In this document: positions 1 through 64,000 of the stretch, in pieces
Layout of the letters: each line of letters opens with the position of its first letter
Position numbering within the stretch: the first letter of the stretch is position 1
Notes under the pieces: generated by a model
Databases searched by the model: none
What the model was told of the DNA's origin: nothing
The model's input: only the letters and a program-made list of their open reading frames with translations
Program-made: the position numbers and the translations under genes
NCBI GenBank assembly: GCA_051294905.1
Contig: CM119371.1
Location: 3,164,001 to 3,228,000 of the forward strand
Length of the DNA stretch: 64,000 nucleotides
Source: Botryllus schlosseri
Taxonomy: Eukaryota
Reading direction: 5' to 3'

Positions 1-1145
1 CTCCATCCTGTTCTAAAGATCGAGACAACTGACTATCATCCCTAATTTTGAAAATTGAGCAGCTTATGAAATTAGTCGCGTGTGAGATATCATCAAATCA
101 ATGGTTGGTTTGTTTTAAATAAACATGCCTTTCGACTTAGTCACAAGGAGAGCCAAATATGATCTGCGATACACCGGTTTACCAATTCTCACTAATCTAA
201 ATAACATGCTTCAGGATGTATTTTTGAAAATATTTATCAGGCCATATTTGCCAAGGGAAATGTTTGATAGCAGTGGAAGTAGTTGAATATCACAAACACT
301 TTAGTAGTTCAGAAATGCCGGTAAAAAAACCTAATTGGATATCCTAAAAAAGTCCAAGTACTTCATTGCCGGCCTATTGTGGTCAGACCTGATATTTGCG
401 TACTATTGATATTAGGACATGCTTCCAGGGTTGTAACCAAGTCACATGGTTCCGAGTCACGAGTCAATCATACTTTTGTGGTTTTGACTCGAGTCGAGTC
501 GAGTCATTTTCAATTCATCACAGACTCGAGTCCGAGTCCAAGTCACCGTTTAAAGGGTCAAGTCCGAGTCATGGTGTTATGACTCGAGTCGAGTCCAAGT
601 CACAGTATTGAAGTCATGTTCAACTTATGTTTTCAATCCTGCTTAGGTGATATCGAATTCCTTGTTTGCGAAACATGCTCATTTTGTCCCTATCAGAGTC
701 TTGACACGTGTTTATTTAGGCAGATAACGGACAGGTCCTGGCCTCATTTACCGATGCTAAATAAAACTTTACTAATCTTAGAACTTAAAAATCAAATATC
801 TCTCTTGTCAGTCTGATACATCACCAATACAAGCATTCAGTTTTTATTATGAGCACATCGACGATAGCTCACGAATAGCTGATAGAGAACCAACGAATTC
901 ACGTCTACATACTATCTGATAGAGAACCAACAAATTCACGTCAAGATACTAGTTGATAGAGAATCAATAGATGCATGTTTATGTAGAGGTATTTACAACA
1001 GGCCAGCATGCTGTACAAGCGTGCATGCAACTATGTGCATTGTGCAGTGACAACAGAACAGATACCTATTGATTATACTAAAGGTTTTCCCAATTGCATT
1101 ACAGACTACATCGCAGTTACAGCATTGGATAAATAATTGTACAAT

Positions 1146-1982
1146 GGGGCTGTTCAAAAACATTTTTTCAAATTTTCCGGCTACTTCTTAAAATTGCTAG
1201 ATTGCCTAAAAAATCAAATTTGGCTCAATTCCAACCTGTAGAAAGCAATGCTATGAAAGAAAATTTTAGACTAATTACAAATAGAGATTTTAGAATTTTA
1301 CCGGCTATCTCATGATATAGTTACATTGTGTAAAAATATGATTCATAGCAAATTTGACTCAATTCCAACTAGAAAAAGTGAAGTTATTAGAGTAGAATGT
1401 TTTGGTAGGCTTACCATATTTTGGAAATCAAAAAAGAGGACACTTTTTCAGAAATTTGCAACTGGCAAATCCGGAGTCAAATTCTCATCACTTCCGCTCA
1501 GAGCTAAAAAAAAAAAGGTCATATTTTCGCTCAGAGCTAAAATCACCGTTTTTCACTCCGAAATACCCGCCGGAGCTTCACTTCAGTGCTAATATGCGGC
1601 ATATCACTCGCAATTTGCTCTAAATCTGCCTAAATTTTCAAAAAAGAGGACAAAATCTCAAAAAAGAGGACAAAAGGGCGTCCTCCGAGGACACTTTCAA
1701 AAAAGTCAAAAAAGAGGACAAATCCTCTTAAAAGAGGACGCATGGTAAGCCTAGTTTTGGATATGAAAAAATAGTCGGCTTACTATTATGTAATTATATT
1801 ATATGAAAGAATTTCTCACTAAAATACTCCATTTATTTTAAAATCCAAAATATTCTCCTCTCACATCATTGATTCCACTTTTTTCAAATTAAGCCAGATT
1901 CAGTGTTCCTTTTATGCAACATAACAATTTTATCAAGTAACCACCCAGTAAAATAAAAAAGAAGTTATTTTAGAACAGCCAT
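1146..1982. mobile_element. MITE with GGGGCTGTTCAAAAA-type ends and apparent AT TSD, nested in the hAT element
   Basis: GGCTGTTC / GAACAGCC inverted ends flanked by AT; shares internal AAATTTGGCTCAATTCCAACC repeats with copies at about 29470-30042, 41247-41728 and 51330-51790. Confidence 0.6.
1406..1753. mobile_element. hAT (Blackjack/Tip100-like) MITE
   Basis: TIRs TAGGCTTACCAT / ATGGTAAGCCTA; flanking duplication GTTTTGG (7 bp visible); AAAAGAGGACA subterminal repeats; inverted relative at 61027-61446. Confidence 0.8.
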
Positions 1983-2098
1983 ATTGTACAAACATCACAC
2001 AACATTAGCCATTCATTATTATACTCACGTGCACAATGCACATACCTAACAAAACGTCAAATGGACGAGGGGCATTATGTGTTTTCACAGACAGCAGA

Positions 2099-2400
2099 TC
2101 AAATCAATTTGTTACACCTCAAAAATACTAATGTGGAAAGGAGATCCTCAGATATGTTAAAGCGGCATGGTCGTAGAATGAATCCACATCTACTGAATAC
2201 ACGTTCCACTAGTGCACTAGATGCAGGAATTGACAAGCATTTTTGAACCACACTGAAGAGCATTGAATACTCATTCTTTCTAGTCGCCCAAAAATGCAAA
2301 GAATCATCGCCTTCAAATCTACACATGAGCTTATCAGTCTCTTGATCATCTGAGTCATTTCATTGGCTCTAATTGAACTTTGCTTCAATTGTTTGCTTGT
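2099..2400 (-). pseudogene. hAT transposase C-terminal dimerisation domain remnant
   Basis: ORF 2099..2326 reads LHFW...YSMLFSVVQKCLSIPASSALVERVFS...LVFLRCN, matching the hAT dimerisation motif (W...L.IPASSA..ER.FS); no catalytic core seen upstream. Confidence 0.85.
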
Positions 2401-5400
2401 ATAATTGAAAAGTCTTGAGTACTTTAATTGCGGAGGATCTATTACCTCTTCATCACTGGACGATTTTGTACAATGCATCATTGCTACTATGTATCATTTT
2501 CTGTTGTTTTTACGGTGGCATATCTGATATGAGACAAGTGCAACGAAAGCAGTGGTGACAAATAGCGATGTCGGCAGAATTCGTCGGATGCGTTGATCTG
2601 GCCATTACGATTCGCAAATTTCTTCATCTTCAAGTCATATAAAATAAGCCGAGTCAATGACTTGGGTCGAGTCATGCGTAATGACTCGAGTACAAGTCGA
2701 GTCAAGCCAAATATTGACTCGAGTCGAGTCGAGTCATTTTCCCATTCCGAGAAAATGACTCGAGTCAAGTCGAGTCATAAAAAAGTCGTGACTCGAGTCT
2801 GACTCGAGTCGAGTCATGACTCGAGTCATTACAACCCTGCATGCTTCGGTATTGATATCTACGCATCAAAAAGAGCTTAAGAATAATTCAAAACTCGTAT
2901 CTGCGCAGTATTGAGGGCCGGGTATTCTACGGAACTGATTGTGCCCGGTGAAAGCTGGTATATACGCTCTATTTGGGGTCAGACATGCATCGGCGTGGAC
3001 ATATGTGCACGAAAAACAGTGCCACCGATGCCTCATACCAAGCTTTAGATTCTCGCAACAATTGTATCCGGACATGGACCGGAGCTGATATGTGAACTTC
3101 AAAATAGCCCTGACATGGCACGCACTCGATATCGTCGCACTGAATGGACTCATACATGCTTCAAACGTGATATCCCCGCGCTATCCACCTTGCAAACAAT
3201 GCGCGATCCGAGATAACTTTTAAATGACATTTATACACGCAGACGCAGTTACTATTACTTCCGATTTTTTTTTCTAGATTGCGATTAAAATTACTTGAAG
3301 ATGCTGCAATCGTCGAAATCGCTTGCAATTATAAATATGATTACCCCATGTCTGCTCCAAATGCATTTTGTCATTTTTCGCCAGCAACAAGATAAAACAT
3401 GACCAAACATCAACAAAGGATTATTTCAACAACTATTCTATTCAGCAAATTCAATTGCAACACATTGTAAAATGAGTAGCTAGATGGAACTCTATTGAAC
3501 GACTCCATCAATCAACTCGGGATAAAAGTTGAAACAATAAATAGATTAGTTAATTCGATATGGCGCGTCACTTCGTGCCTCCAGATCATTGAATCAGCAT
3601 CCCCTACCCACATGATTCGGTTTATCGCTTAGTGTGACATGAAGTATGACGTGCTGAAAATTCCATGCATCAACACTTCTGCGCGTGACTGAAATCGTAG
3701 TTGTTTCCGGAATAATCTGTTAGAGGCAGTCATTTTGCAGCATAGAGATTTGCGCAGCGTTCCTTTATGCGTGTGACAAATGCGCGCGATTCGGCAGCGA
3801 AGTCAAATCGGTTAGTTTCATAAATAAAATTAATTGGAAAGCAAGTAACGGTTACCATTCTTGACGAAATGGTTTTATTAAGCAACATGTTCTATTACCG
3901 CTTACAAACTAGCTTCAATGCTATGTGCATTCCATTGATAGTTCAAGCATCATCATAATATTTCAGTCGACTGATGAAACATCTTGGTGCAAAGCTCTAT
4001 AACAGTAATTCGCAAACTTTTTTTAAACACGCTCATTGATAGTGGTAATTATCGCGCCCCTAGTATCACATTATAAAACTATTATCAAGAGCAACAAGAA
4101 TATTTGCGTTCATAATGCATACTTTGATGGCATTTGAGGTTATGACTGTTGAGAGACCTTCCAAATATGAAATTCAGACTATACCCAGGCCAATTACCAG
4201 TTGGAGCGTGGCCAATGGTTGAAGTGAATCTCGGTGGACGAGAAAAAAATATATCGTTGAATAATTTGTCAAGAATAATCATGTCCTGTCCACGTATCAC
4301 GTAGCATATACATACTTTAGAAATTTTGGTGTCAAATGCCTTTTATTTCCTCACTTGGGCTATAGGCTCAATCAAAAACCATAATTTCTAAAGATCCAAA
4401 ATCATTTCACACATGTCATCAAAAGCATGTCACACATGGCGTATAACATGACCTGATAAGAAAATAATTTATTTCTTCATAACGTTGTCTCCTACTACGC
4501 ACTCTGCACAGATGGCTCACAGACAGACCATAAAAACATTAGCTAACACATACACGCAAGTTACTCCTAATTCGTGGTCATTCCGATCGTTAGGTTCGAT
4601 GTATGGATGGTACGAAGCCATCATGGCATATGAAATCGTACTATAATTCGGATTATTGACATTGTTTAAACATGGAAGTTTCCGCACCCATTAAACTCAC
4701 TCTGAGTTCGAGAAACTCCGCTTTACTCAGGCGGCTTACCGCCAGGGCTTTGGAGCCGGAGCCGGAGCCCGGAGTCGGAACCCCGGAGCCATGCATTTTC
4801 ACCGGAGCTGGAGCCGGAGCCGGAGCCGGAGCTCTACATAAAATTCAGCCAGAGCCGGAGCCGGAGCTGGAGCCCACGATTTGAGGAGTAGCTCAGGCTC
4901 CGACGTTTTTCATAATATGCTAATATATATGCAACAACCACATCTGCTGATTTATCATAATTGAACAGCAGGCCTGAATTTTAATGCTGTGTACAGCAAT
5001 GGCATAGAGTAAAGTGCGTTCTAGTGCAACTATGATGTTATCGACCAGCATTGACAAGTATTCATTATAACGTCACAAGCCGGAACGGCGGCACCTATGT
5101 CTTCGTTGCTACATCGGATGTAACTGTCGGTTGACAAACTCTAGATTACTATAGATAACTAACCTATGTGTAGATCAGTAATCTATATAGACCAGAAATG
5201 GCCACCTTGTTCGGCTAAAGGGGCACATGAAATTGACGAACGAGTGCGCGGTCCACTAGCCGCGCTAAGCGGGTAAAATTTTCAAAGTTTATATATAAAC
5301 TAGGTCAATAATATTATTACTTGAGTATATTGCGGGTCTACTGTATACCGCCCGCTAGGCCCAATTTGCAAGGACACGACTATTCGGCGTCTGGCCACAT

Positions 5401-5819
5401 CGATATCGAAGGTCTCCGATAACATGCGACTATGATTTTGCGCCTACATTTCATCGTCGACGATCTTTATGCGAGCGCAAACGCGAAAAGACTTTCTCCC
5501 GTAATTGCGAATAGACTCAATCGGGTAAATTGGGCGTTTTTTTCATTTTCGATAGGGGGTAGGCTACCAAGCAAGAAATCGTGTGACAATTAAACACGCG
5601 AAGCGTGAAGAAAAATTTCGCCACTATTTTAGTTTATTGTAATGTACGACGATTTACTCAAAATGTGACTGTACCATGGATCTGCCAATGCGTCGGAACT
5701 GATATTTTAGTCATCAACATCCCAAGTGTCGCAGCCATACTTGTAATTTTTGGTTGGCATTGCAAGTTCACAATCTGAGCAATTTATTTTCGATAATAAG
5801 TAGTATTATACACGGTAAC

Positions 5820-6275
5820 GAGGCGCGCCCCAATCAGCGTCGAGTATTTGATCACGTGACATCTGTTAGCCAATCAGAATGCAGAACGAAGTGGGTGTGG
5901 TTCCAATACGAGAGAGGTTTTGGTTGTGCGAGAGATGCCATAGTTCCAGTCCAGTAACGCTGAGATATTTATTACGTCATGTTTGCGTAAGTTGATTACC
6001 TTCAATATGATTGCGTATTGCAGTTGAAGCATGTACAGTATTGATTACGTCATATGCGCAGTTGATTACTTTAGTTATTTCGAGAGCGTCTTTGCTTAGT
6101 TCCAGTAATGCTGAGATATGATTACGTCATGATTGCGTCTAGTTCCAGTCCAATAACACTGAGAAATATTTACGTCATTATGATTGCGTATTACAGTTGA
6201 AGCATGTTCAGTAATGATTACGTCATATGCGTAGTTGATTACTTTAGTAACGCTGAGATATGATTACGTCAATAT
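5820..6275 (+). promoter_or_regulatory. Putative subterminal promoter/enhancer motif cluster, left arm
   Basis: CCAAT boxes (about 5830, 5870, 5903), E-box TCACGTGAC (5852-5860), GT box GGGTGTGG, six TTACGTCA ATF/CRE-like sites (5972, 6045, 6122, 6170, 6218, 6264). Motif evidence only. Confidence 0.5.
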
Positions 6276-9200
6276 TGCGTTGATCGCCTTTGTTATTGCA
6301 GTTGAAGCAAGTGCAAGGCAGTATACAACGTGTAATATTTATTACATGATTATTCGCTGTACGCTGTAGATTGAATATGTGTAATAATATAAAAATTGGC
6401 TAAAATTGTGAATATCTAATCATTGTGAAAATAGCAATTATCTCATGTTGTTGATGAAAATGATCAGCTTACGTTGTTATAAGCTCCTAAGCATGATTTA
6501 AATATGTTTTAAATATTTCATTTTTTAAATAATATTACTTTGCTTCTAACTTTGGAATAATAATTATTGATAATATTTTCATTATTCATTGAAATCATTG
6601 TAGCTTATAACGGTGTACATCTTTTAAATATTATTGTAATGATTTCAATTAATAACAAAAAAATATTATCAATAATTATTATTCCAAGTTAGAACCAAAG
6701 TAATATTTTTTTCAAAAATGGAATATTTAAAAAATATTTAAACCATGCTTTGGAGCTTATAACAGCGTAAGCTGATTATTTTCATCAACTACACAAGATA
6801 ATTGCTAATTTCACAATGATAACATATTCAGTCATAATATAAAAATTGGCTAATATTGTGAATATCGAATCATTGTGAAATTAGCAATTATCTCATGTTG
6901 TTGATGAAAATGATCAGCTTACGTTATTATAAGCACCAAAGCATGATTTAAATATTTTCAAATATTCCACTTTTTAAATATTATTGCTTTGGTTCTAACT
7001 TTGAAACAACAATTATTTATAATATTTTTTCATTATTCATTGAAATCATTGTAGCTTATAACGGGTGAACTGAACATCTTTTTAATAATATTGTTGCTTT
7101 GTGAATATCTTATTGATTTTTAGTTAAATTATCGATTATCTTGTATAGTTGATAAATTAGTTTGTATAAAAGAAGTTCACTGTTATAATCTACATGATTT
7201 CAATGATTATTAAAAATAATTTTAATATTAAATCTAACAAAGTAATAATATAAAAAAAATTGGCGAATATTGTGAATATCTTATCATTGTGAAATTAGCA
7301 ATTATCTCGTGTTGTTGATGAAAATAATCATCTCACGTTGTATTAGGATTTATTTTACAAAACTGTAGTGTAAAGGTCTTTAGTACTTTGGAAAAAGTAG
7401 TTTCTTTCTACTTTACTAAATTTGATGTAAAGTGTTCGACGATTTAAAAAATTTGTATTTATTTTTCAAAATTCCCAGTATAAAAGTTTTTACAAAATCG
7501 ACTTGAGTAAGTACTGTCACTAGGCAAACCCTAGCAGAGTGTACTCTGATAAATGTAGTAGTAGTAATCGATTATCGCGAAATAAATAGATAACATACAA
7601 TATGTGCTTTGCTACGATATCTCATAAATACTTTCATTTAATGTATACAAGTAGGTTATTTATACGTTAAGCCAAGAATAAAAAATTAACGCTGTCTCCA
7701 TAGAAAGATATGTAAATATACTAGAACGGTTACATCTGGACGCCTGCAAGTAAGAACGTAAGCTGGTCATTTTCATCAACAACATGAGATAATTGCTAAT
7801 TTCACAATGATTAGATATTCACAATATAAGCCAATTTCTATATCATTACTGAATATCTTATCATTGTGAGGTTTATTCAACTCTCATTAATCCGGGATTC
7901 TAGAACTACTGAAGTCTCATGGAATTATAAAATACCGTGCTTTGCAAACAATGTAAAAATAATAGAAGCGAAGTTAGCTTGGTTCCCTGGGGACATCTAT
8001 GCCTTTGTCAGGAATGTTCATCCAACGATTAGGTAATTGAATACGCGCGCTTATCAATGCGTCTTGAAAAGCTAGTGGACGGGAAGTGAATACCCTAGAC
8101 AAGTCCGAACCTGTATATATTGCAGCATATTAGAGATAGCTTGCGCAATAGCCCTAAATACAACAAAATGCGGAGAGCTGATATCGCAATAGGTGCGCGG
8201 TATTTGACAATAACAAAACCCAATTGTTCGAACTTAGTGGATCCCATACCGCATTGTTAGCTCTAAATACTTAACCATTGAAAAATCTATTCCCCAATGA
8301 GTTAGACAGCAATGCGTTAGTCGTAGCGATTCAATCGCGTGCTCTATAATAACAAAAACACAAATGACTTGGTGGATATCACTGCTAGCTCTAAATACCA
8401 GTCGCATAGCTGAGGCTAAATGCCGTAAATAACTACTGAGTTGGCCGAGTGGTGACTTACTCGCTCGGAAATCGTCACTTCTTGCACTTTACTAAAAATT
8501 TGCTGCTACTAAAATGGTAAAATGTACTTTTTTCAATGGCCTTGATGAGCAGCGTCAGTTTCATCTATATCCTATCATGCATTTTCGCACAGCAGAATGA
8601 CTTATCGCATCGTAAAATATCAAAAATACATCGAGAATCTGCAGACCCACACTGCGAAATATTTGAGTTTTACGAATTATCCTTCAAAGTGAGCATACAT
8701 ATTGGATATCATCCAAACCCTCTCGATATCGAAATAATTGATTATTTGGAGTACTCAAGTATAGGTTTCGCCTGCTTGGGCTATACTTAATCAAGCGATT
8801 ATCTGTTTAGACTAGAGTTTTCAGTTATCAGACAAATAATACCTTCAATACTTACTTTTTTTAGTCACTCGGAAATCAGCACATCATGTACTTTGGAAGA
8901 AATTTACTGGTAATAGAATGTTGAAATGTACTTTTCCATTGGCCTTGATGAGCGGGCCCAGTTTCATCTATATCCTACCATGCGTTTTCACACTTCAGAA
9001 TGACTTATCACAATGAAAAATAGCACAAATACATCGAGAATTGGCGGAGTCTCACTATACGATAATTGAGTTTTACAAATTATCCTTCGAAGTGAACCTA
9101 CATGTTGGGTATTATCCAAAACCTCGTAGAATGTCGCTCCGAGCGACAAATCCTTTGAATTAAGGTGGAAGCAGCTATTTCCGACTAAGTAAAATGTTAG

Positions 9201-10572
9201 TATTCTAGGTCAATTTCTGCTTAATTCTGAAACTATAGTGGATTTGAAGCAGTATAATATCATAAACACTTGAGAGTATTTGGTACATGTACACTAAAAA
9301 CTTACTTGAGTATACTCTGAAGAAGTCAACATTTACTTGTTTAGCAGCTCGGAAATCATCACTTCTTGTACTTTACTAGAAATTCACTGCTGATGAATGA
9401 GTAATCGACTTTAGTCGATATTTTCGTACTACGAAACTGAAGAATGAATAGACGCGTTTTCGAACTATAGAAGGATATAGTCTCTACAAAATGTTTTTGA
9501 TATCAAAATAACTTTTTTACATGAGTGGTCACGTATCTTAATATTCAAATAACCCAACACAGAACTAGTATTACAAGAATATCATAGTTCTTGTACCAAA
9601 GTTGTGTGTGCACAATATATGTTTAAGGTAAGTCCTACACATTCATGATTTCGTCCGAGTTTGTATTTTAGAAAATAATATACCGACATCGCGACATCTT
9701 TCAAAAACAAAACCATGATCACTGCTTGAGAGACCTATCAATGTCATCACAGTAATCTTGTAACTTCCACAAAAGAGTAGATATGTATTTGACTTTCGTT
9801 CCACAAAGCTAACGCGCAAACAATTTACTTTACTAACGAGAAGTATCGAGTAATCGAATGATTTTCCCTTACATCAAAACAAATAGAATGTAGATTGTAC
9901 AACTATATTTCTAACGTTCCCAACCCTTTGCACACCGCAGTTGTAAATCACACAAGCAACAAGTTTCGAGAAACGAGTTATTGAATAACGTGAAAGTGTT
10001 TTTCCAGTGTCAAGTCGTTATGTTGATTAAAGCATATAATGTAATACCATGAAGTGAGACTTCGAAACCATCGGCAGTTCTCCATGAGCAAATATCGTGT
10101 TCTACAAGTGTTAAGATATAGTATTATGTAGCTAGTAATTGATGCACGTAAACTCGGGATCGAACCAACGTGTGTTAACTTGCGTTATTATGTACCTAGT
10201 AATTGGTGTGAGTAATGCCGCAACTGCTGTTGTTCAATGCATTTACCATGTTCTTAGCAAGCATCTTAATAAGGATAGACAGCCCTAAGCAAATAATGTA
10301 AGTATGTATGTATGAATGATTGGTCTAATGATGCTTAACGACAGAAGCTGGTCTTCTATTCTATATTCCGAAATAATCAAGTTCGTGGTTTACCAACACC
10401 TAGCCTCATAGAAACTTGGTAGAATCACTTATAAATCCTCACGTTCACTTAACTAAATCTAATTTGATACTCGAGTACTGAACCTTAATTTTCCAGCAGT
10501 GTGATAGACGCCGTCAGATGGTACTCAACATCGCATAATTCTGCTCGAATACAAGTAAAAGTACAGATTTCA

Positions 10573-10573
<1 letters not shown>

Positions 10574-10605
<32 letters not shown>

Positions 10606-10621
10606 GGTAAGTAAGTGAGTA
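10574..10621 (+). repeat. (AGTA)n microsatellite in the left arm
   Basis: 8 perfect units then variants; the mirror copy at 15874-15909 has 9 perfect units. Confidence 0.95.
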
Positions 10622-13218
10622 ACTGGTTGTTTGTAGACTATATCTCCACTTCTACCTTTCAGAGATGTTGAGCAGAGAAGTACATGTGTTTCTTCAAAGT
10701 AGTCAAGTAGGTTTTTGGCTACATGCACCAACTACTCAAGTGTTTATGATATAGACCTGTTTCGAATTCAAGACAGTTTCAGTATTAAACAAAAATGGAC
10801 CTTGAATACTAACTTTTTATAATGTGAAATTTTAAATGCATAAACGAAGAAACGTCACTTTTACAATGCTTCGGTATGATTTCTATATTATTCCACTCTC
10901 GTTATTGGACTGCGGTGTGACGGTGAGCTATATCTCGATGCCCGGGCTTCCGAATTAATTTTTTCGATTTATTCTACCCTATGTAGATTTAACATAAGGA
11001 AGGTTATTTCACTCATAAAATTTGAAATACGTATTTGCTCGAGTTAAAGCCATAACGCTTGGAGTGAAATTTTACATGGTTTTCGTTAATATCCAACTTG
11101 GCTAATTCCGAAATGTAAATTGAAAAACTGAAATATCGCATAGTAGGACTTCGCAAATTTTCGATATATTTTTGCTATTTTTTCATGGTGATAAGTCATT
11201 CGGGACGGTGAAATGCATTATAGGAAATAGATGAAACTGGTACAATTCATCAAGACCCCTGAAAAAAGTACATTACATTTCAACATTTTATTAGCAGGTA
11301 ATCGAAATACCACAAACTGTGCTAACCTTCGGAGTTGTTAAGGAAAGAAGTACTCGCACTTCTTCGGAGTAGCCTACCCAAGTAGGTTTTTCGCCTCGAT
11401 GCACCAAATACTCTCAAATCCATATGATATTGGAGTGCTTCAACTTCATGATAGTTATAGTATTAAGCGGAAATATACCTGGAGTACTAACGGTTTACTT
11501 ACTCGGAAATGACTACTTCTATCTTATTTTAAAGGATTCCTCGCTCGACGCGAAATTTTATTAGGTTTTGAATAATATCCAACATGTAAGTTCACTTTGA
11601 AGGCTACTTCGTAAAACTCAAATATTGCACAGTGAGAGTTCGTTAATTCTCGATGTATTTTTTGGTATTTTTATTGCGGTAAGTCATTCTGCAGCGCGAA
11701 AATGCATCGTAGGATATAGATGAAACTGACAACGCTCACCAATACCACTGGACCACAGAAAAAGTACGTTTCAATATTTTAGTAGCAGTAAATTCCTAGT
11801 AAAGTACAAGAAGTGATGATTTCCGAGTGAGTTAAAAAGTAAGTATTGTAGGTATAATTTGGTCGAAAACCGAAAACTCTGAAATAGAAGTAGATGCAGT
11901 GTAAAAAAGTTAATGACTTGATTAAGTATAGCACAAGCAGACCAAACCTATACTTGAGTACTTCAAAATGTACAAGTACTTCGCTATGGACTCCCTCTAC
12001 GTAAAAAGTGACTAGGTTTTAGACTACTTTATCGGTACTTGACAGTTTCAATTTTAGATAAGATTTGGAATAAAAACTAGCTCATTCACCCACTTGGAAA
12101 TCTCTTCTTCAACCTGTACTTGAGCGTAACAAGTGAATCTCATTTAATATTAATTCTACACGTACACTTGACCATATTTTAGGACTTACATAATTACTTT
12201 TCCATATATTTGAAGTCAAGTCTGTCAAATAGCAGTATATGTTACGATGAGCTTATATTCGTTCTGTTTGCTCATCTTGACTAATGATATTCACTCGGTG
12301 AGCTCTCCAGTAATAGCCTTGGGACTTAGAACAGTGTTATATGACATCATAGCGATACAAGGTTACGACAGTTTATAATTAGCTACCTTACGACACCAAA
12401 TTTCGTTAGTTCATCTCCACCTTCAAATACCGTCTTATACAAATATTGTGTATACGCAACAAATACATATATGGCTATGTTGTTGCAATCTGCAAAAAAG
12501 TACCCCCCTGAGTAACCAATTTCTGGTAGGCTATGCATACAAATGAGGACAGTTACATCAACGAGTCGTAACTTGTTGTATTATGTAGCTAGTAATTAGT
12601 GCAAGCAAGTCCGCAACTACTGTTCAAGACCTTTTCCGCGTTTTTTGTCAAGCATCCTCGTAAGGACAGACAGTCCCAATCAGCTAATGTAAGTGTGTAT
12701 GTATGTATGAGGGGTCTTATGACGGTTGACGAATGAAGTTGGTCGTCTATTCTATTCCGAAATAATCAAGTTAGTGGTTTTTAACAGCACCTCACCTCAT
12801 AGAAACTTCAGTAGAATAACTTATAACTCCTCACGTTTACTCAACTAAATCTAATTTGATAATCAAGTACTGAATCTTAATTTTCAAACGAGTTCAAATT
12901 TTACTCTAACTTATGAGATAACATATAATAACTTTTCACGATGCAATGTATTTTACAGCATGAGCCAAGTGATTTCGTAATTAACACAAGATAATTAAAT
13001 GAATTTCTAGAGTATTATAAGACATTCGTGTCATCCTCCTTCGTATATCATAAAAGAATATCTACTGCAGTCGATTTGTAATTATTTGCGCTGTGTTTGA
13101 TTAACTCAATCATGTCACAGGGATTTTTAATAAAAAAAACTCTTTTACAGCATAAACCAAATAATTTCATAATAAACACAAGCTAATTTCATAATAAACA
13201 TAAAAATATTTCCGCGCC

Positions 13219-13260
13219 CTCCTAAACCTAATTCCTCCTAACCCTATAACCTAATCCGGA
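13219..13260. other. Non-palindromic centre of the giant inverted repeat
   Basis: CTCCTAAACCTAATTCCTCCTAACCCTATAACCTAATCCGGA between TTTCCGCGCC and GGCGCGGAAA. Confidence 0.9.
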
Positions 13261-15873
13261 GGCGCGGAAATATTTTTATGTTTATTATGAAATTAGCTTG
13301 TGTTTATTATGAAATTATTTGGTTTATGCTGTAAAAGAGTTTTTTTTATTAAAAATCCCTGTGACATGATTGAGTTAATCAAACACAGCGCAAATAATTA
13401 CAAATCGACTGCAGTAGATATTCTTTTATGATATACGAAGGAGGATGACACGAATGTCTTATAATACTCTAGAAATTCATTTAATTATCTTGTGTTAATT
13501 ACGAAATCACTTGGCTCATGCTGTAAAATACATTGCATCGTGAAAAGTTATTATATGTTATCTCATAAGTTAGAGTAAAATTTGAACTCGTTTGAAAATT
13601 AAGATTCAGTACTTGATTATCAAATTAGATTTAGTTGAGTAAACGTGAGGAGTTATAAGTTATTCTACTGAAGTTTCTATGAGGTGAGGTGCTGTTAAAA
13701 ACCACTAACTTGATTATTTCGGAATAGAATAGACGACCAACTTCATTCGTCAACCGTCATAAGACCCCTCATACATACATACACACTTACATTAGCTGAT
13801 TGGGACTGTCTGTCCTTACGAGGATGCTTGACAAAAAACGCGGAAAAGGTCTTGAACAGTAGTTGCGGACTTGCTTGCACTAATTACTAGCTACATAATA
13901 CAACAAGTTACGACTCGTTGATGTAACTGTCCTCATTTGTATGCATAGCCTACCAGAAATTGGTTACTCAGGGGGGTACTTTTTTGCAGATTGCAACAAC
14001 ATAGCCATATATGTATTTGTTGCGTATACACAATATTTGTATAAGACGGTATTTGAAGGTGGAGATGAACTAACGAAATTTGGTGTCGTAAGGTAGCTAA
14101 TTATAAACTGTCGTAACCTTGTATCGCTATGATGTCATATAACACTGTTCTAAGTCCCAAGGCTATTACTGGAGAGCTCACCGAGTGAATATCATTAGTC
14201 AAGATGAGCAAACAGAACGAATATAAGCTCATCGTAACATATACTGCTATTTGACAGACTTGACTTCAAATATATGGAAAAGTAATTATGTAAGTCCTAA
14301 AATATGGTCAAGTGTACGTGTAGAATTAATATTAAATGAGATTCACTTGTTACGCTCAAGTACAGGTTGAAGAAGAGATTTCCAAGTGGGTGAATGAGCT
14401 AGTTTTTATTCCAAATCTTATCTAAAATTGAAACTGTCAAGTACCGATAAAGTAGTCTAAAACCTAGTAACTTTTTACGTGGAGGGAGTCCATAGCGAAG
14501 TACTTGTACATTTTGAAGTACTCAAGTATAGGTTTGGTCTGCTTGTGCTATACTTAATCAAGTCATTAACTTTTTTACACTGCATCTACTTCTATTTCAG
14601 AGTTTTCGGTTTTCGACCAAATTATACCTACAATACTTACTTTTTAACTCACTCGGAAATCATCACTTCTTGTACTTTACTAGGAATTTACTGCTACTAA
14701 AATATTGAAACGTACTTTTTCTGTGGTCCAGTGGTATTGGTGAGCGTTGTCAGTTTCATCTATATCCTACGATGCATTTTCGCGCTGCAGAATGACTTAC
14801 CGCAATAAAAATACCAAAAAATACATCGAGAATTAACGAACTCTCACTGTGCAATATTTGAGTTTTACGAAGTAGCCTTCAAAGTGAACTTACATGTTGG
14901 ATATTATTCAAAACCTAATAAAATTTCGCGTCGAGCGAGGAATCCTTTAAAATAAGATAGAAGTAGTCATTTCCGAGTAAGTAAACCGTTAGTACTCCAG
15001 GTATATTTCCGCTTAATACTATAACTATCATGAAGTTGAAGCACTCCAATATCATATGGATTTGAGAGTATTTGGTGCATCGAGGCGAAAAACCTACTTG
15101 GGTAGGCTACTCCGAAGAAGTGCGAGTACTTCTTTCCTTAACAACTCCGAAGGTTAGCACAGTTTGTGGTATTTCGATTACCTGCTAATAAAATGTTGAA
15201 ATGTAATGTACTTTTTTCAGGGGTCTTGATGAATTGTACCAGTTTCATCTATTTCCTATAATGCATTTCACCGTCCCGAATGACTTATCACCATGAAAAA
15301 ATAGCAAAAATATATCGAAAATTTGCGAAGTCCTACTATGCGATATTTCAGTTTTTCAATTTACATTTCGGAATTAGCCAAGTTGGATATTAACGAAAAC
15401 CATGTAAAATTTCACTCCAAGCGTTATGGCTTTAACTCGAGCAAATACGTATTTCAAATTTTATGAGTGAAATAACCTTCCTTATGTTAAATCTACATAG
15501 GGTAGAATAAATCGAAAAAATTAATTCGGAAGCCCGGGCATCGAGATATAGCTCACCGTCACACCGCAGTCCAATAACGAGAGTGGAATAATATAGAAAT
15601 CATACCGAAGCATTGTAAAAGTGACGTTTCTTCGTTTATGCATTTAAAATTTCACATTATAAAAAGTTAGTATTCAAGGTCCATTTTTGTTTAATACTGA
15701 AACTGTCTTGAATTCGAAACAGGTCTATATCATAAACACTTGAGTAGTTGGTGCATGTAGCCAAAAACCTACTTGACTACTTTGAAGAAACACATGTACT
15801 TCTCTGCTCAACATCTCTGAAAGGTAGAAGTGGAGATATAGTCTACAAACAACCAGTTACTCACTTACTTACC

Positions 15874-15910
<37 letters not shown>

Positions 15911-18900
15911 TGAAATCTGTACTTTTACTTGTATTCGAGCAGAATTATGCGATGTTGAGTACCATCTGACGGCGTCTATCACACTGCTGGAAAATTAAGG
16001 TTCAGTACTCGAGTATCAAATTAGATTTAGTTAAGTGAACGTGAGGATTTATAAGTGATTCTACCAAGTTTCTATGAGGCTAGGTGTTGGTAAACCACGA
16101 ACTTGATTATTTCGGAATATAGAATAGAAGACCAGCTTCTGTCGTTAAGCATCATTAGACCAATCATTCATACATACATACTTACATTATTTGCTTAGGG
16201 CTGTCTATCCTTATTAAGATGCTTGCTAAGAACATGGTAAATGCATTGAACAACAGCAGTTGCGGCATTACTCACACCAATTACTAGGTACATAATAACG
16301 CAAGTTAACACACGTTGGTTCGATCCCGAGTTTACGTGCATCAATTACTAGCTACATAATACTATATCTTAACACTTGTAGAACACGATATTTGCTCATG
16401 GAGAACTGCCGATGGTTTCGAAGTCTCACTTCATGGTATTACATTATATGCTTTAATCAACATGACGACTTGACACTGGAAAAACACTTTCACGTTATTC
16501 AATAACTCGTTTCTCGAAACTTGTTGCTTGTGTGATTTACAACTGCGGTGTGCAAAGGGTTGGGAACGTTAGAAATATAGTTGTACAATCTACATTCTAT
16601 TTGTTTTGATGTAAGGGAAAATCATTCGATTACTCGATACTTCTCGTTAGTAAAGTAAATTGTTTGCGCGTTAGCTTTGTGGAACGAAAGTCAAATACAT
16701 ATCTACTCTTTTGTGGAAGTTACAAGATTACTGTGATGACATTGATAGGTCTCTCAAGCAGTGATCATGGTTTTGTTTTTGAAAGATGTCGCGATGTCGG
16801 TATATTATTTTCTAAAATACAAACTCGGACGAAATCATGAATGTGTAGGACTTACCTTAAACATATATTGTGCACACACAACTTTGGTACAAGAACTATG
16901 ATATTCTTGTAATACTAGTTCTGTGTTGGGTTATTTGAATATTAAGATACGTGACCACTCATGTAAAAAAGTTATTTTGATATCAAAAACATTTTGTAGA
17001 GACTATATCCTTCTATAGTTCGAAAACGCGTCTATTCATTCTTCAGTTTCGTAGTACGAAAATATCGACTAAAGTCGATTACTCATTCATCAGCAGTGAA
17101 TTTCTAGTAAAGTACAAGAAGTGATGATTTCCGAGCTGCTAAACAAGTAAATGTTGACTTCTTCAGAGTATACTCAAGTAAGTTTTTAGTGTACATGTAC
17201 CAAATACTCTCAAGTGTTTATGATATTATACTGCTTCAAATCCACTATAGTTTCAGAATTAAGCAGAAATTGACCTAGAATACTAACATTTTACTTAGTC
17301 GGAAATAGCTGCTTCCACCTTAATTCAAAGGATTTGTCGCTCGGAGCGACATTCTACGAGGTTTTGGATAATACCCAACATGTAGGTTCACTTCGAAGGA
17401 TAATTTGTAAAACTCAATTATCGTATAGTGAGACTCCGCCAATTCTCGATGTATTTGTGCTATTTTTCATTGTGATAAGTCATTCTGAAGTGTGAAAACG
17501 CATGGTAGGATATAGATGAAACTGGGCCCGCTCATCAAGGCCAATGGAAAAGTACATTTCAACATTCTATTACCAGTAAATTTCTTCCAAAGTACATGAT
17601 GTGCTGATTTCCGAGTGACTAAAAAAAGTAAGTATTGAAGGTAATATTTGTCTGATAACTGAAAACTCTAGTCTAAACAGATAATCGCTTGATTAAGTAT
17701 AGCCCAAGCAGGCGAAACCTATACTTGAGTACTCCAAATAATCAATTATTTCGATATCGAGAGGGTTTGGATGATATCCAATATGTATGCTCACTTTGAA
17801 GGATAATTCGTAAAACTCAAATATTTCGCAGTGTGGGTCTGCAGATTCTCGATGTATTTTTGATATTTTACGATGCGATAAGTCATTCTGCTGTGCGAAA
17901 ATGCATGATAGGATATAGATGAAACTGACGCTGCTCATCAAGGCCATTGAAAAAAGTACATTTTACCATTTTAGTAGCAGCAAATTTTTAGTAAAGTGCA
18001 AGAAGTGACGATTTCCGAGCGAGTAAGTCACCACTCGGCCAACTCAGTAGTTATTTACGGCATTTAGCCTCAGCTATGCGACTGGTATTTAGAGCTAGCA
18101 GTGATATCCACCAAGTCATTTGTGTTTTTGTTATTATAGAGCACGTGATTGAATCGCTACGACTAACGCATTGCTGTCTAACTCATTGGGGAATAGATTT
18201 TTCAATGGTTAAGTATTTAGAGCTAACAATGCGGTATGGGATCCACTAAGTTCGAACAATTGGGTTTTGTTATTGTCAAATACCGCGCACCTATTGCGAT
18301 ATCAGCTCTCCGCATTTTGTTGTATTTAGGGCTATTGCGCAAGCTATCTCTAATATGCTGCAATATATACAGGTTCGGACTTGTCTAGGGTATTCACTTC
18401 CCGTCCACTAGCTTTTCAAGACGCATTGATAAGCGCGCGTATTCAATTACCTAATCGTTGGATGAACATTCCTGACAAAGGCATAGATGTCCCCAGGGAA
18501 CCAAGCTAACTTCGCTTCTATTATTTTTACATTGTTTGCAAAGCACGGTATTTTATAATTCCATGAGACTTCAGTAGTTCTAGAATCCCGGATTAATGAG
18601 AGTTGAATAAACCTCACAATGATAAGATATTCAGTAATAATATAGAAATTGGCTTATATTGTGAATATCTAATCATTGTGAAATTAGCAATTATCTCATG
18701 TTGTTGATGAAAATGACCAGCTTACGTTCTTACTTGCAGGCGTCCAGATGTAACCGTTCTAGTATATTTAAATATCTTTCTATGGAGACAGCGTTAATTT
18801 TTTATTCTTGGCTTAACGTATAAATAACCTACTTGTATACATTAGATGAAAGTATTTATGAGATATCGTAGCAAAGCACATATTGTATGTTATCTATTTA

Positions 18901-20208
18901 TTTCGCGATAATCGATTACTACTACTACATTTATCAGAGTACACTCTGCTAGGGTTTGCCTAGTGACAGTACTTACTCAAGTCGATTTTGTAAAAACTTT
19001 TATACTGGGAATTTTGAAAAATAAATACAAATTTTTTAAATCGTCGAACACTTTACATCAAATTTAGTAAAGTAGAAAGAAACTACTTTTTCCAAAGTAC
19101 TAAAGACCTTTACACTACAGTTTTGTAAAATAAATCCTAATACAACGTAAGATGATTATTTTCATCAACAACACGAGATAATTGCTAATTTCACAATGAT
19201 AAGATATTCACAATATTCGCCAATTTTTTTTTATATTATTACTTTGTTAGATTTAATATTAAAATTATTTTTAATAATCATTGAAATCATGTAGATTATA
19301 ACAGTGAACTTCTTTTATACAAACTAATTTATCAACTATACAAGATAATCGATAATTTAACTAAAAATCAATAAGATATTCACAAAGCAACAATATTATT
19401 AAAAAGATGTTCAGTTCACCCGTTATAAGCTACAATGATTTCAATGAATAATGAAAAAATATTATAAATAATTGTTGTTTCAAAGTTAGAACCAAAGCAA
19501 TAATATTTAAAAAGTGGAATATTTGAAAATATTTAAATCATGCTTTGGTGCTTATAATAACGTAAGCTGATCATTTTCATCAACAACATGAGATAATTGC
19601 TAATTTCACAATGATTCGATATTCACAATATTAGCCAATTTTTATATTATGACTGAATATGTTATCATTGTGAAATTAGCAATTATCTTGTGTAGTTGAT
19701 GAAAATAATCAGCTTACGCTGTTATAAGCTCCAAAGCATGGTTTAAATATTTTTTAAATATTCCATTTTTGAAAAAAATATTACTTTGGTTCTAACTTGG
19801 AATAATAATTATTGATAATATTTTTTTGTTATTAATTGAAATCATTACAATAATATTTAAAAGATGTACACCGTTATAAGCTACAATGATTTCAATGAAT
19901 AATGAAAATATTATCAATAATTATTATTCCAAAGTTAGAAGCAAAGTAATATTATTTAAAAAATGAAATATTTAAAACATATTTAAATCATGCTTAGGAG
20001 CTTATAACAACGTAAGCTGATCATTTTCATCAACAACATGAGATAATTGCTATTTTCACAATGATTAGATATTCACAATTTTAGCCAATTTTTATATTAT
20101 TACACATATTCAATCTACAGCGTACAGCGAATAATCATGTAATAAATATTACACGTTGTATACTGCCTTGCACTTGCTTCAACTGCAATAACAAAGGCGA
20201 TCAACGCA

Positions 20209-20664
20209 ATATTGACGTAATCATATCTCAGCGTTACTAAAGTAATCAACTACGCATATGACGTAATCATTACTGAACATGCTTCAACTGTAATACGCAA
20301 TCATAATGACGTAAATATTTCTCAGTGTTATTGGACTGGAACTAGACGCAATCATGACGTAATCATATCTCAGCATTACTGGAACTAAGCAAAGACGCTC
20401 TCGAAATAACTAAAGTAATCAACTGCGCATATGACGTAATCAATACTGTACATGCTTCAACTGCAATACGCAATCATATTGAAGGTAATCAACTTACGCA
20501 AACATGACGTAATAAATATCTCAGCGTTACTGGACTGGAACTATGGCATCTCTCGCACAACCAAAACCTCTCTCGTATTGGAACCACACCCACTTCGTTC
20601 TGCATTCTGATTGGCTAACAGATGTCACGTGATCAAATACTCGACGCTGATTGGGGCGCGCCTC
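20209..20664 (-). promoter_or_regulatory. Mirror copy of the subterminal motif cluster, right arm
   Basis: Reverse complement of 5820-6275. Confidence 0.5.
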
Positions 20665-21029
20665 GTTACCGTGTATAATACTACTATAATATATTAGGAA
20701 ATTACCTCGCGGGCCACGTAAAACCCTCTCGCGGGCCACATTTTACCCGCGGGTTGGCCAGCCCTGATATAGACAGGCCCATTCGATAATTTCAGAGCCG
20801 GAGCCGGAGCAGTGGTAATAATGCGGCTCCGGAGCTGGAGCCGGAGCTAATCTATGATAGAAGAAAGCTCCGGAGCTGGAGCTGGAGCAGTTTAAATTTA
20901 CGGCTGCTCCAAAGCCCTGCTTACCGCCCCTTCAGACGCTTTCACGACCCCGAAAGGTACGCGTCCCACAAGAATCACTACTGTATGGGAAGTAAGCTGA
21001 CATTGCCAAATTAACTGTGAATTGGTTTA

Positions 21030-22400
21030 CACGAGTCGTAAACTCAAATATATCACATTTCAGAGACCTTTGCCGCTAAGTAGTTTTATCAAACTTATCC
21101 CACATACACCGCAAGCAGGTTTATGGTACGATCCAAGTGGCAACGAAGCTGGGACACGCTGCTTTGTCAAAATAAATTTTCCCGCAGGCTTTTGAAATGA
21201 AGAATGATATGAAATAATGATTAGGGAAGTTACCAGTGGAAGATTCCAATGAAGAAAAAACTGCTAAGAAACCCCACAAGTATATGTTATCTTACCGATA
21301 TGAAATTATATTGCACGATACATATTACCGTCCCATCGCTTTAGTTTGCCAACAAACTGTTTTATGCCTTCGTGAAGCTATGCCAGTGCCAGCAGCATAA
21401 GTTATCTCATCTTCCATGAATTCTACTAATTGCGCAGTTCCTGTACCAGGCTGCATATTCGTAACATATATTGCCACTTCAACTGCACGAAAATCGTACA
21501 TTGCGTTACAGCGCAATGAGAACATCCTGCTATTGCAACCTTTGATTTAATATCGAACTCTAAAATGAAGCTCCTGTTATGCATCGAATTCATATTATGC
21601 CTGTAAGGAGAGTAATGGATCATTTTATACAATTACAACGTTTTCTGTACCATAGTTTTGTTGTGGCTGCGCAATCTCTAAATTGTTTACAACATTGCCT
21701 TTTCCAAGTGCTTTCGGCGCGTGAGGCGAAATCAGGGATGATTAGTTCTCAAGAGTTTCGGCTGTTACTCATCACTATGGACGAGCTATCTGTCCGCCTG
21801 AAAATTATCATCAATGTAGTGTACAGTTCATCGTTACAAGTATCAGCATAATATTTCAGTTGGTTGGTGACAGATATTGGTGAAATAAGCTCTATACGGA
21901 TTACGTCGACATTGCCATGTCATTGAGTGTTTATTTTTTATACGAGTCGTGAAATTACATATATCATAGTTTTACCAAATTTATGTCGTACACGGTAAGC
22001 AGGTTTATAGCACATTATCTGAGTGACAAATTAGCTGGGATAGGCTACTTCGTCATAATAAATTCTACTCAGGCCTTTCATGGAAGTGTGATATCAAATA
22101 ATAACGATGAAAGTAGCCAGTGGAAGATTCCATTGAGAAAACAACTGCTTCAAAGCCCTATAATGCTATGTTATCTTGTCAATATGTAATTATATTCCAT
22201 AATAAACATTAGCAACACTTCGCTTTAGCTGTTCGCAAACTGTTTTATGTCTTTGTGACGCTGTGTTCATAATAGCAGTATAGGTTATCCAATCCAGCAT
22301 AAACAATACTAACTTAACAGTGCCTGTACCAGACTGCATACTCGTCACATATGCTGTAACTTACTGCACGAAGCTCGGGATTGCGTTACATCGCTGCGAA
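21030..22400. repeat. Diverged direct duplication (about 21030-21520 vs 21940-22400)
   Basis: Colinear shared blocks such as ACGAGTCGT.AAA, AGCAGGTTTAT, CCAGTGGAAGATTCCA, ATGTTATCTT, CCTGTACCAG.CTGCATA. Confidence 0.75.
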
Positions 22401-22710
22401 CGGATTCCTGTGCGGTGTATGAGTTCACATGTATGCATTCTAAGCCGATGACGTGAGTCAGCTTGCTATTGCTTCCGCTCTGCAAGCAACCCGATCTATT
22501 ATCGAACTGAACTAGATAAGTATGCTATTACTTTGCATTTCACTACAGACATGCATGCGATTCCACGCGCCTTAATAGCGTGACTGTTTATTCCAAGAAT
22601 AAACATTTTTGAACTGCATCAATGACGATATTTCATAGTTCACAATTACATATAGAACGTGATGCGATGATAATCCACGTACACATTCATAAGATACAGT
22701 TTAAGGTCAG

Positions 22711-22950
22711 ATCAGTGGCGAGTAAATTACTTGTATGATCCACAGCTGCAATGGCAATGGATTGAGGATTCGAGTCCGACCGTGGTGTTGGAAATTAATC
22801 TAGGTTCTTCTTCGCCATATCAGCCGTAAAAGCCTAGAAGTGGAACGTGCTATATAAGTCGGCAGCTACTGAATAAAAATGAAAGAAATTGGCCTGGTGT
22901 AAATGACCAGAGAAGTCGACAAACACCATGAATACCACAAACAACAAGAA
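22711..22950 (+). mobile_element. tRNA-derived SINE-like repeat
   Basis: B-box-like GGATTCGAGTCC; conserved body (AAGTCGGCAGCTA...AATTGGCCTGGT...AAACACCATGAA); (ACA)n-like tail; copies at about 35365-35580, 42925-43135 and 61009-61575. Confidence 0.6.
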
Positions 22951-23369
22951 GGCTATATTGTTTATAGGTAATATAAATGTATAAACCGTATCAGTTTATT
23001 CAAAACTATATATACGAGATTTGGTAATGACTTAAGGTGAATACGGTACACGTTAGCAGTCTATAGAAAATATTTACATTGGTATAAATCAGGGGTACTA
23101 GGCAATCTATGGTTCTTTTGATGACATATGCCTCGCAGAGAAATATAAAATGTGATTTATTAAGTATTATTGAAAATCAAATTGAAAGCAAAATCGAAAT
23201 CTCTTCCAAATCTGCTTTGTTATTCTTCATCAGAAATACACATTCGTGATGTACTTTGCACGGTATACATGCAACGCATCGCCTGACTTTCTATGATTCT
23301 CATAAGGAAAATACAAGTGAAACGAATTGAGGAATATCGACTGCATCTAATATCGAAATTTCAGGTCAG

Positions 23370-23835
23370 TCGGGTGGTAATGACTTGAGTCGTGTCTCGA
23401 CTCGAGTCGCGATTTTTCAGTAACTAGACTTTTCTCGACTCGAAGCAATTTGTGTATTGACTCGACTTGTACTCGAGTCAATACACATGACTCAACAAGT
23501 CATAAAACTCATGACTCGGACGGCCTAGACAGGCATTTCGTTGTAACTTCGAAAAATAGTAGCCTGCGCTACCACATAATGCTAGGCAATAAATATCCAC
23601 CGAACATAGTTACAAAAAGGTGAGTTGAACATGATTGACCTTGAAAATGAACAGGTAACACCATGACTTGGACACGAGTCTCAACACTGTGGCTATGGAC
23701 TAAAACTGTTGAACCATGACTATGACACGGAATTGGCTCGGTGGTGATTAAAAAATGACTCGACTTGACTCGAGTTAAAACTAATAATGTAGAATTGATT
23801 ATGACTCGGGATCTTGTGACTCGGTTACAACCCTG
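23370..23835. mobile_element. GACTCGAGTC-family hAT MITE, opposite orientation to 426-2839
   Basis: Ends in GGTTACAACCCTG; body similar to both ends of the 426-2839 element; no clear TSD. Confidence 0.75.
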
Positions 23836-24296
23836 GGATATGGTAATGTTTGATAGATCACGACCCAGGCGCAAAATTAATTGATGTGGCCTCGAAAAAT
23901 ATTCTTGACACGCGGATTTCGAAAATATTTGCCAAACAATTTCGAAAAATTAAAAATTCGACACGGTCTAACAGCATAAATATTACCATAAATATGACCT
24001 ATTACGGCGTTCCAATTATTCACTACAAAGTAAGTCACATGGTTCCAAGTCACAAGTCAATCGTACTTTTCTGTAATTAATGGAGTCGAGTCATTTTGAA
24101 TTCATAATCGAGTCAAGTCTAATTCGTGGTGGAAAAGGTCGCGCCCGAGTCTAAGCAATTGTGTCCACTGTTCAGTTTCGAGTTCAAGTCATGTTCAACC
24201 CAATTTTTTACAACTCTGCTCGAGTGGTATTGAATGCCTCACATTCATAATGTGCTGATTTCTGTCATTCTCAACAATTTCTGACCACTATTTTGC

Positions 24297-25158
24297 AGTG
24301 TTGGGATGACTTGTGTGAACTTTTTCGTATGACTTGACTTGACTCGAGTCACTTTGCCAAAATGACTTGACTTGACTCGGCACTTCAGAAATGTGGATTG
24401 ACTCGTGACTCGGAGCTAAATTCACGAATCAATTTCAGGTCATCAAGTAAACTGGCTCGATTAAATATATGTGTGTTGTGTATGTTAGGATTGTACGCCG
24501 ATGTCACTTGTGAGAATAACCATTCATTCACTGATTGTACATTTCACTGATCCTCCCTAGTTACATCACAAATAAATTGACCGCAAAAGAAATGATCACA
24601 GCCTACGTTGTAGTAGTTGTAGATTAATATAATTCTAATGGCGACGCGTGTCTGTTTCTTAGACGGCTCAGTGCTCACCTTTACCAATCCTATTGTGTGA
24701 TTTAAATCGAACGAATATAGTTTATGCGTCTATAATCTCACGGATGTGTAGATGGATGGGTAGCGTATTGTACGACATCCATTTGTTTCAACTTCCCGAG
24801 GCTTCGAATACGATCCTCAATTTGGGGTGATAATAACAGACTGTAGCATGGAGCTATACAGTTACTCACTTATTTTATTATGCGTGCGTGACACACACAT
24901 GTGTGAGCGACACAACATATTTTTACATGTATTCAACTTTATATTCGTTATTTCATTCAGGATAAATAGCCTTGATCTGTCCTTCACGCACCGAGCAAAA
25001 TGTGATGACTTTAAATCATTAATCATGCTTCGAAAATTCAATTTGACTTGAAATGTGACTTGACTTGTGACTTGACCTGACTTGACTCGAGTCACCTCCA
25101 AAAACCGAGTGACTTGACTTTACTTGGAAGAAAACGGTAATTTTCCAATGCGTCACAC
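24297..25158. mobile_element. CAGTGTTGGGAT-family hAT MITE with GACTT/GACTCGAGTC repeats
   Basis: Same start and body as copies at 35712-36590 and 43269-43830; right end degenerate. Confidence 0.7.
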
Positions 25159-25159
25159 T

Positions 25160-25640
25160 TCGACCCATTCTTTGGCTACATTCCTCAAGTACGATTTACG
25201 AGTGCAAGTGTGTTTGTAAACAAGATGGTCAAGCATTCTGCCTCTGCCAGGAGGGACTTTGTTTGATTTTTTGGCCTCTCCCTCGAAGCCTGTATGTTCT
25301 CATCGTCCTTTTATCTCGATACTTTTTCTCCACAATCTAGTTTCCCGATGGGATTTTCCGTTTCCTATGATTCAGTTAACGCAGTTTTTCATCGCTGGCC
25401 GTCGCGCCGAAGTTGCCTTAGAACCGAAGTCGTTTTTTCAGTGTTATGTTTTTTTCTCGTGAGTGGCCGAATCTTACAATGACTTTCTCTTGAAATGTTG
25501 TCAGTTGGTACTCGATTTCGGATCGGCATCATTCGACGAGTCAAATTCCTCTTTTTTCTTCTGCTTTGTGAGAAATGTCGCTTCACGCTGGACTTTCTTT
25601 CGCTGGTCTTTCTTTCCGAGCGCTTTCCTAGAAGATACGA
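25160..25640 (-). pseudogene. RBM28: RBM28/NOP4-like basic C-terminal exon remnant (exon D)
   Basis: K/R-rich frames including SHCKIR (compare the PSH.GPKIR motif); lies in the expected position after the RRM4 exon; stops and frameshifts. Confidence 0.45.
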
Positions 25641-27039
25641 ATCGGTTGATTTGACCGGGAAAAATAGCCGCAGTATCACAGAAAATTGATATACTTTAAA
25701 AAAATGAATCAAGTACTAATTCAAATGCTTCGAGTCGAGTAGTGAGAGATATTATCAGCTTGTTGCTTCTATAGAATTGATTAACCGATTGGCACTGGCA
25801 GTTTTATCCAAAAATTTTGCTGGACTTTTCAAAACTGAAAAACACGACACCAACGGCATGCGACATGGGATACATCGTTGGACTCAGAATGTCAACGTCT
25901 AACCCATTACACCACGAAACGAGACGAGAGCAGGTCAACCACTCGTGTATATAATCGAGAGAAGACTGGAAAATTTTTCTATAAAAACGGACAAGTTTTG
26001 GTTACTTCCTTATAGAGTCCACTACGAATACCTAGCACTAATTTGTACCTGCTGTACACTGCAACACATATAACATCTTTCGAACAAGGTACGAGTGACC
26101 GATTTTGCTCAACTTATGCAATCGATACTATAGAGCGTTTGACCCTAAACCGCAGTCTGATTCATGCGTCAGAAGGTATTTAATATGAAGTAAAGTCGGC
26201 ATTATATTCTTTCTGGTCATGAAATGTACATATTTGCACTTCCAACATTTTCCATACTGTTATGATAAACATACTCGTGAACATAACGGGGATATTGTCA
26301 GTGGCCATCAAATCTCACAAAACATCATGTTTCAATCATCAGTGACATAATCTCAAAATCTATTCGGGTGGCCTACAAGTTCTAACTACCATTAAGAGTG
26401 TATTGTCTCACAAACTTTTTCAGGCCTCACTGAGTATGATATTATTGGCTGGCACGCTAATTGTACAAGCTACCAGTCTAGTTAGTCACAGGTTAAGTAA
26501 AAACTGGTTTTTTGACTAGTTGAAAAGTGTGTAGTTTTAATTCAGTAGTTCATTAAATAGTTGCCTACATCTAGAAACACGCGTCATCATTTGGCATAAA
26601 TCTTGATGTAAACATGGTGATGTAAACCTCAGAGACCACATCACTACAGAGACTGGCGAAGCCGGGTTGTTTGGGGTTGAAAGCCTTCCCATTATACGTA
26701 GAAACCTTATTTTAGAAGTGACAATTCTGCATCCAATATTACTCATCTGGTTTACGATTCAGTAATTTGTATTATCAGTGCTGCCAATTATCGACAATCG
26801 ACAGTGCATAGCGGCATGCGATCTGGTTGTTAGTTGCAGATCTTTTATGGTCGAAGTTCACGTTACCGATCTCGAACACCCAGCAGTTTGTAAAAGTCTG
26901 TTGGTATATATTATTTTAGGAAGTGGGTAGTGTTTTATCCTCATTGGCCGAATGATTAGGATCAAGTGTTGTAAAAAAAATGAGATCTGAAAATGAAACT
27001 GAAAGCGAGTAAAGTTTATGTCAAAGTCACAAAATGTCC

Positions 27040-27296
27040 GCTTTACTTGAAGCTTTACCTGCTTTCCAACGTAAATCAACTATCGGCTTGGGCATATTGA
27101 TCGTTGCAAAGATCCCAGAACTGTTATTAAAACTCTTCGAAGCTTCTAAAGCGTTCTCATGCTTGGTGAAGTTTATGAATGCGTATCCGAGCGGTCTTCC
27201 GACTCCATCTTTGCTGACAGTCTTCAGATCTCGCATCTCTCGAGAATCCGTGATAACTACGCCGCGTCGATGTTTGAATTGGGACAGGAGAAGCTC
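27040..27296 (-). pseudogene. RBM28: RBM28/NOP4-like RRM4 exon remnant (exon C)
   Basis: ELLLSQF...REMRDLK...GRPLGYAFINFTKHENALEA...NN..IF....PIV resembles RBM28 RRM4 (RVMRDLK..SLGYAFAEF.EHEHAL.AL...NNNP..F....RPIVEF); acceptor AG changed to AT; frameshift after PIV. Confidence 0.85.
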
Positions 27297-27947
27297 ATGA
27301 AAACATTAAAAAATCAGTTTATTGAAGTAGGCCTACTCTTCATAGAGTAAATGCTACAAACAAAATATAGAACAGCGATTCTCTACCTTATCAGCCTGTG
27401 TACTGGTAAATTTCCCAAAATTAAGGTCAACACAGAATGTAATGACGACAACAGCATGCAATTGAAAACCAAGAAACTGAATTTCAATTAAATGAGAAAT
27501 TTGATACTGTCCGTTTGATATCACACCTGTTATACCAGGTCTCATTGAAGATTCTGGAAGAAGGGATAAAACCAACAACTCACTTTTGACCGTTTGGTCT
27601 ATTTTGAAAGAAATGCGACGAAATGCTTACCAGATGTACAATACTGGTAAACATTGCAAAATGGTATTTACGAATTTCGTCAAATTTTGGAAAGTCTTTA
27701 TGACTCATGACTGGTCTCACACGAGTTGTAGGCTTGAAAAAGGTTAAGAACCACTGCTCTAGTCATTTTTGTATACTGACTTGACGATAACACTTCATAA
27801 AACACACACATATTGCAGCACCAAAGTAGTGTCCAGTAATTCTCAGTTTACCGATAGACTTGTGTCATAGCTATGGATCAAAATTGTTTACATGACCGAT
27901 CGAATACTCTCTACTGATGCTACTTTTTCCAGGTTTTTATGCATGAA

Positions 27948-28784
27948 CAGTGGTTCTCAACCTTTACTAACCCGGTGAACCGTTACATTTATCTGAAAGC
28001 ATTTGGAGAGCCCCATATTTCCGTCGAGTCACAAAAAACCTTACACATCTGAATACACCACTTCAGAATACTGGTTCACTATATCAACTGTGCATTACCA
28101 TCAGTGTTGAAGGTAAAAATCCTTTAAACATGATCATCACAGAAAATATAGTACAGTCAATCATTTCGACTTGTGCTGTCCGAGTCGGGTGTGTGTTTTG
28201 ACTTCCGGTGAACCCTGAGACTGGCTCAAAATGACTTGGACAGCTAGATAATTTCGGTTGTCTGATTACACTAATTAGAGGAAAATGTCGGTAATCTAAT
28301 TCTAACATAATTCGTGAAATGTTTCTTTGCTCTAATTCTAATTCTAATTTCTGGTCTTTCCGAAAATGCTACAGGAGAACTGTACCGCGCGAAACGAATC
28401 AAGCATAGTGTGCAGACATCTGTCAGTCTCATGCTGATGAGACTGAGGTCTGATCTGATATGAACTGGACTTCATTCCATGTCCGAGTTTTTGCGGAAGG
28501 AGTAATTATAATACAATCTAATTTGGAACAACTGTGTAACTGTGTGACTTTAGTTCTAGTGTAATTTGGAAAAATACTGTCTAGTTATAATTCGGATTCT
28601 AGTCTAAATTGGAAAAATAACTGTGCAGCTATAACTCTAATTTCAACATAGTTTGTAAAAAAAACTGTACAGCTACCTTTCTAATTCCAAATTTAATATC
28701 TAAAAGCTGAAAATAATCTAGTTGTCCAAGTCTGGCTCATAGAACCCCTGGTGTTATCGTGTGCAGACCGGTTAGGAACCACTG
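27948..28784. mobile_element. Charlie-like MITE (CAGTGGTTCTCAA...GGAACCACTG) with an internal CTAATT-rich repeat
   Basis: Inverted ends of the same type as 59661-59976. Confidence 0.55.
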
Positions 28785-28831
28785 CTCTAAGTTAAATACA
28801 AAGCATGCTCATAGTTGTGATTCTGACATAC

Positions 28832-28998
28832 CTTCAACTTTTTACCGTCCACACTCCTAGGAAGATTGTCAAAACAAAGTGAAGTTGTAAAGAAAAAAAA
28901 CATTAGAAGTGTGTCTGTCTGTTTGGTCCGTTTTGCATTGTTGATCTTTTCACGTTTCTTCCATTCTATTGCGTTAAGACCGTCCGAGGCTTGTGTTC
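28832..28998 (-). pseudogene. RBM28: RBM28-like exon B, copy 1
   Basis: AG/GT-bounded; reads GTQASDGLNAIEWKKREK...LCFDNLPRSVDGKKLK (compare GTKAAEGVS..D..KR...RLCLHNLPKAVDDKQLR); joins exon C in phase 0. Confidence 0.85.
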
Positions 28999-30426
28999 CT
29001 ACACAGAAAACTACTGGTGGTTGCTGTACTCAAGATTGCAATTTACTACAATTGCTAATCGGAGGTGGCTATTTTCGAAGTATATTCTCGATTATAGCAA
29101 AATGATTCATGACACTATCACACAATACAAAGGTAGAATCTTGGAAAAGCATTTTCAATTACCGCGACACAGGGGGCTGTAATTCACTAAAATAAGTGTT
29201 GTAACTAATTAAAAAATACTTTCTACTATTCAAATCCAAATGCAAAAGTAATTTCCGCAGTTTGATCGGACGTAGAAATGGAAGTAGTCATAACATAACC
29301 AATTTAATAATTAGTTCAAGTATGCAAAAACCACAGCACACCAGAACTTCAAGTTGAAACAGAGAAAATGAACTTTCAAAGTAGGTAGATAATAGCGGCA
29401 AAAATTAGCCAAAAATGTTGAGAACCACTGGACGATGTCCAGTATGGTGGTTGTAAAATAACTTATTTTCCGGGGATTCACTGATTAAATTGTTAGGTTG
29501 CGTAAAAAAATGCTTCGCGTCAAATTTGGCTTGATTGCAACCAATGAAAGCTGATGCAGAGTCAATTCAAATTTTTTAATTTATGAAGAAAACTTGAAAA
29601 TAAAGTTTGAAATTTTACTCTCAACCCTATAAAATTGTTAAGTTGCCTAAATGAACGACGTGTTACAATTTTTGCTCGATTCCAACGGGTAAAAGCGAAG
29701 TTATTACAGTTGAAATTTTAAATTTGCAAACATACCATTGACGGCGGGAAAACCCTGAATTACGAATGAAAAAGTCAAATAACTTTGTTTCTACGTCTTG
29801 GACTTGCGTCAAATTTGTTTTTCATCGTTTTCTTAGACAACTCAACAATTTCATGAGGTTTACAGTGAAATTTGAAAAAAACATTGATTCATACCTTTAT
29901 TAAATTTCAATTGTCTCTGCGTCGGCCTCTACTGGTAAGAATTCAGCAAAATTTGGAGTCCAGCGTTTTTTTTTAGACAAATGAACAATTTAATTAGAGG
30001 ATGCCCGGGATCCTAGAAAAAAGTTATTTTTGAACAACCCTAATGTTTAGGCATACGGGAACTATACCGCTTGGATGTTATGATGATTCATATGATACAA
30101 ATGTATCGGAACGTTTCTTTGATAAAATGTGTTATTCCAAAGTATATTATACCGTACCATGCCCCAAAGACCGCATTGCAGGACTGCCAAATATACTACG
30201 ATTTTAAATCTCATATTCAGAAACGGAACAAGTTGTACGCCAGCTCATTAGTTACTGAATGGATTTAGAAATTCGGAAGGAATTTTCCACATTGTGTCAT
30301 GACAGAGTTGATGACCTACTTTCGATTTGGCATGCATCACAATTGACAATACTGCAATTGCTGTACCATTGTGTTTAAAAGTAGCCTACCGTACAACTGG
30401 TTCAAGGCTATGTACATGCAAACCTT

Positions 30427-30812
30427 AAAGCTGTGACCAAGTTACAAGGTTCCGAGTCACAAGTCCAATAAACTGTTAGGCTATAACCTCGACTCAAGTC
30501 AAGTCAAATCATTTCCAATTCACCGCCGAATCAAGACCAACTACACGTCAGGGAGCAATGCGCCGAGTCTGAGTCATTGCGTTGAAACTCGAGTCCGAGT
30601 CCAAGCGATCGTGTTTATTATGCAGTAAGAGTTAAATCAAGTTCAAGTCTTGGGTGATATCTTGGGTCGACTCATGCGCAACGACTCTAGTACAAGTCGC
30701 GTCAATACAGAAATTGTCTCGAGTCGAAGTAAGTCATTTTGCGTTTTTAAGAAAGTAACTTGAGTCAAGTTAAGTTGATTGAAAAATTGTGACTCGAGTC
30801 ATTGCAACCCTG
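30427..30812. mobile_element. GACTCGAGTC-family MITE, degenerate
   Basis: Right end GAGTCATTGCAACCCTG; left end eroded. Confidence 0.65.
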
Positions 30813-31155
30813 CCAAAACCTAAGAAGATTTGTTAAAAATTGTTATTTTTTTACTGTCCTATTTGGAGACAGCTGAGAGTATGAACAAGTTCAGCCCACA
30901 ACAAGGTTGCAATAATTTGAAAATAAATCAAAGAATAAAGTGATTTTAACTGGACTGAATGCCTTACGGTCACTTCAATAGAATCAAAATGACACTAGCA
31001 ACTTTCTGATTACATTGAACTTTCAGATATCCATTTTTAAGTTCCACACGATTGCCTTGAATACATGTTGGTATGATTTCTATTTTTGATGACTGGTCTG
31101 GAGTGCCAGCACCACAACGCTGACAAGATTGAACTGAATATTGGCTACCAAGTAT

Positions 31156-31255
31156 CTTGCCTTGCCATACCTTCCTTGCCGAGGTTCAAATTCCTTTTGT
31201 CATTCATTTCATTCTTTTGCTTCTTCTGTTCACTGATCATTCCGTTCGGTAAGCC
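31156..31255 (-). pseudogene. RBM28: RBM28-like exon A, copy 1
   Basis: ...QKKQKNEMNDKRNLNLGKEG (compare RNLYLAREG); internal deletion; ancestral donor appears mutated. Confidence 0.75.
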
Positions 31256-31819
31256 CTGAAATGGCAGTCAACCGCATGGTTAAAGCCAGACTTGTACAAA
31301 TTCCCAGTCTAGTTAGGTATTTAGTAGTTCTAAATGAGGATTTTGAAAAGTGAGTAATTCTGGTTCTAGTTGTGGATTTTATAGAGTGAGTTCAAGTTGT
31401 GCATCTTAAAAATAATTCAGTCGTAAAACAACCAGAAAGCAGGTGTTATCCTTTGGTGTTTTGTTGTTATATGTTATTGCAGCCCTCGCTAGGTCAGAGT
31501 CATAGCTTCTGACAGTGGCGTATAACCAGGGGTGGGTTTTGTGGGTACAACCGCCTCTCATTTCAAGCTCGAAACACCTGCCTTTAGAAATGCCGGCTCT
31601 ATCTCCAATATTTATCAGCTCATTTGCAATTCAGTAGTTTGATTTATTTATAGTTATTAGCTGTTTCAATTAGGATTGTTAAGGTTGCTGTTTATGGATT
31701 AGTTGAAGATGTGAGTTTTGCAACGTCAATACAAATTTTGTAAATCCAATAGTTTGTACTTAATCCAGATGCAGCACCGCAATAGTGGATCAAAATTAAT
31801 CATGGACGCAACTACATAC

Positions 31820-31928
31820 GTTTTCTACACCATTCAGCGCGTTGATACAAATTGTCCCATCTCAAGAGGTTTTGAATTGGATGCAAGCACATCTGTTGGA
31901 CATTTCCGCTGGCGGATTTGATGGAGAT
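31820..31928 (-). pseudogene. RBM28: RBM28-like RRM3 RNP1 segment (exon Z), copy 1
   Basis: EMSNRCACIQFKTS* (compare EHSKGCAFAQF); GTATGT donor; in-frame stop; upstream boundary uncertain. Confidence 0.65.
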
Positions 31929-32504
31929 CTGGATACAAGATGACAAAAACGTGACAACAACGCATTCAAACACACCAATACATCCACGAGTTGTACAATG
32001 TACATGTACTGATGACTATACAACTGATGGTGAGGGTAATATACAGACACTACAGTAGAAGATCTTGACCTGGGGTCTATATATTCCTTGATGGTGCAGG
32101 CCAACACATATTACCGTAGTTGAAGGGTCATGAAAGGCCAATGTTGAAAAAAGAACAATAAGCTATATTGTCCTTTATAACATCTGTTCTCATTGCAGAC
32201 TGACATATTTATTTTGTTTCATTTTTGACGCTCACAACCGTTCACGAGCAAAAGTGACGAGCATTTATTAATCATCAGGGGCCATCATTAGGAGTGGGAA
32301 GAAGAGATGGATCTTCGTTTGTAGTCATCGGGATACCAAATCCCCATGAAGTGTTTTTACCGAAAATTTTCCTAAAAAAATACAAGCTCTCAAATAATGA
32401 ACAAGGCGGTTATTAGGACCCCAAATTCCCCATTGTATACTAGGAGTTGGTTTACTTACATCAGACGTGGTCATGGTCAGTGACAAAGTATTTCAACTTT
32501 TGGT

Positions 32505-32985
32505 CAGGGTTGTAACCAAGTCACATGGTTCCGAGTCATAAGGCATTCTCACTTTTATAGTTTCGACTCGAGTCAAGTTGATTCATTTTCAATTCACCAC
32601 CGAGTCAAGTCCAAGTCAGCGAGCAGACGGTCGAGTCCGAGTCATGGTAACAGTTTCCAGTTAAAGTCTAGTTTAATCCACTTTTATGACTGTTTGGGGA
32701 TATCGAACGGTTCGCATTTATAATATACTATTTTTTCTCACTTTTAACAGTTTCTGGTCGCATTTTCAAGCACCGCTAACAACAGATGAAGTACCATCAG
32801 TGTGGTTTGGTTACTTTATTATTTTTCGAAATTCCAATGAAATGTCGGTCTTTGCAGCTCGAGTCTCAAGTCATATGACTTGAACTCGAGTCATTTCCGT
32901 ATTTTGAGAAAATGACTTGAGTCAAGTCGAGTCATCAAAAAATCGCGACTGAAATCGAGTCATGACTCGATTCATTACAAGCCTG
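32505..32985. mobile_element. GACTCGAGTC-family hAT MITE
   Basis: TIRs CAGGGTTGTAA / TTACAAGCCTG; TSD CTTTTGGT / ATTTTGGT (7 of 8). Confidence 0.85.
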
Positions 32986-33576
32986 ATTTTGGTAATACTA
33001 AGTATAGCTAGGTTTAGATACTTGCACTACTGACTGACTTCGTGAAGATTTTAGACTGCTTTCACTTGTACCTCACTTTTCATGTAAAACTAGCGTACGT
33101 ACTTACTTCTCAAACTTGATGTTTTGTCAAGCGGAAGATAGTTTGGAGATAAGCTTGCATGATTTTGATGAGCTACATTGGCATGACACGTGGGCGAAAT
33201 ACTCCTGCATCACAAACACCAAATGTATTTTTGAAAATTGCACATAAGCCTATTTGTCGTGTCTTTTGTCATGCTACGTTACTCACGGAGATGCACATGC
33301 AATTCCGAAATTATCCAACTTTGATTACTTGCTAAAAGCATGTAACACGTCCAACAAATTGACTTTTTTAAACTACTACACATGTACTTTTCGTTGAATT
33401 AGGACCAGAAACTGAGGCGAATGGTCTCGATCTACTTAGTAATACTATTGACACAGTTACTGTTCAGAACTACCACATATATATATTACTTCAAATAGTA
33501 GTAACGAGTCCTGTAATTGCTTAAAAATGAACAGAAATACTTCTACTTCAATCGTCAGATAGTGTAAAACTAGAGC

Positions 33577-35100
33577 CCTGTTTGTAATGACTCGACATGA
33601 GTCAGACACGAGTCATCATCACAGATTTGGAATATAAATGACTCAATTCAAGTCACTCGGTCTATTGACTCGAATTGAGTGATTTTCAAATTTTAAGATA
33701 ATGGCCGTGGGTCATTTAAAAAATGGCAAATGGACCGTTTTGTGAATTTATTGAAAAGTTTGAGAACCACTAGGTTACAAGATCATAATTATAATGCGCC
33801 TACGATTCCGCTGTCAATGCCAATTGTGTCTTGAAAAGTATGTCGCGGTATTAAACTCACCTCGTATTAAAATTGAAAATGTCGCCGCTTGAAAGTTGTG
33901 CAAATTGCCTGAATCTGATCGATAAAAAGACCCTTGTCTGTAATGACAAAGAAAAGATACGTCGATTCAAAATAGACTCAAATTCCAACTCAACAGTTAA
34001 CCAATGTGTTGAGAATTTTTGTTACATACAGAAGTAATCATATCGGCAGTGATGTCACAGAATGAAAAACTCTCATATCCGAGATCATTGATTTAGGGAT
34101 AAAACAAAATCTGAACATACCCATATGGTGCCTTTCAGTCTAATAGACATTGATGTTCGTCAGATTACATTTGATCTGTTGAGATTGCCGTACGAATTTC
34201 TTTATGATCCAACTGATGAGCATCGGAGGAATAGTCCTTAAAATAATATGTCATATGATGATCTTCCATAGGCAAGGTCTCTATGAGAAGAGGGAAGACA
34301 TGAAAATTAGACAAGGTCATTTCAATTCCCATACACATGATGTAGGTTAACATGCATAAGGTAAGACATAGTTGTATATTGGAGGATGTGCGATCTGACT
34401 TCCTGCTGACCTTGTTAGCGTACATTAGCACAGTGTATTCGAAGATTCAACACACCATGAACAGCATACATACAACACACAATTTAATGACATACAGTAA
34501 TTTCATATATAGAATGTTACTTAGAAGTATCCACTGAGAGAACAGACTAACGGAATATGTGACTTTTTCATTAAGGAAGACACCGATTCTTCATTTGTAG
34601 GACGAGCTTACACTCATTGAGAACCATGAGATGCAGTTCCTCAATTTTTCAAGATTCATTCCAAGTTGAAGTTTTTCTTGACAGTTAAAGAGAGACATCT
34701 GAAAATAGTAGGTGCATTAAAGATGAATAGCTCTTTGCTGCTCTTATATAAATGTGCTCCGATTAAGAGGAGAACTGACTGCTTTCACATAGCTATGTAA
34801 TGCCTTATTAATACCAATTTGAAGTGGAGAAAAGAAATGATTCACATAATTGGAATATTTTGTCAACTTGACTTGAGTCGAGCAATTTTCTTGAAAAATG
34901 GAAATGGAAAATGACTCGAGTCAACTTGGGAAACTTTATGTGTGGTGTCAACTTGTAGGCCTACTACAGTCATTGCGCAAGTCTCAATGAAGTCATATGA
35001 CTCAAACATTATATGCAACTTGATTGAAGTCTCGTGTATCAGGATCAATACTTGACTCTGCGACTCGAGTCAAGTCATGACTCGATTTATTACAAGCCTG
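33577..35100. mobile_element. Longer GACTCGAGTC-type hAT derivative
   Basis: Left end ...TTGTAATGACTCGAC, right end TTACAAGCCTG, with GAGTC repeats at both ends; interior not recognised. Confidence 0.5.
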
Positions 35101-37145
35101 AATGTAGCCACGGTATTGTCATAAATGATATTGTTACGAAAATCTTGTCTATCCGCGTTTCTGTTGCTCATTATCAGTTACTCAAAAAGATGATTCTTGC
35201 CATTTTAAAAGCTAGTACTGGGAAATTATTACCAAAAGCCTGCGACTCATTCAGTCAATCTATTTGGTAAAACAACTTATACTCAAGTACTCATCAGAAC
35301 TTCTACTTTTGAATATTACTTCAAGTAGTTGTAACAAGTCTCAAATCACCCATAATTGATGAGAAATTAAGGGTTCGGCTTCAGACTTCCTGCCAAGTGT
35401 CGGAGATTTATCTAGGCTCCCCCCTTGTCATATCATCTGTGTAAGCAGTGTCTTATAAAAGCCCAGACGCGGGCCGTGCTACAAGTCGGCAGCTAAAGGA
35501 TAGAAATGAAGAAAATTGGCCTGGTTTTAATGACCATGGTAGTCAACAAACACCATGAACACCACAAACAACAACAGAATTACTTCTACTTCAACCACAA
35601 GATAGGGCAAGGCTAGAGCTAGAGCTAGAAACTGTGTTTACCTGTAGTCATACACATGTTAGGAGTGAAAAGAATGAGTATATCATGGTTTTTACCAGTG
35701 CTGCCAACAACCGGTGTTGGGATGACTCGAGTCAATTTTTTCGTATGACTTGACTTGACTCGGCGTGTCAGAAATGTGGTTTGACTCGTGACTCGGAGAA
35801 AAGGTTACGAGACAATTTCAAGTCATCAAGTAACGGTGTCGAAAAAATCACTGATCTTGCATATATTCAAATTATTCTCGATACGCTGGTGTGACACTTA
35901 AGAGTGGGCAATCACTCAATGATTTAGCATTTTACCGAGCCTCTATTGTTCGATCACAAATAAATCGACTGCAAAAAAGTGATTGTAGCTCGTAAATTAG
36001 TATTAAAGTAATCTAATGGCAAAGTATATATCTCTTTTCTATATAATGCTAATTGTGGTCGGTACCCGCCATCACAAAACCTCTGATATGATTTAAATCG
36101 AATTTTAATGAATTTAATAAGTTTATACTGCTCGTCAGCCATCGGCGCGGACTTAAATTGTATCTCACGGATGTGTTCGTGGCTAGTTCATTGCATCATA
36201 TCAATTTGTTCTCCATTTTGGCTGGTAATTATAGACTGAGGCTACACGGTTATTTAATTAGTTTAACAGTTCTACGCCTGGACAATACGAAGCCTTTTAA
36301 CACGCATATTAAACTATATATTCGTCTCTCGGTTCCAAATAAATGGCAACTTTCTAACAGCTATAAAAATGCAATGATGCAATTATGTACTTCAATAAAT
36401 CAACTTGACTTGAATTATGACTTCACTGGTGACTTGACTTGACTTGACTCGAGTCACCTCCAAAAATCGAGTGACTTGACTTGACTCGAGTCACCTTTAA
36501 AAATAGAATGACTTGACTTGACTCGAGTCCAAATGTGCAATGACTTGAGATGACTTGTGACTCGAAGGTAGTGACTTGATCCCAACACAGCCGACAGCAC
36601 GCCACTATTCGGATCTGAAATTATTGATTTGTCAAAGAAATGCAATTTATAATTTACTCACATTTAACCTCCGCATGTGTCAGTCGGACATTGATGTTTG
36701 TCAGAATCCGACTGATCGGTTGGAGTTATCATGCAAAATTATTTTACGAAAGAAATTCAGATGCACCAGAGGAACAACCTCTCAAATGAGATGTGAAGTA
36801 TGATGATCTTCTGATTGCAATCCACTGTAATAAAATCAGAACTGGTGGTATAAAGTAGATTCAGTATAGATCGAACCACATAGAGAAAGCACAGCACCCG
36901 ACACTATATATGTCTATGAAATGAGAAATGATCAAGTTTTCCTCAGCGTTACTCAAGTAGAAGTAGCGTCATTGTCGTCATTCATTTATATTCAAGTACA
37001 ATCAGGTGTAGCGATTTGCAAGCAACTTTAAAGATAACTGCCAGTTTTGCCTAAAAACTGTTCATGTAAAAGTGTTAGTAGTACAAAATCATAACCACTC
37101 GAGTAATTAGTACTAGTATGCAAAACTTATTTGGGATTTTAGCAT
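34838..37145 (+). repeat. Segmental duplication, copy 1 (copy 2 at 42386-44400)
   Basis: Colinear MITE end + SINE + MITE + unique sequence; ORFs 34863..35048 and 42411..42596 differ at 2 of 61 residues. Confidence 0.9.
35712..36590. mobile_element. CAGTGTTGGGAT-family hAT MITE
   Basis: Ends CGGTGTTGGGAT / ATCCCAACACAG; TSD CCAACAAC / CCGACAGC (7 of 8 in the paralog at 43269-43830). Confidence 0.8.
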
Positions 37146-37429
37146 TATGAAAGAATTAAAAAAAAAAGCAAACCAACTCAGCAGGAGATCGCTTGCTGTT
37201 GTGCAGCGCAGTCGCTAATTGGCAACACGCTTCTGGCTAATTATCAGCGCGTAACACTGATAATACAAATTACAGGGATGACGGCTGAATGTGATGCGCG
37301 ATTAAAGCAAACATGAAGAAAGGTGTGATTTCAAGTTATATTTTGAGGGAGATTTTTTTCAAGGCTTGTTTTTCCCATGCATAACACCGATTTTAGGACA
37401 AAAAAAAACGGCAAAATTTTTCGCATTAC

Positions 37430-37650
37430 TGGAACTACTTAACTTTCATAACTGTAACTAGAACTACTCATTTGCAAGACTAGCAACTATAACTCCAGTA
37501 CTTCTTTTCAAAACTAGTAACTAAAACTAGGCCCTACTTTTTTTTAAAAAAACTAGCCACTGGAACTGGAACTACTTAATTTTCATAACTAGTAACTAGA
37601 ATTACTCATTTTCAAGACTAGCAACTATAACTCCCGTACTTATTTTAAAA
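37430..37650 (+). repeat. Degenerate tandem repeat (AAACTAGTAACTAGAACTACT...)
   Basis: Recurrent unit of roughly 30 bp; second array at about 44660-45005; reverse fragments near 31310, 46055 and 51295. Confidence 0.75.
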
Positions 37651-39345
37651 AACTCGAGCCATTGCGCATGGCTCTAACCAAGTCACATGACTCAAGACCG
37701 GGACAACCAAGACAGACATTTCATTGTAAGTAGTGTGAATAGTGAAGTCACCACATGATTGGTATGTCGTATGTCCGACATGTTACTTGGAAAATACGGC
37801 CAGGAACTGTTGGACTGAGGAAAAGTACGATATTCTATATAACTCAAGCAGAGCTGAAAAAAAGTGGGTTGAATCGGATTGAACTCAAAACTTAACAGTG
37901 AACACAATTACTGTGTTTCCACGCAGAGCTGACGAACGACCAAAAAGCCAAGACGCTTGCATTGTGCATGTCGGTCGTGTTTCCATGACCAGGCCTAGCC
38001 CAACCATGTCTGGGCCGAGCAAGGCTCAAATGTACGTTTTTATCTTACGGTACTTAGGCTTATTCAGTATTAATTTACCCACATCACAAGATTGCTATAA
38101 AATGACACGGTGGAAGGAGCCGATACGACTAGAAGCGACCATTCAATCAAACAACCCACTTTGACCTGGAATATGTAGGTAGGCCTAAATTAAACACATA
38201 AAAATGGTACTTGGAATGAGTTTTGGGGGTCACAAGGCCTTGCAGTTCAAGGTCGAAAGCCCGTCTTTTTGAAATGCCGATTCTATCTCCTATATTACTT
38301 CGCTCATTTGGAATTCGGTAGTCTGTATTACGGTATTATCAGTTGTCAGTTCGCTGTGTTTGAGTTAGTACGGCATCGGATTTTCAAAAGTCAGTGGTTC
38401 TCAAACTGGGCACGTGAAAGCATCAGAATTGGGGGCGCAAAGCTGCGGTCAAATGAAAAATTTTCATGCTCTGTGCGGTTTACTTCCAATTCACAATTAT
38501 TGCTCCGTGTACACTGTACAGGTGCGAATTGCATATGAGAGAATTCTCACATCAACAGTCATAACATGTCAAATCGTCAAAATTGTAGCGTTAAGTCAAA
38601 AAATATCAAAATTGTTTACAAAGTTATAACTTCTTTGCAACCTGCATTTGTGTTTATGTTGCAGATTTTGCAGTGTCGGTGAACTTATCATTGGACATTT
38701 TACCATTTGTAGCCTACTTTATAAGCCTAGCATTGTAGACGGAGCATTGTATGCTCATTGTGAATCATAAACATTCCTTAGAAACAAATGGGTGGACATG
38801 GTATTATGCTCAACGTACCGCAATATCCCAACTGAAGCAAGACATTGCATGGTTCTTATATCAAGAAGCGTTGTGGTCTACTACTGAACATTTTAATTAT
38901 TTCTACCATAGTGCGTGATGTAACTACTGCAATTCTTCATAGGGCCAGATTTCGTTGAAGTAAAGTTTTCTCGTGTAAATATTTGTCAGTTATTGCGGTC
39001 AAATTTGGTAAAATTAGGATTTCGATTTTTTAGGTCAAAATCTTTCGTTGTTTAGGTCACAAATATAACCCTAGTCAAAACCATACATGTCATAAAACTC
39101 TTTTCGTTGGGACTGCCAGCATTCTGATTGCATTTGTAGTATGACGACAAGGGAAGCGCGAAATCTTTCCCTATCAAAATGGGGCGTGTCACAAAAACTT
39201 TGAGAACCGCTGTTCTAGATCTGATTGAAGTTGCAAGTTTTGCGAAGTCAGTACAGATTCTGGAAATCCAGTAGTTTGTTAAAGTCTGGTTACAGCATTG
39301 GAAAAGTGGTTTAAAAGTATAACACACATGAACGAGCCTTCCAAC

Positions 39346-39459
39346 GTTTTTCCTTACCATTCAGAGACTCGATACAATTTGCCACCTTGTCCGAGGCGAG
39401 ATCTTGAATTGGGCGAGACCATGTCCCTTGGACATACCGATGGTGGAATCGAAAGCGAT
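39346..39459 (-). pseudogene. RBM28: RBM28-like exon Z, copy 2
   Basis: TIGMSKGHGLAQFK then, after a frameshift, ANCIESLNG. Confidence 0.7.
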
Positions 39460-41048
39460 CTGAATACAAGATGTGAAAAATGTGACAGCGACGTATTGTG
39501 ATGAATATGTGCAGGGAAATATTGTACATGCATCTGAAATCTGATGACCATATGTACAGCACACTTGATAAGGAAGCAGCAAGTTTCTGATCAAATTCAA
39601 GTTTTTGATATTGGCTTTCGACTTCCACACACTTGCCACAAACAAATATGGCGTTCATTTTGATGTTAGGGTGACATTATAGAGAAGTGGTCGGCAACCC
39701 CTGGCTCTGGGGTCAGGATCCCAAGCAGGGTCACCTGAACTTTTCCTGGCGTCGCCATGACTCGACATATATATCACTGTTTCAATTTAATAGTGAAAAT
39801 CGCCTAATAGTTTAATGTTCTTGTTCTATGTTCGGATTAGTTACAGTAAGTAGGCGTGCGGTACTGGAATTCAACGGACAATGTTCAGCCAGTGGATTCG
39901 TGTCTGAAGCTATCTTCAAATTACCTTCACTTTACCATATTTGTAAGTTGGCAGACTGCTACTGAGATGCCAACCATTGAATATTGAGGCAAAGCTATCC
40001 ATTGCGGCAAGCTGCAAGCTGTGATATGCATGCAAGCGTGTTACAGCGCACATTGTCAGTTGTCACAGTAGTAAAATAATATAATGACAAGGTATCTATC
40101 TTTGTTCTATAGATTGGTCATTGGTGCTAGTTGATCACCTTCAACTAATTTCTGATATTCTAAATCGAATTCGAAGATAGTTTGCAAGTTTATATTACTA
40201 GACAAGCATTAGCGTAGGCTTCATTTGTATCCCATGGATATGTAGTTAGCTAATGTATCATATCAATTTGTTTGCGAGATCTAAGGTTTTGTGTTCTATT
40301 CTCTATTTTGGCGGAAATAGTAAAGACTGCTGACTACTTCGAAAAGACAACTTCACTTGAATTGTGACTTGGCTTGTGACTTGACGCGACGCGACTCGAG
40401 TCACCTCCATAAATAGAGTGACTTGACTTGACTCGAGTCAATTTCAGAAATCGATTGACTTGACTCGAGTCAAAATGTGCAATGAATCGAGCTGACTTGT
40501 GACTTGAAACTAGCGACTTTATCCCAACACTTCTGGCAGAAGAGAGGGACATAGGTCAAGGCATATTTTGCATCATATACCCATGGCTCAGCAACTACAT
40601 GATACTATAATAGAGTTGTGCGAGACACAGATGAATAGCTTTGCGCAGCATGTAGGCAACTAGAGTGGAACATGACGTTATTGAAAAATTATTCATTTTT
40701 CGTTCCTCATGGTAGTTTTCTGAAGAAAATGGCTACAACCTAAAAAAATTTCATAACTTTATGATTAATTTGATACCACATCATTTTTAGAGCGCACTGC
40801 CCCATAAAAAACAATCATTTTAGAATACTTTTGTCCATTAACATTTTTTTGTAACTGTAGCTTCAGCAATGCTTGGAATATTTTTTCTGTATCGTGAAAC
40901 AAAAAGAGGTTGCATGTCAATGCTGGTTATATTTTTGTTTCAATGGGGGTCACCTATTAAGAAGCTGTCGACCAGTGGTCTGGAGTAGGCCAGCCCCAGA
41001 ATACTGACAATTTTTTTTGCTGAATATTGGACTGCACAATGCACATAC

Positions 41049-41193
41049 CTGTGCATAAGAGACCGTCCCTGCCAAGATGCAAATTCCTCTTGCATTCCAT
41101 CTTATTCTTTCACTTCTTCTGATAATTTGGCATCCTTTCACGTCTGCTCACGGCTTGATTAACTCGAATCTCATTCCCGTCCAGGTTGTTGCC
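41049..41193 (-). pseudogene. RBM28: RBM28-like exon A, copy 2
   Basis: AG/GT-bounded; GNNLDGNEIRVNQAVSR...KRNLHLGRDGLL; contains a stop. Confidence 0.8.
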
Positions 41194-41246
41194 CTGCAAT
41201 GGTAGCCACAAAGTCACAAATATGTTTACAGATAGACTTGTACAAT

Positions 41247-41728
41247 GGGGGGAGTTGAAAAAAACGACTTTTTTTGAAATTTGATTTTTCAAATCGTCAG
41301 GTACCTTAAAAAAGCGTGGCACACCAAATTTGACTAAAGTCCAACCAGTAGATGCCGAGGTCATTCAAATTGAAATTTTAGTAATTTTATAAATAATAAT
41401 ATTTACGGTGACCAATGTCGACACTCCGACATGACCAAAAATCCTGTTCCAGGTATGCCTGAAGAGGTAGGATGTCTTTTCCACTTGTTTTGATCTTGAC
41501 AAGGCCCTATGGTGGAGTGTGGATGAAGACATCGCCAGTAAACGAAAAAAAGATGTGGCACGGATTAGCTGGAAATTATTCCACTTCATTGAAATAGACA
41601 CGTTTAAACGATGGTGAGATAATTTTCAAATAGAGTAGGACTACTTTACACACTGAAATTAAATGACCTGACGATTTGACAACCAAGTCGATTAAATTTG
41701 GAAAAAAAAAGTTTTTTTGAACACCCCC
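41247..41728. mobile_element. MITE with GGGG..GTT.AAAAAA ends and AT flanks
   Basis: GGGGGGAGTTGAAAAAAAC / GTTTTTTTGAACACCCCC with AT on both sides. Confidence 0.65.
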
Positions 41729-42052
41729 ATCTTGCAGCCAATGCTAGCTCAGAATCATGACTACTGACAGCCTGAGGATGGCTTTTGAGCGTCAGAACTC
41801 CTATTTCAAGCTCGAAGCCGATTCTATCTCCAGTACTTCTTAGTTAATTCGTGATTCAGTAGTTTGTATTATCATCAGTTTATTAGTTCGTTGTGTTTTA
41901 GTTAGTAATGTATCAGATTTTCAAACGTTGTCAGTTCTAGATCTGATTAAAGTTGCAAGTTTTGTGAAGTGAGTGCAAATCCAGTAGTTTTACAAGTCTG
42001 GTTACGGCGCCGGAATAGTGGTTTAAAAGTAAGCACGGGCGTATCTACACAC

Positions 42053-42165
42053 GTTTTTCTAACCATTCAGCGAGTCGATACAATTTGTCACTTCTTCAAA
42101 AGTGAAGTCTTGAATTGGACGAGAGCACATCCCTTGCACATGCCAATGGTGGAATTGATGGAGAC
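42053..42165 (-). pseudogene. RBM28: RBM28-like exon Z, copy 3
   Basis: NSTIGMCKGCALVQFKT then frameshift to TNCIDSLN. Confidence 0.75.
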
Positions 42166-42385
42166 CTGAACACCAGATGTCAAAGTGACAGCAACATATT
42201 AAAATATACGAAAACGTGCTAGAAAACAATCAACATGCATCTGATCACCATACGTACAATGCATCTAATATCAAAAAGGAAGCATCAAGTTTCTCATTAA
42301 ATTCGACTTTTTATATTTGCTTTCGACTTCCACGCACTTGCCGTGAATACACATTGAGTTCATTTTAATTTTTGGATGACGATTT

Positions 42386-44400
42386 TGATTCACATAATTG
42401 GGATTTTTTGTCAACTTGACTTGAGTCGAGCAATTTTCTTGGAAAATGGAAATGGAAAATGACTCGAGTCAACTTGAGACACTTTATGTGTGGTGTCAAC
42501 TTGTAGGCCTACTACAGTCATTGCGCAAGTCTCAATGAAGTCATATGACTCAAACATTATATACAACTTGATTGAAGTCTCGTGTATCAGGATCAATACT
42601 TGACTCTGCGACTCGAGTCAAGACGAGTCAAGTCATGACTCGATTTATTACAAGCCTGAATGTAGCCACGGTATTGTCATAAAGGATATTGTTACGAAAA
42701 TCTTGTCTATCCGCGTTTCTGTTGCTCATTATCAGTTACTCAAAAAGATGATTCTTGCCATTTTAAAAGCTAGTACTGGGAAATTATTACCAAAAGCTTG
42801 CGTCTCATTCAGACAATCTATTTGGTAAAACAACTTATACTCATGTACTCATCAGAACTTCTACTTTTGAATATTACTTCAAGTAGTTGTAACAAGTCTC
42901 AAATCGCCCATAATTGATGAGAAATTAAGGGGTCGACTTCAGACTTCCTACCAAGTGTCGGAGATTTATCTAGGCTCCCCCTTGTCATATCATCTGTGTA
43001 AGCGGTGTCTTACAAAAGCCCAGACGCGGGCCGTGCTACAAGTCGGCAGCTAAAGGATAGAAATGAAGAAAATTGGCCTGGTTTTAATGACCATGGTAGT
43101 CAACAAACACCATGAACACCACAAACAACAACATAATTACTCCTACTTCAACCACAAGATAGTGCAAGGCTAGTGCTAGAGCTAGAAACTGTGTTTACCT
43201 GTAGTCATACACATGTTAGGAGTGAAAAGAATGAGTATATCATGGTTTTTACTGGTGCTGCCAACAACCAGTGTTGGGATGACTCGAGTCACTTTTTTCG
43301 TATGACTTGACTTGGTGTGTCAGAAATGTGGTTTGACTCGTGACTTGGAGAAAAGGTTTCGAGTCTATTTCAAGTCATCAAGTAACAGTGTCGATAAAAA
43401 TGGCTGATCTTGCATATATTCGAATTGTTCTCGATACGCTGGTGTGACATGTAAGAGTGAGTAATCACTATTTTGAATGATAATTATAGATTGAGGCTAT
43501 ACGGTTATTTGAGTACTTTATCAGTTCTACCAATGCGTGGGCGATACGAAGCCTTTTTTTACATGTATTTTAAACTAGGTATAGTCGTCCCACGGTTCCA
43601 AACTAATGGCAACTTCCAAACAGCTACCGGTATCAAAATGAGATGACGCAATTTTGCTTCGTACTTCAAAAAATCAACTTGAATTGAACTATGACTTGAC
43701 TCGTGACTTGACTTGACTCGACTTAACTCGAGCCACCTTTGAAAATAGGATGACTTGACTTGACTCTAGTCAAATGTTAATGACTTGAAATGACTCGTGA
43801 CTCGAAGGTGGTGACTTGGTTCAAACACTGCCGACAACACGCCACTATTCGGATCTGAAATCATGGATTTGCCAAAATAATGTAATTTATAATTCACTCA
43901 CTTTTCACCTCCTCGTGTGTCAGTTGAACATTTATGTTTGTCAGATTCCGACTGAACGGTTGAGATTGTCATGCAAACGTCTTTCACGAAAGAAATTTAG
44001 ATGTATCGGAGGAACAGCCTCTCAAATGAGATCTTATGTACGATGATATTCTGATGGAAATCCACTGTAATAAAATAAGAAGTAGTTGTATAAATTAGAT
44101 TCAGTAAATCTAACCATCTATAAAAGGATAGCACCCGACTATATTCATCTATTTCCTATAGTCACAGGCCGAAATGGTCAGGTTTTCCTCGGTGTTACTC
44201 AGGTAGAAGTAACATCATACGTTTCTACTCAAGTGCAATTTATAAGTAACTTGAAAGACAAATGCCAGTTTTGCCAGAAAAATGAAAACTGTTCAGGTAG
44301 AAGTGTAAGTAGTCCTAAATCATAACAACTCGAGTACGGTAATTAGTACTAGTATGCAAAACTTATTTGAGATTTAAGTACTTTAAAAAAAAATTAAAAT
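42386..44400 (+). repeat. Segmental duplication, copy 2
   Basis: Paralog of 34838-37145; lacks about 300 bp of the MITE interior. Confidence 0.9.
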
Positions 44401-45109
44401 TACTTCATTACTGACCACCACTGCTTGCAGAGGACCGGATTTGGTTTTCTAGTTTATTTCACGTCCAAGCTTAGCAATGGATGTGTGTGCTTGAAGCAAG
44501 ATGAAATATATTTTGAGCATCGGCGGCTACATCGGAACGATCAGCAAAGGTTTAGTGATCGGTTTGATGGGTAGTTCATGAGATATCCGGTAATAGTCAG
44601 GCTCTAGTTCAACAAACAATGGCAGGGGGCAGACTAGTACACCATACTCAACCAACCATTGGACCGGGAACCACTTAATTTTTAAAACAAGCAGCTATAA
44701 CTACTTATTTTCAAAACTAGTAACTAGAATTACTCATTTTTCAAAATTCGCTACTAGAAACAGAAATTTAATTACTCAATTTTTAACAATTAGCAACTTG
44801 AGTTGGAACTACGCTATTTTTAAAATCCGTCACTAGAACTAGAACTACTTATTTTTCAAAACTAGCAATTAGAACCGGAACTACTCAAGTTTTCAAAACA
44901 AGTAACTACAAATAGAAGTATAATCACTCAATTTTTGAAAATTAGCAACTGTAGTTAAAACCGGAACTACGATCTTTTCAAAATCCGTAGCTAGAACTAG
45001 GAATGGCTACTAGGGTGGAGTGAAAAATGTATAATTTTAAATTTTAAAACGGACACTTGATATGTGGTGCCAAATAAAAAAAAATCCCATAATAATTTTG
45101 GGCTCGTGC

Positions 45110-45620
45110 ACCCTCTAGTTGTCGAAATTGACTAGACTTTACTATAGTCAATCTGTATAATGACTCAGTTTGAACGCGAGTCATTGCGCATGACTCTGAC
45201 CAAGCGATATGACTCGAGTCTGAAACGGCCAAGACCAACATACCATTGCAATTTCGAAGAATAGTGAAGTAACCACAGTGTTGGTATTTCATCAATTGCT
45301 ACTGCTACCGGTACTTGAAAATGCAATCTGAAGCTGTTCAAAACGCGAAAATCAGTTTATATGTTTTAAATGTTAACCATTCAATATCGCCAGATATCGT
45401 TATGAAAAGTAGTTTTAACAAGACTAAATCGAAACTGAGCAGTCAACGCAATGACTTCGACTCAGACTCGATTCATAATATCATGACTTGGACTTGACCC
45501 TCTGCTCGCTGACTTGGACTCGGAATGACTCGATGGTGAATTAAAAATGACTCGACTTGACTCTAGTTGAAACTATAAAAGTAAGATTGACTTGGGACTC
45601 GGAGCCTGTATGGTTGTCAC
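45110..45620. mobile_element. GACTCGAGTC-family MITE, degenerate, reverse orientation
   Basis: Body similar to 61833-62262 and to the reverse complement of 32505-32985. Confidence 0.65.
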
Positions 45621-45864
45621 TAAATGATTAAGAACTTCAACGTCACAAGATTTGAAAATAATACGTTCTGTTTTGGAATAACCGCAATATCAGACTACAG
45701 CTTCACTGACTACATCTACTTACTCAACCTTGTAAATTGTGAATTTAACACTCACACACATACCTACACACAATCCCGAAGCCTGTACAATACATAAACA
45801 GAGCACGTCAGCACCACAATACCGACAAGTTTGTGCTGAATATTGAATATTGGCACTCACGTAC

Positions 45865-45977
45865 CTGGTCATAGGAGGTCGAGACACAAATTACTCTTGT
45901 CCTCCTTTTGATTCTTTAGTTTCTTCTGTTGAAGCACATTGATAGCTTTGAATCTCACTCCCGTTCATGATCTTGCC
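45865..45977 (-). pseudogene. RBM28: RBM28-like exon A, copy 3
   Basis: AG/GT-bounded; GKIMNGSEIQ.../QQKKLKNQKEDKSNLCL; deletions and a stop. Confidence 0.7.
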
Positions 45978-46976
45978 CTGAAACAATACCCAAACACACA
46001 GTTACAGCCAGATTTATACATACTACGAATCTAGTCAGTCGATGGTCATTAACTACTGGTTATCCCGTAGTTCTAGTTCTAGTAAACAATTTTTTTTTAA
46101 TGCGAGTAGTTCTTGTTGCATTACGGAATAAGTTAGTAGCGAAACTATAAAACACGTGTCACCGTTCTGTGAATCGTGATATCGGTGTTCTATTGTGCGT
46201 TGTTCTTGCATTGCTAGCTAAGAGTCATCACTACTAACAGTGGTTAAACCCGGTGGTGGGTTTTGATTCACGGAACCCCTTTCATCGCTAGCTCAATATC
46301 CTGGCCTTTTGTAATGCCGAATCTCCATTATTTGTTAGGTTGTTTCTGATTCAGTAATTCGTATTATCCATTATTAGTCAGCTCTGTTTTAGTTAGTTGG
46401 TTTCAAGTTATCAACGATAGTTAGTTCTATAAAATATAGTCTAGTTGTGGTTGCGAATTTTGGAAAATGAGTACCGTACAGATTTTGCAAATCCAATAGT
46501 TAGTAAAGGTCTTGTTGCAGCGCCGTATCAGTGGATTGAAAGTACCACTTAGCATGGACGCATACACATTAGTGCGGAGCATGGACCGGAGCCGGGTTGG
46601 ATATCCGGCCGGATTTTTTTAAATTTTGGTTGGACCGGATCGGAGCCGGATCAGTACTTCTTTGATAAGGCCAGAATCTCTACGGATAAGCATGACGTTT
46701 GTAACTAAATAACTACCAACCAACAACACGCAAGTAACCGCCAAGCCAGCGCGAAAAGAAACGAGCTAATTCAGTAATTTGTATTATTATCAGTTGTTAG
46801 TTAGTTGTTTTTTAGTTGGTACGGCATCAGATTTTCAAGTGTCGTTAGTTCTATATCTGATTGAAGTAGCAAGTTTTGCGATGTGAGTACAGATTTTGGA
46901 CATCCAGTAGTTTGTACAAGTCTGGTTATGGCGCCAGAATTGTGGTTTAAAAGTAAGCATGGACGTATCTACCCAC

Positions 46977-47070
46977 GTTTTTCTTACCATTCAGCGAGTC
47001 GATACAATTTGGTATGGAATTGGACGAGAGCACATCCCTTACACTTGCCAATGGAGGAATTGATGGAGAT
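46977..47070 (-). pseudogene. RBM28: RBM28-like exon Z, copy 4
   Basis: NSSIGKCKGCALVQF with an internal deletion. Confidence 0.7.
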
Positions 47071-47801
47071 CTGAATGCAAGATGTCAAAGTGACAGCAAC
47101 ATATTGAAATATACGAATACGTGCTGCAAAACAATGAACATGCATCTGATCACAATACGTACAATGCATTTAATATAGAAAAGGAAGCATCAAGTTTCTC
47201 ATTAAATTAACTCTTTATATTGGTTTTCGACTTCCACGCAATTGCTGTTAACACACATTGAGTTCATTTCGATTTTTGGATGACGGATATTGATCAGTGA
47301 TCGGCAAATTGTGGGTTGTGACTCCAAGCGGGGTCACCTAAACTATTTGTGGGGTCGCAATGACTTGATGTCGTTCAAGTCAGGTAGATTCGTATATTAA
47401 CTATCATAAAATTTCCTTCACTTTATCATATTTCTCAGTGGGTCAGACTGATACTGATATGCCAACGTTTGCATATTGAGGCATAATTATCCATAGAGAC
47501 AAGTTTCAAGCTGTGATTTGTGAGCGCGTTTGTGAAAGCATGGGCTGTTGTAATGGCTTTGTGCAGAAGAGAGATAAATGTGATATTTTGCATCATTCGC
47601 TCATGGCTAAAGTTGTTCAAGACACAGATGAATAGCTTCGCGCAGCAAAGAGGCAACTGGAGTGGCACATGGCGGTATTGAAAAATCATTGCGGTAGTTT
47701 TCTACGGCGAAATATAGATAGAGGATAAGCTCACATTGCTCCATTGAACAACTGCTCCAATGTCATTGCAAAAAATGCTAACAGTTCTGATGTTGACATA
47801 C

Positions 47802-47956
47802 CTTCAACTTTTATCGACGACACTTCTAGGAAGTTGCGAACACAAAGTCCAGTTGTAGAGAAAGAGACGTTTGGATTTTTCAGGCCTGTTTTGCCTTTTC
47901 AATCAATCCACGTTTCTTCCATTCTATTGTGATGAGATCTTCAGCGGCTTGCGTTC
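47802..47956 (-). pseudogene. RBM28: RBM28-like exon B, copy 2
   Basis: AG/GT-bounded; GTQAAEDLITIEWKKR.../LKNPNVSFSTTGLCV/LPRSV; frameshifted paralog of 28832-28998. Confidence 0.8.
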
Positions 47957-48725
47957 CTACACATAAAGACACAGTTGGTCAATGTAGTGAGCATTGCAAT
48001 TTTCTATTAGTGTTAATTGGTTAATCGAAGGTGGATAATTTCGACGTAGCTTCACGACTAAGGCAAAATGATTCATGACACTAACACACAATACACAGGT
48101 AGCATCTTCAAAGCTATTTTCAAATACTGTGACACAGGGGGCAGTCATTCGCTAAAATAAGTGATGCAACTTATCCTAAAAACCAATTAAAACCTATCAA
48201 AATTCAAATTGTGAGAGAAGTAGTTTGATCCCAAATTTGGCTTGTGTGTTGTCTAAAAACATAACAAGAAGTTCATCATGCAGTTCAAGTATGGTACCGT
48301 ACTGAAAATTTTCATGAATTAAAATGTAGTCAGATGCTACTGAAGTAATAATTTACACAGTAAAATTCAAGTTGTAACATTGTTTACACACTTTACAAGT
48401 TGATGGATGAGAGTCATTAAAATAGCTAAAAAGGTTGAAAACCACTGGTCGATATGGAGTCATACGGGAACAATATCGCTTAGAAATTATGCTGATTCAA
48501 TAAGATACAAATGTATCCAAAGCTGATCGTTACTTTGACAAAATGTGTTATCCGGAAGTTTATGATGTCGTGACACGCCATAGACTGCAGGTCCGCCCAA
48601 TATATTACAATTTCGAATCTCAATCTGAAAATGCAACAAGTTGTAGGCTAGTCCTCTTGTGAGAAAATACACATCAAATTTTGAGGTGATTTAGAAATTC
48701 GTTACGTAGCATTCTGCATCGTGTC

Positions 48726-49189
48726 TAGGGCTGAGAAAAATCGAGTACCTGAATGAATCGATTCTGAATCAAGAAATATGCTTTGAGCCATGTCAAGTAA
48801 TCTAGTATCACTCATTACGATGTCCTGCCGTTTTTCCCACCACAAAGATTACTATATATCGCCTGTTAGCCATCTTATAGAATATGCTTTAGTATAGTTT
48901 TCGACCATACCGATTTCATTCCACTCGGTGACAATGTTGTGTGATATTCTTTGGAAATGTGCTTCGCCCAGTAACCTTCGTAGCTTTGTACTAAATGTTC
49001 CGTATGCTACAATACAGCCAATAAGGTTTAGAGGCTTCGAAAGTGAAAATAAGTACCACAACTATAATTCTTGTTCATAAATAAACTTTCATTGGTGAGA
49101 AGCCTATAATTTCAATACTACTCGACTCGAATCATTGAAATTAATGCTCCATTCAGACTCGAGTTCTTGAATCATCGTGCTCAGCCCTA
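48726..49189. mobile_element. hAT MITE (TAGGGCTGAG ends)
   Basis: TIRs TAGGGCTGAG / CTCAGCCCTA; TSD ATCGTGTC / ATCCTGTC; paralogous empty site near 30291-30330. Confidence 0.85.
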
Positions 49190-49751
49190 ATCCTGTCATG
49201 ATAGACTTGATGACCTACTTTTGACTTACCATGACAACACAATTTACAATGCTGTAATTAATATATCAAACTGTTTAAAGCAGCCTATAGCCTACAACTC
49301 GTTTCAGAAGATTTTTATTAGTGAAGTCGAAGAACACTAGCCAGAAAAAAATCGTAAAATTTCAACCGTACATTCCATGTACATCTGAACGTAAAATAGA
49401 GTTTAACCCACACCGAAGTTGCAGCCCTTTGAAAATAAACCCAAGAATTAAAGTAAAGATGGTGGTTCTTAACAGGACTGCGCCTGACGGAAACTTCAAC
49501 CAGTTAGATTTGTGTCAGAAGCATGTTGGAAGTTGTCTCGATTCTATCATATTTGACAGGGTGTAGGACTGATACCGAGATGCCAATGATTGTATATTGA
49601 GGTATATTGAGCTATTAATACAGAGGTGATTTTCAAGCTGTGATATGTTATCGTATTTATGACCTCACAACCTGTCGTGGTGGTCTGGAAGAGAGGCACA
49701 TGGGATATTTGGCATTGGCATCATTTGCCCATGGCTCAGCAGTAAGAAGAT

Positions 49752-50648
49752 GACTCATTCCATTATAATTTAGAAAATTTTCTGACATTTGTAATGCATA
49801 CCCTCAGAATTGTTCAATATTTACAAATGTTGTTCTTTTTTGAATTCTGGGTACATTAAAAAAATTAGAGTGAAAAATTTCCAGCGGTTCAAAAGATAAT
49901 GCGATTCAAAATTCTCATGTCACTAGGTGGCGCTGCACGCAAAAATCTTAAGAATCCATATTTTTTGCTGTAATGATGGTGGAGAATCAATTAAAATGTC
50001 TAATTATACAATTTTGAGGCCAAGGAATTGAAAAAAATCAACATTTTCGCGTTAAACTCGAAGAAAAAAATTATCTTTGCATTAAGTGATTGATTATAAT
50101 AGTAGTTACGGTGAGCAGATTTGCACTTCTGCCCACCGCAACTACTATTATAACCAATAACTAAATCTAAAGATAATTTTTTTTCGTGATTTCCTCGAGG
50201 AATAGAGATTAATTTTAAAATCCTATTTTTTATCAAACATACTGCTTCAGAGTACATTTAACAATAATTATTTTGTGTAATCGGTATCCTACATGGATTT
50301 TCAAATCCACTCCCCCCAATTTTGTTTTGTCCGTAACTGTTTTTCTTCGAGTTTAGAGCGAAAATGTTGATTTTTTTCAATTCCTTGGCCTCAAAATTGT
50401 ATAATTAGACATTTTAATTGATTCTCCACCATCATTACAGCAAAAAATATGGATTCTTAAGATTTTTGCGTGCAGCGCCACCTAGTGACATGAGAATTTT
50501 GAATCGCATTATCTTTTGAACCGCTGGAAATTTTTCAATCTAATTTTTTCTAATGTACCCAGAATTCAAAAAAGAACAACATTTGTAAATATTGGACAAT
50601 TCTGAGGGTATGCATTACAGCCCCTGATTAGTTATAATGGAATTAGCC
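49752..50648. mobile_element. Palindromic MITE with about 280-bp inner inverted arms and apparent 4-bp TSD
   Basis: Arms 49790-50069 and 50340-50619; outer ATTCCATTATAA / TTATAATGGAAT; AGAT on both sides; paralogous uninterrupted site near 40581-40650. Superfamily unresolved (a 4-bp TSD is compatible with Sola). Confidence 0.75.
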
Positions 50649-51069
50649 AGATAGTACCTGATAGTTGGTCAACAAACAGATGAATAGATTTGCGCAGCCG
50701 TGGAAGCATGGATACAACTGGAGTGGAACACGGTGTTATGGAAAAAAATTTATTTGCACTACGGTGGCTTTTTGAAGAAAATATCAGAGGTCAAAAATTA
50801 TTTTCTCATTTTATTTTAAATTGAAGGCCATTTCATATTTAGAGCGCAATACCACTGAAAACAATCATTTTAGAATACTTCTGTGTATCCACATTTCCAT
50901 CATTACTCGTTAGATCTTTTTCATTATCAGAAAACAATATGTGGTCTAATGTAAATGCTGGTTATATTTCCATTTATTTCCTCTTGAAAAAATTGCCAAC
51001 CACTCAAAAAGAGTACGTCACCACCACTATAGTAAAAAATTTGTTCTGTATGTTAACCCCCACAAGTAC

Positions 51070-51220
51070 CTGGTCGTACGAGCCTTGATCTGCCAAGATG
51101 CAAATTCCTCTTGTCCCCCTCTTAATTATTTTGCTTCTTCTGTTGGTTGAGCAACCTTTACACTTTAGTTCTGCTCACAGCTTGATATACTCGAAGCTCA
51201 CTCCCGCCCAGGGTCTCGCT
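51070..51220 (-). pseudogene. RBM28: RBM28-like exon A, copy 4
   Basis: 151-bp AG/GT exon: SETLGGSELRVYQAVSRTKV*RLLNQQKKQNN*EGDKRNLHLGRSRLVRPG (compare LDGRQLKVDLAVTR...RNLYLAREGLIRAG); two in-frame stops. Confidence 0.85.
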
Positions 51221-54165
51221 CTAAAATGGCAGTCACCCATAAGTTTACAGTCAGTCTTGTACAAACTATCAATCTAGTTAGTTGGCGATCAACCAACTAC
51301 TGGTTATTCAGAAGTTCTAGTTCTAGTAGATTTTCGGCTAAGATTTTCTGTTAATACCATGAAAGTGTAAGGTTGCCTATACTATATAGAAACTATGCTC
51401 ACAAAATTTGGTTGAATTCCAACCAGTGGTCCACAGGCTAATACTCACCAGGATTGATAGTAGCCTCTATATAATATGGGTCTTAAAAAATCACTTTTTT
51501 TCTCAAATCGTACTGGCTACTTGATAAAATTGTTAGGTTACCTTATTTAAGCCTGCACACCAAATTTGGTTCAATTCCAACCAGTAGCCGCTTTGCTACA
51601 GGAGAAGAAAGTTTCTATTTATTATATAAAAATAAATAACAGAAAATTTGAAAATTTTCTGTTCACCCCATGAAAGTGTTAGGTTGTCTATACTATAGAA
51701 ACGATGCTCTCAAAATTTGTTGTTCAATTCCAATCAGTGGAAGCGAAGTTATTGCCGTCAAAAAATTTGAATTGTGAATAAAATAGTATTTACGGTACCG
51801 GTAACCAATTCTTCAATTATTTATTATAGTGGTGCCCACCATAATACTATTTTATTCTAGATTTTCGATCTAAAAATCCAGTATCTTACACAAGACCAAG
51901 CACACACATTATGCGTCATAAATACTGGCCTCTTATGAATGTATCTCTTTTTCCAATGTCGCCAACTATACTACGAGAGTAGCCATAATCGGTAACTTTA
52001 TCAATGTCAGAGACACGGCACTAATTTTTGTTTGGGTCTTCATATACGGTAGCGTTGAATTGCATAAAATCTCGGGGCACTTCCATGCTATCTGTAAGAA
52101 AGGGTAAAATGATTGTAAGGGCTATATACAATGGACACTCAGGTTGAGATAGATGCCAATTTAATGCGCCACTCAAGTAGATTAATGAAATATTTTCAGG
52201 CAGAGTCGTGGTGGTAGCAAACATTGTTGCTACTCAAGAACAGTACCGTGATAAAGTATTAGCTGGGAGAGTCTAGAGATAGTTATTATAGTTGACGAAT
52301 TTTTCAATTTTTGGCAAAAATTTCAAAGCAGACAGAAATGAGAGGGAGAATCCTATAATATTGTCACACTTGACTGATTTCTATACACAATAACCCTCAA
52401 CTCGAGATACATTTAGGGCCGAGCATCAAAAATAATTAGGCCTGATCTCTTACTTACATGACAGAATAGACCAATCTTTATACCATAACAAAGTCAACAG
52501 GATTATAAGGTCAAACTATCTTAATTATAGACGCAATTTCAAATCTGCCATGAAAAAGCCCTTCAATTTCACAGTTGAATGATCATTAAAAGCTTGCTTT
52601 TCATCATGCTATAATTTCGAAACTATACTTATGTTATGTAATTCATTCAAAATAAATTGATATTTACTTTGATATATTTCACTAGGTTATGAGCCAAATT
52701 TTATGCAAAATCTGAAACTTGATAGAGTCCAAATCTATTTTCATGGCACAAACAATCCGTTACGCTGGATTGATCACGGCTCAAGGTTAAACTTGATCAG
52801 ACTCGCAGCATCGTTTTACATTGAGGTACATATTATTTATAGGACCGTGACAAAATGATTTGCGTACCAGTACTCGAACCTGAATCAGGTACCGTAACCG
52901 TAATGATTCGAGTCAGCAGTGAAGGACAATTTTTTGCACTACTGAAACTTTACGCCCAGTTCCATCAAAAAGTTATAATTGCATCAATTTTCTGAAACCG
53001 CGATTGGTCGTATCGCAACATACGAAACATGTTGTACAAAGTTTGCACGTTATCTTGAATGACATTTCTGTGTAGCTGTGATCAACTTGCAACATTGTCA
53101 CAAAGTCAAATAAAGTATTTTCAAAAAATAACAAATCTTCAGTAGGCCTATATATAGTCAAGAGCCTGCCTTATATTTCGTAGTTACATGAAAAGTAGGC
53201 TTCATACTCAAGCTATTGGGTCTCCCATATACTTATATCGTCATCATGAGTGATTATCAAATACTCGAAGTGAAGCCTGATACTTGATTCAGAATAGAAT
53301 CACTCAGGCACCGGTATTCGATTTTGCTCAGATGTAAGCCTAGTAATTAAGAGCAAACCTTTTTCCTGTATCCTCCAGCATCATCGTCCATCATTAATTC
53401 CATTTAAAGTCAACCACACAGTGACCCACTAGGTCTCAGATTTCCATGTCATTCTAGGAGTGAATCTAGCATCTAGCACTGCGTGTCGAAAACACATTTT
53501 TTTCAATATTGATACAATGAAACCATTTTGTGCTCGCTCAATCAATAAGTTCAATTAGTTTCACATTCCCTGTTACAGCACGGTCATAAAACAGTGTATT
53601 GAAGTCTCAGTTGAGAGCGGATGATGGTGTCTAATAACAGAATACAACAAACTCTTGATTTGAAGGAATAATTTTCAACAGAAAAAAGGGGTTAGGGGTC
53701 AATATCAGTCTCCGTAGCCTATCCCTTTCAAAACCAATCATGTGTGACATAAACTTGGAACATTTTTAGTGCAATTCTGTCTACATAAAAATTGGAAGTA
53801 ACTTGTTATATGAAAGCAGTTGGGGAGAGAAACACGACTGACATGTTTTGCTTAATAATATCTAATTGGTAGGATAATAAGCCTAGTCTCAATCAACTTC
53901 ATACATTGATACTTCGGAATCCAATCTGTAATTCAATTTCAGATCAAACAAAGATTATATTGGGTATCAATAAAGTGTCAGATTTTGCATACATTTGGAT
54001 CAAGACATTACGAAGTACTTCTGAGTTGACATGATTAAACCAAAGTCACTCAACTATGACAAGTCGTCCGACTAATAAGCGCAATGTTATGAGAGTACTG
54101 GAGCGCAAAATGTTGCACAAAAGTCCGTCGGCGCTAACCTGCGGTAATGGAAATCCGTGCTTGCC

Positions 54166-54980
54166 ATCATCATCATTCATCATCATCATTGGTTTATTAG
54201 CAATTTTTATCAGTTCAATACACCACAAAAAATGCGATACAATGAATAGACAGGAAGATGTCGAAGCGACTTGGATTTGTCAATGGAATCGGACACCCAC
54301 CTTGGCCTAGGCGTAGTAAAGAGGAGGCATGCACACTGAATGAAAGTAAAGAATACAGTATAGAAAAAGAAAGCGACAAGAAATAGGGCGGCATGTCATT
54401 GGAAGCGAGATCGATAGGTCAGTCGTGGTCCGGTAATCTTGAGGATGGACTGTATTTATTTAGTAGTAATTGCTTGTATTTCGACTTGAATGTGGACATG
54501 CTCGTCGACTGTCGGATGGCCGGCGGGATACTGTTCCACACATCAGGTCCGGCATATTTGATGGAGCGATGATCTTTTCGGTCGATCATATGATATTTGG
54601 ACGACGAGGACGCGCGTGTGTTGTACTTGTGCGCTTTTGATTCAGAGGTAAAGAAGTCATTGAAATATTCGGGGCAACGACCGCAGTGAAACTGATACAT
54701 AAACTTGGCGATTTCTAGTTTCCGCATATCTTCTATGTTTAGGACGCCGAATCTCTTCAGCAGCGACTTATTGGATGGGCAGCCAGGCCCCTTTGGGGCC
54801 CTAGCTATGATTCGGAGCACTTTATGCTGTAGTTTCTGCAGTGGCTTGAGTGCAGTTTTACTGGCAGCCCCCCAACAGAGGATGCCATAATGTAACTTCG
54901 ATTGGATTAAGGATTTAAAGAGTATCAGGAGAACCCATGCTGGCATGAAGCGCCCAAGGCTGTAGAACAGGCCGCACTTC
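54166..54980 (-). mobile_element. 5'-truncated non-LTR retrotransposon (CR1/L2/Crack group), ORF2 C-terminus + 3' UTR + (ATG)n tail
   Basis: ORF 54419..54946: KSLIQSKLHYGILCWG...LQKLQHKVLRII...HKYNTR...YAGPDVWNSIP..IR..SMSTFK; microsatellite tail at 54166-54189. Confidence 0.9.
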
Positions 54981-55466
54981 GGTTGCCGACCTTATATTTC
55001 GACTTTTAACGGTTATTTCCCGAGAATTATTTGGCTGTGTGGGATTTCAAGGATTGCAGTATGTATTTCAACGATATTAAAACGAAATATTTCTATATGG
55101 TTGACCTTCAAACGAAATATACCTTATATATGCTGCAATATCAATCTTGGCGTAGACCGAAAATATTACTAGTCGGGATGCAGGATTATTGCTGGTCATG
55201 ACCGTCCAGTTTTACATTCCACTATAGCCGCACGAATTCCATGACCTGGTATCACTGCCCAATGGAACTGGAGTACTCACTGACTAGACAACCAACCTGC
55301 AAGCAGACAACTACCACCATTCACACCGGGATTTCTGACTAGCCTCCGCTTCTAAACACATGTCCGCAGCAACTTTTATGCAATAGACGAGAACTAACAT
55401 GTAGAAACCTTATCCTCAAAGTCCTCAGATGTAAAAATAAGTTTTTTATTATTTTTCGTCTTATAC

Positions 55467-57281
55467 CTGACCTTGCAGCACATTTCCAAGCATACTGGTT
55501 TCTCCCTCGTACGATTCTTCGTTTCTCTTTAACAATTCTAAATCTGACAACAAATTTACGGGTGCTTTCTGTGATAGATCCATGTATTTGGATGACACGA
55601 AATATAGGTAGTCCCAGCCATTTATTGAAATTTCCATCAGATCAAAACACCTCAAGATGGCAATATAAGGAAAACAATTGAACGGTAGAAACAGTAAGCA
55701 TGTAGACTTAGACAATAGACATGCTTGACGACTGCCGGTAATGTCCATTCTCGGTAATAGCATTCTTGGCAATGGTTTTCTCGGTATTGGTATAGGACCG
55801 GTTCATAGTGGGCTGGCTGCACGAACATCGTCCAGTGCACCACGAAAAAATGAACGATTGGTGAATGTCCAACCCACCAGGGCCAGATAGTATAAGATAC
55901 GTCTGAGAGCGATTCCATGCATTCATTTTCCGAGTCATCAATTTGGGGTTCGCATGGAATATGGAATTGAGGTACCGTCATCATTTTCACAAGAAGCAAT
56001 GAATTCCGTTGATGTTGCATGATAATTTCCCGCATGCAGACCTGAATAAAAATATAACATACTAAATGAATAAATACACTAAAATTGATCTCGTACCAAA
56101 CTAAATAAATTTTCGAGTGCACCCTTTGTGGACTGCCCAAACCAGAGAAAATCAAGGATGCGTTTTGCAGACAACACCAACTGCGTATGGCTACATTACA
56201 AAGTATGCTCGAAAGTCAAATGCCGGCTTCAACTGGTTTCCATGTAGGCTATTATTGGAAATTTCATTTAGTGACAGATGTAATCATTTGAAAAATGCTC
56301 AAGGTCACTGATAAAGACAAAGCACGACAATACGATGAAAATGATATTGCCACTTTAAGAAATTCAGGGTTTGTGAGAACCCCCGACACTGTTCCATAAC
56401 CGAGGGATAAGGTTTCCAATGAGTAAAAGGTTGTGCAGCATCAAACAATGTCTTACCTGTGCAGTGTGCAGCTGTTCTCGCAACATCATATGGTATCGTG
56501 ATTAGTGACGGATGGTTGAATATGCTTGACGGGTAACTCAGGGCTGATCTTAGATTATCAGCAGATGGTATTTCATTCCTATCTGCAAACGGTATTATAC
56601 AATGCTAAGCAATGGTGCTCTTCAGCAGTATACAATTGAATCTTACCAGCCAGCCGCTTTCCACATCCGCACGAAGACTCATCCAAAACAACATGTACCA
56701 CCTTGACCGGTTTGTTAGCAAGCGAAAAATAATTTCAAGACTACAAAATCTTCTCTCCATTGGTGGAATTCTTCCAGTGAAATCATATGCTGCATAAAAT
56801 ATAACCCATGATTAGGATAATATAAAGACACTGAGGATGAACCATGAACGTGTCATATCACTAGGCAATGATCAATGCTGATGGTCACCTGAGACACATC
56901 AAATTTGTATTTCAGTATTTTTATTACTCAATTGGTATATACTCATAACAACAATGGACTGTATCAAGTTAACTTCACACCATATTAGTTTTGAGAAATT
57001 AACAGTCCACATTTCATTGTGTACCGTATGTGAAAGCTAAAGGTCTCTATACTTGACTTTTACGAACACTACATGTACTACAGTAGACTTACTACTAATA
57101 CTACGGTACTGTACCTTTGATCCCACTTCTTCTAAAGTGAGAAGTGACGACGTTGAGGATTGGATTTCTTGGGAAGCGAAATAGAACAGGACAGTCTCTG
57201 TCAGACACTATTTTGCTTCCTTCTTGAGCTATCCTTCCTTTATGCGTCATTTTCTTGACCTTTCACAGCACATCCAGCCAT
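55467..57281 (-). pseudogene. Spliced THAP-domain gene remnant inside the P-like element
   Basis: Candidate exons 57281-57115, 56789-56647, 56582-56457, 56041-?, 55650-55467 with AG/GT sites; with frameshift repair reads MAGCAVKG(C)...VLFRFP...R(KW)IKAYDF...PPMERRFCSL. Confidence 0.65.
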
Positions 57282-57434
57282 ATTTGCGCCGCGAACTCCA
57301 AATAATCCAACCTACAACGACGTTCGCCGTAAGGCGCCATACTACATAACATCAAGTTGTGCAACATTTCTCGCTCCATAAAAATACGTTCGGACGACTT
57401 GTCATAGTTGAGTGACTTTGGATTAAACAACATA

Positions 57435-58165
57435 TAAAAACAAGCTTTTTCTGCTCATTTAACCATGAAATGGAAGTTTTTCAAGCTCATTTGAAATAGT
57501 CTGTAAATGAGATACCCTGGCATGCTGGCAATGAATAGTTGTTCTCATTGTTATGTTAGATAAGTTGATTGTTTTTATCATGCAAGAGTTGAGGTAACAA
57601 GTTTAGGTACACAGCCCCCCAATTTCTCCCTTTTATTTTAGTTTATATCGTAGGCTTCCTTCGAAACTTTTGTGAGGGGTGTCATATTAATTCTGTTGAA
57701 TCATAGAATATATATACATATATACTTAAGAAATAAATGAGTTTGATGCCAAAATTCGTCCTACAGTAAGAAAAAAAGTAGAATATGGAGCAGAATTTAC
57801 AGCAAGATCACCACATTTTTAAAATCTGAAATATTCCCTGTAGTCACAAGTTTATTAGTAATATATTACATAAAAATCAATTCCTAACGACTCTAATTTA
57901 CAAAAATTTCAAGTAAACAGAAATAATGGTGAGAATTATAAAACATTTTTGCGCATGAGTGATTTTCATGGGCTTTACCTTCAGCTACAATCATGGCAGG
58001 GCACCGAAGATAAATATTTTCTCACTGGCTTGCTGAATGTATCAATTTATACAGCATGACAACATTCTGTGCTCTAAGTAGCTCATTTATACAGACACAA
58101 GTTCAGATCTGCATATAAACAGCACTTGCATTTCATGGTTAAATGAGCAGAAAGCTTATCTTTAT
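57435..58165. mobile_element. MITE-like element with about 30-bp inverted ends
   Basis: TTTCTGCTCATTTAACCATGAAATG / CATTTCATGGTTAAATGAGCAGAAA; no TSD resolved. Confidence 0.6.
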
Positions 58166-58608
58166 CATGCGATAACTTGAAAGCTTCATTCAAAATGGAT
58201 ACCGCCATACCGGTAGGGCGGTAGCTATCTACTCAGCAATAGCCTTCCACAAGGTGATGAGTCAAATTTCAGCAAAATCTGCAACTTGTTGGAGACCGAA
58301 TTTTTCTTGAGTTCATTTGACGCGGAATTACCCATATACAGCAGTCACAAACAATCCAGTAAGCTGGCTTGATCATGGCTTAAGGTTGAACTTATTCAAA
58401 CGATTACCAGAGAACCCGGAACTTGGAGAACCCGGCCCTACTACTTGCAGAATCATTTTACATTCAGTCATTTCATTCTCGAGTTAGGCAGGAACGAACG
58501 ATCGATAGTCTGTGGAAACTGGAATCATGGAATCAGCGTCTTGTGCAGACTAAAGACTGAATACACACATGTGTGAAGCAAGGCGCTGAGAACCGTCTTG
58601 GCACACCA

Positions 58609-59312
58609 GACATATCGGCCCCGTGGATATACTCAGCTATCGCAGCTATCGCAGCTCCCGCAGCTATCGCAGCTATCGCAGCTATCACTTGTGGATATAC
58701 TCAGCTATCACAGCTATCGCAGCTATCACCAAAAGTCGCAGACATACAGGTCATTTAAAGGTCACGTATCGTCTAGGGCGCAGCTATCAGCGCTGGAGCT
58801 TGTCTGGCTTGAAATAGTGCGCAGCTATCAGATCCGGAGCACGTCTGAGTTGAAATAGTGCGCAGCTATCAGATCCGGAGCAAGTCTGAGTGGAAATAGT
58901 GCGCAGCTATCAGATTCGGAGCACTTCCTGGTTGAAATAGTGCGCAGCTATCAGATCCGGAGCACGTCCAGGTAGAAATAGTGCGCAGCTATCACATCCG
59001 GAGCAAGTCTGAGTGGAAATAGCTATCACTACTGTGGATATACACAGGTATCCCATCTATCACCAAAATCGCTGACATACAGGTCATTTAAAGGTCACGT
59101 ATTGTTTAGGGTGCAGCTATCAGCGCTGGAGCACGTCCAGGTTGAAATAGTGCGCGGGTATCAGATTCGGAGCATGTCCGGGTTGAAATAGGGCGCAGCT
59201 ATCAGCTCCGGAGCACGTCTGGGTTCAAATAGTGCGCAGCTAGCAGCTCCGGAGAACATGTGGACTCGAATTATGCGCAGCTATCAGCTCCGGAGCACTT
59301 CCGGATTCAAAT
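58609..59312 (+). repeat. Composite tandem array: 9-bp CGCAGCTAT plus 41-bp units
   Basis: GAAATAGTGCGCAGCTATCA recurs at 58811, 58852, 58893, 58934, 58975 (41-bp period). Confidence 0.95.
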
Positions 59313-59476
59313 TCATTCATTACATGTCAGTGTACAGGCGGGCAACTTTTCCAGCCGGCGGGCCGGATACAGGAAAATTAGGTACTTGGCGGGCCGGATT
59401 GCTGAATCGATACATTATTAGCCCATTTATCCACATATACAAGGAATAAACCGTATTTAACGAATGTATTTTAACG

Positions 59477-60669
59477 CAGGGGTGGGCAAACTACGGCCCG
59501 CGGGCCGCATGCGGCCCGCAACACCGTTCTGTGCGGCCCGCGAGAGTCTCAAGAAACTTATGAAAAATATTGATAAAATGCGTACTAAAAATCGAATTAA
59601 TGCAGGGACTTGACTTGATTAAAGTTTTTCTTAGTGCATTTCACCATGATAATTCTAAGGCAGTGGTTCTCAAACTGGAGGGAGGGGGCGTGAAAGCATC
59701 TGAAGGGGGCGCGAAGCTGAGCTCAACTGAGGATTTTATTCGCGCTCCGCGCGATTCACGTCCAATTCATAATCATAGCTCTGTATTTAGTCTGAATTTC
59801 ATGTTTAAAAATCAATCATCCACAGTCGTAACCTTCCATGCCATCAAACTATCCGTTAGGTTTGCTGGCATCCTGGTTGCGTTTTGTGATATGACGCTAA
59901 GGGTGGCGCGAAATCTTTCACCATCATAAGGGGGGGGGAGGGGGAGCGTGTCTTAAGAAGTTTGAGAACCACTCTGTTCTAAGGTATACTTCCTATATTA
60001 TTTTTCATGTTTAATTTCTTGCGCGACAGCCCGATCTCAAGGCCCAAGCATTTTAAAAGATTTGAACTGCTAAACATCACAGAAATCCTAAACGAGATTG
60101 ATATAATTCGTTTCACGAGTATGTGATTTCAGATTGACCACTCCAGTTCTAATTATTTCAGAGGTGTGCTTATAAAAAACGATTCGCGTGTGTATAAGAT
60201 AGATTCCTTCTCTGTGTGCGTGGAATTGGGGTATTTATATTTTATCTAGGCTACATATAGTAGAAGCGTGTTTGAAGCTAACGTGGCTCTGATGCTGTCA
60301 GCATTGTGTGTCCTGGAACTGAACCAAAAGTGGAATTAGTAAATCTATGAACAGATCGCTGCTCACAGATTTCAATTTCAATCATATTCTAAGAATCGGG
60401 ACAACCGACTTTCATCTCTATAGTTTTGACAAATTGGTCATTGAGATCGACCAGCCTATGAAATCTCGCTACTATGTTTATGGCGCGTGTACGATATCAT
60501 CAAAGCAATGGCTTGTTTTAAATATGCACTTATATTATCTCCATGTCCTCACTATATAATCAAATGCCATTATGCGTTTTGGTTATAATCCCAATTTTAT
60601 AAAGTGCGGCCCGCGAATGGATTCAGATGTTGAATGCGGCCCGCAAGCTCAAAAGTTTGCCCACCCCTG
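59477..60669. mobile_element. hAT-Charlie-like MITE
   Basis: TIRs CAGGGGTGGGCAAACT / AGTTTGCCCACCCCTG; exact 8-bp TSD TTTTAACG; GCGGCCCGC repeats. Confidence 0.92.
59661..59976. mobile_element. Charlie-like MITE nested in 59477-60669
   Basis: CAGTGGTTCTCAAACT / AGTTTGAGAACCACTCTG; exact 8-bp TSD TTCTAAGG. Confidence 0.88.
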
Positions 60670-61026
60670 TTTTAACGACAGCAGCGTCACTTCAGAGCCA
60701 TTTCTCGCCGATAATGACGAACACAATGTGGATTTGAGAATAGCATTGTCACACAGCGGCGCCGCGATGTCTGGTTCTATCTGATCAATCAACACACGGT
60801 GCAATCCCTAATTAGATTTCAAGCCGTTCGATAACCCCGGTACAGCTAATTTACAAAGATATCAATTCATTAGGGTTGAGTAAGTGACGAGATATCGTCG
60901 TTGTTCAACTGTGTGGCCTGATTAATCTCGATATTGAATTCATGCGGTCCGCGTCCTCTACGAAATTTGAAAAGCGGCCCGCAACCCGTTTTGAGTTGGC
61001 GACCTCTGGTATAAGCGGTGTCTTAC

Positions 61027-61446
61027 TGGGGTTACCGTTACCATACGTCCTCTTTTAAGATATTTGTCCTCTTTTTTGACTTTTTTGGAAGTGTCGTCGT
61101 AGGACCACCATATGTCCTCTTTTTTGAGATTTTCCTCTTTTTTGAGAATTTTTGTTAAATATATGGCGATGTCGACTGAGAGACAGTAAAGACACTGAAG
61201 TAACGCTCCAGCGGCTATTTCGGGATATGAGCCGGAAAGTTGACCTTCTTTTAGTCAACCAATTGATAATGTTAAAGGAAAACTGTATTTTGGGCGCTGA
61301 GAGAGGAAGTTGACCTTTCTTTGATTTAGCCAACCGACCACGAAGTGGGAAAAATTGACCATTCTTCGATATTTTCCTCTGGTTTTGCAAGTCTGAAATT
61401 TTGCAAAAGTGTCATCTTTTCAGATTTCCAAAACATGGTAACCCTA
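61027..61446. mobile_element. Blackjack/Tip100-like MITE inserted into a SINE copy
   Basis: Inverted relative of 1406-1753; TSD TGTCTTAC / CGTCTTGC (6 of 8); the flanks rejoin into the SINE body GCGGTGTCTTACAAAAGCC. Confidence 0.75.
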
Positions 61447-61832
61447 CGTCTTGCAAAAGCCTAGAAGTGTGTCGTGCTACAATTCGGCGGTTACGGAATG
61501 AAAAATAAGAAATATCAGCCTGGTGTAAATGACCATTGTATAGTCGACAAACACCATGATTAGCACAAACGACATTAGAGTTGAGTACATTGTAAATGAC
61601 GATAACGCAAGTCTTCTCGCTTCGACGTAAGCTCCACTCTCGCACGTTGCGCATGCGCGCACACGTATATCATAACATACAGTCACTAAAATTTGACGTA
61701 GTAAGCAAGTATAGTTGGAAATCTCGGCAGACTGGGTCCGCGGGCCACATTATCATGTAAGACGGAAAACTCTCCGCGGGCCGGACAAAATCCCTTCGCG
61801 GGCCGTATGTTGGCCGCCTCTGAGCTACACCT

Positions 61833-62262
61833 ATGACTCGACTTGACTCAAGTCATTTTCTCAAAATACGGAAATGACTCGACTCGACTCGAGTCTATAT
61901 GTGTAATGACTCGACTTGGACTCGAGTCATTGCACATTGACTCGAACCAAGCTATATGACTCGACACTCAGACAGCCAAGACTGACATTTCATTGCAATT
62001 CCGAAGAATAGTAAATTAGTCACCCTATTGTTACTGATACTTGAAAATGCGACCCGAAACTATTAAAAGTGAGGAAAATTAGTATATTATAAATGCGAAC
62101 CATTCGATATCACCAAACAGAGTTATAGAAAGTGGGTTTAACAAGACTATAAATGGAAAAGGAGAAGTCAACACAATCACTTGGACTTGGACTCGAGTCA
62201 TAATACCATGACTCGGACTCGAACCTCTGCTCGATGACTTGGACTCGGACTTGAATCGGTGG
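61833..62262. mobile_element. GACTCGAGTC-family MITE fragment
   Basis: Reverse-oriented body lacking both TIRs. Confidence 0.7.
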
Positions 62263-62270
62263 CTGCAACG

Positions 62271-63625
62271 TATTTCAACTCAGACTTGCTCCGGATCTGA
62301 TAGGTGCGCACTATTTCAACCCGGACGCGCTCCGGATCTGATAGCTGCGCACTATTTCACCCCGGGCGTGCTCCGGAGCTGATAGCTGCGCACTATTTCA
62401 ACCCAGACAAGCTCCAGCGCTGATAGCTGCGCCCTAAACGATACGTGACCTTTAAATGACCTGTATGTCTGCGATTTTTGGTGATAGATGTGATAGCTGA
62501 GTATATCCACCGTAGTGATAGTGATAGCTGCGCAGTATTTCAACCCGGACGTACTCCGGAGCTGATAGCTGCGCACTATTTCCACCCAGACTTGCTCCGG
62601 ATCTGATAGCTGCGCGCTATTTCAACCTGGACGTGCTCCGATGCTGATAGCTGCGCACTATTTCAACCTGGACGTGCTCCGATGCTGATAGCTGCGCACT
62701 ATTTCAACCTGGACATGCTCCGGATCTGATAGCTGCGCACTATTTCAACTGAGACTTGCTCCGGATCTGATAGCTGCGCACTATTTCAACCCGGGCGTGC
62801 TCCGGAGCTGATAGCTGCGCACTATTTCAACCCAGACAAGCTCCAGCGCTGATAGCTGCGCCCAAACGATACGTGACCTTTAAATGACCTGTATGTCTGC
62901 GATTTTTGGTGATAGATGTGATAGCTGAGTATATCCACAGTAGTGATAGTGATAGCTGCGCACTATTTCAACCCGGACGTACTCCGGAGCTGATAGCTGC
63001 GCACTATTTCCACTCAGACTTGCTCCGGATCTGATAGCTGCGCGCTATTTCAACTCAGACGTGCTCCGGATCTGATAGCTGCGCACTATTTCAAGCCAGA
63101 CAAGCTCCAGCGCTGATAGCTGCGCCCTAAACAATACGTGACCTTTAAATGACCTGTATGTCAGCGATTTTGGTGATAGATGGGATACCGGTGTATATCC
63201 ACAGTAGTGATAGCTGCGCACTATTTCAACACGGACGTACTCCGGAGCTGATAGCTGCGCACTATTTACACTCAGAGTAGCTCCGGATGTGATAGCTGCG
63301 CACTATTTCAACCTGGACGTGCTCCGGATCTGATAGCTGCGCACTATTTCAACCAGGACGTGCTCCGAATCTGATAGCTGCGCACTATTTCCACTCAGAC
63401 TTGCTCCGGATCTGATAGCTGCGCACTATTTCAACCCAGACAAGCTCCAGCGCTGATAGCTGCGCCCTAGACGATACGTGACCTTTAAATGACCTGTATG
63501 TCTGCGATTTTTGGTGATAGCTGCGATAGCTGTGATAGCTGAGTATATCCACAAGTGATAGCTGCGATAGCTGCGGGAGCTGCGATAGCTGTGATAGCTG
63601 AGTATATCCACGGGGCCGACATATC
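62271..63625 (-). repeat. Composite 41-bp / 9-bp tandem array, inverted relative to 58609-59312
   Basis: TGATAGCTGCGCACTATTTCAAC units with four interspersed ATACGTGACCTTTAAATGACCTGTATGTC blocks. Confidence 0.95.
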
Positions 63626-64000
63626 ACACTAAACGTATCAGGATTCCATTTTCGAGCATATTGATTGAATACATAAACACTTCTTCCTTGCCGAGGGCAA
63701 TTTTCAGAGTCCGGGGTTACCGGTATAGACTATCAAGATATGTTACCATTTCAAAAGATTTCACATCACACCAAACCTTTCGTAACACACTGATGCAGCC
63801 AGAGGCCATCACAATTTCGAGTTGGTAACCAAGACTGTACTATTTTATGTGAGCAGTGGCAGTGGCAGTGCCAGTCCCACTGTACACAGTAGAAGCGCGA
63901 AACGGTATGCCAATAAAGCACTGGTCTACAATCAATCAACATCAAGTAGCTTAGGTTTGCGAATTTGCCCATTCGGCATCGTGAAGAATGAAGATCCATC

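Follow-up and report, generated by a model that had tools for sequence, protein, structure and literature searches.

A gene-less 14,887-bp palindrome with Maverick/Polinton-type ends in Botryllus schlosseri

A 64-kb stretch of Botryllus schlosseri DNA (the window, to which all positions refer) contains a gene-less element of 14,887 bp (5799-20685) that is one inverted repeat throughout. We give a probability of roughly 0.55 to the reading that this palindrome is a single insertion of a protein-free element of the Maverick/Polinton group, which was made by fold-back synthesis before integration and was then integrated in trans.

Results

The left arm (5799-13218, plus strand, 7,420 bp) and its reverse complement, the right arm (13261-20685, minus strand, 7,425 bp, 99.81% identity), lie within one BLAST alignment at 99.811% identity. 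A global alignment of arm against arm leaves 9 substitutions (at 7334, 7638, 7712, 7844, 8337, 8839, 10019, 11998 and 12010) and two small indels, one of 1 bp (7252/19232) and the other of 4 bp in an AAGT microsatellite (10573/15907). Both alignments confirm the single inverted repeat with arms of 7420 and 7425 bp and a 42-bp spacer that a sequence-only reading of this DNA had proposed. Elsewhere in the 64-kb window there is no copy of the arm sequence. A pair of adjacent elements, one per arm, was considered and rejected, the inner ends (CCGCGCC) not being inverted copies of the outer ends.

The palindrome sits within a miniature, non-autonomous element of hAT type of about 681 bp. The left part of this host (5193-5798, plus strand) starts with CAGAAATGGCCACC and ends in the ATAATA target, and its right part (20692-20766, plus strand) ends with CAGGGCTGGCCAACC when read on the minus strand. 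The host has short CAG...CTG inverted ends, from 5193 and ending at 20766, and directly outside them an 8-bp target-site duplication, ATATAGAC, present at 5185-5192 and repeated at 20767-20774. These are features of the hAT superfamily and at that level the earlier description of the host as 'Charlie-like' was right. The sequence ATAATA stands directly before the AGTAGT end of the palindrome (5793-5798) and again directly after its ACTACT end (20686-20691). For a comparison with public sequencing runs, contigs from three runs of the same species (X1, X5 and X9) and one of a related species (X6) were set against the segment 5100-13400, in which the right junction and the empty target are visible solely as contig ends running past 5798. 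All four runs supply a very large number of contigs over the left part of the host. Past 5798, 60 X1 contigs and one X6 contig continue with TAATAGGAAATTACC, uninterrupted by the palindrome; this is the host sequence found from 20692 on (1 mismatch), with no second ATAATA. Since the uninterrupted host copies carry ATAATA once, the 6-bp duplication is a true target-site duplication, and the claim of a single insertion flanked by such a duplication is borne out.

The outermost nucleotides of the palindrome, (AGT)2 at 5799-5804 and (ACT)2 at 20680-20685 (both as read on the plus strand), are those of vertebrate Mavericks as given in a published survey (PMC8097293). There the conserved end motifs are 5′-(AGT)2//(ACT)2-3′ or 5′-(AG)3//(CT)3-3′, the former together with a 6-bp duplication being the commonest end signature, and AGTAGT appears 713 times, row after row, in the supplementary table. 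The ends AGTAGT//ACTACT with their 6-bp duplication, earlier taken to be of Maverick/Polinton type, thus agree with the published signature. The same survey lists intact vertebrate Mavericks of 12,723-24,620 bp with terminal repeats of 46-1,447 bp; the 14,887 bp of the palindrome, which had been likened to the length of autonomous elements, fall inside this range. In the window an AGTAGT...ACTACT pair with a matching 6-bp flank occurs once, against a mean of 0.07 and a maximum of 1 in 200 shuffles, and this sole pair coincides exactly with the edges of the palindrome. Exact-pattern scans for the 22-nt tip and for an iterated 26-nt sub-terminal motif each returned no match among either viral or metagenome contigs.

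Among stop-to-stop ORFs that overlap the left arm, the longest has 89 aa. None of the 83 ORFs with 35 aa or more in the arms matched a Pfam family at cut-off, and weak, unrelated matches (E 0.014-0.24) were seen with seven of them; the palindrome is accordingly non-coding, as had been claimed. Across the window, no Pfam match was obtained with the 11 ORFs of at least 110 aa, while of another 71 ORFs with a length of 75 aa or more (the 86 listed minus the 11 scanned before and four right-arm mirror copies) two matched, one to a hAT dimerisation domain and one, at the borderline, to an RRM. Rfam and tRNA scans of 5000-21500 produced no match.

A new feature is the mosaic make-up of the arms, which are assembled from older sub-repeats. 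The terminal domain (5799-6380, plus strand, 39% GC) contains short motifs and iterated sub-terminal repeats: GGCGCGCC at 5822, CCAATCAG twice (5830 and 5870), CACGTG at 5853, an 81-nt unit present twice, a 28-35-nt unit present four times and TTACGTCA present six times at 5972-6264. All six plus-strand TTACGTCA sites of the whole window fall inside this domain. It is followed by an AT-rich domain (6381-7870, plus strand, 25% GC) of units of ~414-450 bp, each near-palindromic and occurring in both direct and inverted orientation. The inner arm (7871-13211, plus strand) is a non-coding mosaic of older diverged repeats, in which 8457-9400 matches 11056-11990 in inverted orientation (~77%) and 10166-10493 matches 12559-12885 in direct orientation (80%); it also contains an (AAGT)n microsatellite (10573-10622) and a 22-bp AT-rich tandem repeat (13152-13212).

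The left arm terminates inwardly in the heptamer CCGCGCC (13212-13218, plus strand), a candidate microhomology for fold-back priming, which pairs with GGCGCGG in the innermost right arm (13261-13267). This heptamer is 100% G+C and adjoins 53 nt of 13% G+C. Both arms end at the identical nucleotide and the loop between them is asymmetric and of 35-42 nt, the 42-bp centre (13219-13260, plus strand) being composed of a 1-nt bulge, a 3-bp TCC/GGA stem extension and a 35-nt loop. The combination of a GC-only heptamer in 13%-GC surroundings with a CCTAA-rich 35-nt loop is new here and fits fold-back priming; self-priming at a short inverted repeat gives rise to an anatomy of this kind. As to the loop itself, its four CCTAA motifs resemble a telomere repeat. 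The pentamer is found 4 times in the centre, and the plus strand of the entire window has 36.

Many distinct contigs at least 90% like the arms were present in the three same-species runs, including the part 90 bp from the tip. The near-tip part is multi-copy in the species (distinct contigs at 5890: 40 in X1, 12 in X5 and 3 in X9). Arm-internal pieces are present in X6 as well; this run has no contig over 5888-5890, and contigs cannot show absence. A further new finding is that arm-like sequence exists in numerous variants, both in this species and in a related species: the palindrome does not stand alone. The arms resemble a patchwork of host-type repeats, some of which have very high summed contig depth (bins 9532-9808 and 11471-12024), and unrelated repeats nested in the arm may therefore contribute part of the multi-copy signal. 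At position 7334 all mapped contigs read the T of the right arm, so that the C of the left arm looks like a later change.

Discussion

At the level of cis features, the assignment of the palindrome to the Maverick/Polinton-mobilised elements is well supported. The end motif, the 6-bp duplication, the inverted repeats and the length are shared with vertebrate Mavericks, as described in the survey (PMC8097293; Kapitonov and Jurka 2006 cited there). On the other hand, the eight conserved genes of those elements are all missing from the palindrome, and its terminal inverted repeats are of extreme length: arms of 7,420 bp fill the whole element and are ~5 times longer than the longest vertebrate Maverick terminal repeat given there (1,447 bp; PMC8097293), which counts against a Maverick. 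The palindrome is not an autonomous Polinton and is at most a non-autonomous derivative. Since no relic of a Maverick gene is left in the arms, it is the ends that suggest its descent from a Maverick genome. Long-repeat Polintons of Lepidoptera, with terminal repeats of ~2 kb containing capsid and protease genes (preprint 10.1101/2025.02.07.637071), have likewise seen their repeats grow far past the usual few hundred bp, but they have kept a unique coding middle whereas that of the palindrome is reduced to 42 bp. Non-autonomous Polinton families have already been catalogued, e.g. Polinton-1N1_DR (PMC9341505), and like the palindrome they are protein-free and are assumed to depend on autonomous Polintons for mobilisation in trans. 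A literature search retrieved no non-autonomous Polinton described as a complete palindrome.

Fold-back synthesis is the most likely origin of the two inverted 7.4-kb halves. In the course of events that we favour, the growing 3′ end of a strand, carrying GGCGCGG, would pair with CCGCGCC lying 42 nt upstream in that strand. The polymerase, now templated by its own product, would continue back out to the outer end, and the resulting linear molecule would have an identical Maverick end on either side. The fold-back would probably have taken place before integration, while an extrachromosomal linear copy was undergoing strand-displacement replication, as the sequence-only reading had also proposed. 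An autonomous Maverick would most likely have supplied, in trans, the retroviral-type integrase that inserted this molecule, and the 0.12% divergence between the arms would represent drift since then. Mavericks/Polintons are thought, from their gene content, to be linear and protein-primed and to integrate via a retroviral-type integrase; to our knowledge their extrachromosomal replication cycle has never been directly observed.

A more far-reaching and tentative view, which we would not put beyond a fair-sized minority chance, is that the palindrome is an integrated snap-back defective Maverick genome and as such a fossil of extrachromosomal, strand-displacing, protein-primed replication. Defective genomes of the snap-back kind in protein-primed systems include adenovirus molecules that carry long inverted repeats and, from the yeast killer plasmid pGKL1, palindromic 'hairpin' derivatives. 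A snap-back defective viral genome is a highly symmetric palindrome that results from reverse-complementary copying (PMC13506859). The symmetric palindrome, the same origin at both ends and the need for helper functions are common to such genomes and to the element described here, the centre of which is moreover compatible with a fold-back. However, snap-back defective viral genomes are free replicating molecules while the palindrome is integrated and bears a target-site duplication, and unlike them it retains nothing recognisable from a parental viral genome, neither a coding relic nor a parent having been found. If this view were true, each displaced strand would immediately form a hairpin whose origin is already double-stranded, providing a replicative advantage, and the near-genome length would have allowed the molecule to be handled, and perhaps packaged, like a full genome. 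Snap-back by-products are made by adenoviruses and linear plasmids. Should other copies share the centre junction, the sequence itself would directly attest a replicating stage outside the chromosome that yields snap-back by-products.

An alternative that we judge unlikely, though to be taken seriously, is that the palindrome was made in place, from an asymmetric non-autonomous Maverick-type insertion in which a later break was repaired by fold-back. The left broken end would fold at CCGCGCC/GGCGCGG and copy the left arm outward until the new strand anneals in the right terminal repeat, the right half thereby being replaced by the mirror of the left. This repair route predicts an identical centre anatomy, and the ends and the duplication fit both routes equally. 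Relatives with internal deletions exist (contig joints skip 1,349, 2,500 and 1,172 bp) and therefore point to a heterogeneous family and not to a set of identical palindromes. The summed depth in X1 drops at the central bin (600 versus 3,620 in the next bin), which is compatible with a rarer centre; however, contig depth does not equal copy number and the central bin also holds an AT-rich low-complexity tract. Repair in place would furthermore require that the right side was resected over several kb and that this stopped exactly within the terminal repeat, and the former right half has left no trace. Fold-back on an extrachromosomal copy remains our preferred reading.

A non-Maverick fold-back transposon with a 6-bp duplication, such as Ginger2/TDD or a member of an undescribed family, seems improbable to us. 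Long modular terminal repeats built of sub-repeats are a hallmark of fold-back elements and the arms are devoid of Maverick genes. Drosophila FB and sea-urchin TU do share with the palindrome long arms of modular sub-repeats and little or no unique middle, but they have other ends and other transposases, and their duplications of 9 bp (FB) and 8 bp (TU) differ from the 6 bp seen here. AT-rich duplications of 6 bp are also made by Ginger2, with termini TGTNR and a 6-bp target RTATAY (PMC2836005); Ginger2/TDD was rejected as a candidate, the palindrome having AGTAG at its ends and ATAATA fitting RTATAY at 3 of 6 positions. The high copy number is unusual for Mavericks, for which the vertebrate survey gives a mean of 22 per genome (PMC8097293), but the exact (AGT)2//(ACT)2 motif is specific and is published there for Mavericks.

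Slightly more improbable still is a head-to-head joining of the sister ends of a truncated copy, or of two copies, with telomere-like filler and without self-priming. The four CCTAA in 42 bp, as opposed to 36 in 64 kb, could be such filler or short repeats added by telomerase on a broken end. The motifs nevertheless all point in one direction, whereas a symmetric centre is expected when two capped ends fuse, and a shared end nucleotide within a GC-only heptamer is not expected from the ligation of independent breaks and would come from a sister fusion only by chance. Finally, a mirror that stems from the assembly process or from chimeric fold-back reads, a known source of long palindromes, is very improbable even though the mapped contigs are too short to span the palindrome or to speak for or against its centre junction, because a chimera would repeat one flank while the flanks here are collinear host halves with a perfect 6-bp duplication, and because the 9 sites and two indels that differ between the arms mean that two distinct copies were resolved.

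Returning to the favoured origin as a protein-free element mobilised in trans, the insertion of a full-length palindrome that has no genes but has perfect Maverick ends and a proper duplication would indicate that the cis signals alone suffice for insertion. The palindrome also marks a class of derivatives that is invisible to gene-based surveys. The vertebrate survey began from integrase and polymerase matches and would therefore be blind to a gene-less palindrome (PMC8097293). The palindrome has survived to 9 substitutions, which makes it useful for studies of palindrome stability and possibly of hairpin-RNA silencing. In animal genomes, long palindromes with nearly identical arms seldom remain stable. 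A chromosomal inverted repeat of 7.4 kb could also give rise to hairpin RNA by which its own family is silenced, as is the case for Mu killer in maize.

Structure and insertion site of the palindrome

A single palindrome of 14,887 bp fills positions 5799-20685, as found by an inverted-repeat search and by alignment of the two halves. The left arm (5799-13218, 7,420 bp) and the right arm (13261-20685, 7,425 bp) are separated by a centre of 42 bp (13219-13260), as the sequence-only reading had described. Direct alignment of the halves gives an arm identity of 99.81%, with 9 substitutions and two length differences, an indel of 1 bp and a 4-bp step within an (AAGT)n microsatellite. The two arms do not differ by any insertion or large deletion, and therefore nothing has entered either of them since their formation. 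The arm divergence of 0.12% shows that the palindrome has been maintained for some time without losing its centre to deletion. The termini and flanks were also as previously claimed: the element starts with AGTAGT, finishes with ACTACT and has ATAATA immediately outside on both sides. In a scan of the whole window it was the only AGTAGT...ACTACT pair with matching 6-bp flanks, the mean over 200 shuffles being 0.07.

The sequences on either side are the two halves (5193-5798 and 20692-20766) of a single miniature element of the hAT type, about 681 bp long. Its inverted ends are CAGAAATGGCCACC and, as reverse complement, CAGGGCTGGCCAACC, and its own 8-bp duplication, ATATAGAC, is found at 5185-5192 and 20767-20774, in agreement, at superfamily level, with the earlier proposal that a Charlie-like element had been interrupted. 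Contigs from four public runs, three of the same species (X1, X5 and X9) and one of a related species (X6), were aligned to positions 5100-13400. Beyond 5798, 60 X1 contigs and one X6 contig continue into TAATAGGAAATTACC, which is, with 1 mismatch, the window sequence following the right ATAATA. Intact copies of the host element thus contain a single ATAATA, and the 6-bp sequence was therefore duplicated by insertion of the palindrome, which bears out its assignment as a target site duplication. The host family also occurs in the related species and is extremely abundant: its bins by far top the summed contig depth in all three same-species runs, summed depth not being equivalent to copy number.

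Gene content and class membership

Stop-to-stop ORFs that overlap an arm reach 89 aa at most, and none of the 83 left-arm ORFs of at least 35 aa reached the Pfam cut-off (7 weak matches were unrelated). The reported lack of ORFs for a protein-primed polymerase, integrase, ATPase, protease or capsid protein thus holds. Rfam and tRNA scans of 5000-21500 yielded no match.

The ends place the element close to the Mavericks, or Polintons. In the vertebrate survey by Barreat and Katzourakis (PMC8097293), the commonest end motif is 5'-(AGT)2//(ACT)2-3' with perfect 6-bp duplications, and intact elements measure 12,723-24,620 bp (mean 16,862, SD 1,678) with terminal repeats of 46-1,447 bp. The supplementary table of that paper lists AGTAGT/ACTACT and the duplications row by row, AGTAGT occurring 713 times in the file. 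Our element has the end motif and duplication length of the vertebrate Mavericks and falls within their size range. AT-rich 6-bp duplications are generated by Ginger2 elements too, but these require termini of the form TGTNR and RTATAY as target (PMC2836005); the ends found here are not TGTNR and the target is not RTATAY.

Polintons are defined in PMC5499653 as elements with genes for a protein-primed polymerase and an integrase. Since the palindrome carries no gene it cannot be autonomous and is at most a non-autonomous derivative. Non-autonomous Polinton families are already catalogued, for example Polinton-1N1_DR (named in PMC9341505). The vertebrate survey was seeded from integrase and polymerase matches and is therefore blind to gene-less derivatives. 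The longest terminal repeats met in the literature searched measure about 2 kb, contain genes and come from Lepidoptera (preprint 10.1101/2025.02.07.637071). No account of a Maverick/Polinton derivative that is palindromic throughout turned up in this literature, whose scope did not extend to Repbase and Kapitonov and Jurka 2006, so that a prior description there is possible.

Origin of the palindrome

The two arms end at the same nucleotide. Their final seven bases, CCGCGCC/GGCGCGG, adjoin 53 nt of 13% G+C; inward of this heptamer lie a one-base bulge, three further pairs (TCC/GGA) and a 35-nt loop. A short GC-rich inverted repeat with an asymmetric loop is the expected remnant of a 3' end priming synthesis on its own strand. 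Within 13219-13260 there are four CCTAA, all in a single orientation, against 36 in the entire 64 kb. The loop also has one CCCTA, and the set, which may be native or filler, resembles a degenerate telomere repeat.

The best reading of the element is fold-back during copying followed by insertion through a helper integrase, essentially the snap-back origin proposed from the sequence. Copying of a linear, non-autonomous member of the family that bore Maverick ends would have been under way when the nascent strand snapped back at the GC heptamer and served as its own template, so that both ends of the product were the same; integrase from a helper would then have inserted this palindromic molecule and produced the 6-bp duplication. 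In a strand-displacement cycle the palindromic molecule would be favoured, since every displaced strand would immediately refold into a hairpin whose end is double-stranded. In PMC13506859, snap-back genomes are defined as symmetric palindromes made by reverse-complementary copying. Snap-back precedents among protein-primed replicons are the defective molecules of adenoviruses and palindromes derived from the yeast plasmid pGKL1. For the terminal repeats of vertebrate Mavericks, PMC8097293 proposes a role in the jumping-back step of protein-primed replication.

The main rival to fold-back before insertion is repair in place, in which a break in an ordinary inserted copy would lead to priming by fold-back and then to annealing within the right terminal repeat; the window sequence does not discriminate between the two. 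Ligation of two independently broken molecules fares less well, the anatomy of the centre supporting fold-back synthesis instead. The usual fold-back read artefact would repeat one flank on both sides and was rejected, the flanks here being different and collinear.

Arm anatomy and relatives

The outer 580 bp of the arm (39% GC) contain GGCGCGCC, CACGTG and two CCAATCAG boxes, together with iterated sub-terminal repeats. The motifs of this tip domain lie at 5822-5877 and 5972-6264, mirrored at 20213-20662. GGCGCGCC, the two CCAATCAG boxes and the one CACGTG all lie at most 80 bp from the element end. Six TTACGTCA sites follow within the sub-terminal repeats, and the 64-kb window has no other TTACGTCA on its plus strand. 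Judged by its motifs, the cluster resembles factor-binding sites and is a candidate for binding replication or transcription factors. Further inward there are 1.5 kb of AT-rich sequence (25% GC) in units of ~414-450 bp, each near-palindromic, while the inner 5.3 kb form a mosaic of older diverged repeats with 75-80% identity.

Coverage in the contig alignment extends to all 30 bins of 5100-13400 for X1, X9 and X6 and to 29 of the 30 for X5; the contigs are too short to reach across the centre junction. Tens of distinct contigs lie over many arm positions, for instance 50 from X1 at 9973 and, no more than 90 bp in from the tip (position 5890), 40 from X1, 12 from X5 and 3 from X9. Arm-like sequence is therefore multi-copy in the species. 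There are many sites at which the element differs from nearly all contigs, so that it is not the master copy of its family, and joints skipping 1,172-2,500 bp reveal relatives with differing module content. At 7334 every contig has the T of the right arm, and the C of the left arm therefore appears to be a later change. Arm pieces from the related species are 202-561 nt long, show 6-15 differences and fall within 8148-11827; no X6 contig lies over 5888-5890, though contigs cannot demonstrate absence.

Other features of the window

Over the whole window, Pfam matches were confined to two. A relic of the hAT transposase C-terminal dimerisation domain (PF05699, E 1.6e-09) at 2102-2359 on the minus strand, ~3 kb left of the palindrome, represents a decayed autonomous hAT element. 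A borderline RRM_1 match at 27030-27305, also on the minus strand (20.8 bits, cut-off 20.7), may be an exon from a gene for an RNA-binding protein; nothing else in the window hints at a host gene. An inverted CAGGGGTGGGCAAAC pair at 59477-59491 (plus) and 60655-60669 (minus), ~1.2 kb apart, probably marks another hAT-type miniature element. An imperfect (GGAGCC)n microsatellite occupies 4740-4875, and short look-alikes occur at 20795-20888, directly right of the host element. Directly right of the palindrome locus there is also a direct repeat of ~300 bp with 73% identity (21081-21382 and 21967-22265).

Follow-up and report, generated by a model that had tools for sequence, protein, structure and literature searches.

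A multi-copy family of non-coding palindromes with Polinton ends in the Botryllus schlosseri genome, probably mobilised by resident Polintons

The 14.9-kb palindrome described here lies in a window of 64,000 nucleotides, the whole stretch of DNA that was analysed. It is likely to be one member of a multi-copy, non-coding and non-autonomous family of palindromes that derives from Polinton/Maverick elements, is mobilised by Polintons and is probably homogenised at a hairpin stage. On this reading the palindrome arose once, in an ancestor of the family.

Architecture and insertion site of the palindrome

The palindrome consists of three contiguous inverted-repeat blocks in which 5799-13218 is paired with 13261-20685, with 42 nt between them. 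Inverted-repeat search and arm alignment agreed with the preliminary description of this DNA, in which the whole element was one inverted repeat with arms of 7420 and 7425 nt and a 42-nt spacer. The two arms differ by nine substitutions and two indels, the first of 1 nt in an A-run at 7260 and the second a 4-nt AAGT microsatellite unit at 10573. Such pairing over the whole element cannot be chance. The features of the locus are listed below, where the parent is the coding Polinton described in the next section.

5624..5798 (left half) and 20686..20923 (right half), no strand: interrupted short non-coding repeat, recognised by paralogue collinearity and very high word depth in reads
5793..5798, no strand: target-site duplication, left copy ATAATA, reading ...ATAATA/AGTAGT...
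5799..13218, forward strand: left arm, 7420 nt, AGTAGT at its start (inverted-repeat search and arm alignment)
5799..6380, forward strand: parent-derived terminal segment, 87.6% over 582 nt to the parent's right end (arm 1-582 against L022 1963-1419)
6381..7869, no strand: AT-rich zone with direct and inverted sub-repeats of about 100-130 nt at a spacing of about 450 nt, GC 0.276
10573..10622, forward strand: (AAGT)n microsatellite, one unit fewer than the right-arm array at 15857-15910
10864..13188 (arm 5066-7390), forward strand: centre-proximal 2.3-kb module, 92% between family groups A and B, mirrored at about 13291-15615
13219..13260, forward strand: centre loop, asymmetric, CCTAA-rich, closed by CCGCGCC/GGCGCGG, kept family-wide
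13261..20685, reverse strand: right arm, 7425 nt, ACTACT at its end (inverted-repeat search and arm alignment)
20104..20685, reverse strand: mirror of the parent-derived terminal segment (arm alignment and parent comparison)
20686..20691, no strand: target-site duplication, right copy ATAATA, reading ...ACTACT/ATAATA...

The AGTAGT and ACTACT ends and the exact ATAATA duplication, both reported earlier, were found again in the flank sequence. The claim that the element arrived as a single insertion also held: both flanks are collinear with an uninterrupted paralogue, L033:8420-8874, that carries a single ATAATA, which supports insertion of the palindrome into a repeat. Short contigs from sequencing runs X1 (10) and X5 (4) pass 5798 straight into right-flank-like sequence, and the flanks behave together as one multi-copy repeat. 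Four runs were aligned to 5300-13420; those of DNA, short contigs of a multi-copy family, contained neither a bridge across the loop nor an empty allele. The preliminary description had called the interrupted repeat Charlie-like; a hAT element of this kind would show transposase remnants or matched inverted repeats with an 8-bp duplication. The flanks have no ORF of at least 120 aa in 1-5798 and one, of 126 aa, in 20686-27000; the right-hand terminal 21-mer occurs once only, with no inverted partner within the window.

The palindrome arms in the window contain no ORF of at least 100 aa. Six stop-to-stop frames of at least 70 aa overlap 5799-13260, the longest of 89 aa and one of them beginning in the flank. 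An Rfam scan returned three sub-threshold miRNA-hairpin matches, caused by the palindrome itself, a tRNA search found none, and a tandem-repeat search of the palindrome gave three small arrays only. From RNA run X23, about 6 in 100 of which was read, 56 reads were placed on 5300-13420, 55 of them only partially. The centre-loop hairpin has a dG of -41 kcal/mol (z -16). We considered the loop, with its three CCTAA units, as a copy of the host telomere and rejected this, the host telomere repeat being TTAGGG (11,434 genome matches, with an array on contig C1 near 41.8 Mb; TTAGG gave 25 internal matches). A sub-repeat of the AT-rich zone also flanks a copy of the parent Polinton elsewhere.

The palindrome family and its coding relatives

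In the 495-Mb genome, at least 17 inverted end pairs belong to the palindrome family (73 matches; 40 of 173 candidates scored), or roughly at least 0.25 Mb at about 15 kb a pair. Family counts are lower bounds: each genome search scored 40 candidates, and further pairs turn up in other searches. We read nine copies in full, leaving out eight further end pairs, four unpaired-end neighbourhoods (one of them where contig C1 begins) and the middle of the rearranged C15 element. All nine are palindromic from their termini to a centre, which always falls on the same conserved loop, and ends of the AGTAGT..ACTACT type, (AGT)2//(ACT)2, were found across copies. A perfect 6-bp duplication flanks eight of the nine, different in every case; in the ninth, C6, four of the six positions agree. 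The two arms of each copy, C6 included, are 99.85-99.97% identical. One loop and one architecture are shared by lineages 4-18% apart, in all nine copies and at many more loci. Near-identical sister copies sit at different genomic sites, and the sister of the window copy, on another contig, is 99.9% identical to it and has a different duplication. The search with the terminal sequence that the preliminary description had called for thus turned up further loci that share these termini and have 6-bp duplications of differing sequence.

Two long copies, C2a (23.6 kb) and C4 (25.6 kb), each with an apparent order of arm, loop and part arm followed by part arm, loop and arm, were considered as proof of repeated copy-back and rejected, since their inner junctions are exactly 100 N (L036:2261-2360 and L049:2805-2904). 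We read both as overlapping contig ends joined across a scaffold gap; C8 and C16, with two centres each, may be the same artefact.

The same genome contains a 17.8-kb coding Polinton whose ends are homologous to those of the palindrome and which carries pPolB, rve-chromo integrase, A32 ATPase, and capsid-like and protease-like genes. Profile search gave rve at E 2e-13, Chromo at 3.4e-10 and Pox_A32 at 1.4e-9; its pPolB comprises a 1153-aa frame and a 161-aa C-terminal piece, and its terminal inverted repeat measures 254 bp. The pPolB of a Polinton nested in C15 scores 0.97 against PF03175 clusters. AGTAGT-type ends occur in all four coding or rearranged Polintons examined, flanked by 6-bp duplications (TGTAGT, AACACT, TCGGTT and GCCTTA). 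The Polinton/Maverick character of the ends and duplication, the need for a helper and the existence of a coding copy with homologous ends and pPolB, integrase, ATPase and capsid-like genes had all been anticipated and are supported here.

Comparison with this parent points to the origin of the arm ends. Although the first 268 nt of the arm also match the parent's left inverted repeat (L053 89-339), the match to the left end is confined to the 254-268-nt inverted repeat. The arms of groups A and C match the right end over 582-617 nt, and the C2a end does so at 92.3% over 621 aligned positions; in group B the match runs on to about 1 kb, and a further block of 144 nt lies about 1.5 kb inwards. 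The parent-derived part of each arm amounts to about 0.6-1.6 kb, extending past the 254-bp inverted repeat, and these alignments support the view that both ends of the palindrome come from the parent's right end. Each arm starts with the parent's right terminus, that is (AGT)2-3, the inverted-repeat homologue and then 0.3-1.3 kb of right-end-specific sequence. Since both arms begin in this way, a helper integrase would find the same sites at either end.

By tblastx the remaining ~6 kb of each arm resembled none of the three coding lineages compared; apart from the ends, the parent shared only a 261-nt repeat, and blastn and tblastx of the arms against the nested coding Polinton gave no match. 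Because these ~6 kb have no counterpart in the coding lineages, it is by the ends alone that the family is recognised as a derivative. This non-parental part is modular: middle modules of 3.5 kb differ between groups but are mirrored on both arms, and the 2.3-kb centre-proximal module occurs mostly as symmetric inverted pairs among the 40 genome matches listed. Simple family copies cluster at 14.5-16.2 kb, and the coding elements measure 16.6-17.9 kb.

Concerted evolution and proposed mobilisation

In four-arm comparisons of copies 0.8% apart, C11 and C13 showed 59 differences on both arms versus 12 on one arm, and C2b and C13 showed 57 versus 13. This excess of both-arm differences between copies is concerted evolution of the arms. 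Left/right asymmetries are nevertheless held in common, two by the window copy and C3a and three by C11 and C2b, and all five are oriented with the loop. Since the asymmetries of sister copies track loop orientation, both arms are copied as one unit; and since all five do so, transposition does not regenerate the palindrome from a single arm each time. Copies carry the loop in either orientation, which is informative only in combination with the arm asymmetries, because nothing but the loop gives a palindrome its orientation. One-arm-only insertions exist (the nested Polinton in C15 and inserts in C6), and their persistence means that homogenisation is not continuous in place.

We propose that the integrase and pPolB of helper Polintons mobilise and replicate the family, for which the near-identical sister copies at separate sites are indirect evidence. 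The helper integrase would insert the element; its identical ends would also offer sites for the helper's protein-primed polymerase, so that pPolB could copy it from either one. A displaced or excised single strand would then snap back along its whole length, giving a hairpin that takes the proposed Polinton 'racket' intermediate to its extreme. In the hairpin, mismatch repair or self-primed re-synthesis of arm from arm would keep the arms alike and would mirror even kb-scale changes onto both. The palindrome itself would go back to one inverted duplication of a right-end fragment in the family ancestor, not at this locus.

Homogenisation could equally be explained by ordinary arm-to-arm gene conversion in the chromosome. 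As a complete account, with no hairpin or single-strand intermediate and with integrase alone moving duplex DNA, we regard this as possible although not likely. It agrees with the joint inheritance of arms and loop between sister copies, all five asymmetries tracking the loop, and with the high arm identity of all copies, even C6 with its imperfect duplication. It is harder to reconcile with whole 3.5-kb modules that vary by group and are mirrored on both arms, and with the post-integration inserts in C15 and C6, which stay one-armed where in-place conversion would be expected to erase or double them.

Hairpin-stage homogenisation of a Polinton-mobilised family might also be extended, though with low probability, to a Polinton-virus satellite that is inherited as a hairpin genome. 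A 15-kb strand would fold up as a 7.5-kb duplex, open and protein-primed at one end and closed by the loop at the other, which the helper polymerase copies and the helper integrase inserts. Such a satellite might in addition travel in helper capsids, and this would account for elements that measure 14.5-16.2 kb, despite unrelated cargo, beside helpers of 16.6-17.9 kb; a packaging constraint on element length is speculative. If the satellite reading is true, the identity of the arms would directly record the single-stranded 'racket' intermediate that has long been postulated.

The preliminary description had proposed that the locus is one integrated snap-back defective genome, formed by a template switch during Polinton replication as a fold-back with two identical origins. 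Both ends do equal one parent end, as it predicted, and a full-length palindrome is what snap-back defective genomes have (in passages of PMC13506859), but the arms are not copies of a folded-back Polinton genome, only 0.6-1.6 kb of each being parental. Palindrome and loop are moreover inherited as the plan of a whole family, multi-copy and diversified, and are common to nine of nine copies and many loci across lineages 4-18% apart, and the 99.9% identical sister has a different duplication. The one-off version is already contradicted and very improbable; snap-back is left only as a way in which the ancestor of the family may have arisen. We give even less credence to a fold-back transposon of another superfamily (MuDR-related Foldback or P-type Galileo) that merely resembles Polinton ends: very long inverted repeats and no coding capacity are typical there, but the duplication here is 6 bp against 9 or 7 bp, the termini share 86-92% identity with a coding Polinton end over 250-620 nt, and the arms, with three small arrays only, are not built of tandem repeats. 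Least probable of all is a palindrome assembled from fold-back chimeric reads or mis-joined contigs, for although two copies have exactly 100 N with inner element parts duplicated on either side and contig C1 begins inside a copy, here the left and right flanks are both in place, repeat 6 bp exactly and line up with an uninterrupted paralogue, the centre always lies on the same loop, five arm substitutions are found again at sister loci, aligned with the loop, and in both gapped copies each side of the gap separately passes through a centre.

To our knowledge, Polinton/Maverick replication has never been experimentally demonstrated, and the racket model and protein priming have been inferred from gene content and end repeats. 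Concerted arms that pass on occasional asymmetries together with the loop provide a sequence-level read-out of the copying mechanism, and the family offers a gene-less substrate of natural origin whose two ends are identical, with a clearly recognisable candidate helper in that genome. It suggests that virus-like Polintons can give rise to abundant non-coding parasites. In practice, 15-kb palindromes break assemblies and yield false duplications at scaffold gaps.

Comparison with known systems

Our literature search found no description of palindromic, fold-back or non-autonomous Polintons or Mavericks. Passages of PMC4196379 characterise Polintons by a 6-bp duplication, inverted repeats of 100-1000 bp, terminal tandem repeats of 1-3 bp and a single-stranded racket-like intermediate; parts of PMC8097293 give an (AGT)2//(ACT)2 end motif, a mean size of 16,862 +/- 1,678 bp and, for vertebrate Mavericks, inverted repeats of 46-1,447 bp. 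The palindrome resembles these polintoviruses in its (AGT)n...(ACT)n ends, 6-bp duplication, terminal inverted repeats, length near 15-18 kb and homologous ends. Unlike them, it is an inverted repeat throughout (arms of 7.4 kb versus 254 bp in the parent), its two ends both come from one parent end, most of its body is unrelated to the parent, and it has no pPolB, integrase or any other gene. By the definition given in PMC5499653, a Polinton has genes for a protein-primed family B polymerase and for a retrovirus-like integrase, and the palindrome is thus not an autonomous one. It does have what identifies a non-autonomous Polinton, namely the 6-bp duplication, AG...CT ends with a short tandem repeat, and termini homologous to a resident autonomous element.

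Snap-back or copy-back defective genomes are described, in parts of PMC13506859, as short-lived by-products of parental sequence, mostly from RNA viruses. The palindromes share with them a symmetric genome with the same terminus twice, full-length reverse complementarity and dependence on a helper, but they form a heritable, diversified and chromosomally integrated family, are largely non-parental in composition and did not originate de novo during helper replication. Daniell and Mullenbach (1978) reportedly described adenovirus defective genomes with one end inversely duplicated, and panhandle repair of terminal repeats. These too belong to a protein-primed replicon with trinucleotide terminal repeats that allow jumping-back; unlike the palindromes, they are not integrated, form no stable family and are still viral sequence. 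Foldback-type transposons (Drosophila FB, Galileo) likewise have very long inverted repeats, sometimes almost no middle, and non-coding copies mobilised in trans. They belong to other superfamilies, with 9- or 7-bp duplications and arms of tandem repeats, in contrast to the 6-bp duplication and three small tandem arrays found here, and we know of none with Polinton ends. Large chromosomal palindromes come close in arm identity (above 99.8%), short unique spacer and concerted arm evolution by gene conversion, but they are immobile, whereas the palindromes of this family carry target duplications and viral termini.

Structure of the window palindrome and its family

The element occupying 5799-20685 is an inverted repeat over practically its whole length: 5799-13218 pairs with 13261-20685 in three contiguous inverted-repeat blocks, leaving 42 unpaired bases at the centre. 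When the two arms were compared directly (7420 versus 7425 nt), they differed by only nine substitutions and two indels, namely one nucleotide in an A run and one AAGT microsatellite unit, and the near-perfect palindrome proposed in the preliminary description was thereby confirmed. Of these 11 differences, six are unique to the left arm and are grouped in a 1.6-kb stretch (7260-8839), a pattern that could stem from conversion by another copy or from a burst of mutation in that stretch. An AT-rich zone of the arm (6381-7869) is built of units of a dispersed repeat.

Reading of both junctions bore out the described termini, AGTAGT at the start and ACTACT at the end, with ATAATA on each flank. 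The two flanks are parts of one short multi-copy repeat, and a paralogue that reads through the insertion point (L033:8420-8874; L numbers denote sequence pieces taken from the genome) carries a single ATAATA, in agreement with the earlier proposal of a single insertion into a repeat. Contigs from two DNA runs contain right-flank-like sequence directly after 5798. The proposed Charlie-like (hAT) identity of the repeat was not confirmed. The arms hold no stop-to-stop frame as long as 100 aa, and the proposed absence of coding capacity also stands. The window element is a mobile insertion that carries no genes, has a Polinton right end at both termini, the two being identical, and is flanked by a 6-bp duplication.

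We searched the genome (495.5 Mb, 219 contigs) with the terminal 502 nt of the element and obtained 73 matches among the best 40 of 173 candidates, including at least 17 inverted end pairs 10-32 kb apart and spread over many contigs. Further searches, one with just the terminal 100 nt and others with the centre and with two segments from inside the arm, gave more inverted pairs, and wherever it could be checked the loop lay at the pair midpoint. Nine copies were read completely, the window copy and eight others (named here by contig: C3a, C11, C2b, C13, C15, C6, C2a and C4), and all nine pair from the termini to the centre. A one-off snap-back event at the window locus, as first envisaged, is not compatible with these genome-wide pairs and uniformly palindromic copies. 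Five of the nine (window, C3a, C11, C2b, C13) are simple palindromes of 14.9-15.8 kb with arm identities of 99.85-99.97%; in the C15 copy a coding Polinton of 16,573 bp is nested within one of the arms, and the C6 copy has inserts in one arm only. The same termini recur at other loci with different 6-bp duplications, which are perfect and all distinct in eight copies (ATAATA, TGCGAC, TAATAT, CTTGCC, CACCTC, CTAGAT, CCAGTG, GTAAGG) and agree at four of six positions in C6. No ORF of 150 aa or more was found in any of the eight arms scanned, the maximum being 148 aa (C6). The window's own contig has a second member, 15,565 bp long (G000:C1:3286665-3302229, in the B. schlosseri genome), about 59 kb past the window end.

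All nine copies keep an asymmetric, CCTAA-rich loop of about 40 nt closed by CCGCGCC/GGCGCGG, which as single-stranded DNA is predicted to form the top of a hairpin (-41 kcal/mol, z -16). The window loop (13219-13260) consists of three CCTAA units and CCCTA. Its derivation from the host telomere repeat was rejected, since the telomere of this genome is TTAGGG, not TTAGG.

Coding Polintons and the origin of the ends

The genome is rich in Polintons, and coding elements are abundant. A 1336-aa pPolB (score 0.97 against PF03175 clusters) gave 36 matches among the best 35 of 364 candidates scored, and the matches listed fall into three classes, with 92-100%, 62-65% and 38-39% identity to the query. 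The element nested in the C15 copy has an AGTAGT end and a TGTAGT duplication; besides this pPolB it encodes an integrase of the rve type (E 4e-8), one ATPase-like ORF and others. C12 holds a second lineage, whose ends are (AGT)2-3 and whose duplication is AACACT. The third is represented by six end pairs among the matches listed, spaced 17,829-17,882 bp apart; we sampled one complete copy (C4:1877888-1895721) and the right end of another, 99.7% identical. In the complete copy the duplication is TCGGTT, and the inverted repeat spans 254 bp with 96% identity. Its ends share homology with the ends of the palindromes, and it is called the parent here; the coding element with matching termini that had been looked for is thereby found, with the following content.

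Features of the parent Polinton, C4 copy
Integrase, rve plus chromodomain: E 2e-13 and 3.4e-10
Pox_A32 packaging ATPase: E 1.4e-9
pPolB: 1153-aa frame and a 161-aa C-terminal piece
Putative capsid and protease ORFs: homologous to ORFs of the nested element
Bcl-2-family and E2 ubiquitin-conjugating genes: L053:335-853, plus strand, and L053:1346-1816, plus strand (G000:C4:1878134-1879615); Pfam E 4.8e-21 and 1.6e-47

The Bcl-2-family and E2 genes are cellular-type cargo lying immediately inside the left end. The parent itself sits inside another copy of the dispersed repeat of the AT-rich arm zone (L053:1-88; L022:1964-2170).

Homology between the palindrome arms and the parent is one-sided. 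The parent's right end matches the window arm over 582 nt (87.6%), the C2a arm over 621 aligned positions (92.3%), the C6 arm over 576 aligned positions, and the arms of C11, C2b, C13 and C4 (group B) over about 1 kb plus a separate 144-nt block, whereas homology to its left end is limited to the inverted repeat (254-268 nt). Both ends of every palindrome therefore correspond to the parent's right end. The remaining 6 kb or so of each arm has no detectable relation to the three coding lineages, except for a 261-nt dispersed repeat. The ancestral palindrome probably arose when a fragment of the right end was duplicated in inverted orientation. Another product of this type, known from its two ends, is the 17,987-bp element at C15:11059686-11077672 (L055, L056), which has a GCCTTA duplication and an inverted repeat that is perfect over 934 bp. 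Each of its ends is the left end of the parent and takes in the Bcl-2 region; on one side parent position ~955 jumps to ~4800, and its length is less than 1% from the parent's.

Terminal AGT units number two in the window copy and three in group B; in the C12 coding element they are unequal between ends, two on the left and three on the right. Slide-back initiation would be expected to give such variation. The motif (AGT)2//(ACT)2, common at Maverick ends, would serve 'jumping-back' (PMC8097293).

Concerted evolution of the arms

The arms are modular. Between group A (window, C3a, C2a) and group B, two parts are 86-96% identical, the terminal ~1.5 kb and a 2.3-kb block next to the centre (window 10864-13188), and group B has no collinear counterpart of the 3.5 kb in the middle of the group A arm; C6 has nothing in common with the other copies beyond the first 3.1 kb and the centre. 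Every module difference between groups is mirrored across both arms. The same holds for most point differences when both arms of two copies are compared: C11 and C13 differ at 59 sites in both arms and 12 in a single arm, C2b and C13 at 57 and 13. Since each substitution starts on one arm, this excess requires efficient arm-to-arm copying, and the arms evolve in concert. They are not rebuilt at every move, and homogenisation is occasional: the window copy and its sister C3a, at 99.9% identity, have two sites in common with the same left/right arm difference, and C11 and C2b have three common asymmetries in a crossed pattern, their loops being oppositely oriented on the chromosome. All five asymmetries track the loop, so arms and loop are copied as a single unit.

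Established for Polintons are 6-bp duplications, inverted repeats of 100-1000 bp and terminal tandem repeats with units of 1-3 bp; a single-stranded, racket-like intermediate, which the protein-primed polymerase would copy, has also been proposed (PMC4196379). The palindromic element would be inserted by the integrase of the coding helper, whose polymerase could start from either identical end. Once displaced or excised, a full-palindrome strand would fold up completely as a hairpin instead of a racket, and within this hairpin mismatch repair might act, or a damaged arm might be re-synthesised by self-priming on its partner. Concerted evolution, mirrored kilobase-scale changes and occasional inherited asymmetry would follow. 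We tentatively favour this hairpin route as the source of homogenisation, at somewhat less than even odds; the main alternative, that one arm converts the other within the chromosome, seems to us only slightly less likely.

An origin of the palindromic structure in assembly error is excluded by the conserved loop, the 6-bp duplications and the recurring arm asymmetries. The family's palindromes are nonetheless an assembly hazard. The C2a and C4 copies appear as arm-loop-part arm/part arm-loop-arm, with inner parts of the element duplicated either side of a gap of exactly 100 N at the inner junction (L036:2261-2360, C2, ~17.04 Mb; L049:2805-2904, C4, ~27.24 Mb). We dropped their reading as fresh copy-back events on account of these gaps; they are probably overlapping contig ends joined over a scaffold gap, and the sequence on either side separately passes a centre. 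The true elements at these two loci are expected to be simple palindromes, about 15.3 and 15.8 kb long. Two centres also occur in C8 (~4.63 Mb) and C16 (~3.65 Mb), and contig C1 starts within a palindromic copy.

Element sizes and comparison with known systems

Simple palindromic copies span about 14.5-16.2 kb (14,480; 14,884; 14,887; 15,227-15,232, n=4; 15,565; 15,796; 15,967, n=2; and ~16.2 kb), and the C15 copy without its nested element measures 15,726 bp. Lengths of the coding elements are 16,573 and 17,829-17,882 bp, that of the rearranged C15 element is 17,987 bp, and Maverick sizes are described as constrained near 17 kb (PMC8097293). The palindromic sizes cluster although the middle modules differ. 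Some limit on length, for example from packaging, would fit this clustering, a speculation on our part; shared ancestry explains it as well.

A full-text literature search (with Repbase and subscription journals outside its scope) turned up no account of non-autonomous Polintons with a palindromic or fold-back structure. In the strict sense a Polinton requires a polymerase and an integrase, and the palindromic element has neither. The preliminary description had identified it with a snap-back defective genome, and the likeness holds in form. However, such a genome has parental content and is made anew, whereas the content here is mostly non-parental and the architecture inherited, and the identification does not extend beyond form. 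In its workings the palindromic element resembles the non-autonomous partner of a Polinton.
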